Shown here one piece after another: positions 1 through 64,000 of a stretch of 64,000 nucleotides of DNA. Under the pieces are notes generated by a model that saw only the letters and a list, made by a program, of their open reading frames with translations, searched no databases and was not told where the DNA came from. Positions within the stretch are counted from its first letter, which is position 1. Every line of letters starts with the position of its first letter. The stretch is from Halobacteriovorax marinus (lineage in GTDB: Bacteria > Bdellovibrionota > Bacteriovoracia > Bacteriovoracales > Bacteriovoracaceae). The position numbers and the translations under genes are program-made. Location: NCBI GenBank assembly GCA_002163155.1, contig MAAO01000005.1, positions 167,874 to 231,873 of the forward strand, given 5' to 3'.

Positions 1-476
1 TCACTCTCATCTTCATCAACTATTTTTAATTGAAAAACGGCCTTTTGAAGTTCAGGTAATTTACCCATACACTCTTCAATAATATCAAGGCCTTGATTGG
101 AGCTCAAAATCCCTTCAGGATCCCCAGGAAGTCCTTCCTTCCAGTGTCCATCAGAAGAAAACTTACTCTCCATAATATCTTCTATAGGGTCAGTCTTGGA
201 ATATTTGAGATTACTTCTGCGAAGCTCACTCACTTTATTATAGAAAATTCCAAAGAGAAAAGTTCGAATATGACTGCGACCTTCAAACTTATGAACTACA
301 TCAAAGAAGGTTAACCAAGCTGAGTGAGTTACATCATGGGATTGTTCTTCGGAGAGACCTACTCCCAGCGCCGCTTTAAACAGATGTCCTGTATAAGCGC
401 GAACAATCAAATCGAAACTCTGGGAATCTCCCTCTCTCAATGATTGAATAAAATCTTTTGAACTAAAGTTGTTCAT
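1..476 (-). CDS. ECF RNA polymerase sigma factor (partial; runs off the window start; ECF13/ECF293-like)
   Basis: Not in the ORF track. Manual translation from ATG at 476 gives MNNFSSKDFIQSLREGDSQSFDLIVRAYTGHLFKAALGVGLSEEQSHDVTHSAWLTFFDVVHKFEGRSHIRTFLFGIFYNKVSELRR...FSSDGHW...IIEECMGKLPELQKAVFQLK. It has sigma region 2 (FEGRS.I.TFLFGI..NK) and the start of region 4. No stop before base 1. Confidence 0.88.
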   Translation of the reverse strand, partial: MNNFSSKDFIQSLREGDSQSFDLIVRAYTGHLFKAALGVGLSEEQSHDVTHSAWLTFFDVVHKFEGRSHIRTFLFGIFYNKVSELRRSNLKYSKTDPIEDIMESKFSSDGHWKEGLPGDPEGILSSNQGLDIIEECMGKLPELQKAVFQLKIVDEDES

Positions 477-667
477 TAAAGTGGCCCATATACTAGTTTG
501 TCGAATTCACATTTCTAGAAATTTTCTTTAGAATTAAAATTACACTTATACTAATGGATAAAGCTTTGAAATTCTAGGGTCTTGCCTAGTATTTTTCTTT
601 GGCCTGCAACATTTTTGTAACATAAAATAGCTAAACGACACTTACTTATAACTAAAGAGGACTATAT

Positions 668-1744
668 ATGACTAAAGGCACAAATTGTTGTGATACAGCT
701 GACACAACAAAAGACGAAGTAAAAGAATATTACGGAAAGACTCTTCAACATAGCGATGACTTAAAGACTAATGCTTGTTGTACTGGAGATATCTATCCAG
801 CCTACGTCAAAGATGCCATGAAACTCATTCACGATGAAGTGATGCAGAAGTACTATGGTTGTGGTCTGACTATTCCCCACTCACTAAGAGGAAAACGCGT
901 GCTCGACCTTGGTAGTGGCGCGGGAAGAGATTGCTACCTACTCTCAAAGCTTGTGGGAGAAGAAGGTGAAGTTATCGGTGTTGATATGACTGATGAACAA
1001 CTAGACGTTGCTAATCGTCACCTTGATTATCACACAGAGAAATTTGGTTATAAGAAATCTAATACTAGATTTATCAAAGGCGATATTGAAAAACTCAATG
1101 AGATCAATCTAGAAGATAATTACTTTGATGTCATCGTTTCAAATTGTGTGATCAATTTAGCGACAGATAAAGAAGCTGTAATGAGAGAAGTTTATAGAGT
1201 TTTAAAACCAGGGGGGGAAATATACTTCTCTGATGTTTACTCTGACAGAAGAGTTCCAAAAGAACTCGTAAAAGATCCTGTTCTCTACGGAGAATGTTTA
1301 AGTGGAGCGCTATACTGGAACGACTTTATTAATCTCTCTAAGAAAGTAGGGTTTCACGATCCAAGAAATGTTGAATCAGAAGTGATCACAATTCAAAACA
1401 CTGAACTCCAAGAAAAAGTGGGAGATATAAAATTCTTCTCAGTGACTTATCGTCTCTTTAAAATTGCAGAACTAGAACCAAGTTGTGAAGACTTCGGTCA
1501 ATCTGTGATCTACAAGGGAACTATTGCTGAGACTCCAGAGTCTTTTCAATTGGACGAACACCATTTGATCAAAAAGGGTGAAGAATTTAAAGTCTGTGGA
1601 AATACTTTTCTCATGTTAAATCAATCAAGATTTAAAGAGCATTTTGAATTCAAAGGTGACATGAAAACTCATCTAGGAATCTTTGAAGATTGTGGTGAAA
1701 GTGCCCCTTTCTCAGAAGACTCTAAGAAATCAAGCTGCTGTTAA
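668..1744 (+). CDS. arsM: Arsenite S-adenosylmethionine methyltransferase (ArsM/AS3MT-like)
   Basis: SAM motif VLDLGSGAGRD. All four conserved ArsM/AS3MT Cys contexts are present (TNACC, KYYGCG, VSNCVINL, YGECLSGALYW), plus an AS3MT-like C-terminal domain. Confidence 0.92.
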   Translation: MTKGTNCCDTADTTKDEVKEYYGKTLQHSDDLKTNACCTGDIYPAYVKDAMKLIHDEVMQKYYGCGLTIPHSLRGKRVLDLGSGAGRDCYLLSKLVGEEGEVIGVDMTDEQLDVANRHLDYHTEKFGYKKSNTRFIKGDIEKLNEINLEDNYFDVIVSNCVINLATDKEAVMREVYRVLKPGGEIYFSDVYSDRRVPKELVKDPVLYGECLSGALYWNDFINLSKKVGFHDPRNVESEVITIQNTELQEKVGDIKFFSVTYRLFKIAELEPSCEDFGQSVIYKGTIAETPESFQLDEHHLIKKGEEFKVCGNTFLMLNQSRFKEHFEFKGDMKTHLGIFEDCGESAPFSEDSKKSSCC

Positions 1745-1752
1745 GGAAAACT

Positions 1753-2496
1753 ATGAGGTGGATTCTTCTTCTCACATTTCTTCTTTCAACCAATGCCTTG
1801 GGCTTTGATCATACTCACAGCGAGTGGCAAAAAGTTTTAACGAAGTATGTAAAGATTGAGAATTCACAGTCCCTCATTAACTACAATTTATTAAAGAAAG
1901 AAAAACAACTTCTTAACAATTATTTACAGTCTCTTAGTTCTGTCAAAAAGGCAGAATACAAGTCCTGGGAATCATCAAAGAAGCTCGCTTTCTTAATCAA
2001 TGCCTATAATGCCTTTACCATTGAGCTCATTCTCACAAACTACCCTTTAAAATCAATCAAAGATCTAGGTTCACTCTTTAAGAGTGCCTGGAAAATAAGT
2101 TTCTTCACTCTCCTAGAAGAAAAACATCATCTAGATTGGATCGAGCAAGATATGATTCGCGGGAATTTTAAAGAACCAAGAATTCACTTCGCTGTTGTTT
2201 GTGCCAGTATAAGTTGTCCCAATCTACAAAAGAAGGCCTTCACATTTAAGAATCTAGATGCTCAACTAGAAACTGCGGCCCATGAATTTTTAAACGACCG
2301 CAGCAAGAATTACTTTGACGGAGAGAAGCTCTATATCTCGAAAATTTTTGGTTGGTATAAGAAAGATTTTAAGAACTTCCGAAAATTTATCTCTAAACGA
2401 ATGAGCAAAAATAAATCAATCCAAGAGAAAATTCAAAACCCTAAACTATCAGTGAAACAGCTAAATTATAACTGGCAACTAAACGAGTGGAAATGA
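1753..2496 (+). CDS. Secreted DUF547 domain protein
   Basis: Signal peptide; LAFLINAYNAFTI and EPRIHFAVVCASISCP motifs typical of DUF547; YNWQLN C-terminus. Confidence 0.88.
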   Translation: MRWILLLTFLLSTNALGFDHTHSEWQKVLTKYVKIENSQSLINYNLLKKEKQLLNNYLQSLSSVKKAEYKSWESSKKLAFLINAYNAFTIELILTNYPLKSIKDLGSLFKSAWKISFFTLLEEKHHLDWIEQDMIRGNFKEPRIHFAVVCASISCPNLQKKAFTFKNLDAQLETAAHEFLNDRSKNYFDGEKLYISKIFGWYKKDFKNFRKFISKRMSKNKSIQEKIQNPKLSVKQLNYNWQLNEWK

Positions 2497-3422
2497 CAGC
2501 TTACAAGAAATGGGAAAACCTTTATACGACTGCTAAAAATGATGAACGAGGAAAAGTCCCCTTCACTCATTTAAAGACACTGTGGTTTAACACGGGAACA
2601 CTATGCAACCTTGCCTGCGAGAATTGCTATATTGAATCAAATCCCAAGAATGATCGTCTAACCTATCTCTCCCTAGCTGACGTCACCCCTTATCTAGCAG
2701 AGATAAGAGAAAACCAGTGGCAATTAGATAATATTGCTTTCACAGGTGGAGAACCTTTTTTAAATCCCGCTATTATAGATATTCTTGAAGCCAGCCTTAA
2801 ATTAAATATTCCAGTCCTAGTTCTCACTAATGCCCATAAAGTTATTAAGAGATGGGAGAAGAAGTTATTGGCACTGCATGAGAAATACGGAGACCTACTA
2901 CGTCTGCGCGTGTCGCTAGATCACTACACTAGTGCTGTTCATGAACAGGAACGAGGAGAAAACACTTTTGACTCCACCATGGGAACATTTAAGTGGTTAG
3001 TAGAAAATGGATTCAATATGAGTATCGCCGGCAGATCACTCACAAAGGAATCAAGTGAAAAGGCCTCTGCTGGTTATCAAAAACTGTTAGATGACTTAAA
3101 CATAAAGCTACAATTAACTGATCAGAAACTCGTTGTATTTCCAGAAATGAAACCTCAAGAAGATGTTCCAGAAATTTCAATCAACTGTTGGCAAATTCTA
3201 GGAATCTCACCTAAAGATCAAATGTGCTCAACTGAGAGAATGATAGTAAAGAGAAAGGGTCAAGACAAACCTGTGGTCCTCTCATGCACGCTCATTGCTT
3301 ACGATGAAACTTTTGAATTAGGTCATACCTTGAAAGAATCATTTAAAGATGTTCATCTGAATCACCCATTTTGCGCAAAATTCTGTGTTCTAGGTGGGGC
3401 CAGTTGCTCAAGTACAAGTTAA
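2493..3422 (+). CDS. Radical SAM protein with Cys-rich C-terminus (ArsS-related)
   Basis: CxxxCxxC (CNLACENC), FTGGEPF, C-terminal NHPFCAKFCVLGGASC. ATG at 2493 overlaps the DUF547 stop (ATGA); the ORF track starts at GTG 2487. Confidence 0.88.
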   Translation: MTAYKKWENLYTTAKNDERGKVPFTHLKTLWFNTGTLCNLACENCYIESNPKNDRLTYLSLADVTPYLAEIRENQWQLDNIAFTGGEPFLNPAIIDILEASLKLNIPVLVLTNAHKVIKRWEKKLLALHEKYGDLLRLRVSLDHYTSAVHEQERGENTFDSTMGTFKWLVENGFNMSIAGRSLTKESSEKASAGYQKLLDDLNIKLQLTDQKLVVFPEMKPQEDVPEISINCWQILGISPKDQMCSTERMIVKRKGQDKPVVLSCTLIAYDETFELGHTLKESFKDVHLNHPFCAKFCVLGGASCSSTS

Positions 3423-3511
3423 ACTGACAGAAAAAGAGAGAATTTGTAAGTATACTCCCCATTGATCCTCCGATATCATTTTTAAGTTATCAAATTTTCA
3501 AGGAGGAAAGT

Positions 3512-4270
3512 ATGCTAATCAAAACTGCGGCGCTCATCGCTGTATCAGGTCTAATGACTATTTCATCTTACGCTAGTGATAAATCAATCTGTGGTGCTAA
3601 TGATGACAGAATGCCATCAACAAATCCAAAAATTGCAAGAGCTCTAGATTCAAGAACAGGAAGTGGTGGTTGTACAGTGACTATGATTAGTCGTACATGT
3701 GCTATCTCTGCTGGTCATTGTAAATCAGTTTTAAAAGTAGCTGAATTCAATACTCCAATGTCTAATAGAAGAGGAAATATTCAACATCCAAAAGCTTCTG
3801 ATGTTTACGATATTGATCAAACTTCAATAGTTTATAAGAATGGTGGAATTGGAAACGATTACGCTGTTATGAGAGTACTTCCTAACAATGAAACTGGTCT
3901 ATTTGCTGGTGACGTTCAAGGATTCTACAATGTAGCAAGCGAAGCTCCAGTTAAAGGTGACATCATCAGAATTACAGGTTACGGACTGGACAGAAACGAT
4001 AGAATCAGAAACCTAGCGCAACAAACGCATACAGGTGCGATTGTAATGGCAGGATCAAGATCAAATCCTTCGGCCATGAATCACGTTGCTGATACAATGG
4101 GTGGAAACTCTGGTTCATCAATCTTAAATGAAGCGACTGATGAAATCGTTGCTATTCATACTCACGGAGGTTGTTCTTCAAGAGGTGGATCTAACTCATC
4201 TACGCTTATTGCTGGTCACCAGATTTTTCAAGATGCAATTGCAGCTTGTCTAGCTACTGATTCACAATAG
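3512..4270 (+). CDS. Secreted trypsin-like serine protease
   Basis: Signal peptide; catalytic triad motifs SAGHC, NDYAV and GGNSGS; GGAGG Shine-Dalgarno. Confidence 0.9.
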   Translation: MLIKTAALIAVSGLMTISSYASDKSICGANDDRMPSTNPKIARALDSRTGSGGCTVTMISRTCAISAGHCKSVLKVAEFNTPMSNRRGNIQHPKASDVYDIDQTSIVYKNGGIGNDYAVMRVLPNNETGLFAGDVQGFYNVASEAPVKGDIIRITGYGLDRNDRIRNLAQQTHTGAIVMAGSRSNPSAMNHVADTMGGNSGSSILNEATDEIVAIHTHGGCSSRGGSNSSTLIAGHQIFQDAIAACLATDSQ

Positions 4271-4304
4271 TTAAAAATCTAAATTTCAAAATTTCAAAAT
4301 ATCT

Positions 4305-4337
4305 AAAGGCCGTGTTTTATACACGGCCTTTTTTTTT
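4305..4337 (+). terminator. Intrinsic terminator after the serine protease
   Basis: Stem AAAGGCCGTGT / ACACGGCCTTT with a TTTAT loop, followed by a T run. Confidence 0.85.
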
Positions 4338-4420
4338 ACATGTCTTTTACATAACTCATATTGAACAACAGTATTTGCCATGATCAAATATTTACTCAAC
4401 AAAATATCGGGAGAAGAAAT

Positions 4421-4717
4421 ATGAAAATTCTATTAGCACTACTTATTTCAGTAAACACAATGGCACTTGACTACAAAGTTGTTTGCGACGCAAAAGGTCA
4501 TTCAGGGGATTCTGTAGTAGCGGCCATAGAAGCTTGTTCTAAGCACACGACAAATAGACGTGCTAACTGCGCTAAGGATGTAACTTGTGCGACTTACAAG
4601 ACACACTGTACTTCTTATGGTGTTGCTGGAGATAATGTTCTCTTAGCTGTGGCAAACTGTAGACAGTATTCAAGAAACTCTACCAGAAATTGTTCAGCTG
4701 AAGTGACTTGTCACTAA
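4421..4717 (+). CDS. Small secreted Cys-rich protein with two internal repeats
   Basis: ATG at 4421 after GGGAGA; signal peptide MKILLALLISVNTMA; two ~37-aa repeats with 4 Cys each. The ORF track start at 4361 is probably too far upstream. Confidence 0.7.
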   Translation: MKILLALLISVNTMALDYKVVCDAKGHSGDSVVAAIEACSKHTTNRRANCAKDVTCATYKTHCTSYGVAGDNVLLAVANCRQYSRNSTRNCSAEVTCH

Positions 4718-4732
4718 GTAGAAAAATACAAA

Positions 4733-4758
4733 TAAAAAAGGCTCCTTTCGGAGCCTTT
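4733..4758. terminator. Probably bidirectional terminator between convergent genes
   Basis: AAAGGCTCC-TTTC-GGAGCCTTT. The upstream A run gives a U tail on the minus strand (rplT); TTT follows on the plus strand. Confidence 0.8.
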
Positions 4759-4789
4759 GCTTTCAATTATTTTTCAATTAATTTATAAA

Positions 4790-5137
4790 TTATTTTTTTG
4801 CTGATTCAAAGATGATTTTGAATGAATCAAAATCAGTCGCTGCAATTTCAGCAAGCATTTTTCTATTTATTTCACAACCAGTTTTCTTAAGGTTACCCAT
4901 GAATTTAGAGTATGAACCATCAAGTTGTTTTGCCGCAGCAGAAATTCTTGTAATCCATAGTCTTCTCATATCTCTCTTTAGAAGTTTTCTTCCAACATAA
5001 GAATAAGCTAGTGCTCTCTTAACAGTATCAGCTGTTAATTTGTATTTAGTTCTTCTTGAAAAGTGAAAACCTTTTGCAAGTTTAGCGATTTTGTTTCTTC
5101 TTCTACGGGCTTTAAAACCCCTTCTAACTCTAGACAT
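4790..5137 (-). CDS. rplT: 50S ribosomal protein L20
   Basis: MSRVRRG..ARRRRNKI..LAKGF, R..MRRLWITRISAA and INRKMLAEIA motifs; follows rpmI. Confidence 0.97.
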   Translation of the reverse strand: MSRVRRGFKARRRRNKIAKLAKGFHFSRRTKYKLTADTVKRALAYSYVGRKLLKRDMRRLWITRISAAAKQLDGSYSKFMGNLKKTGCEINRKMLAEIAATDFDSFKIIFESAKK

Positions 5138-5236
5138 ATAATCTCCTTAACGATTACTTGGGGGCCATTGCTCTTCTACTTCACTTTAGTGAGTATCTTG
5201 TCCCAAGCCTCAGTCTTGTTTATAATAATGATTTAA

Positions 5237-5434
5237 TTAAGCGTAAGGCAACATTACTTTTACACGTCCAAGATCACTCTTAGCAACGTAGTCAGTCTTT
5301 CCTGCTCTTTTCTTTGCACTTGTTTGTTTTTTCTCAAGAATGTGTCTTAAGTTTGCTCTTTTTCTTTTAAATTTACCATTACCAACAGCTTTAAATCTCT
5401 TTGCTGCTGATCTTTTGGTCTTCATCTTAGGCAT
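5237..5434 (-). CDS. rpmI: 50S ribosomal protein L35
   Basis: [15 protein letters not shown]...HILEKK...MLPY. Confidence 0.97.
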
Positions 5435-5500
5435 CGCTAAATCTCCTGTGATTTCACCTACGGCATAAGCCGTGTATCAAACTAATAATTGAAGCAGCAT

Positions 5501-5529
5501 TTTATAACAATTTTATATAGCTTTGTAAA
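5501..5529 (-). promoter_or_regulatory. Sigma70-like promoter for rpmI-rplT
   Basis: Minus strand TTTACA-17 nt-TATAAA, with a TGn extended -10. Confidence 0.55.
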
Positions 5530-5551
5530 AGGAATAATTGAGATAATTGAA

Positions 5552-5585
5552 GAAAAAATAGGGACTTAACGCAGGCGTAAGTCCC
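5552..5585 (-). terminator. Intrinsic terminator after infC
   Basis: Hairpin GGGACTTA(A)CGC / GCGTAAGTCCC (5561-5585), followed on the minus strand by TATTTTTTCT. Confidence 0.7.
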
Positions 5586-5602
5586 GTAACATATTGAAAT
5601 TA

Positions 5603-6187
5603 CTATTTAGTTATTGGAGCATTAACAATAATTTTACCAGCTTTAGTTTTTCTGATTGGAGCCACGATAGTAATAATTCTATTACCCATCATTTTTGGTT
5701 GAGATTCAATCTGAGCACCAAATTCTTCAACTTTAGCCAGAATATCTCTAAACTTCTTAAGGCCTAGATCTTTATAGGCCATTTCACGACCTCTAAACTG
5801 CATAACCATTTTGATTTTGTCACCTTGTTCTAAAAACTTCTCAGCTCTATTAAGCTTAGTTTCAAGATCGTGAGCTTCAATATTTGGTCTAAATTGTATC
5901 TCTTTAAGAGCAGATTGAACCTGCTTCTTTTTTTGTTCATTTGCTAGTTTTTGTTGATCATATTTAAATTTACCGTAGTCGATAACTTTAACAACAGGCG
6001 GTTTAGCCGTTGGCGAAACTTCTACGAGATCAAGCCCTTGATCATTAGCGATCTCTCTAGCTTTTTGCAATGTCACAAGCCCGTAAGCTTCTCCATCGTC
6101 ACCAATTAGTCTACATTCAGGAATACGAATTTGATCGTTAATACGAGGACCAAGATTCTTTCTTCCTCCGCGACGCTTGTCTTTAAT
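5603..6187 (-). CDS. infC: Translation initiation factor IF-3 (AUU start)
   Basis: DLVEVSP.AKPPVVKVIDYGKFKY and KEIQFRP motifs. The frame is open upstream of the track start (6076) to ATT at 6187, which sits 3 nt after GGAGGTGA and restores PRINDQIRIPECRLIG. Confidence 0.95.
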   Translation of the reverse strand: MKDKRRGGRKNLGPRINDQIRIPECRLIGDDGEAYGLVTLQKAREIANDQGLDLVEVSPTAKPPVVKVIDYGKFKYDQQKLANEQKKKQVQSALKEIQFRPNIEAHDLETKLNRAEKFLEQGDKIKMVMQFRGREMAYKDLGLKKFRDILAKVEEFGAQIESQPKMMGNRIITIVAPIRKTKAGKIIVNAPITK

Positions 6188-6300
6188 AAATCACCTCCAG
6201 ATGAAAATATGTTTCGCATAAGCATATGAAATATCATGCCGCTACGAATAGTTAAAGCGAAATTTCCTACAATTTTCGCCTATTTTTTATAATTAATCAA

Positions 6301-6735
6301 CTATTCCCAGAATTGGAGGGCAAAAGTTGAGTTATTCTTAACGTTAATTTTAACTCTCCATGTCGAATCAAATGGATTTTCATCGCGAATTTCCTGCTCT
6401 AATTTAAATAGCTCGTGGAAATTCAGACTCTCTGGCCCATCAAAACTATGGATTTCGCCCCTATCAAAGTCCTTAGTCGCAAGACCCAGATCCTCAATTA
6501 GATCTAACGGAGAGAATCCTATAACTTCCCTACCAACCCAACAAGAGGTGCTCGTAAACAGCTCCTCATCAAGGCTTGAAGCAAAGAAATAGATATAGCT
6601 ATTACCATTGGCCCTCGTTAATTTCTGAGATTGTTCTATAAAGGAATCCACCTTGACAAGACTTGCTACAAAATCAAATTCTTTCATGGAAGTTTCATCA
6701 AATATTAAACGACTATTACCTATTATTGTTTTCAC
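6301..6735 (-). CDS. Hypothetical protein
   Basis: 144-aa ORF coupled to the CDF gene (1-nt stop/start overlap); no motif recognised. Confidence 0.6.
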   Translation of the reverse strand: MKTIIGNSRLIFDETSMKEFDFVASLVKVDSFIEQSQKLTRANGNSYIYFFASSLDEELFTSTSCWVGREVIGFSPLDLIEDLGLATKDFDRGEIHSFDGPESLNFHELFKLEQEIRDENPFDSTWRVKINVKNNSTFALQFWE

Positions 6736-7628
6736 TAATCTTCTGTCCCATCAGGTTCAATATGAATTAAGATATCCACTTCGTTAGAGTATTCCTTTAG
6801 TAGCTCTCGCATTTTCGCTTCAACGATTTTCCCAACTTCATGGGCCTTAATGAGAGACAGAGTTGGCTCGAGATGCAAGTGAAAGTCTACTTGCATATAA
6901 TTCATATTCCCTCTCGCCCTAAAACGGTGGATATCATAGACAAACTCTATGTTCTCTACGGATTTAATTAAGGGCTCTTCAACTACAGGAGAGGCATCTA
7001 ACATTTCAGGAATATTCGTCTTAAAAATTTTAAAAGCGAGGTAGAAGAGATAGACACATACCACTCCTCCAAAAATTATATCTGGAAAGAGAAATCCGAA
7101 GTAAGAAAGAATAATTGAAAGTAAGACACCAAAACTAATAATAAAATCACCAAATGTATGGTCAGCGTCAGCTTTTAGAAGTGATGAATTTAACTCTCTT
7201 CCCTTCTTTCCCTCATACCAAGAGACAAAGAAGCTCACTATCATGGAAATGATAATACTTAAAAGAGGAACAATACCAAAGACAGCATGTTCACCAGAGC
7301 CCGTACGCACTTCTTGCCACTCAAGAGAAACTTGAACAGCTGAGAAAATAAGCACGATACCAATAATGATACTTCCAAGAGTTTCAAATTTGTGATGCCC
7401 AAAATTATGGCCTTTATCAGCAGGTTTAGAGGCAAGGGTAATAGAAATGAGGGCCAAAATATTGGCTCCTCCATCAAAGAGAGATTCTATCCCAGAAGAT
7501 TTAAGAGAGAGATAACTATATTGAACCCCAGCGGCAATTTTAATTATCGCTACGAACCAATTAAGCCCCATTGTAATAAAGAGAACTTTTCTTATTTGAG
7601 CTTCGCGCTCAGCTAAGAAATTATTCAT
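6735..7628 (-). CDS. Cation diffusion facilitator family transporter (FieF-like)
   Basis: SGIESLFD, HNFGHHKFE, LKADADHTFGD motifs; transmembrane helices; C-terminal AHEV...DILIHIEP. Confidence 0.92.
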   Translation of the reverse strand: MNNFLAEREAQIRKVLFITMGLNWFVAIIKIAAGVQYSYLSLKSSGIESLFDGGANILALISITLASKPADKGHNFGHHKFETLGSIIIGIVLIFSAVQVSLEWQEVRTGSGEHAVFGIVPLLSIIISMIVSFFVSWYEGKKGRELNSSLLKADADHTFGDFIISFGVLLSIILSYFGFLFPDIIFGGVVCVYLFYLAFKIFKTNIPEMLDASPVVEEPLIKSVENIEFVYDIHRFRARGNMNYMQVDFHLHLEPTLSLIKAHEVGKIVEAKMRELLKEYSNEVDILIHIEPDGTED

Positions 7629-9415
7629 GCGTCAGACCGCAAGTTAAATCTTCGAAGTTCTAATAATAGATTTTCAAAGTTATCAATATTGTCTTTAAGA
7701 ACTTGGGTCTTTGCAACTTTAATAGAACCAGATTCATTCACTACAATTTGCTCGTGTTGAAAGTACTTCATACTATTCTTCATCAGAGGTTCAGAATTAG
7801 ATTCTGGAAATTTTACCACAACCCCTAATTGCTTCTCTTCTGTATGAACTTCTACGTACTTCTTTGAGTAATCATCAAACTTAAATCCATCAGGATGGAG
7901 TTCGTTTAAAGACCTAAGCGCCACAGCACTAGTATAGTAGGCTTCAATAATATAATTAAATGATCTTGAGAACGCTCCTAAACTAGAGGCAATAGTATAG
8001 AGTTCCTTATGAGAGAGCTCTAGGCATTGTTCAAGAGAAGTAATTTCTCTTCCTGTAATATTCGACAGGAGAAAGAAAGTTTTTTCCATGAAATCTTTAA
8101 TCGTTGGCAGGTAGAACTCATGTTTTAAAAGTCTTCTATGCTCTAAGAATATTTTTTTAAGATCGTGAACACTTTCAATTCTTCCACTAAATAGGTTTAT
8201 CCACGCATAGTTTATAACCCATGGAATTAAGAAGTGGTGAAGGATAGTATTTTTAAAGTAGAGAACTTCTTGTCTACATTCATCTTTAATAGTGTAGAAA
8301 GTATGGCTTCTAGTGCTCTTCCCAATGACTTCAATTCTCTTATTTCCGATCATGATATCTAGGGCACGCCCTAAACTATCTTCAAGTTTTCCCACCTTCA
8401 TCGAATCAGTATAAGGAATATTATAGGTTTCACAAAACTCAATAATCTGCTTTCCTTTAGAAAGAATATCACTCCACTCAAGGGCCCCAGCAGGTTCGTC
8501 CAAGAGAATTAAACTTATGACCGAAGAAGGTGTGACATGCATATTAGCGCCGACATTTCTAAAACATTCAAATGCTAAATTCTGAACATCTTCTTTTAGA
8601 GTCTCTTCACTCGTTTTCTCACCTTTTACAGGTGTTCCAAGATTGATGTGAACAGAGCCGAATTGATAACTAAATAATTTGACCAGTCCAAATAATTGTC
8701 CCGTACTTTCTTTCGATTTCTTAGCACCATGTAATTCTTTGGCAAGAGTCTTTTGTTCCGGAACATACTCATGAACAATACTTACAGGAACAAAAACAAG
8801 ATCTTTCTTTTTCTCTTTAGGAAGATGACTGTGGGCCTCAAATAACATTTGATACAGTCCATACTTAGGAGGCAGGAGTTTTCCTGTCCTTGACCTTCCA
8901 CCTTCAAAGAAAAATTCAATCGGCTTTTGATTCATGAGTAAGTAGAAGAGATAGGCTTCTAATGTCGTCTTGTAGAGAACATCGTGGGCAAAAGATCTTC
9001 TAATAAAGAAACATCCTGATTTTCTAAAGAGTTTTCCAATAGGAAAAATATTTAGATTATTTCCACCTGCAACGTAGAGAGGAAATCCATATTTCTTAAA
9101 GACCATATAATTAATGGCCACATAATCAGCATGAGATTGGTGATTTGGAACTAGAACAACAGAGTTTTCTTTAACAAGATTTTTAAAGTCCACTCCATTT
9201 TCGTTGAAATTAACACCATCGTATAATTTAGGTAGTGTTGAATCTAATAATTTTTGAAATGTTTTAATATAGGGTTTAGAAAATTCGGCCCTAATTTCTT
9301 TTAGGATCTTTAGGGCCTTTTCTTTTTCGGCCTTAGAGTCTTCTCTTCCGTCAATTCGTTCTTTTAATTTCGGGTAAGATAAAACAATTTTTTCTTGGCT
9401 ATTAAAGAGATTCAT
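7625..9415 (-). CDS. plsB: Glycerol-3-phosphate acyltransferase (PlsB-like)
   Basis: PNHQSHADY (HxxxxD), GCFFIRR, FFEGGRSRTG and VPVSIVHE acyltransferase blocks. Confidence 0.8.
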   Translation of the reverse strand: MNLFNSQEKIVLSYPKLKERIDGREDSKAEKEKALKILKEIRAEFSKPYIKTFQKLLDSTLPKLYDGVNFNENGVDFKNLVKENSVVLVPNHQSHADYVAINYMVFKKYGFPLYVAGGNNLNIFPIGKLFRKSGCFFIRRSFAHDVLYKTTLEAYLFYLLMNQKPIEFFFEGGRSRTGKLLPPKYGLYQMLFEAHSHLPKEKKKDLVFVPVSIVHEYVPEQKTLAKELHGAKKSKESTGQLFGLVKLFSYQFGSVHINLGTPVKGEKTSEETLKEDVQNLAFECFRNVGANMHVTPSSVISLILLDEPAGALEWSDILSKGKQIIEFCETYNIPYTDSMKVGKLEDSLGRALDIMIGNKRIEVIGKSTRSHTFYTIKDECRQEVLYFKNTILHHFLIPWVINYAWINLFSGRIESVHDLKKIFLEHRRLLKHEFYLPTIKDFMEKTFFLLSNITGREITSLEQCLELSHKELYTIASSLGAFSRSFNYIIEAYYTSAVALRSLNELHPDGFKFDDYSKKYVEVHTEEKQLGVVVKFPESNSEPLMKNSMKYFQHEQIVVNESGSIKVAKTQVLKDNIDNFENLLLELRRFNLRSDA

Positions 9416-9424
9416 TGTCTTCCT

Positions 9425-10486
9425 TTATAATTTACCGTGCGGTTTAGACTCGGCCATTCCCGAAGCTGACATTTCCATAAAGAGTCCAGCTTCTTTCATC
9501 GCCGCAATATTATCAACACCAAGGTAAGTCATACCTGATCTTAGTCCACCAGTTAATTCAGATAGAGTATCTTCAACAGGTCCCTTGCAAGGAATAAGAG
9601 TATCAACTCCCTCAGCGGCCATACCTTTTGGTAATTCACCTCTCCAAGAAACCTGAGCAGCTTTAGAGGCCATTCCTCTATATTCTTTCATTCCACCTTT
9701 TAACTCTCCAGGAGTTTCAAGTGTACCTGAGAGGAGAGATCCGGCCATAATAGTCTGAGCACCTGCACAGAGGGCCTTAACAATATCTCCAGAAGTTTTA
9801 ATACCACCGTCAGCAATAACTGGAACTCCGTGTTTAACAGCTTCTTCTACACACATAGCAATGGCCGTAAGTTGCGGAACACCGTGACCCGTTATAATTC
9901 GAGTTGTACACATTGAACCTGGTCCAATTCCTACTTTTACAGCATCAGCACCAAGATCAATCATTCTTCTAACACCGTCACCAGTGGCAACGTTACCAGC
10001 TATGACATCAATATGTGGCCATGTTTTTTTAACGTATTCAAGAGTTTCTAACATCATCACAGAATCTCCGTGAGCAATATCAATTGTGAGGATGTCTACG
10101 CCAATATCTGCTAAGAGAGCAGCACGTTTCTTACCTTCCTCTTTAACTCCAATAGAAGCTGCTACTGGAAGAGTCAGCCCATTTTCTTTTATAAATTTTT
10201 GAATTAATTTAACATCTTCAACTTGTTGTTCTGGATTCATGAAACGGTGTAAAATTCCCATTCCTCCAAGTTTCGCCATAGCACAGGCCATTTCAACTCC
10301 TGTAACAGTATCCATATTTGCAGAGATCACAGGAATATCTAATGAATGATTCTTAGTCGCAAGTGTTTTAAGATTAGGAACTCTTCTCGAAGCAATTTGA
10401 GAATGTCTTGGTATCATTAATACGTCGTCAAAAGTTAATCCTTTTTGACGTTTTAAAATCTGTTGTGCATTAAACACAAGTTCCAT
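9425..10486 (-). CDS. guaB: IMP dehydrogenase/GMP reductase family protein, CBS-less
   Basis: [34 protein letters not shown] (catalytic Cys), [28 protein letters not shown] versus GMPR is ambiguous (see findings). Confidence 0.8.
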
Positions 10487-10633
10487 ACTGGTCTCCCTAA
10501 ATTAAGTGATGTGTGAGGGAATAAAATACCTTGAATGTTAAAGGATTACAACAATGATGCATCACACATCAGTATATTGAACGAGGACTTTTCTAAAGGA
10601 AGAGATGTTTATGACTATGAGTGACATTTTGAA

Positions 10634-12208
10634 CTATCTAAGCATAAATAAATTAAAGCTATGAGAGCGAATTTTTCTAAGTCCTATGATCATATCAGAG
10701 TAGAGCAAATCTTCAGACTCAAGAGAAAAGCGAAGGGATTCACAGTTCTCTTTTAATTTTTGTGAAACTTTTCTTTGCCCAGCAATAGTTGTTGCAGGAG
10801 GAGTTGTTCCAAGGTTTTCACAACAAGTTTCATAGAAGACATTAACTTCAGCAAAGAGCTTGTTGATTGAAGTGAGCTTGTCCTGTGACAACTTATGAGC
10901 ATGAACTAGCTTGGTTTTATGAGTTACAAATTTATTGATGTAGTCAGCTATATTTTCAAATTCACTGGCCACATTTAATAGAGATGTACACTCCTTAGTC
11001 TGAGCAGGGTTAAGAGAGTTTTCCAGCAGTCCATGGATAAAATACTTCATCTCATCATTGATATTATCAGTGATATCTTCATACTTTTTTATTTTAGCAA
11101 GATCTCTTGAACTCCCCTCTATAGCATGCATATAGATAGAGGCCCTAGAAAACATCTTATCTACAAGACTTTTCATTTTCTTCATTTCTCTATGCGCCTG
11201 CCATAGTGACGTAGCTGGAACCATTTGGTTTGCCGCACCGAAGAAAATAAGTTTTTGTGGAATTTTCACTTCGGGTGAGCGAATGAGCCTAAGAATAGCT
11301 TTTCTAATAAATTTAAAAAAGAGAAAAGAGATAAATACATTTATTAAATTAATACCTGAATAGAATATGGGAAGGACAAATTGAGTTCCTACTAGCTCTT
11401 CAATGACTAAGAAATACGAACTAAAGAAGTGCAAAAATATAAGTGCGACAGGTATTGAAATTGAATTTAGAATAATATTAAAAAGTGCAGCCCTCTGCCC
11501 TTCAATATTTCCTCTTTTAGAGTTGAAATAAAGTCTAAGACTTGGTCCTAGAGTAGCTCCGACTAGCACTGCACATGAGAGTTCTACCGAGATATTGTGA
11601 GTGTAGAAGAAGGCCATGAATAGGCCAATCAGTATGGCGGTACTATTTAGTAGATAAGATACAATAAAACCACTTAACAGAGCGAGAACCAGAAAGAAAA
11701 AACTTGCTTGCTGAAGAGACTCGATATTTAAGAGGGAATCTGATGAGAAGAAAATGATACTTAAGTTCAATCCCAAGTAAAGGAAACCAATCCCCAAGAT
11801 CACCCGTGAGAAGAGTTTAACAAATAGATTTCTAATAAAGTAATGCCCAATGGATCCAATAAATAAGAGTAGATATGACCAATTTCCAAGATCAAAAGTT
11901 AAAAGCCATGGAAAGACCGAAGCTCCTAAATTCACACCCATTATATAAAGAGCTGATATATAGAAGCTAACAATACCCGAGTTCACTAATCCCACAATCA
12001 AGTTGGTACAGGAAGAAACACTTAGAACACTTGCACCACTGAGCAGCCCCACAAGAAGTGAGTTCTTAGCAGTGATTTCTGTTTTTGCATTTATTCCTCT
12101 TAGAAGTTCTCCAGAGAGCGCTTGCATAGAGAGCACAAGGAAATTAATAGAGAATATGAAAAGTGCAATTCCGCCTAAAATTGGCCACATTTGATTTATT
12201 GAAAACAT
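10634..12208 (-). CDS. Na/Pi cotransporter family protein with PhoU-like C-terminus
   Basis: LGGIALFIFSI, IMGVNLGAS and LVGATLG repeats; C-terminal KYEDITDNI and FENIADY PhoU-type helices. Confidence 0.85.
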   Translation of the reverse strand: MFSINQMWPILGGIALFIFSINFLVLSMQALSGELLRGINAKTEITAKNSLLVGLLSGASVLSVSSCTNLIVGLVNSGIVSFYISALYIMGVNLGASVFPWLLTFDLGNWSYLLLFIGSIGHYFIRNLFVKLFSRVILGIGFLYLGLNLSIIFFSSDSLLNIESLQQASFFFLVLALLSGFIVSYLLNSTAILIGLFMAFFYTHNISVELSCAVLVGATLGPSLRLYFNSKRGNIEGQRAALFNIILNSISIPVALIFLHFFSSYFLVIEELVGTQFVLPIFYSGINLINVFISFLFFKFIRKAILRLIRSPEVKIPQKLIFFGAANQMVPATSLWQAHREMKKMKSLVDKMFSRASIYMHAIEGSSRDLAKIKKYEDITDNINDEMKYFIHGLLENSLNPAQTKECTSLLNVASEFENIADYINKFVTHKTKLVHAHKLSQDKLTSINKLFAEVNVFYETCCENLGTTPPATTIAGQRKVSQKLKENCESLRFSLESEDLLYSDMIIGLRKIRSHSFNLFMLR

Positions 12209-12213
12209 AGGGA

Positions 12214-12582
12214 TTAACTTGTTGTTACCTTTGCAAAGAATATGGGGATAATAATGTAGAGAATTGTATCCCTAATTAGATAGAATAAGAAAAAGTAAAT
12301 AAAGGCCTTTGGTCCCTTATCCCATAATTTCTCAATTCCTAGGTATTGAACTTTCTTACTCATGGCAATCATAAAGGGGGTTTTGCCCCAATGTCGCATG
12401 AAGAAACTTAAGCCACCATCAATTTTTTTATCGATTTTTTTAAAAGAATTCTTGAGCCAATTAGGTGCGTATTTTATGACAAAGATCATAATAATCTCGC
12501 CCCAACGCTCCCAGTAAGGCTTCTGCTCTTTTTCGCTCTCTTCAATATGCTGTACTTTACTCATGAAACACAAATACCTCAT
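12214..12582 (-). CDS. Hypothetical membrane protein
   Basis: 122-aa ORF with a hydrophobic C-terminus (FIYFFLFYLIRDTILYIIIP). Confidence 0.55.
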   Translation of the reverse strand: MRYLCFMSKVQHIEESEKEQKPYWERWGEIIMIFVIKYAPNWLKNSFKKIDKKIDGGLSFFMRHWGKTPFMIAMSKKVQYLGIEKLWDKGPKAFIYFFLFYLIRDTILYIIIPIFFAKVTTS

Positions 12583-12723
12583 TTAGTTGGGTATGTGAAA
12601 CAGTTTGAAAAAAAATTCAAACCTACATTTTCGTGACAAAAGAGTATAACTACAGGGATATATTGATAATACGTAAAATTCACGCCGAGCGTTATACACG
12701 TAAAATACCTTCAAAGGTTAGAA

Positions 12724-13647
12724 ATGATAAGCGGATTAAAAGTCATAAATTTACCATCGGGAACAGTTGTCGATCACCCTAAAAATGGAGAGCTCTTCAT
12801 TTTAAAGACGTGTCAAAGAACACTAGTTCTAGGTTTTAACTTTGTTCCCTTTCATCACTTAGGTGAAATGATTGATTCAATGGAAACTCATGTTGGTGAA
12901 AACGCCTACTCTTATCTCTTAGAAACAATTTGTGGTTTAAAAAGTAAACTTCTTGGCGAGAATGAAATCACGAGTCAGTTTAAGAAGTCCTACTCAGAGT
13001 ATTTAGGACTCTCAGTCAAAAACTCACAAGTAATGTCAGTGCTTGAAAAGCTTTTTAAAGATGCTAAAGAAATTAGAACATCTTTTTTAAGAGAAATCGG
13101 ACAACAAACTTATGCGGGAATTGCTCGTAAGCTTCTCACAGAGAAAGCTGTTTCTGGAAAAGTACTCATCGTAGGTTCAGGTCAGTTGGCAGAAGATTTA
13201 ATTAAGTTATTATCTAGAAAATATACTATATATCTCAGTGCAAGAAATGACATAAAGGTAAAAGAGCTCCTAGAGAAATATCCAGAAAGTAATATCCAAA
13301 TAGTAAAGTGGAACGATCAACTTTCTTGGAAAGAGTTCCCTTTTATTATGAATACTATTGGTGCAGACAAAATTATTTACGATGGTGATTTCTTCACTAA
13401 CTGGACTAAAAAAGATAATCGCTTATTCGTTGATTTAGGATCACCCTGTGTGGTAGAAACGTCTTATAGTGCTAAACAAAGTGTTTACCGACTCGATGAT
13501 ATTTTTGAATACGGTGAAGCGCTTAATCACAAGAAACAGCAGAAGGTGTTAAAGGCCCACGCAGCGATTGAAACTCTTGTTCAAAAACGAAAGAATTCAT
13601 TTGCTCTCAGCTTTCCATTCGGCTGGGAGGAACTTCAATTTGTCTAA
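12724..13647 (+). CDS. hemA: Glutamyl-tRNA reductase (short form)
   Basis: KTCQR (catalytic Cys), GLKSKLLGENEITSQFK, VLIVGSG, DLGSP, YRLDDI; first gene of the hem cluster. Confidence 0.85.
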   Translation: MISGLKVINLPSGTVVDHPKNGELFILKTCQRTLVLGFNFVPFHHLGEMIDSMETHVGENAYSYLLETICGLKSKLLGENEITSQFKKSYSEYLGLSVKNSQVMSVLEKLFKDAKEIRTSFLREIGQQTYAGIARKLLTEKAVSGKVLIVGSGQLAEDLIKLLSRKYTIYLSARNDIKVKELLEKYPESNIQIVKWNDQLSWKEFPFIMNTIGADKIIYDGDFFTNWTKKDNRLFVDLGSPCVVETSYSAKQSVYRLDDIFEYGEALNHKKQQKVLKAHAAIETLVQKRKNSFALSFPFGWEELQFV

Positions 13648-15181
13648 AAAAAAACATTATAAAATTGGAACTCGTGGAAGCCTTCTCGCTCTCACTCAAT
13701 GTAATCAAATAAAAGATGAGTTAGAAAGACTAACTGGAGATTCTTTTGAACTCGAAGTCTTAAAGACGCAAGGTGATTTAATTACTGACAAACCTCTGTG
13801 GCAACTAGATGGAAAAGATTTCTTCACTAAAGAGCTTGATGCAGCTCTGCTCACAGGAGCAGTTGATCTCGTTGTTCACTCCTATAAAGATTTAGGAAGT
13901 GAGAGACCCGAAGGTATAGATCTCGCAGCGGTTACTAAGAGAACCTATGCTCATGATATTCTCTTCATTAAAAATGAAACCATTAAAGATTTGAAAAACA
14001 AGTCAGAGTTTATTGTAGGAACAAGTTCTCCTAGAAGAATTGTTAATTTAGAAAAGAACCTTGAGCGTTTTCTACCTGTATCAACACCATTAAAAGTAAA
14101 AACTGAAATGCTTCGTGGGAACGTGAATACAAGAATTTCAAAATTACGTGACGGTAATTACGATGCTATCGTTTTGGCACTTCCTGGAATTGAAAGATTG
14201 GCCCATACAGACTCTTCGTTACAAGAGCTAAAAGGACTGCTTGAAGGATTGAATTACATGATTCTTCCTCAATCGGTATTCCCTTCTGCTGCTTCTCAAG
14301 GAGCATTGGCTATAGAAAGTCTGGCCACCAGTACTGAGCTTAAAGAAAAGTTAAAGTTAATTGAAGATAGAAACACTGTTGAAGAAATCATAAGAGAGAG
14401 AAAAGCTTTCGCTAGTTATGGTGGAGGCTGTCACCTCGCAGTAGGAATTAATGTCAGAAAATTTGAAGATAATTACATCCATATTCATCAAGGAATTTCA
14501 GACGATACAGAAGTCTTTAAATTTGAACTAGAAAATCATAAAGAAGACTTTACTGGAAATAGAGCTAAGGCCTTTATTGGACTTCCAAAAGAGAAGTTTA
14601 ACCATGAAACTATCCTCTCTGATCAATTCGTTGAAAAGAAGAAGCTAAGTATTGAAAAAACGAATAAGTTCTATGACGTCTTTGTCACAAGTACCTATTG
14701 CACAGATGCTTTAGAGAGCTTCAGTGAGATACAAAACCTATGGACTGCAGGAACAAAGACCATGGAAGTACTCGCTAAGAAAGGCCTGTGGGTAAATGGA
14801 AGTAGTGATTCTCTTGGAGAAGCAGAGCTAGAATCCCTAAGAGATTCAAAGTGTATTGCGCAAATGAAACAGAAGAATGATCTAGCAGTACTTTCCCACG
14901 ATAAAGCGACTTCAGAGTATGGAGAAGTTTTTAAATGTTACGAACGAGTTCTCAATGAGCTAAGTGTGGAAGAAATTAAAAGTCTTGAAGAAACACAAGT
15001 GTTCTATTGGACAAGTTTTTTACAATACGTAGATTTTGTAAATAAAGTACCTAGTATTAAAGACAAGTTTCATTGCACAGGACTTGGAAAAACCTATCAA
15101 AAATTTAAAGAACAAAACATTGCTATAAAACCATTCACTAGCGCTACTGAGTTTAGAGAATGGTTAAACCAAGGTAAATAA
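13640..15181 (+). CDS. hemC: Porphobilinogen deaminase with C-terminal HemD-like extension
   Basis: IGTRGSLLA, TQGD, FFTKELD, VHSYKD, GTSSPRR, RGNVNTRISKL, GGCH cofactor site, then ~200 extra aa. Likely TTG start at 13640 after GGAGG (track start 13568). Confidence 0.93.
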   Translation: MSKKKHYKIGTRGSLLALTQCNQIKDELERLTGDSFELEVLKTQGDLITDKPLWQLDGKDFFTKELDAALLTGAVDLVVHSYKDLGSERPEGIDLAAVTKRTYAHDILFIKNETIKDLKNKSEFIVGTSSPRRIVNLEKNLERFLPVSTPLKVKTEMLRGNVNTRISKLRDGNYDAIVLALPGIERLAHTDSSLQELKGLLEGLNYMILPQSVFPSAASQGALAIESLATSTELKEKLKLIEDRNTVEEIIRERKAFASYGGGCHLAVGINVRKFEDNYIHIHQGISDDTEVFKFELENHKEDFTGNRAKAFIGLPKEKFNHETILSDQFVEKKKLSIEKTNKFYDVFVTSTYCTDALESFSEIQNLWTAGTKTMEVLAKKGLWVNGSSDSLGEAELESLRDSKCIAQMKQKNDLAVLSHDKATSEYGEVFKCYERVLNELSVEEIKSLEETQVFYWTSFLQYVDFVNKVPSIKDKFHCTGLGKTYQKFKEQNIAIKPFTSATEFREWLNQGK

Positions 15182-15182
15182 G

Positions 15183-16451
15183 ATGAGTACACAAAGTGAA
15201 TTATTTTCAAAATCAACAAAACTAGTTCCAGGAGGAGTTCATTCTCCGGTTAGAAGTTTCAAAGGACTTCACACCACGCCTAGATTTATTGAAAGGGCCG
15301 ATGGAGCTTATATATATGATGTAGAAGGAAACTCTTATATTGATTTCTGCATGAGTTTTGGTCCTCTCATACTTGGACACAAGAATTCACTTGTAGAAGA
15401 GGAGCTAAAGAAAGCTCTTTCTAGAGGTTGGAGTTATGGAGCTTGCGAGCCCTATTCATTAGACCTTGCAGAATATCTCTTAAGTAGACTGCCGTTTGTA
15501 GATCAAATTCGTTTTGTGAACTCTGGAACAGAAGCTGTTATGACAGCACTAAGACTGGCCAGAGGTGCAACAAAGAGAAATAAAGTTATTAAGTTCAATG
15601 GTTGTTATCACGGACATGTGGATAGCATGCTCATAAAAGCAGGTTCAGGACTTGCCGGGACAAGTGAAGCTTCAAGTGCAGGAGTTCCTGAGGGAACTTC
15701 ACAAGATACTTTAATCTTAGAACTTGGAGACATTGAAGGAATCACTCAATGTTTTAAAGACCACGCTGGTGAAATTGCCGCAATTATAGTTGAACCACTG
15801 CCAGCTAATAATGGCCTCTTAGTTCAAGACAAAGAATTCTTAACGTTTCTACGTGAAGTCACAAAAGAAAATGATTCACTTCTTATTTTTGATGAAGTGA
15901 TTTCAGGTTTTAGAGTGGCCTTTGGTGGAATGACTGAACTCACTGGAATTATTCCTGACATTGTCACTTACGGAAAAATTATCGGTGGCGGATTACCAGT
16001 TGGTGCCATTGCCGCGAAATTCGATATTATGCAAAACCTCGCCCCAATAGGTGGAGTTTACCAAGCGGGAACATTGAGTGCTAATCCTTTGGCCATGGTT
16101 GGAGGCTTGAAAACACTAGAGCTCTTAGATAAGAAAAGTTACGAAGCTCTCAATGAAAACACTTCTAAAATTGTCACTCTCTTTAAGAAATGGCTAAAAG
16201 AATTCAATGATGGACAATTTTCTGATTACAGTGTTCTGTCTCACAGTTCTCTTTTCTGGATCGTACCAGGTGAAGAGATTAATTGTGTAAATAAAATACC
16301 AGCAGATATTACTGAGAAGTTTAATCCTCTCTTTGAAATTCTTTTAAATAAAGGAATTTATCTTTCTCCAAATGCCTACGAAGTAGGATTCGGAAGTCTT
16401 GCACACGATGATAAACTCATTGCAGACTTAGAAAAGAGACTTTGGAGCTAA
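15183..16451 (+). CDS. hemL: Glutamate-1-semialdehyde 2,1-aminomutase
   Basis: PGGVHSPVR, RFVNSGTEA, GCYHGH, FDEVISGFR, YGKIIGGGLP (PLP Lys), AGTLSANP. Confidence 0.96.
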   Translation: MSTQSELFSKSTKLVPGGVHSPVRSFKGLHTTPRFIERADGAYIYDVEGNSYIDFCMSFGPLILGHKNSLVEEELKKALSRGWSYGACEPYSLDLAEYLLSRLPFVDQIRFVNSGTEAVMTALRLARGATKRNKVIKFNGCYHGHVDSMLIKAGSGLAGTSEASSAGVPEGTSQDTLILELGDIEGITQCFKDHAGEIAAIIVEPLPANNGLLVQDKEFLTFLREVTKENDSLLIFDEVISGFRVAFGGMTELTGIIPDIVTYGKIIGGGLPVGAIAAKFDIMQNLAPIGGVYQAGTLSANPLAMVGGLKTLELLDKKSYEALNENTSKIVTLFKKWLKEFNDGQFSDYSVLSHSSLFWIVPGEEINCVNKIPADITEKFNPLFEILLNKGIYLSPNAYEVGFGSLAHDDKLIADLEKRLWS

Positions 16452-16452
16452 G

Positions 16453-17352
16453 TTGAAAAAAGGGAACTCTCTTCTCATTCTCACATCACTTCTTATTGCT
16501 ACGACAATGACGTTAGCGACATGGTGGTCTTATCTCCTCTATTCTTTCGGAGATAAGATAGAGAAAATGTCAGTGAGACTTCCTGAACTTGGAATAAAGC
16601 CAAATCTTATAAAGATGTTGAAGTGGGAAACATCAACATTTATAATTCTCATTCTTCTGTTGAGTGTGAGTTTCTTAGTGGTTTATTTGAAAGACCAAAA
16701 GAAAACCAAGGCGCTACAAGATTTCTTTGCAAGCCTTACTCATGAATTAAAAACTCCCCTGGCCAGTATTAGACTTCAGTCCGAAGTCATTACTGATCTT
16801 GTGGAAACTGTAGAACATAAGCAACTGACTACTCTAACCTCTAGACTCATAGAAGATACAACAAATCTAGAAGTTCAAATGGATAAAATCCTACAACTTT
16901 CTAGATTAGAAAGAGGTGGAACACTCAGTCCTGTAGCTGTTGAACTTGAAGGAATAATCAAGCGAGTTCATAAAGATCTAGGTTATGATCAAAAAGTTGA
17001 AATAGATAGTTTCTATGACCAAGAAGTTTTAGCAGACGAATTTGCCTTAGAGCTTATTATTAAAAATCTCTTTGAAAATACTAAGAACCATTCATTAACA
17101 AATAATATTAAAGTCTCTATTAAGGAAAGTAGTGATTCAAATTATGTAGACCTCTCCTACTGTGATGGAGGAGTTTTTACTGGTGACATTAAAAAGCTAG
17201 GAAATCTCTTTTATAAATATAATAGTAAAAAAGGCAGCGGAATAGGCCTATATCTTATAAAGAAGTTCATGCCCTTAATGCAAGGAAGAGCGAACTTTAT
17301 TGTTCAAGACACCCTTTTAACAAAGCTTACATTTAAAAAGGTCAATCAATGA
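16453..17352 (+). CDS. Sensor histidine kinase
   Basis: Two TM segments; H-box THELKTPLASI; N-box KNLFEN; G-box GSGIGLY. Confidence 0.92.
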   Translation: MKKGNSLLILTSLLIATTMTLATWWSYLLYSFGDKIEKMSVRLPELGIKPNLIKMLKWETSTFIILILLLSVSFLVVYLKDQKKTKALQDFFASLTHELKTPLASIRLQSEVITDLVETVEHKQLTTLTSRLIEDTTNLEVQMDKILQLSRLERGGTLSPVAVELEGIIKRVHKDLGYDQKVEIDSFYDQEVLADEFALELIIKNLFENTKNHSLTNNIKVSIKESSDSNYVDLSYCDGGVFTGDIKKLGNLFYKYNSKKGSGIGLYLIKKFMPLMQGRANFIVQDTLLTKLTFKKVNQ

Positions 17353-18044
17353 TAAAAGGTAAAATCCTCATCGTTGAGGATGAAAAAAATCTTGGAACAA
17401 CTCTCCAAGAATATTTAAATGGTCTAGGACATGAGTGTCAGTTGGCCACAACAGGTGAAGAAGCAAGATCTCTCTTTAGAGAGTCTAGTCCTGAAATCAT
17501 TCTGATGGACATTGGTCTTCCCGATGCGAATGGGTTAGATCTAGCGCGCGAATTTAGAAAAGAGCGAAAAGACTTTGTTCTACTCTTCTTATCAGCACTC
17601 AATGATCCTGAGATACGCGTAGAAGGTTTAGAAATAGGTGCAGAAGATTATATAACTAAACCATTTGCCCTAAAAGAATTAGTCTTAAGACTTAATAGAA
17701 TACTGATACATCAAGATGACAAGAGACTCGTCCCTGACGAATTGAGCTTTGGTGATTTAAAAATATGGTTTAAGAAGTTCGAAGTTGAAAATGGTGAAGG
17801 GCAAATTCAGGCCTTATCGCAAAAAGAATGTTCCATCTTGCAGCTTCTGTTAAATAATCAGAATGAGGCCACTACAAGAGAGCAAATTATCGAAAAGGTT
17901 TGGGGAGCTGATAAATTCCCTTCGAATCGCACAGTAGATAACTATATTGTGACGCTGAGAAAGTGGTGTGATTCATCAAAAGATAAAGTTTTAGAAATAA
18001 AAAGTATAAGAGGAATTGGCTATAAACTAGTCATAAATAAATAG
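17349..18044 (+). CDS. OmpR-family response regulator
   Basis: ILIVEDE, LMDIGLPD, DYITKPF, RTVDNYI and RGIGYK motifs; ATGA overlap with the kinase. Confidence 0.94.
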   Translation: MIKGKILIVEDEKNLGTTLQEYLNGLGHECQLATTGEEARSLFRESSPEIILMDIGLPDANGLDLAREFRKERKDFVLLFLSALNDPEIRVEGLEIGAEDYITKPFALKELVLRLNRILIHQDDKRLVPDELSFGDLKIWFKKFEVENGEGQIQALSQKECSILQLLLNNQNEATTREQIIEKVWGADKFPSNRTVDNYIVTLRKWCDSSKDKVLEIKSIRGIGYKLVINK

Positions 18045-18052
18045 AGGGAATT

Positions 18053-19093
18053 ATGGGATTATTTGACGACAGAACAATGACAAATGGAAAGACAGGAGTA
18101 CCTGTTTGGTTTATGAGACAGGCCGGAAGATACCACTCTCACTACCAAAATATTAAAAAAGATTCGGACTTTATGACAATGTGTAAGACACCAAGTCTTG
18201 CCAACGATATTACTCACGGACCAATCGACGATTTTGGTTTTGATGCGGCCATACTCTTTTCAGATCTACTCTTTCCTCTTGAACAATTGGGAATGGGACT
18301 TAGCTATAAGAGTGGACCTCCTACTCTTGAGAGAAGAATTCATACTTTAAAAGATTTAGATCTTATTAAAGCAACGACTCCTGCGAAGGAATTTTATAAA
18401 TTTCAAAAAGATGCCTGTTCTCTTTTAAGAGCAAGTCTTGCACCAGAAAAGACTCTACTAGGTTTTGTTGGAGCTCCATTTACGCTCTATTCATATGCAG
18501 CCGAAGGGAGTCACGCAGGTAACCTTACAAGTTCAAAACTAGGACTCTATGATGGAAGATTCCAAGGATTCCTAGAAAAGTTACTTCCTGAGCTTGTAGA
18601 AAACATGACTCAACAGGTGGAAGGTGGAGCCGATGCCATGTGCCTTTTTGACACTGCTGTTGGTGAATTACACATTAGAGATTATAAGAAATACATTATC
18701 CCAGCGCTAAAATCTGTGACTAAGGCCTTTAAGGCGAAGCATCCGGATAAGAAAATTATTTATTATTCAAAACTTACTCACATCAATTACTTGCACGCAA
18801 TAGAAGATGAGAACATTGATGTTCTAGGTGTAGATTGGAGAATGGATCTTTCAATGGCGCTTAATGAACTTGGAAAAGATTATTACGTACAAGGAAACTT
18901 TGATCCAAGCTGGTTACACCTACCTTGGGAACATGTTGAAACTAACTTACAGCACATGTGGCAAGACCTACAAGATGGTAATGTCCCTTTTGAAAAATGG
19001 ATTTGTGGTCTAGGACACGGAGTTCTACAACATACACCAGAAGATAACGTTAGAAATGCAGTCAAATATATTCACGAGAACTTTCTCTACTAG
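18053..19093 (+). CDS. hemE: Uroporphyrinogen decarboxylase
   Basis: PVWFMRQAGRY, DAAILFSD, LGFVGAPFTL, QGNFDP, GLGHGV. Confidence 0.96.
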   Translation: MGLFDDRTMTNGKTGVPVWFMRQAGRYHSHYQNIKKDSDFMTMCKTPSLANDITHGPIDDFGFDAAILFSDLLFPLEQLGMGLSYKSGPPTLERRIHTLKDLDLIKATTPAKEFYKFQKDACSLLRASLAPEKTLLGFVGAPFTLYSYAAEGSHAGNLTSSKLGLYDGRFQGFLEKLLPELVENMTQQVEGGADAMCLFDTAVGELHIRDYKKYIIPALKSVTKAFKAKHPDKKIIYYSKLTHINYLHAIEDENIDVLGVDWRMDLSMALNELGKDYYVQGNFDPSWLHLPWEHVETNLQHMWQDLQDGNVPFEKWICGLGHGVLQHTPEDNVRNAVKYIHENFLY

Positions 19094-20358
19094 TGTTGGA
19101 TAATCTCAAAGAGCTTCTTTTAAATTTTCATGCTCCGGGTAGACGCTATAGTTACTACCCGGCCCTCCCTAGTTGGAAACATAAGTTTACTCAAGATGAA
19201 GTACTCTCTTCTATGAATTTAAAAGAAGTAGACCTCTATATTCATCTCCCCTTTTGCGAAAACCTTTGTACCTTTTGTGGTTGTAATATAAAGGTCACAA
19301 AAGATAGATCACAATTCAAAGACTATATAGATCTAATCTTAAAAGAGTGGAAAGAGTATCAAACCCTTTCAAATGAGCTGGTCATTAATTCAATCTATTT
19401 AGGAGGAGGAACTCCTACCTATCTAAATGAAACTGAACTTAATTATCTAATGGAAGGAATATTTAAAAACGTTAAGGTTAGTGAAAATTTTAAAGGAACA
19501 GTTGAAAGTGACCCCAGGGTTGATCAGAAACTTCAACTTAGGGCCCTTGCAAACTATGGATTTAAAAATATTAGTCTAGGAGTGCAAGATCTTGATGAGA
19601 GAACTCTCTCCAATGTAAATAGACATCAGCATACAACAGATATTTTTAAAACAATTAATACAGCGAGAGAAGAAAACTTCGAGTTTATCAATATCGATTT
19701 AATCTACGGGTTACCTTTTCAGACAAAGAAGTCGTTTGAAAATACTGCGACAAAAATTCTCGAGCTCGCTCCTACTAGTATATCCAACTATCCTCTCGCT
19801 AAAGTTCCTTGGCAAACAGGTCCGCAAAATGCCTATGGCATATATGAACCTTTAAATGTTTCAGAAATGTACGACTTATATATTCTTGCAGATGATATTT
19901 TTCATAGCTCTGGATTCTCCCTATTAGGTATGGGGCACTATAGTAACTTACAAGAAAAACAATTCCGAAATATTATGGGATATACGACGAATAAGACAGT
20001 AGATCTCTTAGGCCTCGGTGTCTCTTCTCTTTCAAATGTAGGAGATATACTCTTTCAAAGAGAAAAAATCTTAGAAAAATATATGTATAATCCCTTCGCT
20101 GAGGTTATTGGTCATAGAAAATCTGAAAAAGAAATACGTCTCGAACAACTCTTTCACCAAGTCACATGTGACCATATAATAACGAAAAGCTCCCTTGCAA
20201 AAGTTATTGAGGAAGAAAGTCTTGAAAAACTTGAAAAGACGTTTTCCTATTTAACAAACAATGGACTTTTGATTGATGACAAGGAAAGTTATGCTATTTC
20301 TAAAGATGGTAAACATTTCCTAAGAACGATCTGCCAAACTATTGAAAACTTCTCTTAA
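19093..20358 (+). CDS. hemN: Oxygen-independent coproporphyrinogen III oxidase
   Basis: PGRRYSYYP, LYIHLPFCENLCTFCGC, GGGTPT, DLIYGLPFQT, RNIMGYT, GLGVSS. Confidence 0.88.
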   Translation: MLDNLKELLLNFHAPGRRYSYYPALPSWKHKFTQDEVLSSMNLKEVDLYIHLPFCENLCTFCGCNIKVTKDRSQFKDYIDLILKEWKEYQTLSNELVINSIYLGGGTPTYLNETELNYLMEGIFKNVKVSENFKGTVESDPRVDQKLQLRALANYGFKNISLGVQDLDERTLSNVNRHQHTTDIFKTINTAREENFEFINIDLIYGLPFQTKKSFENTATKILELAPTSISNYPLAKVPWQTGPQNAYGIYEPLNVSEMYDLYILADDIFHSSGFSLLGMGHYSNLQEKQFRNIMGYTTNKTVDLLGLGVSSLSNVGDILFQREKILEKYMYNPFAEVIGHRKSEKEIRLEQLFHQVTCDHIITKSSLAKVIEEESLEKLEKTFSYLTNNGLLIDDKESYAISKDGKHFLRTICQTIENFS

Positions 20359-20387
20359 AGGAAAACGGGAAGAGAGCACTCTCCCCG
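20358..20387 (-). terminator. Intrinsic terminator after the M48 peptidase
   Basis: Minus strand CGGGGAGAG-TGCT-CTCTTCCCG followed by TTTTCCTTT. Confidence 0.7.
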
Positions 20388-20399
20388 CAAACTATCAAT

Positions 20400-21809
20400 T
20401 TAATTATCTTCTTTAAAGTGACTATGAATCTCAGTTTTAATCATCTTACCAAGACCTTCAACAAAGGCCTTACCAGTGATTTCGCTTCCAAATTTCGTAT
20501 CAGCTGCAATTGCTAATAACTCTTCCTTAGCAATATCAAAGTCAGTAGTATTCGTTACATAATCAACCTTACCCTGATCATAGAATAGAGATGAAAGGTT
20601 CGCTACCTGATCGATTCTCTCGTCGTGAGTTGGATGTGAACTTGTTAACTTCTCTAAAGTTGTGGCATTTCCACTTGTAGAATTCTTTTTAAATGTTTGA
20701 AACATTTTAGCAATTCCCCATGGCTCAAAGTTTAGTCTCTGAGAGTATTGAGAACCAATTCTATCTGCTTCTAGTTCTGCTTTACGCCCTTTATTTAAAA
20801 TTGAAAGGTAAGCTCCACCAACAGCGGCAACACTTATTATATCAGCAAGAACTTTATACTTATCTTCATCTTTTACTGCGGCTACACCCTGAGCTGCTGC
20901 TGCAACTAATAAAGCAGCACCGATAGATCTCATTGAACGAGACATATTCTCAGTTCCGTGACGGGCAGTAACATGGGCCCACTCATGACCAAGAACTCCT
21001 ACTAATTCACTCTCATCTTGAACACTGTCAATGAGTCCTCTAAAGACGAAGACATATCCACCAGGAAGTGCAAAAGCATTCATAATATTAGCATTAATAA
21101 CATAGGCCTTAGGAGTAAGATCTGGCATGTCAGAGACTTGTGCAATTTTCTCCATTAAGTTTTGAATATATTCAGAAGTTGCATGATCTTGGTCTAAAAC
21201 AGATCCCTTATTCTTTGCTAAGAAATCTTCAGTAAACTCACGACCTAACTTTTCATCATCTTCAAGAGAATAAAAATTTCCTTTAAAAAATGAATCTTCA
21301 TTTGGGTTTAAATCACGAGTACCAATTTCATTTGGTCCGTAGAGGTTTAACTTCTTTCCACTACATGAAAGTAGAGAAGTAAATTTAGTGAAATCAATTA
21401 TGAGTGTTTTATCTTCTTTAGTCACTGTCATTGTGTTCTTACAATTAACTCCAGATAGGTCCTCATCATCAATTTCAACATCACCATCACTAACGACTAC
21501 TTTCTTCTCTTTAATTTTTCCCTTAAAACTTATTTCAGCTTCTGGCGAAAACTTATCATCATTAATAGTAAGTAAATTCTTATATTTGATTTTCATATAT
21601 ACTGAAGATATCTTATGAGTATCAAGGTTTATGACTTGTTCAGAATCAACTAAATCAAACTTGATTTTCTCATCACCTAATTCAAGAGAGCCTTTAAGGT
21701 TCCCAGAAACAGCTGCATTTCTCTTGATCACAATTTGATTAATTTCAACCTCATTACAGGCCGTCACTAATAACATAAGCATTAAAAGTAATGGTTTCTT
21801 CATACACAC
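20400..21809 (-). CDS. M48 family Zn metallopeptidase, probable lipoprotein
   Basis: Lipobox LVTAC; NAFALPGG, GHEWAHV (HEXXH), ELEADRIG, SHPTHDERI. Confidence 0.9.
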   Translation of the reverse strand: MCMKKPLLLMLMLLVTACNEVEINQIVIKRNAAVSGNLKGSLELGDEKIKFDLVDSEQVINLDTHKISSVYMKIKYKNLLTINDDKFSPEAEISFKGKIKEKKVVVSDGDVEIDDEDLSGVNCKNTMTVTKEDKTLIIDFTKFTSLLSCSGKKLNLYGPNEIGTRDLNPNEDSFFKGNFYSLEDDEKLGREFTEDFLAKNKGSVLDQDHATSEYIQNLMEKIAQVSDMPDLTPKAYVINANIMNAFALPGGYVFVFRGLIDSVQDESELVGVLGHEWAHVTARHGTENMSRSMRSIGAALLVAAAAQGVAAVKDEDKYKVLADIISVAAVGGAYLSILNKGRKAELEADRIGSQYSQRLNFEPWGIAKMFQTFKKNSTSGNATTLEKLTSSHPTHDERIDQVANLSSLFYDQGKVDYVTNTTDFDIAKEELLAIAADTKFGSEITGKAFVEGLGKMIKTEIHSHFKEDN

Positions 21810-22051
21810 CTCACTAAATTGATTTAAGACATCTTCTCAGAAAATAAAGTTTTTTACAGAAGGCCTGTAAGCTTTGCAGTGGGTGTATAGAATTTAAACA
21901 ATGTTAGTAGAGATAAAGACATGTGATATTAATACCTTAGCACATGTTTGTTTCCTGACACCCTTGATACTTATTACAAGTGATCTGCTTTTACTTAGCA
22001 CAAGAGTTATCTTTAAAGAGGATGAAACCTTAACAATGAAACGGAGTAATC

Positions 22052-22348
22052 ATGGTCGAATACGAAGTGACTATCAACGTGCAAGAAGAAATTTTCGATG
22101 CTTATATGATCTGGTTAAAGGATCATATTAAAGAGATGCTAACTATTGAAGGCTTCAGTGATGCTAAATACTACAACGTAGATGTGGCGAATGAGAAAAT
22201 TGTCTGTGTAAGATACTTTGTAGAATCAAAAGAGTTATTACAAAAATACTTGGATGAGACGAGCAAGAAAATGAGAAAGAGTTATAAGAATGAATTTGAA
22301 AATAAGTTTTCTATATCAAGAAGAATTTTAAATGAGGGAGACATTTAA
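22052..22348 (+). CDS. DUF4286 family protein
   Basis: YEVTINV...WLKDHIKEML..GF...Y.VES...L..Y pattern; GGAG Shine-Dalgarno. Confidence 0.7.
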   Translation: MVEYEVTINVQEEIFDAYMIWLKDHIKEMLTIEGFSDAKYYNVDVANEKIVCVRYFVESKELLQKYLDETSKKMRKSYKNEFENKFSISRRILNEGDI

Positions 22349-22362
22349 CCCCCTCAATAAAA

Positions 22363-22752
22363 TTATCTATTTAACTCTCTAGCAATATCTCTATTATTGT
22401 TATTCACACAAGAAACAAAAGAGTAAGACAGCTCATCCGTTCTAAAGTTACTACAGTTTGAAAGATAAACATTCTCAAGGTTTCTTGAAATAGTTCTATA
22501 GTTATTATTAATACAACTAACATAAGAATAACTTACAGTGTTTCCAAAATTTGAACAGTAGCTTAAGTATAGAGGCTGATCAAAATCTCTTCCCATATCT
22601 CTAAAGTTATTATTCACACAACTTGAAAAGCTAAAGCTTACTGGATCATTTCCGTAGCTAAAGTTAGAACAATGTTGTGGGTATATGTACTTGTCTTCGG
22701 CAAGAACTGTTAATGACGTTAAAACGACTAGTAAAGCTAAGATTGTTTTCAT
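22363..22752 (-). CDS. Secreted protein with three Cys-pair tandem repeats
   Basis: Signal peptide MKTILALLVVLTSLTVLA; three copies of CSNF...S(F/Y)S(F/Y)xSC(V/I)NNNxR. Confidence 0.75.
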   Translation of the reverse strand: MKTILALLVVLTSLTVLAEDKYIYPQHCSNFSYGNDPVSFSFSSCVNNNFRDMGRDFDQPLYLSYCSNFGNTVSYSYVSCINNNYRTISRNLENVYLSNCSNFRTDELSYSFVSCVNNNNRDIARELNR

Positions 22753-22810
22753 GTGTTTCTCCTATAAAGTTATCTTTATATGAGACCAAAATGAAAACCA
22801 AAAGTCAAAG

Positions 22811-24340
22811 CTAGAGTCGTTTGTAATTCAAGTGAGGCCTAAGAGTGGTATCAGTACCTAAGAGAAAAGAAGTGTAGAAAACTACCCGGTGCATCATACG
22901 ATCAGAGACTTCAAGCTTATGCTGCAAGGACCTTAGATACTCTTCCTCTAGTTGCTCTAATTGGCCATCTAAGAGTGAAATCTTCAGAAGTTCACTCAGT
23001 AGTAGTTCACTATAGAGAACTTCCTCACTGTGAGTTAAGAGACTGCTAGAGAGAGTATGAAAATTCCCAGAAACAATAGAGTCATGCTTATAGTGCATAA
23101 TCGTTTCTGAAAATTCGATCAGAAAATTATATTGATCCTGCTGCTGCATGATGAAATCTTCTTCAAAGAGAAAGTTAAACAATTCACTGGTTTTAACTTT
23201 CTTAGAAAATAAGATTTGTGATATTTGCCAATTCTTACACAACTTGGCCCTATTCCCTTTGAAAAACTCTAAAGGTTTTAGAAAGAATGAGTCATAACGA
23301 AAGGCTTCATTTAAATGTGCTTCTACTACACTTAGGTATATATAAAAGAGATCATTTGAAATTTCGTACTTGGTGTCTAACCCTTTTAAGATTTTCTCTA
23401 ACCAGAACTTTTCATTTTCATGAAACTCTTGGTCTGTCATTGAGAGTTCAAGTCCTAGGATATAACAAAGCATTCGCTGTTCATTACTAAGTCCCATTAT
23501 AACTTTTGAAATATCAGAACTTAGATACTTTCTAACACTCATCTTCTCAGGAAGACTTAAGTACTTTTTAAACCACTTCACTTCACTCTGGTCAATAGAG
23601 CTATCACAACCAATTAGATTTAATAACACAGCTGATATTTTATGAAGCGAATAAGACTCTATTGATTTTCCCTTTGCTAAGTTCTTTGAAAGATAAGAGA
23701 AGTAGAGATCGTGATTGATAGATTTAGCTAGAGCAAAACGCTTTGCGAGTTGTTCTAAGAAAACTATTTCATTATTATCTATGAGTTCATCCGAGATATG
23801 GGCCATATTCATGCCACTTAGAAAAACTTCATTCTTTGCTTGTTTACTTAATTCACCGTGAGAGAAAGACAACTCAAAATCATTTAAGATATTCTCTCTA
23901 ATAATTTCGCAATCTCCTCTCTCTAAACGAAGACAATCTGCGACCCAATTAATAAATGATATTCTAGGCATTAAACATTTCTTATCAAAGAGGGCAAGTA
24001 ACGAGAGTGCCTCATAGAAGAGCAAGAGATCTTCATAAGAATTCTCAACCATTTTCTCTAAGACGTTCTCTGTATGATGATAGTGACTTGTAATTCTTTG
24101 CTCTAATTTTGGCCATTTTCTGGTGGTTCTATTAAAACGATTGTCTTTAGCAATCCAAGTCTTGAAAGTATGATAATCAATCCCCTTACCTACACAAGAC
24201 CATTTCTTTATGATGTCCATCTCCAAATGAAATGAACTGATGAGGTATGTGAGATACTTCTCTCTCACAGACTCATTAATTTGAAAGTGATCCATGGAGA
24301 GATCTAAGAAAGTAAAAAGGGATTTTCTAACTATTTCCAT
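22811..24340 (-). CDS. Multi-TerB-like domain protein
   Basis: Repeated helical units with D-x(4)-x-x-E motifs (AHISDELIDNNE, GCDSSIDQSE, SMTDQEFHENE, LLDGQLEQLE). Confidence 0.6.
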   Translation of the reverse strand: MEIVRKSLFTFLDLSMDHFQINESVREKYLTYLISSFHLEMDIIKKWSCVGKGIDYHTFKTWIAKDNRFNRTTRKWPKLEQRITSHYHHTENVLEKMVENSYEDLLLFYEALSLLALFDKKCLMPRISFINWVADCLRLERGDCEIIRENILNDFELSFSHGELSKQAKNEVFLSGMNMAHISDELIDNNEIVFLEQLAKRFALAKSINHDLYFSYLSKNLAKGKSIESYSLHKISAVLLNLIGCDSSIDQSEVKWFKKYLSLPEKMSVRKYLSSDISKVIMGLSNEQRMLCYILGLELSMTDQEFHENEKFWLEKILKGLDTKYEISNDLFYIYLSVVEAHLNEAFRYDSFFLKPLEFFKGNRAKLCKNWQISQILFSKKVKTSELFNFLFEEDFIMQQQDQYNFLIEFSETIMHYKHDSIVSGNFHTLSSSLLTHSEEVLYSELLLSELLKISLLDGQLEQLEEEYLRSLQHKLEVSDRMMHRVVFYTSFLLGTDTTLRPHLNYKRL

Positions 24341-24342
24341 AA

Positions 24343-25296
24343 CTACTTCTTCCCCTTACTCTTACTCTTACTTTTGACCTTGCTTTTGCTCTTACTCTTC
24401 TTCTTAAGACCTTCAAAAATCTTCTCATTACCAGAGTACGCCACACTGGCGCCATAGTAGAAACAACACATGAGAAAATAGACCCAAATAAGAGCAATCA
24501 TAAAGTTTGTAAATTGACCGTAGTCTTTAATTAAATCATCTTTAAAGAATTTCACATAGACCCAATAACCACTTCTTCCGATGAGGAAACTCAAAACAAA
24601 AGTTCCTCCTCCAAGAAATGCATCTTTATTAGAAACCTTAATGGATGGGCAGTATTTATAGAACATACTAAAGAAAACAAAAGAGAGCAGTGAACTTACG
24701 AAACTATTGTGAAACAAGAGAATGAAGAATTCACCTAGAGGTAAAATCCTAACCATCTCTTGCACCGGCCCTTCTTGTCCCACAAAAACTAAGAGAACAA
24801 TGTAGAAAGTAATTCCTAACCCCGCTAGAAAAGAGCGAACATCATCCCCTAACAGACCTCCATCAGGATCAACTTTTGAGAGAATATTTATACCAAAGAC
24901 AATGGAAGTTGAAATTCCCATGGAAGCAAAAACTAAGAAGGAAAATTCCAAGAAACTAAAACCATGATTTTGCAGTTGATGATTAATAATGTTTTCTAGA
25001 TTTGAGTAGAGCCAACTGTCTACTTTTGGAAAAGAACTATGGACGATATTCATCACATAATCTCTTGCCGTGGCAGAATCTGAAATCATAAGCCCTATGA
25101 GACTGATGAAGAGTAGAATAACAGGAGCGAAACTTAAGAGTGTAAAGAAAGTCGAAGCTCCCGCAACAACTTCCCCTTTTCTTCTTTTGAATAAGAAAAG
25201 TCCCTGCACCAAACGGTACAAAATACTCTTGAAGAGATCATAGCTTTTTTTCTCAGCTAACTCTCCGAAATCACTTAGTGATCTTGCTCTTGCCAT
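24343..25296 (-). CDS. YihY/virulence factor BrkB family membrane protein
   Basis: AGASTFFTLLSFAP, FYKYCP, YGQF...IALIWVY...YGA; six or more TM helices. Confidence 0.85.
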   Translation of the reverse strand: MARARSLSDFGELAEKKSYDLFKSILYRLVQGLFLFKRRKGEVVAGASTFFTLLSFAPVILLFISLIGLMISDSATARDYVMNIVHSSFPKVDSWLYSNLENIINHQLQNHGFSFLEFSFLVFASMGISTSIVFGINILSKVDPDGGLLGDDVRSFLAGLGITFYIVLLVFVGQEGPVQEMVRILPLGEFFILLFHNSFVSSLLSFVFFSMFYKYCPSIKVSNKDAFLGGGTFVLSFLIGRSGYWVYVKFFKDDLIKDYGQFTNFMIALIWVYFLMCCFYYGASVAYSGNEKIFEGLKKKSKSKSKVKSKSKSKGKK

Positions 25297-25346
25297 GATT
25301 AAATATCGGAAATTATTGAGAAAAACTTTAGAGAGCTTTAAGAAAT

Positions 25347-25368
25347 AAAAAGGCCCTCAAAAGAGGGC
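25347..25368 (-). terminator. Intrinsic terminator after fabI
   Basis: Minus strand GCCCTC-TTTT-GAGGGC followed by CTTTTT. Confidence 0.65.
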
Positions 25369-25400
25369 GATTCATATATAAAAATAAATTTTATTATAGA

Positions 25401-26168
25401 TTAAGCACCCATAATACTAAGGCCACTATCCACATAGAGGATCTCACCAGTCACACCTGCGCCAAGAGAACTTGCTAAGAAAACTGCCGCTCCCCCAACA
25501 TCTTCAGTTGTAACATTCTTTCTAAGAGGAGCTTTCTCTTCAACGTCTTTAAGAAAATTCTTTAGACCTGGAACACCACTTGCTGCCAATGTTCTAATTG
25601 GACCTGCAGAAATACTATTCACTCTAATTCCCTCAGGACCTAAGTCATCAGCAAGGTATCTCACACTTGACTCTAGTGCAGCTTTAGCAACACCCATAAC
25701 GTTATAACCTTTTAGAACTTTAACTGATCCGTGATAAGTAAGAGCAATAACAGAAGCTCCAACATTCATCTGAGGTCTAAGTGACTGGCACAGACCAATC
25801 AAAGAGAAGGCAGAAATATCACAGGCCATTTTGAAACCTTCACGAGAAGTATCAGAAAATCTCTTCTTTAAATCTTCCTTATCAGCAAAAGCTAGTGAGT
25901 GAATTAGGATATCAAATTTTCCCCAATTCTCTTCAACAGCTTTAGAAAGTGACTCGTAGTGATCATCATTAGTCACATCCATTTCAACTAAGAAGTCCGC
26001 TCCAATTTCCTCAGAAAGTGGCTCAACTCTCTTTTTAAGAGCATCATTTAAAAAAGTCATACCAACATCGGCACCTTGAGCTTTAAGCGCTCTAGCGATT
26101 CCCCATGCAATTGATCTTTCGTTTGCTACGCCTAAGATTAAGGCCTTCTTTCCCTGTAAGAGGTTCAT
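25401..26168 (-). CDS. fabI: Enoyl-ACP reductase
   Basis: GVANERSIAWGIA, HSLAFA, ISAFSL, YNVMGVAKAALE (Yx6K), ISAGPIRTLAA, GEILYVDSG. Confidence 0.96.
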   Translation of the reverse strand: MNLLQGKKALILGVANERSIAWGIARALKAQGADVGMTFLNDALKKRVEPLSEEIGADFLVEMDVTNDDHYESLSKAVEENWGKFDILIHSLAFADKEDLKKRFSDTSREGFKMACDISAFSLIGLCQSLRPQMNVGASVIALTYHGSVKVLKGYNVMGVAKAALESSVRYLADDLGPEGIRVNSISAGPIRTLAASGVPGLKNFLKDVEEKAPLRKNVTTEDVGGAAVFLASSLGAGVTGEILYVDSGLSIMGA

Positions 26169-26263
26169 ATTTATTCCTTTGATAGTTGATTTTTAATTTC
26201 CGACAAGTTTACAAGGCCATGTTCATATACACAACGACATTTAGTAACTGGCCGCACAAATAC

Positions 26264-26980
26264 TTACTTCGGATCGAAGATATAGCCAACAGACCTAAGT
26301 GATTTAAAATACACTGGATTCTTGGGATCAGCTTCGAAATATTTTCTGAATCTTACAATAAAGTTGTCCACAGTTCTGGTAGAAGTTTCACCATCATAGC
26401 CCCAGGCCGTCTCAAGTAGCTCTTTTCTTGAAAGTGGTTGTCCAATATGAGAGATGAAAACTTGTAAGAGTTTAACCTCTTGTTCTGTAAGTTGAATGGG
26501 ATTCCCACCAACAGTGGCCACCATTTTCTTAAAATCGATGTCCACATTGGAAAAGCTATAAGTCTCTCCAATATACATTTCCACCACATGAGCACTTTGA
26601 GTTTCTTCTTTATACCAATCGGCTTTTTTTAAAAGTCGTTCAACACGAAGGAGCAGTTCATCTAAGTCAAAAGGTTTTGCAAGATAATCATCAACACCTT
26701 TATTGAGAGCTTTAACTTTATCTCTAGAAGCATCTTTAGCTGAGAGAATGAGAATAGGAATTTTCTGATCAACCTTTCTTATTTCTTCTAGAACTTTGAT
26801 TCCATCAATACCAGGTAACATAATATCTAAAAGAATAAGATCAGGTTGCCATGAAGTCCACATTTTAAGGGCTTCAATTCCGTCCTCAGCATGTTCAACA
26901 TTATGACCCTGAAGCTTTAAATTTAGTTTAAGACCTTCGGCAAGATGCTTTTCGTCTTCAACAATTAATACTTTCTTCAT
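26264..26980 (-). CDS. OmpR-family response regulator
   Basis: VLIVEDE, LLDIMLP, DDYLAKPF, TRTVDNFI, RSVGY. Confidence 0.94.
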   Translation of the reverse strand: MKKVLIVEDEKHLAEGLKLNLKLQGHNVEHAEDGIEALKMWTSWQPDLILLDIMLPGIDGIKVLEEIRKVDQKIPILILSAKDASRDKVKALNKGVDDYLAKPFDLDELLLRVERLLKKADWYKEETQSAHVVEMYIGETYSFSNVDIDFKKMVATVGGNPIQLTEQEVKLLQVFISHIGQPLSRKELLETAWGYDGETSTRTVDNFIVRFRKYFEADPKNPVYFKSLRSVGYIFDPK

Positions 26981-27927
26981 GATTTAGTACTCTCTCGTTG
27001 GATTAATAGTGTGAATGTAGAACCTTTCTCTAGGCCTTCACTTTCTATATCTATTCTTCCCTTATGTATTTTTAGTATCTGAGACGTAAGATATAGACCT
27101 AGCCCACTACCTTTTGTCGTCTTACCAATCTGGTAGAACTTTCTAAAAATATTTCGCTGTTCACTCTTATCGATTCCTTTTCCATTATCAACAAAGTCAA
27201 TGGCCATTTTTCTTCCAAGAGAGCGAAAGCTAATTTCAACAATAGGTTTCTTTGTATTATTATATCTAAAGGCGTTAGTGAGAATATTCATGAAAACCAT
27301 TTCCATTAATGAAGTATCAATTAACGCAAAATAATCAACATGATCAATTTTCTTAACAATTATTTCGCCATCTTCAAAGAGGTGTGGATTCTTGGCAAGA
27401 AAGTCTTCTAGAAAAAGAAAGAGATTATGACGATACCTTTTCACGGTGAAGTTCTTATCTTCAATTCTACCTAAATTTAAAATTTGTCCAACGTTATCAG
27501 ATAAACGTTCCGTATCACGAATCATATATTCAATATACTTGAGTTGATCTTCCCTAGAGAGTTCATGCTTCTTGAAGGTGTCTAAGAAAAGTCTCATGGA
27601 AGCAATGGGAGTTTTCAGTTCATGGGTAAAACCGTTAATGAAGTTTTGCTGCAACCTATAGAGCTGAATAACTTTTTGATAATAAACAAAGATAATAATT
27701 GTTCCCGCAAGAATAATCGCCACTAACACCGAAAGAAAGAGAATGGTCACCCAAGTATCAGCTTCAAGAAATTGAACCGCTTCAATTTTATTTTTATCTA
27801 CGAAAATTCGAAGAGAATCATAAACACCTAGATAAGACTGGATATACACAACCAGAGAAGTGATGAGTGCTATCAGGGAGAAAGTGAATATAAAAATTGG
27901 GTGGAAGTACCACTTAAATGATCTCAT
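26977..27927 (-). CDS. Sensor histidine kinase
   Basis: Two TM segments; FTHELKTPIAS; NILTNA; DNGKGI; GSGLGLY. Confidence 0.93.
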   Translation of the reverse strand: MRSFKWYFHPIFIFTFSLIALITSLVVYIQSYLGVYDSLRIFVDKNKIEAVQFLEADTWVTILFLSVLVAIILAGTIIIFVYYQKVIQLYRLQQNFINGFTHELKTPIASMRLFLDTFKKHELSREDQLKYIEYMIRDTERLSDNVGQILNLGRIEDKNFTVKRYRHNLFLFLEDFLAKNPHLFEDGEIIVKKIDHVDYFALIDTSLMEMVFMNILTNAFRYNNTKKPIVEISFRSLGRKMAIDFVDNGKGIDKSEQRNIFRKFYQIGKTTKGSGLGLYLTSQILKIHKGRIDIESEGLEKGSTFTLLIQRESTKS

Positions 27928-28010
27928 GGGGTAAAACTAGCAGAATTATCATCTATTGAACAATTGCAAATGATCCCTCTATCAAGTAGCTTATATCATG
28001 AGGAGACATC

Positions 28011-28673
28011 ATGAATAATATCAATTCTTACATCGATCACACCCTACTTAAGCCGGATGCCACGAAGCAACAAATCGTTCAATTATGCCAAGAGGCCAGT
28101 GAATACAACTTTGCGACAGTATGCATTAATCCTACCTGGATTGAAACGGCTAAGGAGTGTTTAAAAGATAGTGATGTGGGAGTTTGTACTGTGATTGGCT
28201 TTCCTCTTGGTGCAACTCTTTCAGAAGTTAAGGGATTTGAAACCACTAGAGCAATAGAGGCCGGTGCCAGTGAAGTGGATATGGTGATCAATATTGGTGC
28301 TTTAAAAGATGGCCTAGATGAAGTTGTACTAAAAGATATATCGACCGTAGTAGAAGCTGCAAGAGAAGTTCCCGTTAAAGTCATTATTGAAACTTGTCTC
28401 TTAAGCGACGAAGAAAAAGTAAGGGCCTGCCAACTCTCAGAAAAGGCCGGAGCAAAATTTGTTAAAACTTCAACTGGATTTTCAACAGGTGGTGCTACTC
28501 TTAGTGACGTAGAACTCATGCGAGCAACTGTGAGTGATAAAGTTCTTGTTAAGGCGTCTGGAGGCGTAAGAGATTTAGAAGCCGCTAAGAAAATGATAGC
28601 TGCCGGTGCCGCAAGACTTGGAACCAGCTCAGGAATAAAAATTCTCAAAGGTGAAGTTGTTAAAGGATATTAA
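28011..28673 (+). CDS. deoC: Deoxyribose-phosphate aldolase
   Basis: [51 protein letters not shown]. Confidence 0.97.
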
Positions 28674-29647
28674 TGACAGTTTTTGTAATTCTTTGGAGTA
28701 CAGACAACTACTCCTGTAGAATAGACCTTCTTGATTTTCTTACCTTTAACTAAGTCTAGTAATATATCGATCGCATCGTAACCCATCTTGTAAGGATTCT
28801 GACCTATATTACCACTGGAGAGGCCGTCTCTTAAAAGATCCATTTGTGCAGGTTGGGCATCAGAAGAGAAGGAAAAAAGTTTTCCATTTTTCAAATATTT
28901 CTTATAACTAGAAATGGTTTCAATATAAGCTTTTGTAGAAAGCTGTGCCCATCCCCCCATGAAAATGACAGAAGACTTCTTCATCTTTTCAAGTGATACG
29001 GAAAAGATATGATCCATCTGACTAATGGCGCGAGGAGAATTTTCTAAACAATAGAGCGGACATCTTGGATTCTGAGTAAAGATTTCACCATTAGCATTCT
29101 TTAGAGATTCATTAAAACCTCTGACTCGCTCATTTAAATTGAAAGTATAACTATGACCACTAATCACACAGTATTCTGAATTTATACCACCAGCATTACT
29201 CTTCTTATAGAGCTCTCCCAACTGAAATCCTAATTCATAGTTATTTGTTCCAATATAAGCCGCACGTAAATTTGGTTCTGCTTTCAATACCTTTTTAGAA
29301 AAGTCAGCATCCACAGTCACAATGGGAAAGTCTTTAGGAACATGTTTATGAATAGATCTTTGCATGTATTCCGAATTAATAACAGTTAAGGCCAGACCAT
29401 CAACTTTATACTTATCCATAAATTCAAAGAGTTTGATTTCTTGCACTCTTGGATTGGCCTCTTCCATCTTGGCAAAGTGACATTCAACATTGGGAAGTTC
29501 TTTTGCACGTGCCATACATCCCCTTTCAATTTCTTTGAAGAAAGAAGAACGAGACTCTTTGGCGATAAAACCAAAACGGTAAATTTTCTCTTGCGACATA
29601 CAAAGTGGGCTAAATAATAAGAGCGAAATTAAGAGTACTTTTTCCAT
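28670..29647 (-). CDS. Periplasmic sugar-binding protein (RbsB/LacI-type fold), orphan
   Basis: Signal peptide; [42 protein letters not shown]. Confidence 0.82.
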
Positions 29648-29692
29648 AAGATATTATACATGAAAAACAATATCTTTGAACTTTAGACAAAG

Positions 29693-30346
29693 TTAACTTT
29701 TTGCTATTAAGGCCGAAACGAATCTTCCATCGTGGGACATACTAAGGTCCCAGCTCTCTAATTGTAGACCATCCTTCCAAATTTCAGGTGGACCAAAACG
29801 AACCCCTAGAGGAAAGCGAAGGATCTCAATATCTTCTAAAGATTTCCCTTGTAGAGTTAACTTGGCCAACTCTCTTACCGCTTTGGATTCTTTAGAATAA
29901 ATTGAGGATTCTTCTTCAGCAGTGAAAACAAAGTCTGTTGTCACTTCTTGAGTTTCCACAACTGACCATTCTAGAACCTGGAGCGACTGTCCCTCCTTTG
30001 AGAAGGTTCCTATACAGTGAATCCAAGATTCACTATATTGCCATTGGACATCAATAGTATATTTATCATACCTAACAATGCCATGACTTCCTGAATGCTT
30101 CTCCACATGAAAGAGTGAGTGGGCAAAGACTAAATCAGGAATAATTTTCTTCAAAATTTTATAGGCAGATTCTTTGGCAGACCAAAGAGTCCATAGAAAG
30201 ATATCTGGATCACTCTGAGCTTTTAAGAGAGTGTATTCCTCTGCAGTTAAAACTCTCTTAATAAATCTCTCGTTCTTAGATTTCTTTTTAATTTCAGGTT
30301 CAAGTAGATCTATTAAATCATTTCCGACTAGACACTTCATGCTCAA
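29693..30346 (-). CDS. 4'-phosphopantetheinyl transferase
   Basis: VGNDLIDL, LWSAKESAYK and SMSHDG motifs; last gene of the FAS cluster. Confidence 0.9.
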   Translation of the reverse strand: MSMKCLVGNDLIDLLEPEIKKKSKNERFIKRVLTAEEYTLLKAQSDPDIFLWTLWSAKESAYKILKKIIPDLVFAHSLFHVEKHSGSHGIVRYDKYTIDVQWQYSESWIHCIGTFSKEGQSLQVLEWSVVETQEVTTDFVFTAEEESSIYSKESKAVRELAKLTLQGKSLEDIEILRFPLGVRFGPPEIWKDGLQLESWDLSMSHDGRFVSALIAKS

Positions 30347-31106
30347 AGTACTCCTCTTCCATTTTCTTTATTTCACTGATGACTTGAATTGAGAGATCTC
30401 TTACTTTCCTAAGACCTTTTAATTCTGAAGTTGGTGTGGTCATTTTCATACTGAGATGAAATCTTTCACCTTTTGAAGGAAAGTTGGCAAAACCACCATT
30501 CTTTATTCCACGCATATAAATACAAAGGACTTTAGTGTTAGGAAGTGATTTTAATAATTGTCCCGTTCCGTAGGAGAAATCCTCATCATCAACTATTCCC
30601 GTACGACTTCTCTTACCCTCAGGAAAAATTGAAATCAAATCTCCTCTATTTAAAATATAGAGCATTTTGTCAGTGGATTCTTTAGCCTGTTTTGGAGAAG
30701 CTTTCCTAGTAACAGGAATACACTTTCCTAAGTAACAAACCATTCTCCAATGGAGTTTATGATAGAAGTTTTTCTTCTCTGGTAGATTCCATGGAAGCCT
30801 TCTAAAATGCAATAAATAGTTAGGAATCGAACTGAGAATAACCCCTTGAATAATAGAATCTATCAACGTTAAGTGGTTGGTACAAACTAGTACAGGACCT
30901 TTGGCTTCTTTTAGCAGATCTTTGTATTGTTTCCTTAGCTCTTTTAAATTATCCACTTGGTATTTAAACTTAACGTGAAATAACAAGTGCATCAAAGGAC
31001 CAAAGAAGACAAAGAGACAGCGCGATGCTGCCCTTTGTATCTCTAAATTTAATTTTGTACTAAGTGGTAAACTAGTTAAGCTTTGTGTTGATAAGCTTGA
31101 CGGCAT
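30318..31106 (-). CDS. Acyl-ACP acyltransferase (PlsC/LPLAT family)
   Basis: NHLTLID (HxxxxD), CIPVTR, IFPEGKRSRTG. Start uncertain; ATG at 31106 overlaps the ACP 3' end. Confidence 0.85.
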   Translation of the reverse strand: MPSSLSTQSLTSLPLSTKLNLEIQRAASRCLFVFFGPLMHLLFHVKFKYQVDNLKELRKQYKDLLKEAKGPVLVCTNHLTLIDSIIQGVILSSIPNYLLHFRRLPWNLPEKKNFYHKLHWRMVCYLGKCIPVTRKASPKQAKESTDKMLYILNRGDLISIFPEGKRSRTGIVDDEDFSYGTGQLLKSLPNTKVLCIYMRGIKNGGFANFPSKGERFHLSMKMTTPTSELKGLRKVRDLSIQVISEIKKMEEEYFEHEVSSRK

Positions 31107-31320
31107 CACCGATTGTCCAGATTTCATCTGCAGCCTCATCCTCTACTTCAATATCAAATTCATCTTCGAATGCTAAAACAATATCAACAAGACGTGCAGA
31201 GTTGACTCCTAGGTCTTCTAGTATTTTAGATTCTTGAGTAAGAGTCGAAAGAGACTCTGTATTTTTTGCGTATGGCTTAATTAGTCCTACTACTTTTTCG
31301 TAAATTTCTGTTTCGTTCAT
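31072..31320 (-). CDS. Acyl carrier protein
   Basis: 82 aa, acidic; DLGVNSARLVDIV..FEDEFDI with the predicted Ppant Ser; GGAGA Shine-Dalgarno. Confidence 0.92.
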   Translation of the reverse strand: MNETEIYEKVVGLIKPYAKNTESLSTLTQESKILEDLGVNSARLVDIVLAFEDEFDIEVEDEAADEIWTIGDAVKLINTKLN

Positions 31321-31349
31321 TTTGATCTCCTTATAAATAAACTGATTTA

Positions 31350-32621
31350 TTATTCTTCATATTTCTTAAAAAGGACACAGCCATTAACGTCACCAAAACC
31401 GAAGCTTGATTTTGCTATAACTTTCCCTTTAAATTCTACTGTCTTTCTAACTACACTCTTTTCTACTTTTTGAATTTCAGGATGTAAGTCTTCACAGTTT
31501 AGAGAACCATGAATAAAACCTTTATTCAACTGTAAAACAGTAGCAACACACTCAAGTCCACCAGCTGCTCCAAGAGCATGACCAATCATAGACTTTGTAG
31601 AGTTGATAAGTGGAAATTCTGACTCTGAAATTTCAAGTGCATTCTTCCAATTTCTAATTTCACTAGGATCTGCAAAAGTTGCAGTTAAGTGACCATTGAT
31701 AGCATCAACATCTTTTGCTGCGAGATTCGCCATACTCATGGCCTCTCTAATACATCTCATCACCCCTTCAGGGTTTGGAGCAGTCATTGATCCACCACCA
31801 CGGTGACCACCACTATTAACGTGACCACCAACGATTTCACAATATATTTTAGCTCCACGAGCTTTTGCACTTTCAAGGCTTTCAACCATTAAAAGTCCCG
31901 CGCCAGAACCAGGAATAAATCCTGCAGCACTTTCACTCATAGGTCTTGATGCTTTTTCAGGAGTGTCATTGAATTTAGTATTTAAAACTTTCATTCCGTC
32001 AAAACCTGACCAAATATAGTGAGAAGAACCTTCGGCACCACCGGCCATCATTCTCTTTGATCTGCCTTCTTTAACGTGTAAGAAAGCATTGATAATGGCC
32101 TCTGTTCCCGTTGTACAAGCAGAACTATTCGTTGTTACTTGTCCACCAAGTCCTAGCAGTCCACCTAGTTTAGCACTCACTGAGCTGCACATGACTTGTT
32201 CAACCATTGTGCTTCCTAGTCTTCTTACTTTTCCAGCATCTACTTTAGGAACAAGTTTTTCTCCGATAGTATCCATTCCACCGATACCAGTTCCAATGAT
32301 GGCCCCAGTATCCCAGTCGACTTCACTATCAGGAGAGACCTCTCCAAGTCCTGCATCTTTCCAGCAGTCAATTCCAGCAATCGCTGCATAGATCATACTG
32401 TCATTCATCGCCATTAAGTTTTCACCATCAAGATAACGAGACTTTATTTCATCAACATTCTGAGGAACACCTGCCACTTGGCAACCAAACTTCAGTTCTT
32501 TCATTTTTTCAATAAAGCGGATTCCAGATTTTCCTTCTCTAAGAGAAGTTTCATATTCTTCTAATCCATGACCATTTGGAGCAATAACTCCCATACCTGT
32601 AATTACGACTCTAGTTCCCAC
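31350..32621 (-). CDS. fabF: Beta-ketoacyl-ACP synthase (FabF-like)
   Basis: RVVITGMG, SSACTTG (Cys), NGHLTAT and KSMIGHALGAAG (His-His), SSFGFG. Confidence 0.88.
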   Translation of the reverse strand: MGTRVVITGMGVIAPNGHGLEEYETSLREGKSGIRFIEKMKELKFGCQVAGVPQNVDEIKSRYLDGENLMAMNDSMIYAAIAGIDCWKDAGLGEVSPDSEVDWDTGAIIGTGIGGMDTIGEKLVPKVDAGKVRRLGSTMVEQVMCSSVSAKLGGLLGLGGQVTTNSSACTTGTEAIINAFLHVKEGRSKRMMAGGAEGSSHYIWSGFDGMKVLNTKFNDTPEKASRPMSESAAGFIPGSGAGLLMVESLESAKARGAKIYCEIVGGHVNSGGHRGGGSMTAPNPEGVMRCIREAMSMANLAAKDVDAINGHLTATFADPSEIRNWKNALEISESEFPLINSTKSMIGHALGAAGGLECVATVLQLNKGFIHGSLNCEDLHPEIQKVEKSVVRKTVEFKGKVIAKSSFGFGDVNGCVLFKKYEE

Positions 32622-33063
32622 GCTTTACTCCCATTCCTGCAACTGTTCCCTCTGCTACAAGGTCACCGTTATCTAAATACATTCTAACTTTAGAACGTAG
32701 TTTCATTCTTCTATAAAATACTTTCTCACCTTTAATAGTCACTGTCTGACCCGGTAGAACTGGTAGATAGAAATCCATCTGACAATCCGTAAAGAAAGTT
32801 GTCCACTGTGGTAATTCTTCTTCTCCAACTTTTAGCGCAGTTAGATATAACCCAAGAGCAACCACACCAGTTTGTGCCATCGCCTCAGTTAGGATCACGC
32901 CAGGAGTTACAGGATCACCTGGAAAGTGACCTTGGTAGAAATACTCATCTTCTTTAAATGTGTATCTACCTACAATGTAATCTTCTGAGAGCTCAACTAT
33001 TTCATCTAAGAAACGAAATGGTTTTTGCTGTGGAATATATTCTAGAACTTTAGAGGGCTCCAT
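32611..33063 (-). CDS. fabZ: 3-hydroxyacyl-ACP dehydratase, FabZ type
   Basis: IPQQKPFRFLD; GHFPGDPVTPGVILTEAMAQ (His/Glu). Confidence 0.88.
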   Translation of the reverse strand: MEPSKVLEYIPQQKPFRFLDEIVELSEDYIVGRYTFKEDEYFYQGHFPGDPVTPGVILTEAMAQTGVVALGLYLTALKVGEEELPQWTTFFTDCQMDFYLPVLPGQTVTIKGEKVFYRRMKLRSKVRMYLDNGDLVAEGTVAGMGVKRGN

Positions 33064-33781
33064 ACATTCCTCCGTTTACGTGAAATGTATTCCCTGTACA
33101 GTAATTTCCCTCAGTAGCGAGAAAACGCACCATACTAGCTATGTCTTCTGGTTTTCCCATTCTTCCAAGTGGAATTCTTTCTATAATTTTTAACTTTTCT
33201 TCTTCAGGTAAACTCTCTGTCATTGGTGTTTCAATAAAGCCTGGGGCAATTGAATTCACTAAAATTCCGTAGTGAGCAAACTCTAAAGAACAAGTCTTAG
33301 TGAAACTATTTATCGCCGCTTTAGTCATGGCATAAACCGATTGACCAGCGTTCCCTGTACTTCCTACAACAGAAGAAATATTTATAATACGACCAGCTGA
33401 CTTTCTCGCCATCATTCTTCCTAGTCTCTTAGTAAGGTACCAAGTACTTCTCATATTAACCGAAACAACTTGATCAAAGTCAGCAAGTTTCGCTCTCATA
33501 AGGGGAGCGTCTTTTGTCATTCCTGCATTATTTACAAGAACATCAATTCCACCTAAGGCCTTAAGTTCTTCATAAATATGATCGACTCCAACTTCTGTGG
33601 AAAGGTCAGCTTTAATAAGAAAACTTCCTGGAAGTTCTTCCATAAGTTTCTTAGCTGAGAGATCACTTGATCTATAATGAATTCCTACTCTATATCCAGC
33701 TTTTGCTAACTCTCTACAACAAGCGGCACCAATACCACCGGCTCCACCAGTTACTAAAGCTATTCCTTTATTCTCACTCAT
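33050..33781 (-). CDS. fabG: 3-oxoacyl-ACP reductase
   Basis: TGGAGGIG, VNNAG, NISSVVG, YAMTK, PGFIETPM, VNGG. Confidence 0.88.
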   Translation of the reverse strand: MSENKGIALVTGGAGGIGAACCRELAKAGYRVGIHYRSSDLSAKKLMEELPGSFLIKADLSTEVGVDHIYEELKALGGIDVLVNNAGMTKDAPLMRAKLADFDQVVSVNMRSTWYLTKRLGRMMARKSAGRIINISSVVGSTGNAGQSVYAMTKAAINSFTKTCSLEFAHYGILVNSIAPGFIETPMTESLPEEEKLKIIERIPLGRMGKPEDIASMVRFLATEGNYCTGNTFHVNGGMYGAL

Positions 33782-34362
33782 TTCTTCATCACTCCTCCGG
33801 TACTATTCTTAGACCGATTGGGATAGTCGCCATATTGAATGTCAGGAAAAACTCCGACTTTGGCATCGTTAATTGTATAAATTTGTTCACCATCAACAAG
33901 AACTTTCCCCGTTCCAATAACGATCGAAGTTCCTTGTATCTGAGTAAAACGTCTCACTTCAATATCGTAAGTGACAACTTTATCGTAGGGTCTAATTTGT
34001 CCTTCAAATTCAACTTCCTTACAACCAAGTGCCCTTCCACTTCCCGTTGCTCCTCTTAGAGCACAGTACATACCAAGCAATTGCCAAACAGCATCCACTC
34101 CAAGACAACCAGGTTGCACAGGATCATTTCTAAAATGACACTGAAAGAACCAAGCATCAGTAGTGATATCTTGTTCGGCCACAATTCTTCCGCGCTTTCC
34201 GTTATGTTCAATACTAACAATGCGATCAAACATAAGCATTGGCGGAGCTGGAAGAGAAGGAATTAAACCAGGAGCATCGCTCACTAGAGTTTGATTTCCC
34301 CACGCCAGTAATTGTTCTTTATCAAGTCTGCTTGAATCTAAAAATTCATTGTAATTCATCAT
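33778..34362 (-). CDS. fabA: 3-hydroxyacyl-ACP dehydratase/isomerase, FabA type
   Basis: LPAPPMLMFDRI; WFFQCHFRNDPVQPGCLGVDAVWQLLG (His/Asp, FabA-diagnostic); GRALG. Confidence 0.9.
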   Translation of the reverse strand: MMNYNEFLDSSRLDKEQLLAWGNQTLVSDAPGLIPSLPAPPMLMFDRIVSIEHNGKRGRIVAEQDITTDAWFFQCHFRNDPVQPGCLGVDAVWQLLGMYCALRGATGSGRALGCKEVEFEGQIRPYDKVVTYDIEVRRFTQIQGTSIVIGTGKVLVDGEQIYTINDAKVGVFPDIQYGDYPNRSKNSTGGVMKK

Positions 34363-35354
34363 TATTTAGCTACCTCTAATAAAACTCCACCCCAACTAAG
34401 ACCTGCTCCCACAACTCCCATGATCACGAGATCACCCGCCACAAGGGAATCAATATTTTGAGAAAGAACTGATGGAGCACCAGCGGCACCACAGTTTCCA
34501 AATTTGTCTACGTTGAAGAAGTGATTCTTGGAATCGATTTCGGCCATACGACAAACTGAATTCAACATCAGTAGATTTGCTTGGTGACCGATAAATTTAA
34601 CATTATTTTCTCTCTCACCTTCAATGATTTCTCTCATTTTTTTAATAATGGCGAGAGATCTTTTGATAGCGAAAGTTTGAACTGTTCTTCCATCTTGTTT
34701 AAAGTGAGAGCCAGTTCTAAAAGTCACTTTCTCCCAACCTTTAGGAGAAGAAGTTAAGAAACTATGTAGGACTTTTATTTTAGATGGTGTCTTAGTTGAA
34801 ACCACCATAGCACTTGTACAATCACCCCAGAGCACAGCTGAGCTTCTATCAGAATAATCAATAGAACGAGTACTGTTTTCAGGGTTCACAACTAAGATAT
34901 ATTCAGGAAGTGCATCTGGTTGCATAGTGTTTAAAAAATTCAACTGTGCTGCCATTGATGAACAAGCAGAATTGATATCCATTGCAGGAACTTCTAATTC
35001 TAATTCACCTGCAATTGTGCAAGCTTCAGCAGGGCAGCTGTACTGAGGAGTACAACTACCAGAAATAACCATGCCTATATCACTTAACTTTAATCCAGCT
35101 TTTTCAACGGCCATACGAGACGCCAAGGCACCTGTTTGGGCATTAGTATAAAGAGAAGCTTCACGGGCCATGGCCACATCAGCGTTCTTAGTCTCTTTTA
35201 AATAATCTAGTGGCAGTACGGTACGTCTTGATTCAATACCTACTCTTTCAAGAATCCACTCATGAGTTGTTCCAATATCTAAGTTTTCCAGAAATTGGTT
35301 ATCAATTATGTTTTCAGGATGAAAATGTCCAACGCCATGTAAGTACAACATCAA
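34362..35354 (-). CDS. fabH: Beta-ketoacyl-ACP synthase III (FabH-like)
   Basis: WILERVGIESRR, DINSACSS (Cys), LWGD, GHQAN (His), GNCGAA (Asn), GAGLSWG. Confidence 0.85.
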   Translation of the reverse strand: MMLYLHGVGHFHPENIIDNQFLENLDIGTTHEWILERVGIESRRTVLPLDYLKETKNADVAMAREASLYTNAQTGALASRMAVEKAGLKLSDIGMVISGSCTPQYSCPAEACTIAGELELEVPAMDINSACSSMAAQLNFLNTMQPDALPEYILVVNPENSTRSIDYSDRSSAVLWGDCTSAMVVSTKTPSKIKVLHSFLTSSPKGWEKVTFRTGSHFKQDGRTVQTFAIKRSLAIIKKMREIIEGERENNVKFIGHQANLLMLNSVCRMAEIDSKNHFFNVDKFGNCGAAGAPSVLSQNIDSLVAGDLVIMGVVGAGLSWGGVLLEVAK

Positions 35355-35374
35355 TAATTAACCTTAACTCTAAT

Positions 35375-36313
35375 TTAAAGAGAAGCTATTTGTTCTCCAC
35401 CATCCACGCGAATGATAGATCCATTAATCCAAGCGGCTTCATCAGTACACATAAGAGCGATAAAGTTGGCCACGTCAGTAGGAGTTGTTGTTCTATTAAA
35501 TGGATTTCTAAGTTTTGCCACAGACTCCATTCCTATACTTCCAGGAATAAGTTTAAGGGCAGGAGTTGGAGTCACACCTGGTTGTAAAATATTTGATCTA
35601 ATTCCGTATGGTGCAAATTCAACTGCAATAGATCTTGAAATAGATTCAAGTGCAACTTTTGCAGCAGCAACAGCAGCGTAACCTTTCCAAGCGACAGTGT
35701 TCCCTTCACTTGTAAGACCTATAACTCTAGCATCATCAGCAAAGAGTTCATTTTTAAAGACATCTTGAACCCATGAAAGAAGACTAGTCCCCATAGAGTA
35801 GATAGTTTGTTCCATATCTTCTTCACCTAAGAGCATTTCAGAATGCTTGTGAGTTTGAAGAGTATGTAGAGAACTAACGCCTTCCTCTAAGAGAGTATCA
35901 ACGGCATTCGTTAATGTGTCTTTAGAAAGACCTAGTTTTTCAGAAAGTTTTGCAATGGCAATATCACTGGCTGATTCATTTTTAGAAGGAGCAATTCCTT
36001 TTAAATTTCCAAAAGCTATTGAGTGAAGAAGAAGTCTAACCTTTCCGTTCTCTCCCATATTTTCTTTTAGAGTGGAGATCACTTCGTCTCTTCCAACTTC
36101 TGTAAGAGCATTAATATTTAAAGAAACAAATTTAGAATCATTTGCTCTGATTTCATCAAAGTCTTTTTCAATTCTACTCATGGCACCACGTCTATCACGG
36201 TGAACGATAAGTATGTTCATTCCATGACGACTAAGTTTCTTAGCTGTTGCTAGACCAAATCCACTTGATCCACCTAATATGACTGCCCAATGATTACTAT
36301 TAAATTTTTCCAT
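35375..36313 (-). CDS. Enoyl-ACP reductase-like SDR (second ENR)
   Basis: LGGSSGFG, LLHSIA, YAAVAAAK (Yx6K, ENR type), TPALKLIP, IRVDGG. Confidence 0.8.
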   Translation of the reverse strand: MEKFNSNHWAVILGGSSGFGLATAKKLSRHGMNILIVHRDRRGAMSRIEKDFDEIRANDSKFVSLNINALTEVGRDEVISTLKENMGENGKVRLLLHSIAFGNLKGIAPSKNESASDIAIAKLSEKLGLSKDTLTNAVDTLLEEGVSSLHTLQTHKHSEMLLGEEDMEQTIYSMGTSLLSWVQDVFKNELFADDARVIGLTSEGNTVAWKGYAAVAAAKVALESISRSIAVEFAPYGIRSNILQPGVTPTPALKLIPGSIGMESVAKLRNPFNRTTTPTDVANFIALMCTDEAAWINGSIIRVDGGEQIASL

Positions 36314-36412
36314 TTCTTATCCTTTGATAATTAAACTCTCGACATTAGAAACTAGGTCAAATTGAATGAAAATAGAAGGGGCGGAGAATTACAAAACTTT
36401 TACAGAGTGTAA

Positions 36413-36434
36413 GACGCACAAAACGATGTGCGTC
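36413..36434. promoter_or_regulatory. Perfect inverted repeat upstream of the FAS cluster (candidate operator)
   Basis: GACGCACA-AAACGA-TGTGCGTC, 100 nt upstream of the ENR start, with no U tail. Confidence 0.4.
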
Positions 36435-36517
36435 AAGGATCAACTGACTGAAACTACTTATGAAAAAAGCTAACTCAAGACAAACATAAACTTTTGTTCA
36501 AGAGCAGCTATAACGGG

Positions 36518-37024
36518 TTATGACTTCTTTTTAAGAGAGAGCATGAGGCTAAATTCGGCCACTATTTCGTCACCTAACTTATCTGGACACTTGGCCACAA
36601 TTTTAACCGGCATATGATGACGCTCACCGCTCTCTATGACCATTTTGACAAAGTCGCTAATTTCTTCACCTTGCTCACAAATAAAGTGAGTATCACCTTC
36701 TGCTCTTTTTAAAAACTTTGCGTCAAATTCTTTAAAAGCAAGAGAAACTTTCTCACCGGAGTTTTCAATGATTTTCATGGCCGAGAGTCCACCAGCTAAA
36801 TCAGCACCACAGGCCAAAACACCAAAGTACATTGAGTTTAGGTGATTCTTTGTTCTTCTTCCGTAAGGAATTTTAACAACACAACGCTTATCAGAAAGTT
36901 CAATCACAGTAGGTCTTAACCAAAAGAGAAGAGGCACTTTTAAAAGACCAAAAATTCTGATCATAGCTGTGTCTCTATACTTTGGTGGTAGGCGATTTAA
37001 AATATTTTGAGTTATAGCGCTCAT
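36518..37024 (-). CDS. DUF4442 / PaaI-like hotdog-fold protein
   Basis: VPLLFWLRP.V, TKNHLNSMYFG, FLKRAEGD. Likely start MSAITQ at 37024 after AGGGGA. Confidence 0.8.
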   Translation of the reverse strand: MSAITQNILNRLPPKYRDTAMIRIFGLLKVPLLFWLRPTVIELSDKRCVVKIPYGRRTKNHLNSMYFGVLACGADLAGGLSAMKIIENSGEKVSLAFKEFDAKFLKRAEGDTHFICEQGEEISDFVKMVIESGERHHMPVKIVAKCPDKLGDEIVAEFSLMLSLKKKS

Positions 37025-37031
37025 GATTCCC

Positions 37032-37832
37032 CTAGGAGTTTTTAGATAATTCTTTTGATCTATTATAAGCAGCATCTATGGCCTTTTCTACCATTAATTG
37101 CATATTCTCTGATTTAAAAACTTCTAAAGCTTCATAAGTGACTCCTTTCTTACTAGTCACATTATTTCTTAGGGTTTCTGGGCCCTCATTGCTCTCAAGC
37201 TGCAGCTTACTGGCACCAAAAACGGTCCACTTCACCATTTCACTGGCCACATCAGCACCTATTCCCATGTCTACCATTTTCTGAATGAGGATCCTTGAGA
37301 ATTCAAAAATATAGGCAGGTCCAGAACCACTAAAGCCGGTAATTTTATCTATTTCATCTTCAGTTTCAAAGACAAACACTTTAGAAAAACTATCAAATAA
37401 TTTAACGAGGTGCTCTCGCTCAGAGGCGCTCACTTCATCTGAAAAATAAAAGGCATTAACTCCAGCACCAACTAAGGCCGGAGTGTTGGGCATGATTCTT
37501 AGAACTTTGGTGACTCCTAAGAGATCTTGAATAGTAGCAACTGTACTGCCTGCGAGAATGGAAATCACTACCGCATCGGGATTTAGTTTTCCCTTAATCT
37601 CAGAGGCCAATTCTTTTAATTGTTGCGGCTTACAAGAGAGCATATAGTAATCACACTTAGGAACTTCTAAAAGCGTTTCTAACACAACACCATTGACTAC
37701 ACCTGCTAGCTCTATAGCTCTTTTTTGGCTTGGAGTATAAAGTGTATAAGAAAGCTCAGCTTGCTTATTATAAAGGCCCTCAATAATCGCACGGGCCATA
37801 TTTCCACAGCCAAAACTTAGAAGTGATTTCAT
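37032..37832 (-). CDS. proC: Pyrroline-5-carboxylate reductase
   Basis: FGCGNM, CKPQ, ISILAG, RIMPNTP, GFSGSGPAY, VTSKKGVT. Start at 37832 overlaps the putA stop (ATGA). Confidence 0.93.
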   Translation of the reverse strand: MKSLLSFGCGNMARAIIEGLYNKQAELSYTLYTPSQKRAIELAGVVNGVVLETLLEVPKCDYYMLSCKPQQLKELASEIKGKLNPDAVVISILAGSTVATIQDLLGVTKVLRIMPNTPALVGAGVNAFYFSDEVSASEREHLVKLFDSFSKVFVFETEDEIDKITGFSGSGPAYIFEFSRILIQKMVDMGIGADVASEMVKWTVFGASKLQLESNEGPETLRNNVTSKKGVTYEALEVFKSENMQLMVEKAIDAAYNRSKELSKNS

Positions 37833-40800
37833 AATATTACATCCATAGGTGCTCCGTGTCTCATTGTGTTCACTGCAAATGAGCGGACATTTACATATTG
37901 ACGACAAATTCTTTTAAAATCTGTGATGTCACTTGTATCAAATTTCGAGCTAAAGTTTCTCATGACTTTATGTTCTGAAGAATTTCTATAAGAAAATTCA
38001 ATAACTTCTTGCAGACAAGACTCATCTCCGTCAACCAGAACGTTTTTGATTTCAGGATGCCCCAGAGTTTTCTTCAAGAGGTCTTCTGAAACAAAGTAAA
38101 CTTCGAAATTTTCTTTAGAAATACCATGTTCAAATACTACATCGCGAATTCCCATCCACCAGTCGTAAGATGAATTATTTCGGCAAAGAATGGTGAGACC
38201 AGAACCAGAGACGATAGCGGCCAGGGCCTCAATAATCATTTCAAAGTCAGGAAGAGTATTAAATGAAATCAGCACAGACTTCGTATTACTATTTTTATAA
38301 TCATCGTAACTCAGCTGTCCTGGAATTAACTTATTCCAATGTTCTTTATTCAGATACTCTTCGTAATTAGTCATGACCCACTTGTAAAAGCTTGTGAGAA
38401 TTTGTTTCTCATCACCGCGGATTCCTCTAAAGAGATGCTCAAAGTGGCGTAACATATGAGAGAGAATTTTATCCATTCTCTGAACTCTTGTAACTCCGCG
38501 CAGACCACTAGCTCTGGATATATCAAAGCTATAATCACTCCCCGCTTCTAGTTTAACTTCTGAACATTTGAAGTCTCTCTTTGGATTTAAGTGAAGATAA
38601 CTTAAGTAGGCCTTTCCACCGGCATTGGGTCCAGTTCCTGAGAGTTTAAACCCTCCAAAAGGTTCTATCCCGACTCTGGCACCTGTAATAGACCTATTGA
38701 CGTAAATATTTCCAGACAACATTTTATTCGTAAGATAATCAATATCATCTTGAGACTGACTAAACACTCCCCCTGTTAGAGCGTAGTCTGTTCCATTATA
38801 GAGTTTAAGCGCGTGATCTAGGTGATTAAATCCTATGATGTGAAGAACCGGGCCAAAGAGTTCTCTCGTAGCAAAACTCTCACTATGCAAAGATCTTGCA
38901 GCAGGCAGTTCTATGATGGCGGGACCAACACAGAAACCAGGAAGATCTTCGCCCGTTCTATTTACGTGAACCTTTCCACCAAATTCGTTGGCCTCTTTAG
39001 CGGCTTCTGCCACCTGAGAAATAAGTCTTTCTTTATCTGCTTTAGTTATTACAGGATTTACTGAAGTTTTAAACTCATAGGCCACACCAACTTCAAGATC
39101 AGCACAGGCCTCTTTTAACCTTTCAATGAGTCTATCTTTAACGGCATTATCTACTAGAACCCTTGAAGCTGCAGAACATTTTTGTCCAGCATGGCCAAAA
39201 GCAGAATAGAGAATTCCTGAAACGGTCTCATCTAATTCAGCGTTGGCAGTGACGATAACAGCATTCTTACCACCCATTTCAGTAATAATTCTAACCGGGT
39301 ATTTTAAGCCATTTAATTTGTTATCATATATTCTCTTATGCGCCTTAGAGGCAATAAGAGTTCCTACCATTTTAGAACCTGTAAAAATAATTCCTGCAAT
39401 TCTCTCATGAATAACAAGAGCATTCCCCACTGTTTCTCCTTCACCAGGTAAGTGAATGAGAACATCTTTTGGCACGCCACAAGAGTGAAGAATATCCACT
39501 AGCACTTGAGAGATTAAAGGAGTTTGTTCAGCTGATTTTAAGACAACTGTATTCCCAACAACAAGAGAGCTCACGACCATTCCACAAGGGATTGCCAGAG
39601 GGAAATTCCAAGGAGAAATGACCGCCACGGCACCACGAGAATCAAGTCGACTATTGTGTTTTTGTAATCGTCTCTCTTCTCTTGCGTAGAAAGTCATAAA
39701 GTCGATGGCCTCATCAACGTCTGCAAGCGCTTCATTAATAGCTTTGCCCGCCTCATAAACAATGAGAGAAGAGAGCTCATTTCTTCTTGCGAGCATAACG
39801 TTAGCAGCTCGTAGTAAACAAGAGGCGCGCAGAGTCCAATCAGACTTGGCCCAGCTTCCTTCATTGTATGAGCGGTCCACAATTTCAACCGCCCTATTAG
39901 CGTCATCTATAGAGGCAAATTGAATTTCCCCCACACAGATAGAAGGAGCGGAAGAGCAAGGAATAGATGTTCTCTTTTCGTCCTTTAAAAATTCATTTGG
40001 GTAATAGTTCCCAAGACTCGTTTTAAATAATTCAAGTTCACTCTCGGCCCATAGTCTTTGCTCATCTAAGTAAGTACGCACAGGGGCCACATTAATAAAA
40101 TCCCCAGTTAAATGAGTTTGCGACTTATCACGCTCAAGGTGTCCATCGGTTATTTTCTTTTTATGAACCTCACAAGGTGTCACTAGAGATTGTTGCTTCT
40201 TATGGGAGCGCATGATTGTAAGAACTCCAACTTGGGAAGAGTTTTCCATAACTCTTCGTACCAAGTAGGCCATTCCTACGATCAAAGAACCAATGGGAAC
40301 ATAATTTCTCACCACCCAATTCATTTTCGCCATGGCCGTTGAAAGGGCCTCATAAGTCATGTGAAGACACTGATGTTCAATCATGGGTGTACTTGGAAAC
40401 TTCTTCTCTCTAAGAGTCACAGCGAAGGCATGATCAGCGAAGTTATGAGAAGCGAGACAAAGTTGCACATGAGGATTTGCTTCAAAGATTTTGATAATGA
40501 GTTGCCTAAAATGAAGATCAGTTTCTTCTTTATTTAAAAACTCAGGAGCATCAAAACCATGAGCATCGGCCTCTATTGTTTCAGCGTCCCAGTAGGCCCC
40601 TTTTACAATTCTAATAGGCATAACGAGTCCACGCTCAGTAGCGAGGGACACAATTTCTTGTAAGTGTTTATAAGCATCACGTAAGTAGGCCTGCAGAACA
40701 ATTCCAGTACTCTTGAAGTCATGAAGTTCTGGAGTCTCTAGGAGAACTTTCTTATAAACTTTAAAGACGATGTCTCGGTAGTCATAATGTTCAGCATCTA

Positions 40801-42010
40801 TATTAATAAAGACATCTTCTTCTTTTGCCGCCAAGAGAATCTTCTTAAGCCTAGGGGCCACGTGATCATAAGTATAATCTGGGGCATAGGGCTTAAAGTC
40901 AGAGCAAAGGGCAGAAACTTTTATAGATACGTGTGCCCTATTAATTCCAGCAGCATTCTTATCACCTTTTTTAACATGTAAAGAAAAACCACGAATGAGT
41001 TTGATCACTTCATTACTGTAATGATCCGCCTCTTTTTCAGAGACAACTAATTCTCCTAACTGATCAAGAGTCACATCACGCCCTGATTCAAAGAGTAGTT
41101 TCAAGGCTGCTTGCGATGTTTCAATAGTTTCGCCAGCAATAAATCTCTTGGCCATGTAGCGCACTTTGAAGCGCACAAATGTAGTGAGTGGCTTTGCAGG
41201 AAAGTACTTACAAAGAAAGAAGGCCACTCTTGTATAAACATATAAAGTTTTAGGAAGTGCCTTGTTTTGTCCTTTTAAATTTAATCTCTTCGACTTTCTT
41301 GTATCGTCCACTAGTCTTCTTATGGACTCTAGAAGAATTCTCTTCACTTCGTGTCCCTCTAAATCGTGATCAAGAGAAGGAAGAATCGCTAAGAACTTTA
41401 AAAGGTGAATTCTAAGAAGAGCAAACTGTGCAGTAAGACCTAAACCCCAGTCAGAAAGTCTTTCAAATAAACTAGGTGTGTAGGAGTTTAAATAAACCAT
41501 GAGTCTTTCTATGACTTTAGAAGAGTCACGGTCTACTTCACTATAGAATTCTTCTTCTAAGAAATCAGGCAGAACAGCACTCTTAGTGAGTAGTTGATAA
41601 GTTGAAGGAAATTCCCTAGAAGAAAGAGAGGCCACAGTTTCTGTGTGAAATTTCATTTCTTTTAAGAGAGTATTTAACTCTGTACTTCTGTCAGCAATTT
41701 TTTCGACTTCAGGAATAATAAAGAGTTCATAACTCAATTTTGGAGAATAGAGTCTAATAGTTTTTTCACCAAAGAAGAAACCTACTAGATAGGGAGCACT
41801 TCTTAGAAACATTTGTTTTCTAAAATCTGTTGTGGCCGCATCGAAATGCTTAGAGAGCTCTTTTGTCACTCCAACTTCTATTTTTTCACCATCAAGTAAA
41901 GAGACAGAATAATCAGAATTGAAAATGATTTTCCAGCCATCTTTTAGATCCATTGTCTTAAGACTTGGTACAAGCATATTCTTTAATTCTATTGTTTTTT
42001 CAATATCCAT
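37829..42010 (-). CDS. putA: Bifunctional proline dehydrogenase / glutamate semialdehyde dehydrogenase
   Basis: PRODH motifs (IDAE, LQAYLRD, RIVKGAYWDAE, ASHN, AYLVRRVMEN) and ALDH motifs (ISPWNFP, EMGGKN, GQKCSAASR, ELFGPV, PFGG). Confidence 0.92.
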   Translation of the reverse strand: MDIEKTIELKNMLVPSLKTMDLKDGWKIIFNSDYSVSLLDGEKIEVGVTKELSKHFDAATTDFRKQMFLRSAPYLVGFFFGEKTIRLYSPKLSYELFIIPEVEKIADRSTELNTLLKEMKFHTETVASLSSREFPSTYQLLTKSAVLPDFLEEEFYSEVDRDSSKVIERLMVYLNSYTPSLFERLSDWGLGLTAQFALLRIHLLKFLAILPSLDHDLEGHEVKRILLESIRRLVDDTRKSKRLNLKGQNKALPKTLYVYTRVAFFLCKYFPAKPLTTFVRFKVRYMAKRFIAGETIETSQAALKLLFESGRDVTLDQLGELVVSEKEADHYSNEVIKLIRGFSLHVKKGDKNAAGINRAHVSIKVSALCSDFKPYAPDYTYDHVAPRLKKILLAAKEEDVFINIDAEHYDYRDIVFKVYKKVLLETPELHDFKSTGIVLQAYLRDAYKHLQEIVSLATERGLVMPIRIVKGAYWDAETIEADAHGFDAPEFLNKEETDLHFRQLIIKIFEANPHVQLCLASHNFADHAFAVTLREKKFPSTPMIEHQCLHMTYEALSTAMAKMNWVVRNYVPIGSLIVGMAYLVRRVMENSSQVGVLTIMRSHKKQQSLVTPCEVHKKKITDGHLERDKSQTHLTGDFINVAPVRTYLDEQRLWAESELELFKTSLGNYYPNEFLKDEKRTSIPCSSAPSICVGEIQFASIDDANRAVEIVDRSYNEGSWAKSDWTLRASCLLRAANVMLARRNELSSLIVYEAGKAINEALADVDEAIDFMTFYAREERRLQKHNSRLDSRGAVAVISPWNFPLAIPCGMVVSSLVVGNTVVLKSAEQTPLISQVLVDILHSCGVPKDVLIHLPGEGETVGNALVIHERIAGIIFTGSKMVGTLIASKAHKRIYDNKLNGLKYPVRIITEMGGKNAVIVTANAELDETVSGILYSAFGHAGQKCSAASRVLVDNAVKDRLIERLKEACADLEVGVAYEFKTSVNPVITKADKERLISQVAEAAKEANEFGGKVHVNRTGEDLPGFCVGPAIIELPAARSLHSESFATRELFGPVLHIIGFNHLDHALKLYNGTDYALTGGVFSQSQDDIDYLTNKMLSGNIYVNRSITGARVGIEPFGGFKLSGTGPNAGGKAYLSYLHLNPKRDFKCSEVKLEAGSDYSFDISRASGLRGVTRVQRMDKILSHMLRHFEHLFRGIRGDEKQILTSFYKWVMTNYEEYLNKEHWNKLIPGQLSYDDYKNSNTKSVLISFNTLPDFEMIIEALAAIVSGSGLTILCRNNSSYDWWMGIRDVVFEHGISKENFEVYFVSEDLLKKTLGHPEIKNVLVDGDESCLQEVIEFSYRNSSEHKVMRNFSSKFDTSDITDFKRICRQYVNVRSFAVNTMRHGAPMDVIL

Positions 42011-42195
42011 GAATCACCTAATTTAACTTATAATTTTAAACACTTAAATCTACAATAAATGACGAAAATCGCCTAGCTTTCCGTACAGAATAATTTCACT
42101 TGAACGACCGACGCCCCGCGACGGGAAAACTTTTTATTTGCATAAATAGAGCCTTAGTTTAAAATGAAGTGATAAAATGAAAACGTGGAAAAAAG

Positions 42196-42564
42196 ATGAG
42201 TGATAAAATTGTTCTTATTGTGGATGACGAAGAGAAGTTAGTTGAACTGACGGCCGATCTGATTGAGGCGATGGGACATGAAGTTGAAGTGCACACAAGT
42301 TCAGAGAAAGCGCTAGTTTCATTTTGCGCCAATCCACAGAACTATAAACTTGTTATCACTGACCACACAATGCCAGGCCTTTCGGGGGTAGATCTCATTT
42401 TAAAAATTCGTGAATATTCTTTGGATATTCCCTGCATTCTCACTACAGGAGCAGTGCTTAGTGAGGTTGAAGAGCTTTTTAGTGCTGATCCTAATTTAAC
42501 ATATTTGAAAAAACCTTATAGAAGAGCAAATCTACAAGAACTTCTCGAGAAATATACCTCCTAA
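42196..42564 (+). CDS. Single-domain response regulator
   Basis: VLIVDDE, VITDHTMPGLSG, LTTG, KKPY. Confidence 0.9.
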   Translation: MSDKIVLIVDDEEKLVELTADLIEAMGHEVEVHTSSEKALVSFCANPQNYKLVITDHTMPGLSGVDLILKIREYSLDIPCILTTGAVLSEVEELFSADPNLTYLKKPYRRANLQELLEKYTS

Positions 42565-42566
42565 AA

Positions 42567-42595
42567 TTGACTCACTGAATTCAAATGATTACAAT
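42567..42595 (+). promoter_or_regulatory. Sigma70-like promoter
   Basis: TTGACT-17 nt-TACAAT, ending 8 nt before the ATG at 42604. Confidence 0.6.
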
Positions 42596-42603
42596 TATTT
42601 AAG

Positions 42604-43749
42604 ATGGAAAAAACTTTTTCTAAAATTCTTATCTGCCTACTCATATTCACGCTACGTGTTAGTGCTCAAAAATACGATATTAGAGATTTAGAACAATTAT
42701 CTAAGAATAAGAACTTTCAAGAGTTTCTTAATCATGCCAAAGATATTCGTCCCTCCAAGAGAACAAAGTATTGGAGTGAGATGCTCCAGAATATGGCCCT
42801 AGGTCAAATTGACTTCTACTTAGAAAAAAGAATTTTAAACGATTCTTCATTCACCCAAATTGAAAAATTGGCTCTATGGCCTGAGCTGATAAAAGACGAG
42901 TTCTTTCAAATAAAGAGAAATCGTTTTGTAGAATTCTATCTAGAGCAATGTTTTGAAAAAAGACAAAATAAGCAAACTTGTTCTGATCAGCTCTATAGTT
43001 TTTGGAATTCTAGCAATCAAAACCCTGATCTTGCCATGACTATGGTTAATATCTTAAGGACCTTTTCTAGTGCGAAGAATTATTGGACCTTTTATCAAAA
43101 AATTACAAAGAGTGATTTACAAGAATTCTATTGCCCAAAACCAAGAGTGAAAACCGCTATATTTAATCATTTAAGGAAAAACCTCGAAGAAGTTGATGAA
43201 GTCAAAGTTATCAATAATTTTATCACTACCAGTATTGGAAATACATGTTGGCACTCTATCTTGGCAGACCTTAAAGGACTTCTCTTTTCCAAGAAACAAG
43301 GACTAAGAGACTTTTCTTTTAAAATCCTTAGTGCCAAAGAAGCAATGACTCAACTAGAACGCGACACCTACTTAGTGTTTTACATTCTTTCTAATCCTAT
43401 CATTGGAAATAATTTCAATCGTGCCTGGACAACTATGATGTCCATGGGTCAGGACTATGGCAGAAGAGTCAAAGTCTATAATAGACTTAAATTTATTGAT
43501 CCCCTTCCGGGCGAAGTATTCTCCCATAGAGTCACTGAAAAGAGAGAGGCCATTATAAACCTCTTTCACCAAAATTTTCCCGAGTACTTAAATCACTACG
43601 CAAAGACTTGTGTCAATTTTCTCAAAGGACAGGGCGATTTTCCCAATGGAAACCCCACCCTTCACTGCGATGAGCTCTATAAAATCTCTAAGAAGAAGAG
43701 ATGGATTAATCAGACGCTTAAGCTTCAATATTCTGCCATAAAGAAATAA
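42604..43749 (+). CDS. Hypothetical secreted protein
   Basis: 381-aa ORF with a signal peptide (LLIFTLRVSA-Q), helical, several Cys; no motif recognised. Confidence 0.7.
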   Translation: MEKTFSKILICLLIFTLRVSAQKYDIRDLEQLSKNKNFQEFLNHAKDIRPSKRTKYWSEMLQNMALGQIDFYLEKRILNDSSFTQIEKLALWPELIKDEFFQIKRNRFVEFYLEQCFEKRQNKQTCSDQLYSFWNSSNQNPDLAMTMVNILRTFSSAKNYWTFYQKITKSDLQEFYCPKPRVKTAIFNHLRKNLEEVDEVKVINNFITTSIGNTCWHSILADLKGLLFSKKQGLRDFSFKILSAKEAMTQLERDTYLVFYILSNPIIGNNFNRAWTTMMSMGQDYGRRVKVYNRLKFIDPLPGEVFSHRVTEKREAIINLFHQNFPEYLNHYAKTCVNFLKGQGDFPNGNPTLHCDELYKISKKKRWINQTLKLQYSAIKK

Positions 43750-43763
43750 ATTAGGATTTTGAA

Positions 43764-44741
43764 TTGATATCCATACTCATGCCATTCAAGAACGAGTCTG
43801 CTCACTTAAAAGAGACCATTGAATCGATTCAAAACCAGACCTATAGCAACTTTGAAGTCATCGCCATTGACGATCATTCAAGTGATAACTCTTATGAATT
43901 TTTAGAAGAAGTTTCTAAATCTGATCCGCGCTTTAGTGTCTACAAAAATACAGGGACTGGAATAATTGAGGCACTAAAGACCGCCTCACAACATATTTTG
44001 GGAGATTATGTCACTCGTCAAGACGCCGATGACCTCATGCCTTCAACTAAGCTAGAGAACCTACTAGAGCTGTTAAAAAACGCAGGAAGAAATCACATTG
44101 CCACCGGAAGAGTTGAATACTTTAGTCATAAAGATATGGGCAATGGTTTTTTAAAATATGAGAATTGGCTAAACTCCCTTTGTGAAAATGATAATCACTA
44201 TTCTCAAATTTATAAAGAATGCGTACTAGTCTCTTCAAATTGGTTACTATACATTGAAGACTTCAATAAGCTAGGTGGCTATCAAGATGCTATCTATCCA
44301 GAAGACTATCACTTTGTCTTTAAGCTCTTTACCCACGACTTTAAAATTGTCAGCTCTAAGAATGTCACTCACCTTTGGCGTGATCATGAACACAGGGCCT
44401 CTAGAAATCTAGAGCAGTATAGAGATCAAAAATTCTTCCCGCTAAAAGTTCAGTTTTTTAAAGAAATAGTGGGAGTTGAGAAGATTTGTCTGTGGGGAGC
44501 AGGTCCCACAGGAAAGAAGTTAGCAAAAGAGCTTATTAAAAATGAGATCCCTTTTATCTGGATCACTAATAATGAAAAGAAAATTGGAAAAAATATTTAC
44601 GGTGTAAAAGTTCAACACTTCAGTGACCTTGAACATTTACTAGATCATCATCTCATCATCTCTGTGACTCAAAGAGATGCCATCGCTTCTATATTCGAAT
44701 ACCTAGAAAGCATTCATTTTAAAAACCATTACGAATTTTAA
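43764..44741 (+). CDS. Family 2 glycosyltransferase
   Basis: ISILMPFKN, IDDHSSD, RQDADD, PEDY; C-terminal LWGAGPTG Rossmann-like part. Confidence 0.9.
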   Translation: MISILMPFKNESAHLKETIESIQNQTYSNFEVIAIDDHSSDNSYEFLEEVSKSDPRFSVYKNTGTGIIEALKTASQHILGDYVTRQDADDLMPSTKLENLLELLKNAGRNHIATGRVEYFSHKDMGNGFLKYENWLNSLCENDNHYSQIYKECVLVSSNWLLYIEDFNKLGGYQDAIYPEDYHFVFKLFTHDFKIVSSKNVTHLWRDHEHRASRNLEQYRDQKFFPLKVQFFKEIVGVEKICLWGAGPTGKKLAKELIKNEIPFIWITNNEKKIGKNIYGVKVQHFSDLEHLLDHHLIISVTQRDAIASIFEYLESIHFKNHYEF

Positions 44742-45388
44742 ACTAAGTCTTCATAGAGCTTTAAGGTTTCTAAATACATATCATCCCCTAGCGACTTTCT
44801 TTTGTAGTGAGAAGCTAGTGCTCTAAAGTACTTGAAACTTTCACTATTCTTACTATCAAAGAGCTTTGAGCCTATGGGATCAATGTCTTCACCATTACTA
44901 AGACTCACCAAGAGCAGCTCATAACCCTTACTTCTCTCAAAACTCAATTTCTCAGCTTTCAGCAAGAAACCATGATCTCTTAGAAACTTTCTAAGATCAA
45001 ACATGTGATACTGTGCGGAGATTAGTATGTCACATTGACTTAAATCGTTACGATTCAACAGCTCGCTGATAATACCAATCGCCACATCTCCTCCCACTCC
45101 ACATATACAGATGAGAGACTTCTCATTGGAAACTTTAATTTTTTCGGCATTTAAAACATGTAACTCAAAGCTGGCTTCAGGGATAACAGCAAGGGATTTG
45201 ATTTTTCTTTTTAAGGAAGAAATAATTCTTGGAACTTGATCCACAAAGTGAACTTTTTCTGATTTGTTCTCTTCTATGACTGCAAGGCCTAGAAGGCCAT
45301 GATCACAACAAGTATCCCAAACTTCACTATATCCAGACTCAATGAGATCAAAAATATCTCTTAGCCTACGTCCTAAATGAGTTTTCAT
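44738..45388 (-). CDS. trmK: tRNA (adenine22-N1)-methyltransferase TrmK-like
   Basis: RRLRDI, WDTCCDHGLL, ICGVGGD and LRKFL...GF motifs. Confidence 0.75.
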   Translation of the reverse strand: MKTHLGRRLRDIFDLIESGYSEVWDTCCDHGLLGLAVIEENKSEKVHFVDQVPRIISSLKRKIKSLAVIPEASFELHVLNAEKIKVSNEKSLICICGVGGDVAIGIISELLNRNDLSQCDILISAQYHMFDLRKFLRDHGFLLKAEKLSFERSKGYELLLVSLSNGEDIDPIGSKLFDSKNSESFKYFRALASHYKRKSLGDDMYLETLKLYEDLV

Positions 45389-45409
45389 TTATCCCACTCC
45401 CAAATTGAT

Positions 45410-46195
45410 TTATTCAAAGTGAACTTTATTTAAAATGAGTCCAGAAGATGGGGCCACAAAACCTATTGCCTCTTTCGCTGTTTCGCCACTTATGAGCGAG
45501 TCACTTATATCTTCTAAAGTGATCTCACCACGTCCTAGACGAACCAGCGCTCCCACCATCAGACGAATCTGTTGGCGCATAAATCCCTTTCCGTGAACTT
45601 GTAGTATCCAGGACTCTTTTGGAAAGAAGCTTGCTGTGTAGAGATCATTTTCTACAATCTCACACAATTCTACGGATCTATCAAATTCTCCAGCTGGATT
45701 GGGTCTAAAGCAGTAACTTTTAAAGTTATGTCTACCTTCAAAGAGTTTCGCTCCCTCTTTCATGAGATTTATATCTAATGAGTCAGAGAAATTGACCATC
45801 AGTGGTGCACTAAAAGGGTGAATCTTCTCTCCATAGGTGAAAATATATTGGTATTCTTTAATTTTCGGATCATTAATAATCTTAAAGCTCTCGTCCACTT
45901 CTGTGACATCTAGTGCTCTAATATCTGCTGGTAGATTGGTATTTAAATCAGCTAGAAGTTTTGCTGGGTCCTGCTCATCTCGAACAAAGAGCTCTAGAGC
46001 AAATTGATTGGCAGAGACCTTAGCGTCGGTTCTCCCGGCGCCTAGAGTTTTAAACTGATCATGATCAAAGATGAAGTGAAACGTCTTATCGACCATCTCT
46101 TGCACAGTTTTAGCATTGGTTTGTTTCTGCCAACCGCTGTAGCGAAAACCAATGAATTGAATATTAATGAGGTAGTAGAATTTTTTCATGGCCAA
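45410..46195 (-). CDS. truA: tRNA pseudouridine synthase A
   Basis: GFRYSGWQ, GAGRTDAKVSA, GRHNFKSY, GFMRQQIRLMVG, APSSGL. Confidence 0.92.
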   Translation of the reverse strand: MAMKKFYYLINIQFIGFRYSGWQKQTNAKTVQEMVDKTFHFIFDHDQFKTLGAGRTDAKVSANQFALELFVRDEQDPAKLLADLNTNLPADIRALDVTEVDESFKIINDPKIKEYQYIFTYGEKIHPFSAPLMVNFSDSLDINLMKEGAKLFEGRHNFKSYCFRPNPAGEFDRSVELCEIVENDLYTASFFPKESWILQVHGKGFMRQQIRLMVGALVRLGRGEITLEDISDSLISGETAKEAIGFVAPSSGLILNKVHFE

Positions 46196-46204
46196 TTTTC
46201 AGGT

Positions 46205-46231
46205 AAAAAAAAGCCCTCTAAAAAAGAGGGC
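46205..46231 (-). terminator. Intrinsic terminator after the SWIB gene
   Basis: GCCCTCT / AGAGGGC stem with a 5-nt loop, followed on the minus strand by T8. Confidence 0.75.
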
Positions 46232-46260
46232 CTTATATTTAATTTAAAATTTAAATCAAA

Positions 46261-46935
46261 TTAAGAAAGGTGCTTACCAACAATTCCTGCTAGTTCGAAC
46301 ATAGTAATTTCTTTCTTTCCGAAAACTTTTTGAAGTTTATCGTCAGCAAGAATATTTCTTCTGTTCTTTGGGTTTTGTAGGTCATTCTTCTTAATATAAT
46401 CCCAAATCTTCTTAACTACTTCAGTTCTTGGAACTGCTTTTGCACCGATAACGGCCGCAAGCTCAGCAGAAGGAGTAAGTGGTCTCATGAAAGCAGCATT
46501 TGGCTTTCTTTTAGTTTTTGTTTTCTTAGCAGCTTTCTTAGGAGCAGCTTTCTTAGTTGCTTTCTTAGCAGCGGCTTTCTTAGGAGCAGCTTTCTTAGTT
46601 GCTTTCTTAGCTACTTTTTTCTTAGCTACTTTCTTAGCTACTTTCTTAGTTGCTTTTTTAGCTACTTTTTTCTTAGTTGCTTTCTTAGCTACTTTCTTAG
46701 TTGCTTTCTTAGCTACTTTTTTCTTAGTTGCTTTCTTAGCTACTTTCTTAGTTGCTTTCTTAGCTACTTTTTTCTTAGTTGCTTTCTTAGCTACTTTCTT
46801 AGTTGCTTTCTTTGCAACTTTTTTCTTAGCTACTTTTTTCTTAGCTACTTTCTTAGTTGCTTTCTTAGCTACTTTCTTAGTTGCTTTCTTTGCTACTTTC
46901 TTAGTTGCTTTCTTAGCTACTTTTTTCTTTGCCAT
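46261..46935 (-). CDS. Histone H1-like Lys/Ala repeat protein fused to a SWIB/MDM2 domain
   Basis: ATG at 46935 after GGAGG; ~140 aa of KKVAKKAT repeats, then RKPNAAFMRPLTPSAELAAVIG...RTEVVKKIWDYIKKNDLQNP (SWIB). Confidence 0.9.
   Translation of the reverse strand: MAKKKVAKKATKKVAKKATKKVAKKATKKVAKKKVAKKKVAKKATKKVAKKATKKKVAKKATKKVAKKATKKKVAKKATKKVAKKATKKKVAKKATKKVAKKVAKKKVAKKATKKAAPKKAAAKKATKKAAPKKAAKKTKTKRKPNAAFMRPLTPSAELAAVIGAKAVPRTEVVKKIWDYIKKNDLQNPKNRRNILADDKLQKVFGKKEITMFELAGIVGKHLS
46510..46932. repeat. Coding tandem repeat (12-27 nt units) encoding KKVA/KKAT
   Basis: Repeated TTCTTAGCTACT and TTCTTAGTTGCT units on the plus strand. Confidence 0.9.
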
Positions 46936-47097
46936 AACATCCTCCAAAATTCGTATTATGTGGTTTTTCTAATATTAAAATTTAATTACTTATACTCTAA
47001 TCGAAAGAAAACGAAAACACTTGAGTTATTTTCGATTATTTTAAAAAAAAATTCTCTAGGAAGAATAGGCCTTTCGCCAATAGACCTCCTAGGGAGA

Positions 47098-47544
47098 TCA
47101 TTTCTTAATTTTTTTGATCCATTCTACGACTTGTCCTTTTTCTCCAAGACGCCTGTTAGACTTTTCATAGCCGTGACTTTCGTTCAAAGAATACATTCTA
47201 AAGTTGTCGATACTGCAGTAGTGAATGATCTTATGAACTTTTTTCTCTTGAGCCGTTGTCTCAAAGAAATCTTTAATTTTATGGGAGAAACCACTGCCCT
47301 GATGAGAGATTTTAATAGAAGTATTCTTAGAATAGAGGACTTTTTGGTCAATTTTACAGAAGAGGGCCGCGATTATTTCGCCATTATCCTCTACTCCGAA
47401 GAGTTCCCAGCCATCTTTGACTTCTTTCTTAATTTCATCATAGTTCCAGTTAAAACCTGGAGAATCAGAGAAAGCATCTATATTGTAATCATAAATAGTT
47501 TTGATATCTTTAGAATTATTGGCCTTAATAAATTTTAAACTCAT
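47098..47544 (-). CDS. GNAT family N-acetyltransferase
   Basis: Motif A-like SHQGSGFS and motif B-like NFRMYSLNESHGY; 148 aa. Confidence 0.7.
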   Translation of the reverse strand: MSLKFIKANNSKDIKTIYDYNIDAFSDSPGFNWNYDEIKKEVKDGWELFGVEDNGEIIAALFCKIDQKVLYSKNTSIKISHQGSGFSHKIKDFFETTAQEKKVHKIIHYCSIDNFRMYSLNESHGYEKSNRRLGEKGQVVEWIKKIKK

Positions 47545-47563
47545 AGCAATCCTTTGCTGTTCG

Positions 47564-47589
47564 AAAAAGAGGTTCCGAAATGAACCTCT
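47564..47589 (-). terminator. Intrinsic terminator after the cytochrome c gene
   Basis: AGAGGTTC / GAACCTCT stem followed on the minus strand by TTTT. Confidence 0.65.
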
Positions 47590-47612
47590 ATTATACTCAA
47601 TTCTATAAGAGT

Positions 47613-47918
47613 TTACTTTAAAGTGCTAATATATGCCGCGAGATCAGCAATATCAGTATTAGATAGTTTTTTGATGAAAGGAAGCATTGGAGGGTTCTTT
47701 CTCTCTTTACCGGCCTTAAATTGCTTTATAGAGCTAATGATATACCACTCGTGTTGACCAGCAATACGTGGTGCTTTTTGTTTTTCAATTCCTGCACCAT
47801 CAGCACCGTGGCACTGTACACAGCTTTTGAATAACTTCTGTCCTCTTGCTGCATCAGCGGCGAAGGATTGACTAGATAACAAAGTAATTAAGACGACAAA
47901 GGCCTTTAATGTTTTCAT
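47613..47918 (-). CDS. Monoheme c-type cytochrome (c553/c4-like)
   Basis: Signal peptide; CVQCH; PRIAGQ; axial Met in NPPM. Confidence 0.92.
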   Translation of the reverse strand: MKTLKAFVVLITLLSSQSFAADAARGQKLFKSCVQCHGADGAGIEKQKAPRIAGQHEWYIISSIKQFKAGKERKNPPMLPFIKKLSNTDIADLAAYISTLK

Positions 47919-47974
47919 TGGACTCCCAAATAAGTAATTTAGTTGTAATACTCTGAATATTAACGATTAAGAAG

Positions 47975-48643
47975 CTACTCGGCAACCAAATTTATCTGAT
48001 CGTGCCCAATTATTGTCCCTATGATCTTAGCAAGCACAGAAAATTCTTCATTGGATAAAGATGTTGGCGCTAATTTTAGAGAATTTACAGTGGAAATAAA
48101 CTCGATAACCACTTCCTTCCCAGCTAAATGAACTAAATTAACTTCAATATTTTGCTCACTAAAGTAATTCATCATATTGAGTCTTAGAGTGAAAAACTCT
48201 TTAATCGCCTTTATATTTCCTACATAAGTAGCATTTTCCCTAGCACACCAACCAGAAATGTCTTCTTCTGCAAAGAAGGCCAAGTACGAACTGAGTAGGA
48301 CTTTCTTAAAATCTTCAATAAACTGAGTAGGAAATTGATCACCAGGGACTGATGGAGTTTGATTTGAGTCTCTTAAAAAGCTCTCTAACTCTCTTGGAGC
48401 GAAAGTTCGAACTCTATCTAGACTTGAATTTGAAAAAAGCTTACAGAGCGAATGAAAAATTCCTAAAAAAGGCCCATCAAGTTCACTTTCATAGCTAATG
48501 GAGCCGATATTTTCTCTATTTAAGCTCACAAAGAAGCGAGAATTCAACTCCGCGCTCTTAACCACAAAGGAAAACTCCCCCGTATTACCCACAAAATCCT
48601 TAGATTTCGAAAATTCCAAAATTCTTTTAGAAAAACTTTCCAA
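47975..48643 (-). CDS. Hypothetical protein
   Basis: 222-aa ORF on the same strand as its neighbours; no confident motif. Confidence 0.6.
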   Translation of the reverse strand: MESFSKRILEFSKSKDFVGNTGEFSFVVKSAELNSRFFVSLNRENIGSISYESELDGPFLGIFHSLCKLFSNSSLDRVRTFAPRELESFLRDSNQTPSVPGDQFPTQFIEDFKKVLLSSYLAFFAEEDISGWCARENATYVGNIKAIKEFFTLRLNMMNYFSEQNIEVNLVHLAGKEVVIEFISTVNSLKLAPTSLSNEEFSVLAKIIGTIIGHDQINLVAE

Positions 48644-48710
48644 CTAAATAATCCTCAATTAAAATTAAACAAACACATAGTAACGGCCAAAACTAAAAAG
48701 CGGAAATCCA

Positions 48711-49358
48711 ATGAACTCTCAAAGCAAATTAGATTCTATTACTCAAGCTAAAGAACTTCTACTGATAGGACCCTGTCCATTTAAAGCAGATCACCTCTAT
48801 CAAGATGCACTTACTAGAGAAGTACCTATCATTGCTGTTGATAAAGGTCTAGAACACTGTCCTCTTGCACCCGTGATTTATGCCATAGGAGACGGTGATA
48901 GCAGCAAATTGCCCATGGATCACAAGTTACCTTGTGAGAAAAATCAAAGTGACTTAAATGCTGCCTTAAACCTTATCTCTAAGAACACTAAACATATTTC
49001 TCTCCATGGCTTCCTAGGCCTAAGAAGAGACCACGAGTGGATAAATTTGGGTGAGATCTATCACTTTATTAAGAATTCGAAATGTATCGCCAAGATTGAC
49101 CAGAACTGTCTCATTATCCCCAAAGGAAGAACGAGATTGGAAATACAGGGAACTTTTAGTCTGATGAGTTTATACCAGACCCAACTTAAGATTGTGGGTC
49201 AGTGTAAGTATCAATTAAAAGATTTCACAGAACTCTCCCCCCTTTCTAGCCATGGACTTAGCAACGAGGGAAGCGGAATGGTGGAAATTGAAAGTAAAGA
49301 GGCGCTTATTCTCTACTTTCAGGAAGAAGTTCTAAAGTTCCCGCAGTGTGATCTTTAA
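48711..49358 (+). CDS. thiN: Thiamine pyrophosphokinase
   Basis: AVDKG, GDGDS, KNQSDLNAAL, GLRRDH..NL, HGLSNE. Confidence 0.8.
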   Translation: MNSQSKLDSITQAKELLLIGPCPFKADHLYQDALTREVPIIAVDKGLEHCPLAPVIYAIGDGDSSKLPMDHKLPCEKNQSDLNAALNLISKNTKHISLHGFLGLRRDHEWINLGEIYHFIKNSKCIAKIDQNCLIIPKGRTRLEIQGTFSLMSLYQTQLKIVGQCKYQLKDFTELSPLSSHGLSNEGSGMVEIESKEALILYFQEEVLKFPQCDL

Positions 49359-51672
49359 GTAATTCCTCTGAAAAAATCTGCAGACGATACTTGCCGGTCA
49401 AAAATCTCTTCATTTGATTCTTGTAAAAAGGACTTAACATATGACCTGAGTTTCCAATGGGAAGAATTCCATAACTTGACTCAATGTGGGCAAAATCAAT
49501 GATTCTTCTAGTACTAGGTCCAGCTCTCACCTTAAATCCATTACTACAGCCAACTTCTCTAAAATTATTTACATCATTGTAGGCACCCATAACTGGATAG
49601 GGACCCAAGTTAAAGATCTTATCAAAGGGTTTCTTTCTTCCAAAGGCATGAACAAACTCTATCGTGTGCAATTTTCCCCAATTCCAGTCAGAGAGATCTG
49701 TCCCATAGGTCTTTGCGAGATAGGCCACAGTCTCTTTAAAACTCTTTTCGACAATATCGACTCGCTTTTCAATTTTGTCAGTTGCTGCAAAGTCCCACCA
49801 CTGAGCATCCTCTCGTTTAAGCATTCGCTGGAGAAAATACCACCTAGAAGTGAGTCCACAGTACTTTTCTCTATCTGCGGCACTTAATTCATCAAGGAGA
49901 TTGAGACTCACCTGCAAGACCAATTGGTGATAAATACTTGAACCAATGCGGTTGGGCATATCTCTTCGGTCCCAATTTCTAAGCTCACTAAGAGCTTTCT
50001 TCTCTAAATCACTGAGTCTAGAAAGTTTAAGATCATTTAAGAAAATCTCTCTGATCCATTCCGTCTCAGAGTTCAACACACTTGTTTGTAACTGCATCGT
50101 CTCCTTTACACTCCACTTCTCTTTACTATGAAGGGCAGAGAATAAAGTAATGAAGCGGTCTCTTGGTTGCCAAAGACCTCTAAACTTTTCATTGGCCGAG
50201 ATGGGTCTATTATTAGCAGAGAGCACAATTCCAGAACTAGGATTAATCTCATGGGGCATTTCCTCAAAGGGAATATAACCCTCATACTCCTGTGATCCCC
50301 GCCCGTCCAAAACACTCATAGCATCACTATTAGCTGCGCGAATGGGATAGAGTCCAAAATTTAAGCGAGCAATATTATCTTTAGCATCTGCGTAAACCAC
50401 ATTTAAACCAGGAGAGCCTGCATAGCTGACGGCACTTTTAAAATCTTTAAAAGTCTTAGCATCTCCCATTTTCTTAAAGGCCAGTAGTGGTTGATTTAGC
50501 GGATGATGAAGGGTCCACTTTAGGGCAATTCCCTTAGGTTCAATGATTTCATCCAATAAAGGACCGTGCTCAGTCATACGGACAGGTAGGTAGAAGTCGT
50601 CCTTATCTTTAATTTTAATCACTTCACTGTAGCGTTTAATACTTTTGAGTTGCCCTTTATACTCATATTCGTTCCCCGTAGGAGAAATTTTCTCTTTATA
50701 GAAGTCCATATCATCCATATAGGAAATGGTTAAACCAAAGGCCTTAAAATGATCGTGGGCCAGACCAGCAAAGGGAATGTTTGGAAGAAAGTGACCGTAA
50801 ATATCAAAAGGTTCCAACTCATTATCAACTTTCAAATGGGCCTCAAACCAAATTCCTGGTAGTGAAAAGCCAATATGAGGATCAGACGCCAGTAGAGATT
50901 TGCCAGAAGTTGTTCGCTTACTCTTTAGCGCCCAAGCATTAGAGCCCTCAAATCCTCCAAAAGAAGCATTGAGCTCGGTGAAAGTGCTGTAGATTTCTTT
51001 AAGCCCACCCTCAACTTTAGCTGTCATGACACTATTGGCACTAGGCTCTATTTGAATTTCCTTCCACAGGTTTTCAGGCAAGAGATTTTTTAATTTATCA
51101 TTGAGCAGGTCATGACGCATGAATGCTGCAAAAGAATAGGACATATACCCAATGACAGCATAAGCGTCGAGGGTACTAAATTTCTTGGGTTTAATTCCTG
51201 CCAGTGTAAATTCTATGGGAAGCACGCCATTTTCCACAAAGAAATTGACCCCTTCATAGAAACTATCAAGCTGTGAGAGCATTTCCTTATCTAACATGCC
51301 ACTATCTAATTTTTCTTTAAAGAAGCGTCTAACGCCAATAGTTCTAAAAGTCTTATCAATCTTAAGACCTTTCTCGCCTATGATTTCACTAAGAGTTCCA
51401 GAGCCCACTCGTCTTAAGATCTCCATTTGAAATAAACGCTCCGAGGCCATGACATAACCAAAGGCCCTGTAGAGATCATGTTTATTCTTCGCCTTGATAT
51501 GAGGAATCCCCTCATTATCCCGTGTAACGGTGACTGCTTCTTTTAAAATAGACATCTCCAAAGCCCCACTACCAAAGGGAATAGTGCGCTTTAACAGGAT
51601 ATACACACCGCCTATGAGCAGGGGTCCCAAAAGAGAGATGAAGGCCAAGAGGTATTTAATTTTCTTATTCAT
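49306..51672 (-). CDS. Penicillin acylase family Ntn-hydrolase, membrane-anchored
   Basis: RDNEGIPHI, ERLFQME, GSNAW (beta-chain Ser), LASDPH, TEHGP, SANNRP, GNSGH. Confidence 0.92.
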   Translation of the reverse strand: MNKKIKYLLAFISLLGPLLIGGVYILLKRTIPFGSGALEMSILKEAVTVTRDNEGIPHIKAKNKHDLYRAFGYVMASERLFQMEILRRVGSGTLSEIIGEKGLKIDKTFRTIGVRRFFKEKLDSGMLDKEMLSQLDSFYEGVNFFVENGVLPIEFTLAGIKPKKFSTLDAYAVIGYMSYSFAAFMRHDLLNDKLKNLLPENLWKEIQIEPSANSVMTAKVEGGLKEIYSTFTELNASFGGFEGSNAWALKSKRTTSGKSLLASDPHIGFSLPGIWFEAHLKVDNELEPFDIYGHFLPNIPFAGLAHDHFKAFGLTISYMDDMDFYKEKISPTGNEYEYKGQLKSIKRYSEVIKIKDKDDFYLPVRMTEHGPLLDEIIEPKGIALKWTLHHPLNQPLLAFKKMGDAKTFKDFKSAVSYAGSPGLNVVYADAKDNIARLNFGLYPIRAANSDAMSVLDGRGSQEYEGYIPFEEMPHEINPSSGIVLSANNRPISANEKFRGLWQPRDRFITLFSALHSKEKWSVKETMQLQTSVLNSETEWIREIFLNDLKLSRLSDLEKKALSELRNWDRRDMPNRIGSSIYHQLVLQVSLNLLDELSAADREKYCGLTSRWYFLQRMLKREDAQWWDFAATDKIEKRVDIVEKSFKETVAYLAKTYGTDLSDWNWGKLHTIEFVHAFGRKKPFDKIFNLGPYPVMGAYNDVNNFREVGCSNGFKVRAGPSTRRIIDFAHIESSYGILPIGNSGHMLSPFYKNQMKRFLTGKYRLQIFSEELLKDHTAGTLELLPESRE

Positions 51673-52916
51673 AGATTTTCCGATTTCTTATAAATTTTAT
51701 TAAAAGCATAGAAGGCCACGTTTCCAAAAAAAGTGATCACTAGCAATATCAACATTAATTCTCTTAATGTTACTCCAAGATCCAAGAGCTTTGCAAAGAA
51801 CACAGGTGCAATACTCGTCCCCACCACCAAAATATTTGAATCCATTCCTTTAATACGCCCAATAGACTCTGTACCAAAGGTTTCTGCCCAAAATGAATTA
51901 CGCGTAAGACTACTCATGCCCACGGCTATTCCCAAAAAGGAAAATGATAGTGGACCTATGAAGGCCTGATCAAAGAAGGCCAAGAGAATCACCGAAATAG
52001 TCAAAGGCCACAACATAAATGGCAAGAGCTTACGACTCGAATAGCGGTCGATAAATTGCCCTACAAAGTAGGACGTGAAAATGTGAGAGATAGAGAAGAA
52101 AATAAAACTTAGGGGAATGACTTTTTCACTCCATCCCTTGGCCTCAACAATGGAGCCCTGTTGGAAGAAAATCCCCGTGGCCACAAAAGGCAGAATGGCG
52201 AAACTCACCATTAAACCTACGACTTTATAATCTCTAAGCACATCTATCCACTTCCAGCTCTTAGATTCATCACTTCTATTTCTAAGGACGGACTCATTTT
52301 CCTCGTAGAGGCAATATTTAGGAAATTTCCTTAACAGAAACCATGTTGCCGGCACCAAGACTATAATGATGAGAACGCCCATGAACTGAAAAGTTTCACG
52401 CCAACTGTATTTAACTAAGAGAAGACCAATAACGAGGGGCCATAACCCTTCCCCCACACTTCTTCCCCAACTAGACATTGTCTGCGCCTTACCTCGGTTC
52501 TTGCCAAAGAGTTTAGCAATTTGAGTGCTTGCCACTAGACCTAAGACAATTTGACCAAAACCCCTAAGCAGATAGAAACCTATAAAGAAGGAGATCATTT
52601 GATAGGAAAGACTCAACCAAAAGAGCGAGATCACCATAATGGCAATTGTGATCAAGGCAAAGTACCAAACCTTCATCTTATCTATGAGTCCACCCAAATA
52701 AGCTAAATTAAAAGAAGCTACAAAGGTGGCGAGAGAATAGAGAAAACTGATTTCCGTTCTGGTAAAGCCCAATTCCTGACGAATTGAATTGATGAATTGA
52801 CCTATATAGAAGGACTGGCCATAGCCTGCGAACAAAGTGACCAAGAAACAATAGAAAATGATCGTAAAATGTTTTTTTAAAAGGGAAAGCACTCTTTTAT
52901 TTCCTTCATTATTCAA
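51669..52916 (-). CDS. MFS transporter
   Basis: About 12 TM helices; GGLIDK, FGKNRGKA, GQFIDRYSSR. Confidence 0.9.
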   Translation of the reverse strand: MNNEGNKRVLSLLKKHFTIIFYCFLVTLFAGYGQSFYIGQFINSIRQELGFTRTEISFLYSLATFVASFNLAYLGGLIDKMKVWYFALITIAIMVISLFWLSLSYQMISFFIGFYLLRGFGQIVLGLVASTQIAKLFGKNRGKAQTMSSWGRSVGEGLWPLVIGLLLVKYSWRETFQFMGVLIIIVLVPATWFLLRKFPKYCLYEENESVLRNRSDESKSWKWIDVLRDYKVVGLMVSFAILPFVATGIFFQQGSIVEAKGWSEKVIPLSFIFFSISHIFTSYFVGQFIDRYSSRKLLPFMLWPLTISVILLAFFDQAFIGPLSFSFLGIAVGMSSLTRNSFWAETFGTESIGRIKGMDSNILVVGTSIAPVFFAKLLDLGVTLRELMLILLVITFFGNVAFYAFNKIYKKSENL

Positions 52917-52929
52917 TTAGAATTTATCT

Positions 52930-53607
52930 ATGATAAAGCGATTTCACCTCATTGATCAAATTCGCGGTTTTGCCATAGTCTTAATGATCATATTTCATTT
53001 CTTCTACGACCTAAACCTATTTAACTATGTTGAGATAGATTTTAATCGCGACTTCTTTTGGTTTGAGCTACCAAGGCTCATCGTTTTTCTCTTTTTATTG
53101 GCGATGGGACTCTCCATGCCCCTTGTTCACCATCCAAAAATGAATTGGAAGAAGTTTTGGCCTAGATGGGGAAAAATTGCAGCGGGAGCCTTAGTCATTA
53201 GTGTCTACACCTATTTTCTCTTTCCTACGCGCTGGGTTTACTTTGGCACACTTCACTGTATAGCAACTGCGTCACTCTTCTCTATCCCTTTTATGAAAAT
53301 CCCAAGAACCTCAGCACTCATTGGGGTGGTGCTACTACTATTGAAACTTATTTTTAAGATAAATATTCCATGGATCGTCCTCTCCCATTCTAGTATGGAT
53401 TATATAGCCCTCTTTCCTTGGATCGGTTGTGTCTTCATTGGTTTTGGACTTTGGAGTGTAAACTTTCACCAGCTAAGTGTCTTTAGAGGAAAACCCTTTA
53501 GAATGCTTGAATACCTAGGTAAGAGATCACTGCTCATCTACATCATTCACCAGCCCATTCTCTACTCCCTCGTATTTTGCTTTGACTGGCTAAACAAATC
53601 TCTTTAA
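52930..53607 (+). CDS. DUF1624 / HGSNAT-like membrane acyltransferase
   Basis: IDQIRGFAIVLMIIFH, FGTLHCI, DYIALFPW, LGKRSLLIYIIHQP. Confidence 0.85.
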   Translation: MIKRFHLIDQIRGFAIVLMIIFHFFYDLNLFNYVEIDFNRDFFWFELPRLIVFLFLLAMGLSMPLVHHPKMNWKKFWPRWGKIAAGALVISVYTYFLFPTRWVYFGTLHCIATASLFSIPFMKIPRTSALIGVVLLLLKLIFKINIPWIVLSHSSMDYIALFPWIGCVFIGFGLWSVNFHQLSVFRGKPFRMLEYLGKRSLLIYIIHQPILYSLVFCFDWLNKSL

Positions 53608-53777
53608 AAAGTTCAAAAATCAAATAATATTCGAGACTTATAAATTAGAGTTTCGCACTTTTGTCTTACCGTTTGAAATTGCTAGTAAGGTATAATCATG
53701 GTAGAAGATAGCGACTAAAGCTATTAATTTTATTGTGCTTTTCACCATTTTGAAGAGTTTAAATATTAGGGACCCAT

Positions 53778-55421
53778 ATGCCTTCTGATTTAAAAAAGAA
53801 GATAGAAAAAGCCGAGAAATTCATCGGCGGTTTGAAGTTTGCTGTTATCGTTATTACGCTCTTTTCTTTCATGATGATTGTGGGAACTTTCTTAGAAAGT
53901 TACTATGGAACAGACTTTGTAAATCGCGTTCTCTATAAAAGTTTTCCATTTATGGCACTGCAATTTGGAATGTTCGCCAGTATCTTCTTGGCCATGCTCT
54001 TAAGACTGCCTCCCAAGAAAAGACTCTATGGCTTTTATACTATTCACATAGGCCTTATCATGGTGGGTTGTGGATCTTTCATTACTTGGTTCTCAGGAAT
54101 TGATGGTCATCTCTCACTTGATCCTAACTCTCCAAATAGAAAAGTCATTCTAAGTGATGACGTCCTTAGAATTATTTATCATGATGAGGGAAAGACAGTT
54201 ACTAGAAAACTACCCTTTGCTGCTTTTAGAACTACTCTAGATGACAAGTATGAAAATATCCAACTTGGTGACTTCATCCCCTTTGCTGATAAGATTCTCA
54301 CATGGAGAAAGGGAAGTAATCCCTATCCATTAAATTCAAGTATTCACTCTTCTACTTATATTATTTCAAACCCAAATGTTTCTCAGGAAATGACCCTCTC
54401 TCTTCACCCAGAAGCGGTTGAGTTCGAAGCGTCACTTACTATGGGTCTGCTTAATGTGACTTACTTACCAAAAGGATTGGCCAACTGCTTTACCACTAAA
54501 GGAAAGAGTGGCTATATCATTTGGGATAGTAAGAAGAATGATTGTTACACTCCTGAACAGCGAAAAATAAAAATACGAAAGACAAGTGAGAATAATAAAT
54601 TTCTGGTCTTAAGAGAGAATGGGAAAGTTTACTCCTTCTTCCCTGACTTTAATCCATGGCCTGTAGATGAAAATCTAAAAGTGATTAAAAATTCGCACTT
54701 AAAAATCTTTAATAAGAAACTCTTTGAAGATAAGCCAAACCTCTTTGCCTTTGGACGAAAAGTGGCCTTCTTTGATGACGAGAAGTGGCATGTGGCAGAG
54801 TTTAAAAAAGACAGCGACACTATAGACCTGCCTTGGATGGGTTTTGAACTTGTATTAAAGAAACACGCTGACAGAGAATTCCCTAGTTTTGCTCCAAAAG
54901 AAATTATGCCTATTCAAAAGAATGGGAGTTTAATTAAAGGTCTCACTAAAGCGTTAGAAATCGACGTTCTTGGAAATAAATACTGGGTCTTAAATGATAG
55001 ACCTATTACTCTTAGAATCAACTCTAAGAAAGTCTCCTTTGTACTGGATAAAGAAATCCTCACACTTCCTTTTGAGTTTATTTTAACGAAGTTTAAAATG
55101 GATAAGAGTCCAGGAACAAATAACCCCGCTAGTTATGAGTCTTTTGTAAAACTCTTCACTAGCGATGGACCTACTGATCATCACGTATATATGAATAATC
55201 CCCTAAAGCATGCTGGTTTTACCTTCTATCAGGCCAGCTACTCGCAGGATCCCCAAACAGGTAGATACTCATCAACTCTCAGTGTAAATGTTGATCAGGG
55301 AAGACCCCTTAAATACTTAGGTTCAATTTTCTTAGTCTTAGGAGCGATTGCTCACTATCTTTTAAATAAGAAGAAAGTTAAGAAATCAGAAACTACAGAC
55401 TTTTTTAAATTAGAAAAATAA
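53778..55421 (+). CDS. resB: Cytochrome c biogenesis protein ResB/CcsB (System II)
   Basis: N-terminal TMs with GTFLES, GFYTIHIG, MNNPL..AGFTFYQASY, NVDQG..LKYLG; adjacent to ccsA. Confidence 0.8.
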   Translation: MPSDLKKKIEKAEKFIGGLKFAVIVITLFSFMMIVGTFLESYYGTDFVNRVLYKSFPFMALQFGMFASIFLAMLLRLPPKKRLYGFYTIHIGLIMVGCGSFITWFSGIDGHLSLDPNSPNRKVILSDDVLRIIYHDEGKTVTRKLPFAAFRTTLDDKYENIQLGDFIPFADKILTWRKGSNPYPLNSSIHSSTYIISNPNVSQEMTLSLHPEAVEFEASLTMGLLNVTYLPKGLANCFTTKGKSGYIIWDSKKNDCYTPEQRKIKIRKTSENNKFLVLRENGKVYSFFPDFNPWPVDENLKVIKNSHLKIFNKKLFEDKPNLFAFGRKVAFFDDEKWHVAEFKKDSDTIDLPWMGFELVLKKHADREFPSFAPKEIMPIQKNGSLIKGLTKALEIDVLGNKYWVLNDRPITLRINSKKVSFVLDKEILTLPFEFILTKFKMDKSPGTNNPASYESFVKLFTSDGPTDHHVYMNNPLKHAGFTFYQASYSQDPQTGRYSSTLSVNVDQGRPLKYLGSIFLVLGAIAHYLLNKKKVKKSETTDFFKLEK

Positions 55422-55435
55422 CGAACGGAAAATAT

Positions 55436-56980
55436 ATGAAACAAATAGCAATACTATTATTCTCAATTCTACTTAGTTTTTCGACACTAGCGGCAAACAC
55501 TCAATTTTGTAATGAGTCCCTAAGTGCTATTCCCATAAGACAGGATGGAAGAATTAAACCTCTTCTTGTTCACGCCAGTGAAATGATGAAATACCTAACA
55601 GGTAAATCTAAAGTGGGAGAAAATTCGGCCACGGTGAGTTATTGTCTTCTCTCAATTAATGGTCTTGGGATTCCTACGAAGATCAAACTCTTTGCTAAGA
55701 TTGAGCACGTCGATCTGCAAAAATTACTAGAAGTCGAAAAGCAAAAGAAGATTAGCTATGATGAGCTTGAAGATCAAACGGCAGTTCTTAGAAATGAGTG
55801 GAGAAAAGCTGAAGATTTTAGCAGCTATAAGAAGTCTCTTGGAAGTCTACTTGGTAAGATTAAAATACATAAAGATATAAAGACTGCCAATAACTGGCAA
55901 GTTCCTCTAGTAAACAGTAAAACTGATGTAGCATGGCTTCCTATTGGAGCTTACTTAAGTGAAGAGAAAATTAAAGCGGCAAGGGCCGTTTCTGAAACTC
56001 CCTTTCTAAAAGTTTTATTAGATTCAAAACAACAATATGAAAAGACTGTTGGAAATAAGTTTCTTATTGAGCTTCAATACGTAAAATTAAAACTTCCAGT
56101 TGTTGCTCTATGCTTAACTTTCTTAGGTCTAATTTGTATTACTCTTTTTAGAAAGTTTCACTTTGCCTTGGCCTTTGCTATTTTAACAGTGATCGTGCAA
56201 ACAGCGATACTGACCTTTAGAGTTTATATTTCGGGTCGTGCTCCCATTACAAATATGTATGAGACTGTTCTCTTTTCAGGATATGGATCTCTAGTTCTCG
56301 CTCTTATTATTGGGCACTTTAAGAATGAGAAAATCTATGTCTTTGTAGGACTCGCCTACAACGTCTGTACTCTTATGATGTTAAACTTTGCAGGGGGAAT
56401 GTTATCAAGTTCTATTTCTCCTCTCGTTCCAGTGCTTAGAGATAACTTTTGGTTATCAACTCACGTGACAACAATCATTCTCTCCTACGGAGCGCTTGCA
56501 CTTAGTTGGGTTTTGGCCAATACAGTTCTTATCAAGAAGAAATTCTCACATATGAGTAAGAAAGATGAACACTACTACAGTGAACTTATCTACACTTGTT
56601 TAAAAGCGGGAACAGTTATGCTGGCCACAGGGATTATTCTCGGTGGAGTTTGGGCCGATTATTCTTGGGGAAGATTCTGGGGATGGGATCCAAAGGAAAC
56701 TTGGTCACTCATTGTTCTGTGTTTATACATAGCTATTCTTCACGGGAAATCAACGAATTGGATTCCTAATAATAGATTCTTTATTCTCGTGGCAGGGGCC
56801 TTTATGAGTGTGATGATGGCCTGGTTTGGAGTAAATTATATTCTCGCCTCTGGTCTTCATTCTTACGGATTTAGTGAAGGAGGAGCGATCTTCCTAGGAA
56901 GTTTCTTCCTCGGTCAATTAGTGGTTCTTGCGCTTACTTACTCATCATTTAAAGTAGAGGAAGCGAAACCTAATGCTTAA
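55436..56980 (+). CDS. ccsA: Cytochrome c biogenesis protein CcsA/ResC
   Basis: GRAPITNMYE, LRDNFWLSTHV, WWD domain WADYSWGRFWGWDPKETW, SGLHSY. Confidence 0.93.
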   Translation: MKQIAILLFSILLSFSTLAANTQFCNESLSAIPIRQDGRIKPLLVHASEMMKYLTGKSKVGENSATVSYCLLSINGLGIPTKIKLFAKIEHVDLQKLLEVEKQKKISYDELEDQTAVLRNEWRKAEDFSSYKKSLGSLLGKIKIHKDIKTANNWQVPLVNSKTDVAWLPIGAYLSEEKIKAARAVSETPFLKVLLDSKQQYEKTVGNKFLIELQYVKLKLPVVALCLTFLGLICITLFRKFHFALAFAILTVIVQTAILTFRVYISGRAPITNMYETVLFSGYGSLVLALIIGHFKNEKIYVFVGLAYNVCTLMMLNFAGGMLSSSISPLVPVLRDNFWLSTHVTTIILSYGALALSWVLANTVLIKKKFSHMSKKDEHYYSELIYTCLKAGTVMLATGIILGGVWADYSWGRFWGWDPKETWSLIVLCLYIAILHGKSTNWIPNNRFFILVAGAFMSVMMAWFGVNYILASGLHSYGFSEGGAIFLGSFFLGQLVVLALTYSSFKVEEAKPNA

Positions 56981-58586
56981 TGTAGCAAATATCACAAAGA
57001 ACCAGGGTGGTGAGCCTTTATTTATCAAGGCGAACTTTCAAATTAACCCTGGGGAGAAAGTAGGACTTGTGGGTCCAAATGGTGCAGGAAAATCAACTCT
57101 CTTTAGAATGATCATTGGTGAAGATAGGCCAGACGAAGGGCAAATCTCAATGCCTGAAAGACTACGCCTCGCCTATTTCTCACAGAATGTGGGAGAAATG
57201 CAAGGGCGTACAGCTCTCGAAGAAGTGGTTGAAGGTGATGCTTCAATCTCAGAAATGAAAGTCAAGCTCCGCGCCTTTGAAGAACAACTCTGTGATCCAG
57301 AACTTGATCCAGATGAAATGAATACTATTTTAAACCGCATGGGTGAAGTGCAAACGCTCTTTGAAAAAGTTGGCGGTTACGACCTTGAAACCAGAGCGGA
57401 AGAAATCCTCACAGGACTGGGAATTCATCCAGAAGATCACCATAAGAATGTAGAAGACTTTAGTGGTGGTTGGAAAATGAGAATTGCCCTAGCGAAAGTT
57501 CTCGTGATCAATCCAGACCTTATAATCATGGATGAGCCTACCAACTACCTAGATATGGAAACAATTCTTTGGTTAGAAGACTGGCTACAAAATTTCAAAG
57601 GTGCCGTCTTTATGACCACCCACGATCGTGGTTTCATGAATAATGTTGTTAAGAAAATTGTAGATATTAGCAATAAGAGAGTCACCACTTACTCAGGCGA
57701 CTACGATTTCTATATTAAAGAAAGAAATATTAGATTCGATCAATTAAAGTCCGAACATAAGAGACAACAAGACATGTTGCAAAAAGAAGAAGACTTTATC
57801 GCGAAATTTAAAGCTCGCGCTTCACATGCGGCACAGGTTCAATCAAGAATTAAGAAACTGGAGAAAATTGAGCGCGTTGTTCTTCCTCCAGAAGAAGAAA
57901 GTATCTCCTTTGACTTCCCTGTTCCTCCTAGAGGCAGTGATGATGTTGTTGTCATCAAAGATCTTGCTAAGAGTTGGATAAGTAGTGAGGGAGTTGAAAA
58001 TAAGATTTTCGAAGGCCTCACAAAGACTATTAACCGATTACAGAAAATTGCTGTTGTTGGTGTGAACGGTGCGGGAAAATCAACGCTATTAAAGTGTATT
58101 TGCAATGAAACACAACCTACTAGTGGAGAGATAAAGTTAGGGCCAAGTATAAATGTTGGTTACTTTAGCCAATTTTCTCTAGAAGTTTTAAAACCGAATT
58201 CCACAGTTCTTGAAGAAATTCAATCAAGTCTCTCTCAGGCCAGTGATGGTTACTTAAGAAACTTACTAGCAGCTTTTCTCTTTCGCGGCGATGATGTTCA
58301 TAAGAAAATTAAATATCTCTCAGGTGGTGAGAAGAGTCGTCTCGTCTTAGCTGTCATTTTCTCTAAGGGAAATAACCTACTCGTTCTAGATGAGCCTACC
58401 AACCATCTTGATATTGCATCTCGTGAAATTCTTATGACTGCCCTTAAGGCCTATGAAGGTACTGTAATTTTCGTTTCTCACGATAGGCACTTCTTACACG
58501 AGTTAACGGATCAAGTTCTGGAAGTAGATAAAGGTGGAGTCACTCTCTTCCCTGGAAATTATCAATACTACCTTGATAAAAAATAA
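56973..58586 (+). CDS. ABC-F family ATP-binding protein
   Basis: Two ABC cassettes (GPNGAGKST / SGGWKMR / DEPTN and GVNGAGKST / SGGEKSR / DEPTN); no TM segment. Confidence 0.94.
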   Translation: MLNVANITKNQGGEPLFIKANFQINPGEKVGLVGPNGAGKSTLFRMIIGEDRPDEGQISMPERLRLAYFSQNVGEMQGRTALEEVVEGDASISEMKVKLRAFEEQLCDPELDPDEMNTILNRMGEVQTLFEKVGGYDLETRAEEILTGLGIHPEDHHKNVEDFSGGWKMRIALAKVLVINPDLIIMDEPTNYLDMETILWLEDWLQNFKGAVFMTTHDRGFMNNVVKKIVDISNKRVTTYSGDYDFYIKERNIRFDQLKSEHKRQQDMLQKEEDFIAKFKARASHAAQVQSRIKKLEKIERVVLPPEEESISFDFPVPPRGSDDVVVIKDLAKSWISSEGVENKIFEGLTKTINRLQKIAVVGVNGAGKSTLLKCICNETQPTSGEIKLGPSINVGYFSQFSLEVLKPNSTVLEEIQSSLSQASDGYLRNLLAAFLFRGDDVHKKIKYLSGGEKSRLVLAVIFSKGNNLLVLDEPTNHLDIASREILMTALKAYEGTVIFVSHDRHFLHELTDQVLEVDKGGVTLFPGNYQYYLDKK

Positions 58587-58743
58587 AGAAATAAAGTACG
58601 CGGTTACTTTTCGTTATTTTAATAACTTAGAAATTAAGACCATTTCTAATCTCTGCCTAAAAGAAGTTGATCAACCAAGCACATTTAAACTTGAAAGTTT
58701 TTAATGTATACTTAAAAGAAAACAAGCATTATTTGGAAAACTT

Positions 58744-59559
58744 ATGCTCACCTACCTATCTTTATTGATCGTTCTCACTTTCCAGATCACTCACGCTAAA
58801 GATTTCAAAACTTCTAAAAGAAAACTCCTTAAAGTTGCAGCTGTTGATTGGTGTCCACAAATATGTCCCGAGAATGAAAATGGTCGGAAGGGATACCTAT
58901 ATGACATTATGGAAGAAGTTTTTAAAGAGGGACCTTATAAAGTTGAGACTGAGTTTTTCCCATGGAGCAGGGCCATCCATTTTGTAAAACATGGTAAATA
59001 TGACATGCTCCTATCTCCTGCAAAAGAAGAAGCACCAGATCTAACTTATCACAACACTCCAATTGGTTATCAAACTCATTGTTTCTGGACAAGAAAGAAG
59101 TCCTCGTGGAACTACAAAGGCGCGAACTCATTAGTTAATAAGAAACTCATTATCTATAGAGATCATTCTTACGGTAAGCTTCTAAAGAAGTATCTTAGTA
59201 ATCCTGTAAAGAATACTTTCTTCACCCTCTCCTATGATAAAACCTATATAAACCGCGCCATAGGCATGGTGTCACGAAAAAGAGCTGATACATTCATTTT
59301 CACTGTCAACTCAGTTTTTGATTTCCTTAAGAAGAGTAAAACCTATAATGTGGGTGACTTAAAAATTTCAGGGTGTTTAAAAAAGGACCCTTTGTGGTTT
59401 GGCTTAAATCCAAACAAAGAAATGGAGTCAAAGAAGTTGGCAAAATTTATTGATTCACGAATTGAGGAATTAAAAAGAAAGGGTTACTACACTAAGGTTT
59501 TAAATAAATATAATATAAAGTCACCAAAAATTTATTCACCTAATATAGGTAATGAATAA
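58744..59559 (+). CDS. Extracellular solute-binding protein (family 3-like), orphan
   Basis: Signal peptide; DWCP, GYLYDI, PWSRA..V..G.YD. Confidence 0.75.
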   Translation: MLTYLSLLIVLTFQITHAKDFKTSKRKLLKVAAVDWCPQICPENENGRKGYLYDIMEEVFKEGPYKVETEFFPWSRAIHFVKHGKYDMLLSPAKEEAPDLTYHNTPIGYQTHCFWTRKKSSWNYKGANSLVNKKLIIYRDHSYGKLLKKYLSNPVKNTFFTLSYDKTYINRAIGMVSRKRADTFIFTVNSVFDFLKKSKTYNVGDLKISGCLKKDPLWFGLNPNKEMESKKLAKFIDSRIEELKRKGYYTKVLNKYNIKSPKIYSPNIGNE

Positions 59560-59568
59560 GCTCTTTTC

Positions 59569-59844
59569 TTACTTCTGTTTCTTATTAATTTCATCGGCCT
59601 TGCCAATAGAGCTATAGAACTCTCTATCTTCTTTACTGACTTTCTTCTTATCCTTATTTTCAACACGTCTCTTAAAAAACATAAGAACTACTGAAAAAAG
59701 CATAAAGAGTGGAATCGCCATATCAGCGGCCTGGGCAAATATCGACAATTTATCTTCAGGGGCAATGATATTCTTATAGGCCAAGCTATAGAGAATAAAG
59801 ATTAGAAAAAGAATACTAATAGTAATTTTTAAGTGTTTCATCAT
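59569..59844 (-). CDS. Small hypothetical membrane protein
   Basis: Two hydrophobic segments and a charged tail. Confidence 0.55.
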   Translation of the reverse strand: MMKHLKITISILFLIFILYSLAYKNIIAPEDKLSIFAQAADMAIPLFMLFSVVLMFFKRRVENKDKKKVSKEDREFYSSIGKADEINKKQK

Positions 59845-59902
59845 TCAATTGAGTGTAATTCTTTCTAAGAATAACTTCAATAGGAATGAAAATTCTCTAG
59901 TG

Positions 59903-60286
59903 TTAAGAATTTACCTTAAACGCCTCCAAAATGGTTTCACACAGATCATCTCCATCAAAAGGTTTTTGAATAAATTTATATATTTCTAAATTCTCAGTTC
60001 TCTTAATAGTTTCAGGATCGCCGTGGGCAGAGAGAAATATTATAGGGTTTTTAAAACCTTCTTCTTGCACTTCCCGCACAAAAGTTATTCCATTCATTCT
60101 CGGCATATTTATATCTGATACGATACAATCAAACTCATGCTCACTAACAGCTTGTTTACCTTCAATTCCATTGATGACTGTGATAATTTCACTCACAGAA
60201 GCAACCCCACCATCTTGTAAGATATCAATGATAATTTCTAATAAATCCTCTTCATCATCAAGAATCAATAATTTATACTTCTTCAT
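59903..60286 (-). CDS. Single-domain response regulator
   Basis: LILDDE, VSDINMPRMNG, LSAHG, QKPF; overlaps the kinase stop. Confidence 0.9.
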   Translation of the reverse strand: MKKYKLLILDDEEDLLEIIIDILQDGGVASVSEIITVINGIEGKQAVSEHEFDCIVSDINMPRMNGITFVREVQEEGFKNPIIFLSAHGDPETIKRTENLEIYKFIQKPFDGDDLCETILEAFKVNS

Positions 60287-61403
60287 TCTCTACCTTCTCT
60301 GTATCTAGCTTCTTTGGTAAAACGATTTTAAAACATGTATTTGGAGACTTACTATCATAAGTTAAACTACCCCCATGGGATTCAATTAAACCTTTAGAAA
60401 TACTCAGTCCTAGACCTGTCCCCTTTCCTATATCTTTAGTGGTGTAAAATGGTTCAAAGAGACGCACCTGTACTTCAAAGGGAATGCCCTTTCCTGAATC
60501 TAAAATAGAGATTAAATACTGATCCTCACTTTCCGCTACAATAACCTTAACCCACTTTATCTGTTCTTCTTGAACGGAATCAAGGGAATTGTTAACTAAG
60601 TTTAATAAGACTTGTAGTAATTGTGTTTCACGCCCCATTAACTCTTGTTTTTCATTTAAACCCTCGAGTGAGAAAACGGTATTACTCATTGAGAGTTTTT
60701 GTTCTGAGAGATCTTTTAAACTATCAAAGATATCGAACAATTTTATTTTCTCAATAGGTACGTGTTCATCTTTACGACTAATTGATCTAAGCGATTTAAT
60801 TATTTTTGTAATTCGATCAAAGTTCTTTTTTATTTTCTCCGTAATCTGCAAAGACTTTTGCGTATCACCATCAATTTTCCGTATGCTTTTTTCAAGCATA
60901 TTTAACTGCCCCGTAATAATTGTAATGGGATTATTTATTTCATGAGCAATACTAGTCGCCATTTCACCAAGAGAGACAAGTTTATTTGTGTGCATGAGTT
61001 GCATCTGGTTTCTCTTCTGTTCTCGCATATCTGCTAAGAGCAAAAGTATGTAATCTTCTTCTTGAAAGAAGTTTTTTAGAATACAAGAAGAGATAACAAG
61101 AGTCTCTATAGGAGGCTCACCTTCGACTGTATTTATATTTAATTCAAGGGATTTTTCCTTCTCAGTTAAAAGCAATAGATCAAAGAGATTAAGAGGTGTC
61201 GCATCATTTTTAAAAAAATAGTCATAGTACTGTGAATTAGTGAAAGTTTCTTTAACAATATTCGTCTTATCATATAAGCTATCGCTGGTGAGAAGAACTT
61301 TTCCATCAAAACCAATGATGAGAAGAAAATTTTCCATTGTATGGATAAGTTCCAAGGTCCCCTGACCTTTTTCTTTTAAATGTTCTAACAGTTCCTGATC
61401 CAT
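60273..61403 (-). CDS. Cytoplasmic PAS-like sensor histidine kinase (NtrB type)
   Basis: LGEMATSIAHEINNP, QVLLNLVNN, DSGKGI, FEPFYTTK..GKGTGLGL; no TM segment. Confidence 0.92.
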   Translation of the reverse strand: MDQELLEHLKEKGQGTLELIHTMENFLLIIGFDGKVLLTSDSLYDKTNIVKETFTNSQYYDYFFKNDATPLNLFDLLLLTEKEKSLELNINTVEGEPPIETLVISSCILKNFFQEEDYILLLLADMREQKRNQMQLMHTNKLVSLGEMATSIAHEINNPITIITGQLNMLEKSIRKIDGDTQKSLQITEKIKKNFDRITKIIKSLRSISRKDEHVPIEKIKLFDIFDSLKDLSEQKLSMSNTVFSLEGLNEKQELMGRETQLLQVLLNLVNNSLDSVQEEQIKWVKVIVAESEDQYLISILDSGKGIPFEVQVRLFEPFYTTKDIGKGTGLGLSISKGLIESHGGSLTYDSKSPNTCFKIVLPKKLDTEKVENEEV

Positions 61404-61537
61404 TTGCTTTTTCCTAAAGTGTTACGACTTCATTCATTATAGGTTTAAGCTACTTTTTTAAAACTTATTTTACTCTTAATTTTGTCTCTCTCTTTTTGAG
61501 GTTATAATTTAGTCGAATTATTCATAGTGGAAGTTTA

Positions 61538-62113
61538 ATGAGAAAACCTGAAATAGACTATATTCAAAAGTTTTGTAGAGAGACTAGTTTACAGAGGTTT
61601 ATTGCTCACAGCTCTAACCAAGAAATCACATTAATTGAGAAAAACGCTGAGCAAGTGATGACTGGAAATATTTGGAGATGTGCCATACTGTGGGGTAATG
61701 ACGATATCCGTGGAGTGATGATAATAAATTTCACCACTATAAATATATTGGCCATGGCCAGTTCTGTATTTGAAAATACAAGAGATTCAGTTCTATTTGA
61801 GCATACTAAAGATTTCATGAAAGAATATTGTAATATGTATGCAGGTCTCTTAAAAGGAACCTTAAATAATAAAAACATTATTACTAATATAAGTTTACCT
61901 ATAATTTCAAAATCACTTACTAGTCATGCGTGCCTAGCAGGAGTGCCTGAAAATTCTTATAAAGATAATTGGAATTTAGTCTTGGGAAATTCTTTTATTG
62001 AACTAAGTAACACTTTAGTTTTATCTAAGAATTTTGATATAAGTTCACTATTATTTTTAAAAGATAGTGAAAAAGAAAGCTCATCAAATGATGGTGATAT
62101 AGAATTCTTTTAA
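61538..62113 (+). CDS. CheX-like phosphatase
   Basis: KEYCNMYAG (ExxN) and ISLP motifs; adjacent to a CheY-like gene. Confidence 0.7.
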   Translation: MRKPEIDYIQKFCRETSLQRFIAHSSNQEITLIEKNAEQVMTGNIWRCAILWGNDDIRGVMIINFTTINILAMASSVFENTRDSVLFEHTKDFMKEYCNMYAGLLKGTLNNKNIITNISLPIISKSLTSHACLAGVPENSYKDNWNLVLGNSFIELSNTLVLSKNFDISSLLFLKDSEKESSSNDGDIEFF

Positions 62114-62131
62114 ATCCTTTTTGGAGTATTA

Positions 62132-62518
62132 ATGTCAAAGATATTAGTTGTAGATGATTCAATGGTCATTAGAAAAATGATAAAGAATAGCCTTCAAAAA
62201 GAAGGTCACGAAATTCATCAAGCAGAAAATGGACAAGAGGGATTTGAGTTATTTGCAGCACATTCATTTGATTTGATTATTACAGATATCAATATGCCTA
62301 TTATGAATGGTTTTGAGTTTTCAGAGAAAGTTCGCGCCAGCTCTGGAACCTCTTGTGACATTCCCATAATTGTCCTCTCTACAGAGTTTAGTGATGAAGT
62401 CAAAGAACGAGGTCGCAATATAGGAATTAACGCCTGGATGGTAAAACCTGCAGAAGAAGAGAAGCTCTTAAAAGCAGTGGCCTTTCTGATTGAGAATACA
62501 AAGATGAAGAGTGCTTAA
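62132..62518 (+). CDS. CheY-like response regulator
   Basis: ILVVDDS, ITDINMPIMNG, LSTE, WMVKP. Confidence 0.9.
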   Translation: MSKILVVDDSMVIRKMIKNSLQKEGHEIHQAENGQEGFELFAAHSFDLIITDINMPIMNGFEFSEKVRASSGTSCDIPIIVLSTEFSDEVKERGRNIGINAWMVKPAEEEKLLKAVAFLIENTKMKSA

Positions 62519-63507
62519 CTTTCTAAGTGATAAGCTTTAATTAAATCAACTTCTTCTACACTTCCCATTACAAAAGGTGTTTTCTCATGCAAAGAAGTGG
62601 CAGGAACATCTAGAATTCTCTCCACTCCATTAGTGGCCTTTCCTCCAGCAGCTTCAATCATCATTGCCATGGGCCATGCTTCATAGAGTTTTCTAAGCAC
62701 ACCTTGAGGTTTTCCGTTTGAGCAGGCGGGATAAATAAAAACCCCACCTTTAATCAATATTCTATTTAATTCAGCAGCAGCACTAGCGTACCACCTAGTA
62801 TTAAAATATCTCTTTCTAGGACCAGACTCTCCTAGGAAACACTCATCAACATAACGAGTAATCGCTTTATTCCAAAAACACTTATTGGCATAGTTAATCG
62901 CCACTTCTTTCGCCACTGGTAAAACTTTCATAAAGGGATGTGTGTAGAGGAATGTTCCCGACTCGAGATCGTGAGAAAATCCATGCACACCATCACCAGT
63001 TGTATAAGAAAAGAAAGTGGATAGACCGTAGAGACAAATCCCTGCGGCGACGGGTTTTCTAGCACATTCAAAAATATCTTCTTCTGAAATATTCTCTTTC
63101 CCAGGTGCCAGACAAATGGAAAAGATAGAGGCAACGGGTCCATTAATTTCTAAGTTTGCTGAGCCATCTAGTGGATCAATAACCAAGATATACTTTCCGT
63201 CCTTAGCATTTTCAAAATAATGAATCTCATCAAGCTCTTCACTGGCAATGGCTCGAATATTTCCGTTATTCTTACAAAGTTCTACAAAAATATCATTGGC
63301 CAAGATATCGATGGAGACTTGAGAATCTCCACTAGCATTAGTCTTGCCATCTTTACCCATATCTCCAGAGATATGACCGTAGCGAAGTTTCGCAGCAACC
63401 ATACGACAAGCAAGTGCGACATCTTCCATAATAGAAGAGAAAACACCTGAGTCAGATTCCATTTGGTTTTTTAAAATAAATTGATGAAGTGTTAAGGGTA
63501 TTTTCAA
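62515..63507 (-). CDS. fbp: Fructose-1,6-bisphosphatase class 1
   Basis: ASEE, DPLDGS, RWYASAAAE..R....GGVF.YP, LRKLYEAWP, EAAGGKA. Confidence 0.92.
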   Translation of the reverse strand: MKIPLTLHQFILKNQMESDSGVFSSIMEDVALACRMVAAKLRYGHISGDMGKDGKTNASGDSQVSIDILANDIFVELCKNNGNIRAIASEELDEIHYFENAKDGKYILVIDPLDGSANLEINGPVASIFSICLAPGKENISEEDIFECARKPVAAGICLYGLSTFFSYTTGDGVHGFSHDLESGTFLYTHPFMKVLPVAKEVAINYANKCFWNKAITRYVDECFLGESGPRKRYFNTRWYASAAAELNRILIKGGVFIYPACSNGKPQGVLRKLYEAWPMAMMIEAAGGKATNGVERILDVPATSLHEKTPFVMGSVEEVDLIKAYHLES

Positions 63508-63519
63508 GGTCTATTCCTC

Positions 63520-64000
63520 TTAGAAAAGATGTTTAAGTTGTGAGACATAGTCAGAACTCTTCATTCCCACTAGTACGTAATCAATGGGATAAGTTAAGTA
63601 TTTTTCAAGGAGTCTTACTTGCAAAGGGGTCTCACCAGCCTCAATGAGTCCGGCACTAATCGCTTGCTCTTCAAAGTCTTTCGCCACTTTTGTCATATTC
63701 ATTCTAGCGTATGCTAGAGACACATCATAGAGATCATAGAAGGGCTGACTCTCTTCAGGAGTTAGATCCGCTCCCCAGATTCTTGCGATAAATGGGAAGA
63801 AGTGAGAGAAGTATAATTGCTCGACTGCATCTTGAGTTCTAACGGTATTCCACATATCGTTAAATTGTTTTACTAGGGGAAGATTATAGATCGTCTCTTC
63901 TGGTTCCTCTTCTTTAAATCTCTTTTCAAGAGTCATAAGAGCTGTGACAAAAACCTTCTGAGCGTAAGTTTCATCTACTACTGGATGAGTTTTATCGTAA
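63520..64000 (-). CDS. 3' part of a gene entering from the window end (possibly aldo/keto reductase-like)
   Basis: The frame stays open from 63936 to the window edge (YDKTHPVVDETYAQKVFVTALM...). The C-terminal YVLVGMKSSDYV resembles aldo/keto reductase ends. Confidence 0.5.
   Translation of the reverse strand, partial: YDKTHPVVDETYAQKVFVTALMTLEKRFKEEEPEETIYNLPLVKQFNDMWNTVRTQDAVEQLYFSHFFPFIARIWGADLTPEESQPFYDLYDVSLAYARMNMTKVAKDFEEQAISAGLIEAGETPLQVRLLEKYLTYPIDYVLVGMKSSDYVSQLKHLF

Follow-up and report, generated by a model that had tools for sequence, protein, structure and literature searches.

A candidate organoarsenical module in Halobacteriovorax: an arsM-DUF547 operon with a radical SAM enzyme of an unnamed family

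Known carbon-arsenic systems and the layout of the operon

To our knowledge, ArsS and ArsL are the only radical SAM families known to form carbon-arsenic bonds. The chemistry of the first is established, ArsS adenosylating DMAs(III) to DDMAA (PMC13598754), and the Synechocystis enzyme SsArsS works together with SsArsM (Xue 2019, as cited in PMC8552651). In this cyanobacterial module, which initiates arsenosugar synthesis, an ArsM is coupled to a radical SAM enzyme of about 300 aa with a CX3CX2C motif, as in the operon described here; our host, however, is probably a heterotrophic predator, and the window (by which we mean the whole stretch of 64,000 nucleotides analysed) contains no glycosyltransferase genes and no TIGR04282 or TIGR04283 transferase. 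The arsinothricin genes arsQML of Burkholderia gladioli offer a second likeness, as there too an ArsM-family gene adjoins an enzyme annotated as radical SAM which forms carbon-arsenic bonds (PMC8552651; bioRxiv 10.1101/2024.02.01.577332). ArsL is nevertheless a noncanonical radical SAM enzyme generating an ACP radical, whereas the motif of ours is canonical. With the canonical ars operon (arsR-arsB/acr3-arsC, with or without arsM) the operon has in common an ArsM with intact catalytic Cys, but here the partners of ArsM are a radical SAM enzyme and a DUF547 protein predicted to be exported.

The ORF calls place three co-oriented genes, arsM, DUF547 and the radical SAM gene, on the + strand at positions 668-3422, with the spacing described in the initial annotation: 8 nt separate the first two, and the last two share an ATGA overlap (2493-2496). 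The sequences directly 5' of the three starts are AGAGGA (arsM), AAGGAAAA (DUF547) and GAGTGGAA (radical SAM). The features of the locus are the following.

3..476, - strand: 5' part of a divergent ECF-type sigma factor gene running off the window's left end (weak match to PF04542 Sigma70_r2, E=5e-4)
506..534, + strand: best promoter-like site 5' of arsM, TTCACA-17-TAGAAT, a consensus match only (10/12 matches)
668..1744, + strand: arsM, predicted As(III) S-adenosylmethionine methyltransferase, 358 aa (full-length alignment to the CrArsM/CmArsM structures; 4 Cys)
1753..2496, + strand: DUF547 protein, predicted exported, 247 aa (Pfam match, alignments, AlphaFold2 model)
2493..3422, + strand: radical SAM enzyme of an unnamed ArsS-like family, 309 aa counted from the ATG, with an alternative GTG at 2487 (Pfam, NCBIfam, alignments, hhalign, fusions)
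3512..4270, + strand: secreted trypsin-like serine protease, 252 aa (PF00089, E=1e-8)
4305..4331, either strand: first strong terminator-like hairpin 3' of the operon, bidirectional, 11-bp stem and T run

The sigma factor might regulate the operon; in H. marinus (L005) and in Halobacteriovorax sp. HLS (L174) too, a sigma gene in synteny (PF08281) and a small gene of 82-97 aa lie divergently upstream. An ECF sigma factor and NrsF also flank the cassette of a genuine ArsS at another locus, L088. Promoter-like sites numbered 19 against 14 expected in shuffles, the repeats of the 440-700 intergenic region are unremarkable, and a comparison of positions 1-6500 with Rfam gave no credible match to a riboswitch or other known RNA. 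As no terminator-like site was found between 3422 and 3512, the protease gene may be co-transcribed with the operon. Both L005 and L174 have a homologue of the protease in the corresponding place, but this downstream conservation is confined to Halobacteriovorax and the protease is missing from the cassettes of other phyla.

The proteins of the window share 70-79% identity with those of Halobacteriovorax, and the synteny agrees with H. marinus and H. sp. HLS, which fits the probable predatory host that had been suggested. The same trio is found in H. sp. HLS and in MAGs or contigs labelled Bacteriovoracaceae or Deltaproteobacteria (L001, L007, L033), which means that the arrangement is conserved and not due to chance. 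In H. marinus (L005), by contrast, the sigma, DUF547, radical SAM and protease genes stand at the same locus and arsM is absent there, while no H. marinus protein is found among the 120 best ArsM matches. Since arsM is present at this locus in H. sp. HLS, it behaves as a gain/loss element. As for the claim that no arsB, acr3, arsC or arsR lies in the window, none was found among the ORFs scanned with Pfam (five of the seven for which four or more membrane segments are predicted, ten small ORFs and a further five).

The products had been read as an ArsM with four catalytic Cys, a secreted DUF547 protein and a radical SAM enzyme, and all three identifications held. Over its full length, gene 1 can be aligned with ArsM proteins of solved structure (residues 20-356 with 5evj, E=4e-108; residues 19-350 with 4fr0, E=4e-91), and by this alignment it has the three-domain ArsM architecture; its Cys37/65/160/210 align with C44/C72/C174/C224 of CmArsM, so that all four catalytic Cys are present. 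It falls below every curated NCBIfam ArsM cutoff, the best match being PRK11873 (186.5 bits against 263), with 167 against 500 for the arsinothricin ArsM (NF040538) and 100 against 400 for the arsenosugar ArsM (NF038099). These models are narrow, because the ArsM standing beside genuine ArsS in L088 and L173 fall under the cutoffs too. Judged by its sequence, gene 1 is an ArsM, that is, a predicted As(III) methyltransferase.

Gene 2 passes the gathering threshold of PF04784 DUF547 with 88.7 bits against 27. Its signal-peptide-like N-terminus, MRWILLLTFLLSTNALG followed by FDHTH, is conserved in 37 of 37 aligned homologues, the predicted mature protein beginning with FDHxH. In the alignments the pair C150-x4-C155 is invariant, inside a CASxxCP motif. 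The AlphaFold2 model has a pLDDT of 95 and matches no PDB fold (best E=1.5), and the sequence finds nothing relevant in the PDB.

The radical SAM enzyme compared with ArsS and ArsL

Gene 3 matches PF04055 Radical_SAM with 61.5 bits and carries the cluster motif C38-x3-C42-x2-C45, a canonical CX3CX2C which is invariant in 166 sequences. Six more Cys are invariant in the same sequences (232, 245, 265, 294, 298 and 305; nine in total), the last three of them lying within the tail FCAKFCVLGGASCSS. ArsS consists of Radical_SAM and DUF3641; the enzyme of the window has instead a C-terminal half (about residues 180-309) which holds the six additional invariant Cys and matches no Pfam or NCBIfam model.

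We ran the placement against the ArsS and ArsL models which the initial annotation had proposed. On TIGR04167, the ArsS model, the enzyme scores 62.1 bits against a cutoff of 300, and this over residues 27-183 only, whereas the genuine ArsS of L088 and L173 score 441 and 459 bits. DUF3641 (PF12345) gives no match in it at E<=10, as against 184.5 bits in the ArsS of L088. For these reasons we rejected the identification as ArsS. The identification as ArsL was rejected as well, because no ArsL model is found among the 25 best NCBIfam matches (down to 25.5 bits) and no arsQ-like permease gene adjoins the operon. The best NCBIfam match is in fact the Rv1681 family NF049973 (84 bits against a cutoff of 380), which is also the top model for every member of the radical SAM family tested; but all scores, from 80 to 105 bits, are far under the cutoff and the alignment covers the core residues 31-208 only, and we discarded it as a functional clue for this reason and because the Rv1681 family is itself uncharacterised. 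The predicted fold was likewise discarded as a guide to the chemistry, since its best PDB matches (SuiB, BlsE, anSME and SkfB, TM 0.53-0.59) are generic SPASM/twitch radical SAM enzymes; no SPASM Pfam match was found in the enzyme.

Direct comparison with genuine ArsS gives 27% identity (E=2e-10), and hhalign aligns residues 19-206 only, with a probability of 97%; the similarity of the core to ArsS is little above that to generic SPASM/twitch enzymes. Past the cluster loop the two proteins have similar motifs, C(H/Y)(V/I)E(A/S)xP, TGG(A/E)P and SLxxYT...RGExxF, and the C-terminus of each is a tail rich in Cys, C-x2/3-C-x6/7-C-S (HCYGCSAGAGSSCSG in ArsS, FCAKFCVLGGASCSS in the enzyme of the window). 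On the curated models and alignments, the enzyme belongs to a large unnamed family separate from ArsS and ArsL. It comprises at least 8000 clusters when grouped at 90% identity, and 297 representatives (E<=1e-30) when grouped at 50%.

Gene neighbourhoods and natural fusions

We surveyed the neighbourhoods of 160 sampled loci of the radical SAM family with targeted phmmer searches, which replaced a de novo clustering of the neighbouring ORFs, because in high-GC genomes shadow ORFs had contaminated the clusters. The biosynthetic interpretation had been said to fail if homologues of the enzyme were not enriched next to arsM; they are, arsM lying within 5 kb in 14 of the 160 sampled members, where chance would give roughly 0.3%. 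Within the clade of the window, arsM adjoins the radical SAM gene at about 10 of the 14 well-flanked loci (at least 2.5 kb on both sides) and stands alongside it in 15 of the 24 leaves of the tree. An ArsM, DUF547, TIGR04282 or TIGR04283 gene is found within 5 kb at 19 of 65 well-flanked genome loci and at 13 of 29 well-flanked metagenome loci. The adjacency recurs in loci labelled Deltaproteobacteria/Bacteriovoracaceae, Melioribacteraceae, Balneolaceae, Hyphomonadaceae and Novosphingobium, and the genes are arranged in four or more different orders. Among the 25 most frequent neighbour clusters eleven were identified (ten from representative sequences, four of those with NCBIfam, plus the ArsM cluster) and two more are antisense shadow ORFs; arsM is the sole known ars gene among the eleven.

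When 1.84 billion representative proteins were searched with a profile, fusions of the two enzymes came to light in both domain orders. P0449 (654 aa) is an ArsM, 46% identical to that of the window, followed by a radical SAM domain which is 31% identical over its whole length, with the C-terminal Cys motif present. P0409 (673 aa) has the reverse order, the radical SAM domain being 35% and the ArsM 50% identical; WP_423302845.1 of Deferribacter thermophilus (RefSeq) is a near-identical 673-aa member of its cluster. The radical SAM domains of these fusions are thus divergent members of the family, 31-35% identical to the window enzyme. Other relatives are fused to or adjoin NCBI-defined TIGR04282/04283 "arsenosugar" transferases, as in P0364, which joins TIGR04282 (164 bits, cutoff 134) to the radical SAM domain, and metallophosphoesterase-radical SAM and radical SAM-HD_3 nucleotidase fusions were also found.

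Two cassettes, L088 and L173, contain a DUF547 gene together with a genuine ArsS, an ArsM and a TIGR04283-like glycosyltransferase, and their DUF547 proteins are close homologues of ours (47-49% identical); that of L173 also includes a PNP-type phosphorylase and a PHO4 phosphate/arsenate-type transporter. The relatives of the window's module and the ArsS cassettes thus have ArsM, DUF547, TIGR04282 and TIGR04283 as common partners, while no ArsS was found beside the window-type enzyme in the 160-locus survey. In other words, the window-type enzyme occupies the ArsS slot, with the same cassette position and the same partner families. From the adjacency and the fusions we infer a link of the family to an ArsS-like function, not to membership of ArsS. 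The likeness to ArsS and ArsL first proposed therefore stands as a link to arsM and not as an assignment to either family.

The coupling of arsM to the radical SAM gene is recurrent but not universal. About 70% of the sampled family members, mostly from Alphaproteobacteria, are without an arsenic-linked neighbour, and most alphaproteobacterial members stand alone. We also rejected the idea of an ArsM clade specific to the pairing, because ArsM 64-66% identical to that of the window stand alone in Gammaproteobacteria (Alkalimarinus and a tubeworm endosymbiont). The trio could then be a case of unrelated functions side by side, a detoxifying ArsM having been inserted beside a DUF547-radical SAM pair with a non-arsenic substrate, for example in envelope or cofactor modification. 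The lone radical SAM enzymes and the lone ArsM would both be expected in that case, as would the locus of H. marinus without arsM set beside that of H. sp. HLS with it, and DUF547 is found elsewhere alone or with DedA/MerA-like reductases, with no ars genes (L086, L087, L172). We consider this quite unlikely, however, in view of the fusions in both domain orders, of the arsM adjacency in several phyla with differing gene orders, of the presence of DUF547 within two genuine ArsS-ArsM cassettes, and of the translational coupling of the three genes.

The proposed pathway and its alternatives

The comparative evidence from sequence thus links the operon to the putative making of carbon-arsenic compounds, and we infer from the gene context that it is biosynthetic rather than detoxifying; the biosynthetic module of the initial annotation is supported to this extent. 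Our analysis suggests that the operon is probably an organoarsenical module forming carbon-arsenic bonds, similar to ArsM/ArsS but with a different, unnamed radical SAM family. In such a module, ArsM would convert As(III) into trivalent methylarsenicals, of which DMAs(III) is the likeliest. The radical SAM enzyme would reductively cleave SAM at its CX3CX2C [4Fe-4S] cluster, and the lone pair of the arsenic would receive the resulting 5'-deoxyadenosyl radical, which would give a product of the 5'-deoxy-5'-dimethylarsinoyl-adenosine type. Six further Cys are invariant, three of which lie in the flexible C-terminal tail; these six may hold an auxiliary Fe-S cluster, bind the trivalent arsenical supplied by ArsM, or both. 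DUF547 might be a thiol-dependent periplasmic protein which binds, reduces or further processes the arsenical; for this role at the outer face of the membrane our confidence is low. As the window has no TIGR04282/04283 transferase, the pathway would end at the adenosyl-arsenical, or its later steps would be encoded elsewhere in the genome.

Several observations count against such a module. It is difficult to see how a periplasmic DUF547 would take part in a pathway of two cytoplasmic enzymes; the TIGR04167 model failed, DUF3641 is missing and the fused radical SAM domains are distant from ours; and the family members without arsenic-linked neighbours, the H. marinus locus and the solitary gammaproteobacterial ArsM weigh in the same direction.

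The module could also act on arsenic with a chemistry other than that of ArsS: the group taken from SAM and transferred might be a different one (3-amino-3-carboxypropyl, as with ArsL, or methyl), or the module might use As(III) or MAs(III) instead of DMAs(III) as substrate, or modify or cleave an existing organoarsenical, leading to a new product class. The C-terminal half without DUF3641 or any other model, the lack of TIGR04282/04283 transferases in the window and the varied fusion partners, metallophosphoesterase and HD_3, are all in keeping with this. The canonical motif and a predicted fold near SuiB, BlsE and anSME are less so, and for a chemistry like that of ArsL one would miss both a matching model and an arsQ-like neighbour. 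The shared cassette position and partner families bring the enzyme back to ArsS, and the nucleoside/nucleotide partners (the HD_3 nucleotidase fusion and the PNP-type phosphorylase of L173) fit an adenosyl product. Hence we hold such a departure from ArsS chemistry to be unlikely.

A bolder extension, which we regard as possible but doubtful, is that the radical SAM enzyme and DUF547 form an unrecognised third system of carbon-arsenic bond formation after ArsS and ArsL, widespread in heterotrophs and with a product distinct from the cyanobacterial intermediate. Its range would then include Bdellovibrionota, Ignavibacteriota, Balneolaceae, many Alphaproteobacteria and Deferribacter. The product might, for instance, be an arsenosugar or an arsenolipid processed on the outer side of the membrane, in which case DUF547 would be a periplasmic thiol enzyme of new fold, acting with DedA/MerA-like reductases and polyprenyl-phosphate-type glycosyltransferases. 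The interest of this large family lies in its ties to ArsM through natural fusions and in the partners it has in common with ArsS cassettes. With a third family, organoarsenical synthesis would be far commoner among heterotrophic bacteria of the sea and of soils than a paradigm drawn from cyanobacteria and algae implies, which would bear on the sources of arsenosugars, arsenolipids and downstream products in food webs.

Finally, the target might be another metalloid (Se, Sb or Te), the ArsM-like enzyme being a general metalloid methyltransferase. The ArsS model TIGR04167 is indeed named as a (seleno)protein family, and the thiol/disulfide-type reductases and the glutaredoxin repeatedly paired with DUF547 would suit such a target. 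But the four Cys which bind As(III) and serve catalysis are kept, the nearest solved structures are arsenite methyltransferases, and the related cassette L173 has its PHO4 phosphate/arsenate-type transporter, so that we judge this explanation very improbable. We found no paper combining "DUF547" and "radical SAM"; if the arsenic cassette is what it appears to be, it would provide the first concrete functional context for DUF547. The range of DUF547 extends from bacteria to plants, the plant forms being fused to class IV glutaredoxins (PMC13621322).

Operon layout and the ArsM protein

The operon can be read as a module of the ArsM/ArsS type that relies on another radical SAM (rSAM) family, in which DUF547 would be a recurrent exported partner. 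The three co-oriented genes reported in the initial annotation are indeed tightly spaced, with 8 nt between genes 1 and 2 and an ATGA overlap of genes 2 and 3.

Features of the operon region
506-534: promoter-like hexamers, upstream of arsM
668-1744 (+): gene 1, arsM, ORF of 358 aa
1753-2496 (+): gene 2, DUF547, ORF of 247 aa
2493-3422 (+): gene 3, rSAM, ORF of 309 aa from ATG; GTG at 2487
3512-4270 (+): trypsin-like protease gene, downstream of the rSAM gene
4305-4331: terminator-like hairpin, strong and bidirectional, the first on the + strand, after the protease gene

All three operon starts are preceded by purine-rich ribosome-binding-like motifs, and no terminator-like hairpin was found within the operon or directly 3' of the rSAM gene. 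The G+C content is uniform across the window (0.33-0.41), which means that there is no compositional sign of recent import.

Alignment identifies the gene 1 product as an ArsM. The match to solved arsenite methyltransferase structures covers its full length, both for the Chlamydomonas enzyme (5evj, E=4e-108) and for that of Cyanidioschyzon (4fr0, E=4e-91), and the four catalytic cysteines first ascribed to the protein are all recovered (Cys37, 65, 160 and 210, aligned with C44, C72, C174 and C224 of CmArsM). The protein scores under every curated NCBIfam ArsM cutoff (best PRK11873, 186.5 versus 263). The ArsM proteins adjoining genuine ArsS in two comparison loci, L088 and L173, are likewise under these cutoffs; this means that the models are narrow and not that the window protein is aberrant. 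Stand-alone ArsM proteins 64-66% identical to that of the window are present in Gammaproteobacteria, which counts against the module. One of the best ArsM matches is eukaryotic: P0258 (587 aa, 567 bits), from Plasmodiophora brassicae, ranks amid bacterial sequences. The window ArsM has Cys pairs at both termini, NCCD (residues 6-9) and a terminal SSCC, and in the fusion protein P0449 the ArsM part ends in SSCCC (residues 343-350), right before the linker to the rSAM. These terminal pairs could be an arsenic hand-over motif.

The radical SAM family and its association with arsM

The gene 3 product matches PF04055 and contains C38-x3-C42-x2-C45. Among NCBIfam models, it scores best with that of the Rv1681 family, itself uncharacterised (84 bits, cutoff 380), and with the ArsS model TIGR04167. 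Motifs that follow the cluster loop are common to it and ArsS, and the C-terminal tails are similar (ArsS, HCYGCSAGAGSSCSG; window rSAM, FCAKFCVLGGASCSS); hhalign pairs the two with 97% probability over residues 19-206 only, and BLASTP gives 27% identity. We rejected an assignment to ArsS: TIGR04167 scores 62 bits versus a cutoff of 300, over core residues 27-183 only, and DUF3641, the C-terminal domain of ArsS, is absent even at E<=10 (184 bits in a genuine ArsS control). ArsL was rejected as well, no ArsL model being among the best 25 NCBIfam matches. On these comparisons, the product is a radical SAM enzyme which is neither ArsS nor ArsL. Its AlphaFold2 model (pLDDT 91, the last ten residues of low confidence) resembles the SPASM/twitch rSAM enzymes SuiB, BlsE, anSME and SkfB (TM 0.53-0.59).

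The family of this enzyme, called window-type here, has no NCBIfam model. It is large and uniform: 8000 or more clusters formed at 90% identity matched, all named ones bearing generic names, a profile search returned 297 representatives at 50% identity (E<=1e-30), and none of the nine Cys varies among 166 sequences drawn from many phyla.

We surveyed 80 species-representative genome loci and 80 metagenome loci of the family, searching the ORFs of the 160 loci with ArsM, DUF547, genuine ArsS, two "arsenosugar" transferase families (TIGR04282 and TIGR04283) and a MerA-like reductase. The coupling of this rSAM subfamily to arsM is borne out: the two are adjacent in 14/160 loci (7/80 genome and 7/80 metagenome loci), versus about 0.3% by chance, an estimate based on one arsM per several thousand genes and some ten genes per 10-kb span. 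ArsS is adjacent in none of the genome or metagenome loci. If the count is confined to loci flanked by 2.5 kb or more in both directions, ArsM, DUF547, TIGR04282 or TIGR04283 occurs within 5 kb in 19/65 genome and 13/29 metagenome loci. The arsM-linked loci are labelled Deltaproteobacteria, Bacteriovoracaceae, Melioribacteraceae, Balneolaceae, Hyphomonadaceae and Novosphingobium, and their gene orders vary (arsM-DUF547-rSAM, DUF547-DUF2064-arsM-rSAM, arsM-rSAM, rSAM-arsM). A neighbour-joining tree places the window rSAM in a clade outside the Alphaproteobacteria with 24 leaves, 15 of which have arsM alongside, the remainder being mostly short contigs; it is in alphaproteobacterial subclades that transferase and MerA-like genes are associated with the rSAM. 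The DUF2064 neighbour scores above the TIGR04282 cutoff (190 versus 134) and the GT2 neighbour below that of TIGR04283 (120 versus 182). It counts against an arsenic link that about 70% of the sampled members have no ArsM, DUF547, TIGR04282 or TIGR04283 neighbour.

Fusion candidates were the long proteins from the rSAM profile search of 1.84 billion representatives.

Fusion proteins
P0449, 654 aa: complete ArsM (46% identical to window ArsM) + rSAM
P0409, 673 aa: rSAM (35% identical to the window's) + ArsM (50% identical to the window's)
P0364, 512 aa: TIGR04282 (164 bits, above cutoff) + rSAM
P0361, P0362, P0390, 551-618 aa: N-terminal calcineurin-like metallophosphoesterase + rSAM
P0369, 522 aa: rSAM + C-terminal HD_3 (YfbR-like nucleotidase)

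The rSAM part of P0449 is 31% identical to the window rSAM end to end, Cys-rich C-terminus included, and the P0409 cluster includes the 673-aa RefSeq protein WP_423302845.1 of Deferribacter thermophilus, annotated as a methyltransferase only. The occurrence of ArsM fusions in both domain orders is strong evidence for ArsM and rSAM activities in one predicted pathway, against which it counts that the rSAM domains in the ArsM fusions are divergent family members.

The DUF547 partner, ArsS cassettes and proposed chemistry

The gene 2 product matches PF04784 (DUF547; 88.7 bits, cutoff 27), and in 37/37 aligned homologues an N-terminal hydrophobic signal peptide with an AxA-type site is followed by a conserved FDHxH. 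The protein had been annotated as secreted, which agrees with these data, and the family as a whole is therefore predicted to be exported. Its invariant residues include C150 and C155 (CASxxCP), H145, E131, N83/Y85/N86, W201 and D205. The AlphaFold2 model is confident (pLDDT 95, pTM 0.91); Foldseek found no match for it in the PDB (best E=1.5), and a sequence search of the PDB found nothing relevant. The only mentions of DUF547 in the literature searched are in lists of plant genes and in class IV glutaredoxins, uncharacterised proteins of which it forms the C-terminal domain (PMC13621322). We propose, with low confidence, a periplasmic thiol-dependent role in arsenical handling.

We also looked at the gene neighbourhoods around a sample of close homologues of DUF547. 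Locus L088 (Candidatus Dadabacteria) holds ArsS (TIGR04167, 441 bits), ArsM, a TIGR04283-type glycosyltransferase (175 bits) and DUF547. The large cassette of L173 (1-12669) holds a PNP-type nucleoside phosphorylase, ArsM, ArsS (459 bits), a PHO4 transporter, a DedA-MerA-like fusion, glutaredoxin, a polyprenyl-phosphate-hexose-synthase-like GT2, a GT-C of the MptA/B family and three DUF547 paralogues (268, 781 and 316 aa); this content hints that a lipid carrier may bear arsenosugar-type products during their handling at the membrane's outer face. Since ArsS is found in these two loci and the window-type rSAM elsewhere, the DUF547 and ArsM pair occurs with either enzyme. By gene context, the window-type rSAM fills the ArsS position. 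In L086 and L172 the DUF547 gene is accompanied by DedA and MerA-like reductases only, in L171 it is divergent from a GT2 and adjoins PhoU and a Na/Pi cotransporter, and in L087 it stands alone.

DedA (VTT) and a MerA/lipoamide-dehydrogenase-like FAD disulfide reductase recur beside DUF547, even without ars genes (L086 3834-6873; L172 3851-6783; L173 3418-6807; fused in L172 and L173). A MerA/lipoamide-dehydrogenase-like reductase also adjoins the window-type rSAM in 15/160 loci.

ArsS is established to adenosylate DMAs(III), giving 5'-deoxy-5'-dimethylarsinoyl-adenosine (PMC13598754), and in the synthesis of arsenosugars SsArsS acts together with SsArsM (Xue 2019, as cited in PMC8552651). In the operon, ArsM would supply trivalent methylarsenicals and the window rSAM would add the 5'-deoxyadenosyl radical to arsenic, its six extra Cys holding an auxiliary cluster, binding the arsenical, or both. 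The PNP, HD_3, metallophosphoesterase and DUF2064 partners in related loci would suit an adenosyl-arsenical which later loses adenine and is re-glycosylated. No TIGR04282/04283, ArsS or MerA-like gene is found anywhere in the 64-kb window; hence the predicted local pathway either stops at an early step or is completed by genes outside the window. No link between DUF547 and radical SAM was found in the literature searched, and a description in a subscription journal is possible.

Related Halobacteriovorax loci and flanking genes

The syntenic locus of Halobacteriovorax sp. HLS (L174) has the full arsM-DUF547-rSAM trio. That of H. marinus L005 has sigma, DUF547, rSAM and protease genes without arsM, which counts against the module. 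The order shared by L005, L174 and the window (668-1744 being arsM) is sigma, [arsM], DUF547, rSAM, protease ... rplT rpmI infC. The presence of arsM in HLS and the window and its absence from L005 offer a natural pair for experimental comparison.

Each of the three Halobacteriovorax-type loci has an ECF-type sigma factor gene adjoining the cassette (window 3-476 (-); L005 4618-5199; L174 2510-3106), with a small gene of 82-97 aa beside it in L005 and L174; an ECF-type sigma (4232-4810) with an NrsF anti-sigma also adjoins the unrelated ArsS cassette of L088. This sigma factor is a possible dedicated regulator of the cassette.

Phosphate transporters are entry routes for arsenate. A Na+/Pi cotransporter-PhoU protein is encoded at 10634-12208 (-), 7 kb from the operon, and a PhoU / Na/Pi cotransporter pair lies directly beside the DUF547 gene on an Acidobacteriota contig (L171 6771-8565); the proximity of phosphate transporters to the operon or to DUF547 genes in the window, L171 and L173 may be a coincidence.

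Between two strong bidirectional terminator hairpins (4305-4331 and 4737-4758), the window encodes at 4361-4717 (+) a small secreted protein of 118 aa without Pfam match, apparently made of two tandem four-Cys repeats, C...G.SGD.V..A...C......R.NC...VTC. Towards its right end, the window also has several clustered genes for stand-alone response-regulator receivers, together with a histidine kinase gene and a CheX-like gene (42196-42564, 59903-60286, 60273-61403, 61538-62113, 62132-62518).

Follow-up and report, generated by a model that had tools for sequence, protein, structure and literature searches.

Small membrane kinases that are thought to sense tetrapyrroles within the membrane, together with OmpR-type partners, are known from Gram-positive bacteria (HssRS and ChrSA/HrrSA). 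To our knowledge, these systems sense heme and control its efflux or degradation, and none of them is embedded in a biosynthesis operon. The closest described pair is HemK/HemR of Leptospira (Hklep/Rrlep; LEPBIa1423/1422 in L. biflexa and LB014/LB015 in L. interrogans). According to PMC11426443, phosphorylated HemR (HemR~P) of L. biflexa binds the hem-box and activates hemA, and 5-aminolevulinic acid (ALA) turns HemK into a phosphatase. Shutdown of the operon and rapid dephosphorylation of HemR follow the addition of ALA in L. biflexa. Louvel et al. (PMC2266917) tested the L. interrogans gene for complementation of a hemK mutant of L. biflexa, a saprophyte, and the same paper (Louvel et al. 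2008, BMC Microbiol 8:25) referred to a hem-linked pair in Bdellovibrio bacteriovorus as "data not shown", with no sequences, box, distribution, or phylogeny. HemKR has thus far been studied as a peculiarity of Leptospira, and we found that the kinase, regulator, and box are standard in a large part of Bdellovibrionota. The comparative findings are new, the type of system is not, and for Bdellovibrio the mere linkage has been on record since 2008.

The heme gene cluster

The window, i.e., the whole 64,000-nucleotide stretch of DNA analyzed, harbored on its plus strand (12724-20358) genes encoding a short HemA, a HemC/HemD fusion, HemL, a histidine kinase (HK), a response regulator (RR), HemE, and a HemN-like protein, as identified from open reading frames and family scans. 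The hemA and hemC genes overlap by 8 nt if hemC starts at TTG 13640, and the remaining junctions are, in order, a gap of 1 nt, a gap of 1 nt, an overlap of 4 nt (ATGA), a gap of 8 nt, and an overlap of 1 nt. No gap between hemA and hemN thus exceeds 8 nt, and the preliminary description was right on this point. It had also proposed a probable member of Bdellovibrionota as the host, in agreement with the nearest named homologues of the kinase, which belong to Halobacteriovorax spp. The cluster resembles that of L. interrogans in carrying the pair between hemL and hemE together with a short HemA and a fused HemC/D, whereas the pair of L. biflexa is located away from the hem cluster. The B. bacteriovorus pair shares with the window both the phylum and the linkage to heme genes.

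The hemA gene (12724-13647, plus strand) encodes a probable short glutamyl-tRNA reductase of 307 aa, in which GlutR_N, the only match of this family in the genome, and an NAD-binding domain (Shikimate_DH) exceeded the Pfam cut-offs. The dimerization domain was not detected in family scans, and the protein scored 67.5 against the NCBIfam hemA profile TIGR01035 (cut-off 209.55). Its T-C-x-R motif, with Cys30 and Arg32, was invariant in all 43 aligned short HemA proteins, including that of L. interrogans. The bifunctional hemC/D gene (13640-15181, plus strand; frame open from 13568, so that the TTG start at 13640 is uncertain) was recognized from deaminase profiles (Porphobil_deam, E 8.8e-58; TIGR00212, 223.8 bits, cut-off 164) and a synthase fold. 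The whole-protein fold search was dominated by the deaminase domain, and the C-terminal 211 residues, which gave no Pfam HEM4 match, were consequently modeled alone. The AlphaFold model (pLDDT 91.3) had uroporphyrinogen-III synthases as its 12 best PDB matches, with TM values of 0.63-0.67 to 3re1, 4es6, and 3p9z, and a search of the 99.99%-complete genome revealed no separate HEM4 gene. HemC/D combines a porphobilinogen deaminase with a uroporphyrinogen-III synthase fold, and the HemD part that the preliminary description had added in brackets is confirmed.

The other enzymes are glutamate-1-semialdehyde 2,1-aminomutase (hemL, 15183-16451, plus strand; NF000818, 517 bits, cut-off 398), uroporphyrinogen decarboxylase (hemE, 18053-19093, plus strand; URO-D, E 9e-81), and a HemN-family radical SAM protein (19093-20358, plus strand) that reached 244 bits with TIGR00538, under the equivalog cut-off of 325, and is probably an oxygen-independent coproporphyrinogen dehydrogenase. 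The hemB gene lies outside the cluster, at G000:C1:1247082-1248038 (G000 being the genome of the window); the preliminary description did not mention its absence from the cluster. The genome G000 contained a HemJ-type gene, and a HemY-type oxidase was not found in it with the L. interrogans query. An HmuO-type heme oxygenase was likewise not found in G000, which accordingly lacks one arm of the Leptospira regulon. A G+C-rich hairpin at 20365-20388, without assigned strand (the scan called the minus strand), lies between the convergent genes of hemN and an M48 protease and probably marks the end of the operon. The Rfam scan of 12000-21000 found no family.

The kinase, the regulator, and the hem-box

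The HemK-type sensor histidine kinase (16453-17352, plus strand; 299 aa) consists of HisKA and HATPase_c domains behind two membrane helices, which we read from the sequence at about residues 6-28 and 61-78 with a loop of about 32 aa between them. HisKA starts at residue 88 and includes His97 and Thr101 (H+4), and there is no HAMP domain. The HemR-type regulator of the OmpR/PhoB family (17349-18044, plus strand; 231 aa) has Response_reg and Trans_reg_C domains, with Asp54 in the receiver. Both proteins have the same size and domain plan as Leptospira HemK/HemR, and the phospho-His, the Thr at H+4, and the phospho-Asp are within one residue of the Leptospira positions; His97 and Asp54 are the counterparts of L. 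biflexa His98 and Asp53, as numbered in PMC11426443 and PMC2266917. The HK is only about 33% identical to its Leptospira counterpart, and the RR about 38%; within the phylum, the proteins of the window, from a Halobacteriovorax-like family, are 27-31% (HK) and about 37-39% (RR) identical to those of family f9.

In the comparison that the preliminary description had proposed, reciprocal best matches with Leptospira were obtained, with wide margins for the kinase and a narrower one for the regulator. The L. interrogans HK matched the window HK at 132 bits (next G000 kinase, 62.5), and the window HK matched the L. interrogans hem-cluster HK at 134 bits (next, 30.6); for the RR, searched in one direction, L. 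interrogans matched the window at 161.6 bits against 134.5 for the next G000 regulator. By these sequence comparisons, both proteins are orthologous to the pair in the hem cluster of L. interrogans. The top HK matches among 72,556 plasmid and chromid records were two L. interrogans chromosome-II records (124 and 122 bits; next, 88), and at least 150 relatives of the kinase were among the matches listed in a search of protein representatives. The best PDB match of the HemR receiver domain was 4q7e (91.4 bits; next, 83.6), the N-terminus of which agrees with the hemR primer given for L. biflexa in S1 Table of PMC11426443; the L. biflexa primer HemK1_Rev from the same table had 0 matches in the scanned genome contigs. 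The kinase matched only HprS when compared with PDB by sequence (E 3.5e-9). Across phyla, the HK alignment contained an invariant WW in TM1, M-x3-E before TM2, and Thr at H+4, again without HAMP. The periplasmic loop was poorly conserved between phyla, and the signal could differ.

Upstream of hemA, the window has a variant of the direct-repeat box of Leptospira. This variant hem-box, CTACATTTTCGTGACA (12623-12638, plus strand), is a predicted HemR site with two pentamers in direct repeat at a spacing of 11 bp; 85 nt separate it from the downstream ATG of hemA, and 41 nt from the start of the divergent orf122. The exact form, TGACA-N6-TGACA, was not found in the window, and matches with up to two mismatches numbered 45, fewer than in shuffled sequences (mean 62.6). 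The 12623 site gained meaning only from the comparison among loci. In the family of the window, CTACA-N6-TGACA occurred upstream of hemA on the gene strand in 16 of 21 loci, and the first pentamer in the other five was TTACA (2), AGACA (1), or exact TGACA (2). The exact box occupied this position and strand in 28 of 49 Bdellovibrionota loci, among them 26 of the 28 loci of other families, and an exact box was also present in L. interrogans and in the 69%-GC spirochaete G359. Across 40 large loci, 30 exact boxes were found in 1.49 million positions, where 1.4 were expected, and 28 of the 30 were hemA boxes. Two bases in the upstream half-site of the window box (CTACA, not TGACA) depart from the Leptospira consensus, making binding less certain here than in other families.

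Seven CTACA-N6-TGACA sites were identified in the whole of G000, two of them intergenic, i.e., the hemA site and a second that precedes a TonB-dependent receptor gene (G000:C13:311951) by 32 nt; the orthologue of this gene in another genus has the same variant box. Other exact or variant boxes in G000 were located upstream of genes for FliL, an MMPL protein, and a PhoR-like kinase (the last with an exact box), and were not counted as regulon. A -10-like hexamer, TATATT (12659-12664, plus strand), is situated 20 nt downstream of the box within ATATATTG, which was kept in four of five genus loci aligned by eye, the fifth reading TTATATTG; it may act as a promoter element. The scan for consensus promoters found 19, no more than the 21.2 expected by chance. 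The sequence TGACA-N6-TGACA is close to a reverse-complemented pho box, and a PhoB-like paralogue could therefore in principle use it; HemR is reportedly called PhoB-like in the title of a 2014 paper by Morero.

Distribution and history of the operon

Genome sampling covered two phyla, Bdellovibrionota and Spirochaetota. Of the 301 Bdellovibrionota genomes sampled, 155 carried the kinase, and these represent at least 14 family codes, which bears out the suggestion of a wider distribution of HemKR-type sensing. At E <= 1e-20 it was not found in five HemE-bearing families (f4, f6, f7, f11, and f20); part of the phylum therefore lacks the module by this criterion. We picked 40 loci among the 154 remaining HK-positive genomes to span 12 family codes. 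All 40 kept the order hemL-HK-RR-hemE, so that in this survey of synteny, a check proposed in the preliminary description, the arrangement extends beyond one genome. In 18 of the 40, hemB stands between hemC/D and hemL, giving the order of L. interrogans, hemA-hemC/D-hemB-hemL-HK-RR-hemE-hemN. The most variable member was hemN, non-adjacent in nine loci. The f9 loci, possibly from Bdellovibrio, have hemA-hemC/D-hemL-HK-RR-hemE-hemN with the exact box. Among the 301 sampled Spirochaetota genomes, close HK orthologues (at least 249 bits) occurred in 45, all Leptospira-like by identity class, and the scores then dropped to 74 bits or less.

Trees of the HK, RR, HemL, and four concatenated heme enzymes all placed Leptospira as sister to one Bdellovibrionota subgroup, f9/f13. 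Support for this joint clade was 97/99 in the HK tree, 99 in the RR tree, 100 for the concatenated enzymes, and 99 in the HemL tree with outgroups, where it lies inside a clade of Bdellovibrionota plus Leptospira (100). With outgroups, Leptospira is nested inside Bdellovibrionota in both the HK and HemL trees, and the horizontal exchange suggested previously is thereby supported. Separation of the hem-linked proteins from paralogues in their own genomes is weakly supported (70/46 for HK, 78 for RR), and the paralogue branches on which the root of the HK tree depends are long (70/46). The AU tests were moderately significant (p 0.029 and 0.030) for a group that was named after the trees had been seen. 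Gene content, orthology, conserved synteny, a conserved cis-element, and a whole-operon history common with Leptospira are established.

The nested position of Leptospira, together with the restriction of close spirochaetal orthologues to Leptospira-like genomes, favors transfer of the operon from Bdellovibrionota to Leptospira. Judging from the sequence comparisons, much of Bdellovibrionota has the module as a native feature, and Leptospira most likely obtained the complete operon, with regulator and box, from near f9/f13. This suggests a source for the Leptospira heme operon and amends the label "Leptospira-like" given in the preliminary description: the kinship stands, and the polarity is probably the opposite, with a Bdellovibrionota operon taken up by Leptospira. 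A more far-reaching account is possible but tentative, and we would sooner expect it to fail in some part than to hold as a whole. It describes a self-regulating cassette that moved between phyla, so that a Bdellovibrionota-like predator would be the source of the entire C5 heme pathway of Leptospira, including the pathogens, and of its regulation; a third, high-GC spirochaete lineage would have a copy in rearranged form, and in the predators a flood of ALA or porphyrins set free by digestion of the prey may shut down de novo synthesis.

Proposed regulation and competing explanations

We consider it probable (roughly 0.8) that the window contains a self-regulated heme biosynthesis operon, hemA-hemC/D-hemL-hemK-hemR-hemE-hemN, of a Halobacteriovorax-like predator, with a true HemK/HemR orthologue. 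For the organism of the window, we infer HemR binding, the direction of regulation, and the signal by analogy. HemK, a kinase that is small, membrane-bound, and devoid of a cytoplasmic sensor domain, would phosphorylate HemR on Asp54, by homology with L. biflexa. HemR~P would then bind CTACA-N6-TGACA at 12623-12638, just upstream of the -10-like element, and would activate the operon, including its own hemK and hemR genes. When ALA or a later porphyrin intermediate builds up, HemK would become a phosphatase, a step that would need Thr101, HemR would be dephosphorylated, and heme synthesis would be turned down. That a predator gains by sensing prey precursors, as the preliminary description proposed, is speculation. 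The pair could provide a testable control point for the heme economy of bacterial predators, in which periods of starvation give way to sudden influxes of metabolites from prey, and the many natural variants of sensor, regulator, and box might help to explain how a minimal membrane kinase detects a tetrapyrrole precursor.

The pair could also control the operon in response to iron, oxygen or redox state, or membrane stress, signals relevant to the attack and growth phases. We regard this as rather unlikely, even though the extracytoplasmic loop is weakly conserved across phyla, the loop of L. biflexa is reportedly dispensable with the true ligand site unknown (PMC2266917), and Leptospira hemKR is reported to be peroxide-induced and tied to iron tolerance (PMC11426443). 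The membrane residues (WW of TM1 and M-x3-E at TM2) and the phosphatase Thr are kept across phyla, which argues for one conserved sensing mechanism, and feedback by an intermediate of the pathway would agree with the constant position of the pair among the genes leading from ALA to coproporphyrinogen. It is very improbable that the two-component genes are passengers with unrelated targets and that another OmpR/PhoB-type regulator binds the repeat. Resemblance of the box to the reversed pho consensus speaks for such a regulator, as do several OmpR-type paralogues in G000, of which the nearest reached 134.5 bits with L. interrogans HemR. Against it, box and pair occur together in each of the 49 Bdellovibrionota loci, with the box exact or as a family variant and on the gene strand throughout, and the two still co-occur in three lineages where other genes are rearranged. 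In Leptospira the same box is reported to be bound by HemR~P (PMC11426443, citing Morero 2014). PhoR/PhoB, a related system, combines an OmpR/PhoB-type regulator with two direct repeats of 11-bp period beside the -10 region. The kinase of the window has no PAS or PhoU-linked input, its repeat has the opposite orientation, and its targets are heme genes.

With orthology and regulation unchanged, the operon might instead have passed from Leptospira to the ancestor of f9/f13, or both might have received it from an unsampled third phylum. This is unlikely in our view. Leptospira is sister to f9/f13 and not within it, a topology that alone gives no direction; in a third lineage, G359, the HK, RR, and an exact box belong to a hem cluster that has been rearranged; and a protein atlas lists look-alike kinase clusters with Ignavibacteriota as their most frequent phylum. 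On the other hand, f1 and the f14/f15 group branch outside the Leptospira plus f9/f13 clade in the HemL and HK trees with outgroups, so that an origin in Leptospira would need a second transfer. The narrow spirochaetal occurrence (45 of 301 genomes), set against at least 14 family codes in Bdellovibrionota, and the ten other spirochaete HemL sequences, which fall outside the joint Bdellovibrionota plus Leptospira clade, also speak against this reading. One of the look-alike kinase clusters in the atlas was commonest in Spirochaetota, and 12 other weak spirochaete kinase matches were counted beside that of G359.

Gene content of the hem operon and the heme pathway

The segment 12724-20358 (+) comprised seven genes arranged head to tail according to the ORF calls. 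Based on Pfam and NCBIfam scans, these genes encode, in order, a short glutamyl-tRNA reductase (HemA, 307 aa), porphobilinogen deaminase extended at its C terminus by about 210 residues (HemC/D), glutamate-1-semialdehyde aminomutase (HemL), a HisKA/HATPase_c histidine kinase (HK, 299 aa; 16453-17352, +), an OmpR-type response regulator (RR, 231 aa; 17349-18044, +), uroporphyrinogen decarboxylase (HemE), and a HemN-family radical-SAM protein. The hemA and hemC genes overlap by 8 nt, provided that hemC starts at TTG 13640, and the remaining junctions are, in order, a 1-nt gap, a 1-nt gap, a 4-nt ATGA overlap, an 8-nt gap, and a 1-nt overlap. A hairpin (20365-20388) was found between hemN and a convergent M48 protease gene, and no Rfam family was matched in the operon region.

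The operon encodes six enzyme activities of the heme pathway. The HemC extension gave no HEM4 match in Pfam; modelled alone (pLDDT 91.3), its 12 best PDB matches were all uroporphyrinogen-III synthases, and no other HEM4 gene was found in the 99.99%-complete genome. The predicted synthase-like fold, together with the lack of another HEM4 gene, bears out the annotation hemC(+D) of the preliminary description. Outside the operon, contig 1 carries hemB, contig 15 a HemJ-type gene, and contig 13 a fusion of ferrochelatase with an MFS transporter. The short HemA, whose T-C-x-R motif was invariant and common to 43 of 43 aligned relatives, is the sole GluTR candidate of the genome. Thus, the organism appears capable of de novo heme synthesis. 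The only ferrochelatase of the genome and a complete MFS transporter domain form one 814-aa reading frame (G000:C13:518125-520569, G000 being the genome of the window; L139:1444-3888 in the fetched locus).

Relationship of the kinase and regulator to HemK/HemR

Two papers (PMC11426443, PMC2266917) describe Leptospira HemK as having about 80 N-terminal membrane and periplasmic residues, the phosphorylation site His98, and Thr102, which was mutated in complementation and protein constructs, and describe HemR as carrying Asp53. They also report that HemR~P binds TGACA-N6-TGACA (the hem-box) upstream of hemA and hmuO, and that HemK phosphatase activity is triggered by ALA. The window kinase has His97 and Thr101, with HisKA from residue 88 preceded by two hydrophobic stretches, and the regulator has Asp54. 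The receiver domain of the regulator had 4q7e as its best solved relative, and the first residues of 4q7e match the L. biflexa hemR primer (S1 Table, PMC11426443). A kinase alignment that combined the window with five further Bdellovibrionota family codes, one additional spirochaete, and three classes of Leptospira revealed a common plan: the first membrane helix carries an invariant WW, a variable loop follows, the second helix opens with M-x3-E, a HAMP domain is lacking, and the H-box has Thr at H+4.

Against 72,556 plasmid-collection records, the two best matches of the window kinase were on L. interrogans chromosome II (124 and 122 bits; next 88). There, the order is a hypothetical protein (short HemA), bifunctional HemC/D, hemB, hemL, HK, RR, hemE, hemN, DUF5683, and hemG; hemH, in the same annotated region, is oppositely oriented. 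The proposed kinship with Leptospira held in both directions for the kinase: the L. interrogans HK found the window kinase best in the window genome (132.4 bits; next 62.5), and the window kinase found the hem-cluster kinase best in a whole L. interrogans genome (134.4 bits; next 30.6). For the regulator, searched from the L. interrogans side, the window protein came first (161.6 bits), ahead of a runner-up at 134.5 bits. The closest named kinase homologues belong to Halobacteriovorax spp. (57-63% identity), in agreement with the earlier assignment to a probable member of Bdellovibrionota.

The window pair belongs to an already known system, and linkage of such a pair to heme genes in Bdellovibrio bacteriovorus was remarked on by Louvel et al. 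2008 (PMC2266917, 'data not shown'). Apart from possible comparative remarks in Morero et al. 2014, our literature search turned up no other text on the hem-linked pair in Bdellovibrionota, no mention of the hem-box beyond Leptospira, and none of the Leptospira operon having originated in Bdellovibrionota. The apparent additions are the breadth of the system within the phylum, a binding site conserved across phyla together with its variant particular to one family, a history that is congruent for the operon as a whole, and a third lineage with the module. The regulation, signal, and direction of control in the window organism would follow those of L. biflexa, from which they are taken by analogy.

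A second pair, a small HisKA kinase of 316 aa and a 238-aa regulator of the OmpR type, is encoded at 26264-27927 (-), 6 kb downstream of the operon. Within the genome, the kinase ranks second as a match to L. interrogans HemK (62.5 bits) and the regulator third as a match to HemR (108.7 bits); this pair may be distantly paralogous to HemKR.

The hem-box and its variants

Of 49 Bdellovibrionota loci, 28 carried the exact Leptospira box on the gene strand upstream of hemA. The 49 loci are the window, 10 further loci of its family (f1), and 38 of 40 large loci (L035 and L058 were left out because the script assigned no hemA ORF). Outside the window's family, the box was exact in 26 of 28 loci, with one mismatch in the other two. 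Within the family (21 loci), the first repeat was CTACA in 16, including the window (CTACA-N6-TGACA, 12623-12638), TTACA in two, AGACA in one, and exact in two. The 40 large loci contained 30 exact boxes in 1.49 million positions, versus 1.4 expected, and 28 of the 30 were at hemA. L. interrogans and three other named Leptospira loci checked have TGACACTTCTTTGACA at the same place. The window box ends 20 nt upstream of TATATT, which is conserved in the genus; this position would suit an activator. In four f9 loci (L055, L056, L057, and L068), the exact box is followed by a third repeat, TGAAA, again spaced at 11 bp, so that three direct repeats precede hemA.

Divergent from hemA, a gene for a 122-aa protein (orf122; 12214-12582, -) starts 41 nt from the hem-box. 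The protein had no Pfam or NCBIfam match and only unnamed protein-atlas clusters, commonest in Bdellovibrionota, and was found with 61-72% identity in 8 of 11 inspected loci of the window's family; its gene could be under shared HemR control. Between orf122 and the box lies TATGTGAAACAGTTTGAAAAAAAA (12592-12615), near-identical in all five genus loci aligned by eye.

Only two intergenic CTACA-type boxes were found in the whole genome, at hemA and at a TonB-dependent receptor gene (682 aa; L124:251-2299), where CTACAAATATATGACA (G000:C13:311903-311918) lies 32 nt upstream. An orthologue of the receptor was detected in one of five relatives searched (G095), with the same variant box, CTACAAAATTGTGACA, just upstream (L140), and in none of the four same-genus genomes searched. 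The receptor box is reminiscent of the L. biflexa HemR targets of the TonB system (PMC11426443) and provides a lead. Exact TGACATATGTCTGACA at G000:C1:1035271-1035286 (L121) precedes, by 36 nt, the gene of a kinase (532 aa; DUF3404 and HisKA) whose adjoining regulator is the second-best match of the genome to HemR; on the other strand, this repeat resembles a pho box.

Distribution and history of the operon

We surveyed two phyla, Bdellovibrionota and Spirochaetota. At E <= 1e-20, the kinase was matched in 155 of 301 sampled Bdellovibrionota genomes, including that of the window, with positives in family codes f1 (60/67), f9 (29/35), f13 (12/18), f14 (27/34), f15 (12/12), and nine smaller codes. 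At the same threshold, f4, f6, f7, f11, and f20 gave no match, and HemE, present in 240 of the 301 genomes, was found there in 17/20, 26/34, 6/9, 13/14, and 4/4, respectively; the system is not shared by all of the phylum. About 19 kb was fetched around each of 40 kinase loci, picked non-randomly from the 154 other positive genomes to span 12 family codes. All 40 had hemC/D ... hemL-HK-RR-hemE on a single strand, so that the position of the pair is not peculiar to the window. The window's family has a cluster without hemB. In 18 of the 40 loci (f15, f19, f21, f24, f27, and all f14 but one), hemB separates hemC/D from hemL, which reproduces the order of L. interrogans exactly; hemB is divergently upstream in five of six f9 loci and the f23 locus, and hemN was not adjacent in nine of the 40.

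Among 301 sampled Spirochaetota genomes, 45 had a strong kinase orthologue, in three identity classes (74-100%, 15 genomes; 52-53%, 11; 44-48%, 19). The next-best matches (13 genomes) reached at most 74 bits, and at E <= 1e-15 the other 243 genomes lacked a match. In the two classes of higher identity, each of the 26 loci contained hemB-hemL-HK-RR-hemE, and four of four inspected loci of the third class had the HK-RR pair alone, in keeping with the contrast that PMC11426443 and PMC2266917 describe between L. biflexa and the pathogenic species. The full cluster was seen in eight named species of the pathogenic group.

The kinase tree (39 rows, built with a careful search) was rooted on four paralogues of the window genome, with weak root support (70/46). 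Six Leptospira sequences (100/97) were sister to an 11-row group of f9, f13, f23, f28, and two f14 loci (100/98), jointly supported at 97/99 and separate from f1 (100/99) and an f14/f15 group (92/89). The regulator tree recovered the same 17-row clade (SH-aLRT 99), and concatenated HemC/D, HemL, HemE, and HemN (1,722 columns, no outgroup) gave the same split (100). In the HemL tree, Bdellovibrionota and Leptospira formed a clade (100, branch length 0.81) excluding all 14 outgroup sequences (ten other spirochaetes and four named bacteria), within which Leptospira was sister to the f9/f13 group (99), followed by f1 (93). All four trees group Leptospira with f9/f13, which favours the exchange suggested in the preliminary description. 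The alternative, a single clade of all 29 Bdellovibrionota rows, was rejected with both the kinase (p-AU 0.029) and HemL (p-AU 0.030), values that are indicative only because the tested group was defined after seeing the trees.

G359, one of the 13 weak spirochaete matches (5.4 Mb genome), has a rearranged cluster, hemH-hemA-HK-RR-hemE-hemN-hemG-hemC...hemB-hemL, with a distant HK/RR pair (locus L128, G359:C133:82000-100000, 69% G+C), and exact TGACAGAATCGTGACA about 115 nt upstream of hemA. Its regulator falls inside the hem-linked clade and its HemL outside the joint Bdellovibrionota and Leptospira clade. Thus, at least a third lineage has the module. In all four trees (HK, RR, HemL, and the concatenation), two loci with the code f14 (L064 and L070) joined f9/f13 rather than the other f14 loci, which hints at operon transfer within the phylum.

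Follow-up and report, generated by a model that had tools for sequence, protein, structure and literature searches.

In Coxiella burnetii, a FabH-FabA-FabZ-FabB-ACP operon, CBU_0034-CBU_0038, is reported to be a horizontal acquisition, gained as one block from either a spirochaete or a deltaproteobacterium, and is predicted, from annotation, to make unsaturated fatty acids (UFA) (Moses et al. 2017, PMC5423948; bioRxiv 10.64898/2026.05.14.724635). Its best matches, in the same arrangement, are in Spirochaeta africana, relatives of its FabA occur in Proteobacteria, spirochaetes and Thermodesulfobacteriota, and a FAS of vertical inheritance is present alongside the operon; mutants with transposons inserted in CBU_0035 and CBU_0038 grew less well inside cells (PMC5423948; bioRxiv 10.64898/2026.05.14.724635). 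The core order of CBU_0038-0034 is also that of the locus described here, a likeness in gene order, and the two differ in that our copy has FabG between FabA and FabZ. The taxa named for relatives of the C. burnetii operon are those that carry the present family. C. burnetii itself is not among the family matches listed; a Coxiellaceae MAG (L026) has the full SDR-FabH-FabA-FabZ-KS-ACP-AT-PPTase set.

Our locus lies in a 64-kb stretch of DNA (the window) from Halobacteriovorax, a marine predatory bacterium. The initial annotation had called the pathway undescribed, which is only partly right, since an operon of the same order had been reported by annotation (PMC5423948; bioRxiv 10.64898/2026.05.14.724635). 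Those reports do not treat the private-ACP signature, the PPTase, the acyltransferase (AT), the SDR, the spread across phyla or a type III PKS variant. On balance, we lean towards reading the cassette as an accessory, mobile and nearly self-contained type II FAS that would build a cis-unsaturated chain on its private ACP, from which the AT would deliver it to a membrane lipid.

Results

Nine co-directional genes occupy the minus strand from 29693 to 36313, and Pfam and NCBIfam place their products in the families first proposed for them: an ENR-like SDR, a FabH-like KAS III, FabA, FabG, FabZ, a FabB/F-like ketosynthase (KS), an ACP, a PlsC-family acyltransferase and a PPTase. Catalytic motifs are intact in all nine. 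The arrangement is far beyond chance: dozens of unrelated genomes share the gene order. Junctions are tight, with gaps of 20 nt (FabH-SDR) and 29 nt (KS-ACP) and overlaps of 1 nt (FabA/FabH), 4 nt (FabG/FabA), 14 nt (FabZ/FabG), 11 nt (KS/FabZ) and 23–29 nt (PPTase/AT). The earlier description of all overlaps and gaps as under 30 nt holds for these but not for ACP/AT, which overlap by 35 nt if the AT starts at ATG 31106, the start agreeing best with homologues, and by 68 nt in the longest ORF. The conserved upstream leader (36314..36412, minus strand), where DNA similarity to a related cassette (L093) ends, is probably the promoter and RBS of the cassette; AGGA stands 8–11 nt ahead of the ATG, and a promoter scan gave no signal over background.

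The elongating KS (31350..32621, minus strand, 423 aa), which is the family marker, has invariant Cys169, His311 and His348 and the family-specific motifs TNSSACTTG, NGHLTAT and SFGFGDVN. It scores 301 bits with the NCBIfam fabF model and 276 bits with the FabB model, under both equivalog cut-offs (630 bits for FabB). In the PDB it matches FabB enzymes best, those from Brucella, Vibrio and E. coli, and homologues across phyla are 54–92% identical. The predicted initiating enzyme, the FabH-like KAS III (34362..35354, minus strand, 330 aa; Pfam ACP_syn_III and ACP_syn_III_C), reaches 147 bits with TIGR00747 (cut-off 292); Aquifex FabH (2ebd) is its top PDB match, and its Cys/His/Asn motifs (SAC, GHQAN, GN) are kept family-wide.

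FabA (33778..34362, minus strand, 194 aa), a homologue of the 3-hydroxyacyl-ACP dehydratase/trans-2,cis-3 isomerase, scores 209 bits with NF003509, over the FabA equivalog cut-off of 124. The alignment with E. coli FabA runs from one end to the other, and the active site CHF...DPVxPGCLGxDA is intact and kept in 57 sequences. The FabZ-like dehydratase (32611..33063, minus strand, 150 aa; Pfam FabA-like domain) scores 69–72 bits with NCBIfam FabZ models, under their cut-offs, and its motif GHFP..P.TPGVIL.E is kept in 78 sequences. FabG, a 3-oxoacyl-ACP reductase (33050..33781, minus strand, 243 aa), has the classical Y-x3-K (YAMTKAA) and 254 bits with TIGR01830 (cut-off 298). It is an optional family gene, found in 19 of the 58 loci with enough flank. 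The SDR (35375..36313, minus strand, 312 aa) is a predicted enoyl-ACP reductase, with ENR-type Tyr212-x6-Lys219 and not the Y-x3-K of ketoreductases; this motif and an N-terminal GGSSGFGLA are invariant in 30 family members. FabL is its top NCBIfam match, its best PDB matches include 2,4-dienoyl-CoA reductase and FabL (3oic), and the gene is present in 47/58 loci. The N-terminal motif resembles that of FabV.

As initially annotated, the cassette has its own ACP, PPTase and acyltransferase. The ACP (31072..31320, minus strand, 82 aa, PP-binding domain) reads LGVNSARLVD, so that Ser41 sits in NSA where DSL is usual. Against NCBIfam ACP models it scores 53–59 bits, under their cut-offs. The signature DLxVNSARLVDIVL is kept family-wide, with Arg replacing acidic residues of AcpP in helix II. 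The AT (PF01553, 45.7 bits; 30318..31106, minus strand, 262 aa from ATG 31106 or 273 aa from 31139) has as its top NCBIfam match the acyltransferase domain of acyl-ACP--phospholipid O-acyltransferase Aas (46.9 bits), and no relative by sequence in the PDB at E<=0.01. Its NHxxxxD and FPEGxRS motifs are kept in 53 sequences, and the gene is in 39/58 loci. The PPTase (29693..30346, minus strand, 215–217 aa; Pfam ACPS over residues 7–108, 50.9 bits) has no sequence relative in PDB; GND, WxxKExxxK and SxSHDG are kept in 58 sequences, and 44/58 loci have the gene.

Pfam and a motif search of the 64 kb found no FabD in the window's cassette, and the motif search found no FabD or AcpP-type motif elsewhere in the window. 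The proposal that FabD is borrowed thus fits this copy but not the whole family, 15/58 loci having their own FabD upstream. No thioesterase belongs to the cassette, which fits release of the chain by the acyltransferase; the DUF4442 gene also occurs in Halobacteriovorax relatives without the cassette.

Compared with syntenic Halobacteriovorax loci, the cassette lies in a 7,848-bp insertion (28675..36522). In a blastn comparison, 24030-28674 and 36523-41828 of the window align collinearly to 12088-7489 and 7483-2186 of L091, which has a 5-bp gap in place of the insertion. The order putA-proC-DUF4442-deoC-HK-RR-fabI is uninterrupted in seven of seven syntenic loci, DUF4442 and deoC adjoining in L087-L091, L095 and L096; only the window and its nearest relative, L097, have the insertion in common. 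Neither flanking repeats nor genes for tRNA or mobility functions accompany it. Co-inserted is a gene for a periplasmic binding protein (28670..29647, minus strand, 325 aa, Peripla_BP_4) that is missing from syntenic relatives without the cassette and adjoins the PPTase gene in L097. It is not beside the cassette in L093, L094 or other phyla, and is not a conserved cassette member. The separate fabI (25401-26168) is confirmed by its 13 best NCBIfam matches, all FabI models (best 339 bits), and its product, which assigns the window to Halobacteriovorax, is 89–92% identical to those of the seven syntenic loci. Since the insertion is missing from those loci, the cassette is, as judged from this comparison, an accessory FAS and not the housekeeping one, as first supposed.

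At least 577 stretches of species-representative genomes, drawn from more than a dozen phyla, contain the cassette with its gene order kept. Burkholderiales, Spirochaetales and Bacteriovoracaceae have this order, as do 80 loci beyond these from more than 12 phyla, and Lysobacterales and other Gammaproteobacteria carry the cassette too; its distribution is patchy and accessory. Among cassettes in another genomic context the closest is that of L093, which has the same nine genes in unrelated surroundings, with 77% DNA identity over window 29722-36412. The KS tree is at odds with taxonomy, placing the window inside a gammaproteobacterial/Burkholderiales clade and other Bdellovibrionota elsewhere, whereas FabI agrees with it. 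The context of L093, the shared order across more than 12 phyla and the non-taxonomic KS tree together indicate that the cassette is horizontally mobile between bacterial phyla. FabA, FabH and the AT are missing from some variants, and a related Bacteriovoracaceae copy has no FabG, ENR or AT and so could not stand alone.

The initial annotation had pointed to a likeness to type III PKS clusters of Bacteroidota, and Flavobacteriaceae loci bear it out. These encode a FAD-monooxygenase, methyltransferase, type III PKS, SDR, FabZ, KS, ACP, PPTase and MMPL; the five from SDR to PPTase are homologous to those of the window and in the same order, with KS identities of 54–57% and an ACP of the same motif family (NSAxLVD). 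The logic is like that of srsABC/ars-like phenolic-lipid clusters. Unlike the window cassette, the variant has no FabH, FabA, FabG or PlsC-type AT and adds the type III PKS, methyltransferase, FAD-monooxygenase and MMPL exporter. Its KS forms a separate clade, and its SDR is without a ~45-residue insertion found in ours. Given that this variant feeds a type III PKS, and that FabA, FabH or the AT are missing elsewhere, the core does not appear to be intrinsically a UFA machine.

Discussion

We infer each enzymatic step, the product and the acyl acceptor from these family assignments. The PPTase would convert the private apo-ACP to holo-ACP at Ser41. Host FabD would load malonate, with malonyl-CoA from host ACC, and the FabH-like KAS III would prime the chain. 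Elongation would cycle through the FabB-like KS, FabG, FabZ or FabA and, as enoyl reductase, the Y-x6-K SDR. At medium chain length, FabA could isomerise the trans-2- to the cis-3-enoyl-ACP, which the KS would elongate without reduction to give a cis-monounsaturated chain independently of oxygen. A bona fide FabA homologue beside a FabB-like KS makes an unsaturated product, proposed from the outset, plausible. The AT would then transfer the finished chain from the private ACP into an ester on a membrane glycerolipid or lysolipid. With its altered recognition helix (NSARLVD), the private ACP would keep this flux apart from the housekeeping FAS, an insulation that the family-wide conservation of the signature supports.

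To gain UFA synthesis, a host FAS would need no more than FabA and FabB; that the cassette brings its own ACP, PPTase and acyltransferase points to a segregated and possibly non-bulk product. The cassette might make a specialised lipid or lipid-derived metabolite of unusual length, primer or unsaturation rather than bulk membrane UFA, with the chain on the private ACP and a non-canonical AT acceptor such as a lysolipid head-group variant or an outer-membrane or signalling lipid. The conserved, charge-altered helix II, the dedicated FabH-like primer enzyme and the patchy distribution are consistent with this, as is the Flavobacteriaceae sister variant, whose chain goes to a type III PKS that is accompanied by a methyltransferase, a FAD-monooxygenase and an MMPL exporter. 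Lysobacterales and other Gammaproteobacteria are expected to have native FabA/FabB already, so that a plain UFA role would be redundant there. However, the genes are precisely those of an ordinary FabA/FabB-type FAS, the best weak matches of the acyltransferase are phospholipid acyltransferases, and the FabH/FabA/AT form has no conserved partner among tailoring enzymes (methyltransferase, oxygenase, halogenase, glycosyltransferase, thioesterase or exporter). We regard a specialised product as possible but rather doubtful.

Far less probable is a pigment or secondary-metabolite cluster making a polyene, aryl polyene or phenolic lipid from a type III PKS starter. Precomputed Pfam matches relate both dehydratases, weakly, to ApeI-like and ApeP-like families, an LPLAT is found in aryl-polyene clusters, and the KS, ACP, PPTase and SDR have homologues adjoining type III PKS in Flavobacteriaceae. 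However, neither in nor beside the insertion is there a type III PKS, second KS or CLF, second ACP, ammonia-lyase, adenylating enzyme, glycosyltransferase, LolA/MMPL or thioesterase. The ENR-type SDR argues against a conjugated polyene, and the NCBIfam DarB and Pfa models score far under their cut-offs on the cassette.

Nearly every FAS II activity is encoded, and no second fabF, fabH or acpP is visible within the 64-kb window, as would be expected were this the organism's housekeeping FAS. That reading is even harder to sustain: the seven syntenic loci without the insertion must make their fatty acids from other genes, the cassette has no FabD, its KS, ACP, FabH, FabZ and FabG all fall under NCBIfam housekeeping equivalog cut-offs, the KS departs from the taxonomy that FabI follows, and the Bacteriovoracaceae copy without FabG, ENR and AT could not serve alone. 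Least credible is a supply of short or medium acyl-ACP for cofactors (octanoyl for lipoate, pimeloyl-type for biotin) as in mitochondrial FAS II, which the dedicated ACP and PPTase and a weak similarity of the FabH-like enzyme to the 3-oxopimeloyl-ACP synthase BioZ (73 bits) would allow, but BioZ is far outscored by FabH enzymes, such routes have no use for FabA or a PlsC-type acyltransferase, and no lipA, lipB or bio genes are linked.

The favoured reading, an accessory FAS with a probable cis-unsaturated product, can be set against three known systems. Aryl-polyene clusters share with the cassette a type II KS, ACP, FabZ-like dehydratases, KR and LPLAT; the cassette differs in having an enoyl reductase and no KS/CLF pair, second ACP, aryl-starter enzymes, glycosyltransferase, thioesterase or LolA/MMPL. 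The rhizobial acpXL-fabZXL-fabF2XL-fabF1XL-lpxXL cluster follows the same principle, its private ACP, dedicated FabZ/KS and acyltransferase delivering a special very-long-chain fatty acid to lipid. It has two KS to the cassette's one and an acyltransferase of the LpxL/LpxXL family instead of the PlsC type (PF01553), whereas the cassette includes FabA, FabH, an ENR and a PPTase. With the E. coli-type anaerobic UFA pathway, the cassette shares a FabA homologue with the conserved His/Asp active site, FabB as closest solved KS relatives, and the full elongation set of FabH, FabG, FabZ and ENR. It departs from that pathway in its KS score (276 bits against the FabB cut-off of 630), in having as ENR an unusual SDR whose N-terminal motif is FabV-like, in the clustering of its genes with their own ACP, PPTase and acyltransferase, and in its occurrence far beyond Alpha- and Gammaproteobacteria.

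Gene content and catalytic signatures of the cassette

ORF listing and translation gave nine minus-strand genes, all running in one direction, between 29693 and 36313, and their families were assigned by Pfam and NCBIfam scans. The cluster proposed in the initial annotation therefore stands. From its upstream end, the first gene encodes an SDR predicted to be an enoyl-ACP reductase (35375-36313; 312 aa), with FabL as its best NCBIfam match. It is followed by a FabH-like KAS III (34362-35354; 146.6 bits against a FabH cut-off of 292.1) and a FabA (33778-34362) that passes NF003509 (209 bits, cut-off 124) but not the stricter TIGR01749 (166 bits, cut-off 238). Next come FabG (33050-33781; 253.7 bits against an NCBIfam cut-off of 297.75), a FabZ-like dehydratase (32611-33063; 69.4 bits against the NCBIfam FabZ cut-off of 155.15), and a FabB/FabF-like ketosynthase (KS; 31350-32621) scoring 301.5 bits on the fabF model (cut-off 493.75) and 276 on the FabB model (cut-off 630). 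The 82-aa ACP (31072-31320; 53.5 bits against an AcpP cut-off of 70.45) carries Ser41 within LGVNSARLVD, confirming the NSA noted earlier at the Ppant site. A PlsC-type acyltransferase (30318-31106; PF01553) and a phosphopantetheinyl transferase (PPTase; 29693-30346), recognized in the same Pfam and NCBIfam scans, complete the set. Junctions are overlaps of 1–29 nt or gaps of 20–29 nt, except that ACP and acyltransferase overlap by 35 nt when the latter starts at ATG 31106, the start best matching its homologues. The gene at 25401-26168 does encode a FabI-family reductase apart from the cassette, as had been noted. Neither a FabD nor an AcpP-type motif was found elsewhere in the 64-kb window, and the cassette itself has no FabD.

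The catalytic signatures of the cassette enzymes are all conserved in family alignments. Cys169, His311, and His348 of the KS are invariant, and conserved motifs were found in the FabH-like enzyme (SAC, GHQAN, GN), FabA (CHF..DPVQPGCLGvDA), FabZ (GHFP..TPGVIL.E), FabG (Y-x3-K), the acyltransferase (NHxxxxD, FPEGxRS), and the PPTase (GND, WxxKExxxK). Over its full length, FabA aligns with the E. coli enzyme and matches its active-site motif. The best PDB matches of the KS are FabB enzymes of Brucella, Vibrio, Yersinia, and E. coli at 214 bits, narrowly above FabF (~200). A PDB sequence search with the acyltransferase and PPTase returned zero matches, and a single-sequence structure model of the acyltransferase was unusable (mean pLDDT 36).

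In the SDR, Tyr212-x6-Lys219 is invariant. This Y-x6-K spacing is typical of FabI/FabL enoyl reductases and not of ketoreductases. Among solved structures, its best relatives include 2,4-dienoyl-CoA reductase and FabL, and at the N-terminus GGSSGFGLA is more like FabV/TER than like classical SDRs. An insertion of ~45 residues lies between the LHSIAFGNLK and TIYSMGTS segments (alignment columns ~157-210); it is found in the form with FabH, FabA, and acyltransferase and is missing from the Flavobacteriaceae variant and from two further cassette loci, L014 and L056.

Insertion site and accessory status

The window FabI is 90–92% identical to other Halobacteriovorax FabI proteins and ~76% identical to those of Bacteriovorax and Bdellovibrio, and thus follows taxonomy. 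Seven syntenic Halobacteriovorax loci (L087-L091, L095, L096) have the order RR-putA-proC-DUF4442-deoC-HK-RR-fabI-brkB, with DUF4442 and deoC a few bases apart. By blastn, the window is collinear with these loci over 24030-28674 and 36523-41828; between the two blocks it holds 7,848 extra bases (28675-36522), comprising the nine cassette genes, a leader of ~200 bp upstream, and one periplasmic binding protein (PBP) gene. None of the seven loci has the cassette at this position. In L097, the nearest sampled relative (FabI 95% identical), the PPTase-PBP-deoC junction is the same as in the window, which shows that the insertion is lineage-specific and not an assembly artefact. Because relatives live without the cassette, because it has no FabD, and because five of its proteins fall short of the cut-offs for housekeeping equivalogs, we regard the cluster as accessory.

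The PBP gene (28670-29647, minus strand) lies 45 nt downstream of the PPTase gene and encodes a 325-aa Peripla_BP_4 protein with a signal peptide. Within the insertion it is common to the window and L097; it is missing beside the cassette in every other lineage examined, and absent from relatives without the cassette. In L087, one of the cassette-free loci, fabI is separated from the response regulator by two extra genes (7822-9778), which encode a GNAT acetyltransferase and a protein of 430 aa, indicating that this neighbourhood took up insertions more than once. The DUF4442 hotdog protein (36518-37075) was considered as a cassette thioesterase and rejected, as it lies beside proC in cassette-free relatives and is unlinked to the cassette elsewhere; no thioesterase belongs to the cassette.

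The insertion borders were searched for direct or inverted repeats beyond chance, tRNA, Rfam elements, integrases, and transposases, and none was found. A promoter and terminator scan gave no signal above shuffled background. An 8-bp GC-rich hairpin, GACGCACA...TGTGCGTC (36412-36433, minus strand), coincides exactly with the end of the similarity to the L093 cassette, described below; it may be a terminator for proC/DUF4442 upstream or the edge of the cassette. Three seawater metagenome runs matched in a search for RNA evidence; they are typed as probable DNA, and only one contains the sequence.

Distribution and mobility of the cassette family

KS homologues 66–92% identical to that of the window occur in MAGs labelled Bacteriovoracaceae, Gammaproteobacteria, Burkholderiales, Lysobacterales, and Spirochaetes. 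Two family-specific KS peptides (SFGFGDVN and TNSSACTT), scanned against one genome per species, recovered at least 599 stretches, of which at least 577 were confirmed. The best 80 of these at least 577 come from Gammaproteobacteria (including Marinicella, Coxiellaceae, and Francisellaceae), Spirochaetota, Leptospirales, Acidobacteriota, Myxococcota, Desulfobacterota, Nitrospirales, Calditrichota, KSB1, Latescibacterota, Omnitrophota, Gemmatimonadaceae, Bdellovibrionota (including the cultured Oligoflexus tunisiensis), and Flavobacteriaceae. Window proteins mapped onto these 80 loci fall in identical order everywhere.

Gene presence was counted in the 58 loci with enough flank. KS was present in all 58, FabZ and ACP in 56 each, SDR in 47, PPTase in 44, FabA in 43, acyltransferase in 39, FabH in 36, and FabG in 19. 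An upstream FabD accompanied 15 of the 58, so the fullest form is wholly self-contained and the window copy borrows FabD. The initial expectation of a borrowed FabD is therefore correct for the window and fails as a rule for the family. The cassette-linked FabD (~315 aa, GQGSQ and GHSLGE motifs; about a quarter of cassette loci) lies directly upstream of the SDR on the same strand in L014, L019, L021, L023, L025, L029, L040, and others. Across the whole family the ACP retains the signature DLx(V/I)NSARLVD(I/V)(V/I)L, with Arg at positions of the recognition helix that are acidic in AcpP. Such a helix fits a carrier that would be insulated from host enzymes.

Several observations bear on mobility. 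The closest KS homologue (89% identical) belongs to L093, where the same nine-gene block is flanked by molybdopterin-synthesis and nap genes, and the 77% DNA similarity between L093 and the window spans exactly 29722-36412. In L094 the cassette occupies yet another genomic context. In a neighbour-joining KS tree, the window and one Bacteriovoracaceae MAG fall inside a gammaproteobacterial/Burkholderiales/Lysobacterales clade, and other Bdellovibrionota group with Leptospirales or Nitrospirales. This incongruence between tree and taxonomy indicates that the cassette has been transferred horizontally more than once. Composition was not anomalous (GC 0.385 versus 0.368; GC3 0.27 versus 0.32), suggesting that the acquisition was not recent or that the donor had a similar GC content. 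A tblastn search with the KS against 72,556 plasmids gave no match at E<=1e-60.

A type III PKS-coupled variant in Flavobacteriaceae

Winogradskyella, Flagellimonas, Aquimarina, Maribacter, Autumnicola, and others carry SDR-FabZ-KS-ACP-PPTase, with KS proteins 54–57% identical to that of the window that form their own clade in the KS tree. The full order is FAD-monooxygenase, methyltransferase, type III PKS, SDR, FabZ, KS, ACP, PPTase, and MMPL exporter, as exemplified by L082 (5875-14365) among the ten Flavobacteriaceae loci L077-L086. The suspected resemblance to type III PKS clusters of Bacteroidota is thus real, with homologous KS, ACP, PPTase, and SDR beside the PKS. By homology, the SDR/FabZ/KS/ACP/PPTase core would be a chain-building module able to pair with different off-loading enzymes, and the Flavobacteriaceae cluster would follow a phenolic-lipid logic like that of srsABC, supplied by a FAS module of its own. 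No characterization of this cluster was found in the literature; one paper on a Planctomycetota type III PKS was set aside as not relevant to FAS genes. The sister variant offers a handle on the very common, uncharacterized type III PKS clusters of marine Flavobacteriaceae.

Proposed function and alternatives

The most economical reading, and the one towards which we lean, is an oxygen-independent FabA/FabB-type synthase that works on a private ACP and delivers its chain through the acyltransferase. The PPTase would activate the ACP, host FabD would load malonate onto it, and the FabH-like enzyme would prime the chain. Elongation would be carried out by FabG, FabZ/FabA, the enoyl reductase-type SDR, and the KS. 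FabA would make a cis-3 double bond that the FabB-like KS carries forward, yielding a cis-unsaturated chain without oxygen, and the PlsC-type acyltransferase would take this chain off the private ACP and attach it to a glycerolipid or lysolipid. FabA/FabB chemistry is classically confined to Alpha- and Gammaproteobacteria, and the FabA/FabB-type cassette is found in Spirochaetota, Desulfobacterota, Acidobacteriota, Myxococcota, Bdellovibrionota, and candidate phyla. Many carriers outside the Alpha- and Gammaproteobacteria are, to our knowledge, anaerobes with no known route to unsaturated lipids. If the mechanism holds, the cassette would be a plug-in, oxygen-independent module for unsaturated lipids that moves between phyla.

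The main rival, which we think possible and rather unlikely, is that the segregated ACP, PPTase, and acyltransferase serve a non-bulk, specialised lipid. It would better explain both the kinship with the PKS-coupled form and the presence of the cassette in lineages that presumably already have native FabA/FabB.

A broader and similarly tentative proposal is that the family is a portable, 'orthogonal' FAS with which bacteria of more than a dozen phyla might build a distinct lipid. The charge-altered NSARLVD helix would leave the ACP unread by host FAS and phospholipid enzymes, and off-loading would fall to the PlsC-like acyltransferase in the window form or to the type III PKS in Flavobacteriaceae. 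The product could then be a lipid of a new class, or an acyl group added at one specific position, with a physiological role of its own, and not ordinary membrane C16:1/C18:1. The conserved private ACP, PPTase, and acyltransferase provide a natural example of an insulated FAS that could be useful for lipid engineering.

That the cassette is the organism's housekeeping FAS, the case named in the initial annotation as refuting its reading, is highly improbable: its absence from the syntenic loci of seven relatives, the sub-cut-off scores, and the KS tree argue strongly against it. We give equally little credence to a role in supplying a cofactor precursor.

Other genes in the window

At 668-3422 (plus strand), a SAM methyltransferase resembling arsenite methyltransferases (NF008823, 186 bits, below cut-off) precedes two genes, one of them for a radical-SAM protein weakly similar to the arsenosugar enzyme ArsS; the group may be a locus for organoarsenical or other methylation. 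The PlsB-type glycerol-3-phosphate acyltransferase at 7625-9415 (minus strand) has only 596 aa and aligns with positions ~245-730 of the PlsB model (823 positions), and so lacks the N-terminal region of enterobacterial PlsB. At 13568-15181 (plus strand), within a heme gene group (aminotransferase class III, URO-D, radical SAM), a porphobilinogen deaminase domain covers only residues 32-259 of a 537-aa protein, in which it is probably fused to another domain of the heme pathway. PutA (37829-42010, minus strand; proline dehydrogenase and aldehyde dehydrogenase) reaches an unusual length of 1393 aa, which is conserved in the other Halobacteriovorax loci (1387 aa). A 228-aa protein (46261-46947, minus strand) ends in a SWIB/MDM2 domain, which is uncommon in bacteria, and a 788-aa protein (49306-51672, minus strand; Pfam E=1e-180) belongs to the penicillin-amidase family, which includes acyl-homoserine-lactone acylases.

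Comparison with known systems

Housekeeping FAS II has fabD, an AcpP with a D-S-L-D motif, and a conserved position in relatives, whereas the window cassette has no FabD, an ACP with VNSARLVD, no counterpart at seven syntenic loci, and KS, ACP, FabH, FabG, and FabZ proteins below the equivalog cut-offs. With the FabA/FabB pathway it shares a FabA that passes NF003509 and has the E. coli active site. For its KS, a FabB role in elongating cis-3-decenoyl-ACP is putative: among solved structures the KS is marginally closer to FabB than to FabF, and its score lies far below the FabB model cut-off.

Other lipid and polyketide systems differ more clearly. Aryl-polyene clusters have a KS/CLF pair and two ACPs, in contrast to the single KS and single ACP here, and none of their genes for aryl-starter activation, glycosyltransferase, thioesterase, or LolA/MMPL lies inside the 7.85-kb insertion. 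The phenolic-lipid-type PKS, methyltransferase, and FAD-monooxygenase of the Flavobacteriaceae loci are likewise absent from the insertion and its flanks, and we consider a polyene or phenolic pathway scarcely credible. The rhizobial AcpXL cluster for very-long-chain fatty acids has two FabF paralogues and LpxXL, a member of the lipid A biosynthesis acyltransferase family, whereas the cassette has one KS and its PF01553 acyltransferase. Cassette proteins reached 49.6 bits on the PfaA model of PUFA synthases (cut-off 1010) and 16.7–25.4 bits on the DarB model of dialkylresorcinol synthesis (cut-off 550), and the insertion has no radical-SAM or desaturase gene in the comparison with PUFA, dialkylresorcinol, and ladderane systems.

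The closest described system is in Coxiella burnetii, where CBU_0038-CBU_0034 have the order FabH-FabA-FabZ-FabB-like KS-ACP beside the vertically inherited FAS CBU_0493-0497 (PMC5423948). En-bloc acquisition from a deltaproteobacterium or spirochaete is reported for this operon, the same arrangement occurs in Spirochaeta africana, and transposon insertions in CBU_0035 and CBU_0038 lower growth in Vero cells (PMC5423948). A 2026 preprint describes this second FAS as part of a larger cluster of lipid genes, predicts that it makes monounsaturated fatty acids, and reports FabA relatives in Proteobacteria, spirochaetes, and Thermodesulfobacteriota (bioRxiv 10.64898/2026.05.14.724635). The window order FabH-FabA-(FabG)-FabZ-KS-ACP matches that of the operon with FabG added, and the same order recurs in Spirochaetales, Spirochaeta, Alkalispirochaeta, and Desulfobacterota loci; the contexts of L093 and L094 differ. 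A Coxiellaceae MAG (L026) has the full eight-gene form, and the best 120 matches to its KS are environmental sequences only, without C. burnetii. The C. burnetii operon matches the family in gene order and donor taxa and is a putative member of it. Biochemical work on this acquired second FAS could conveniently use a harmless marine or environmental member of the family in its place.

Literature searches for a characterized cassette of this composition returned Coxiella annotation papers only, and none was found with a product, enzymatic assay, ACP signature, phylum-wide spread, or type III PKS link. The initial interpretation of an accessory FAS set largely survives; its claim that the system is undescribed holds only in part, given the published operon of matching order (PMC5423948; bioRxiv 10.64898/2026.05.14.724635). 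This kind of cassette is known from Coxiella annotation and is biochemically uncharacterized. The present analysis adds the precise insertion site, the limits of the cassette, an ACP signature shared by the whole family, counts of gene presence, and the sister form with a type III PKS.
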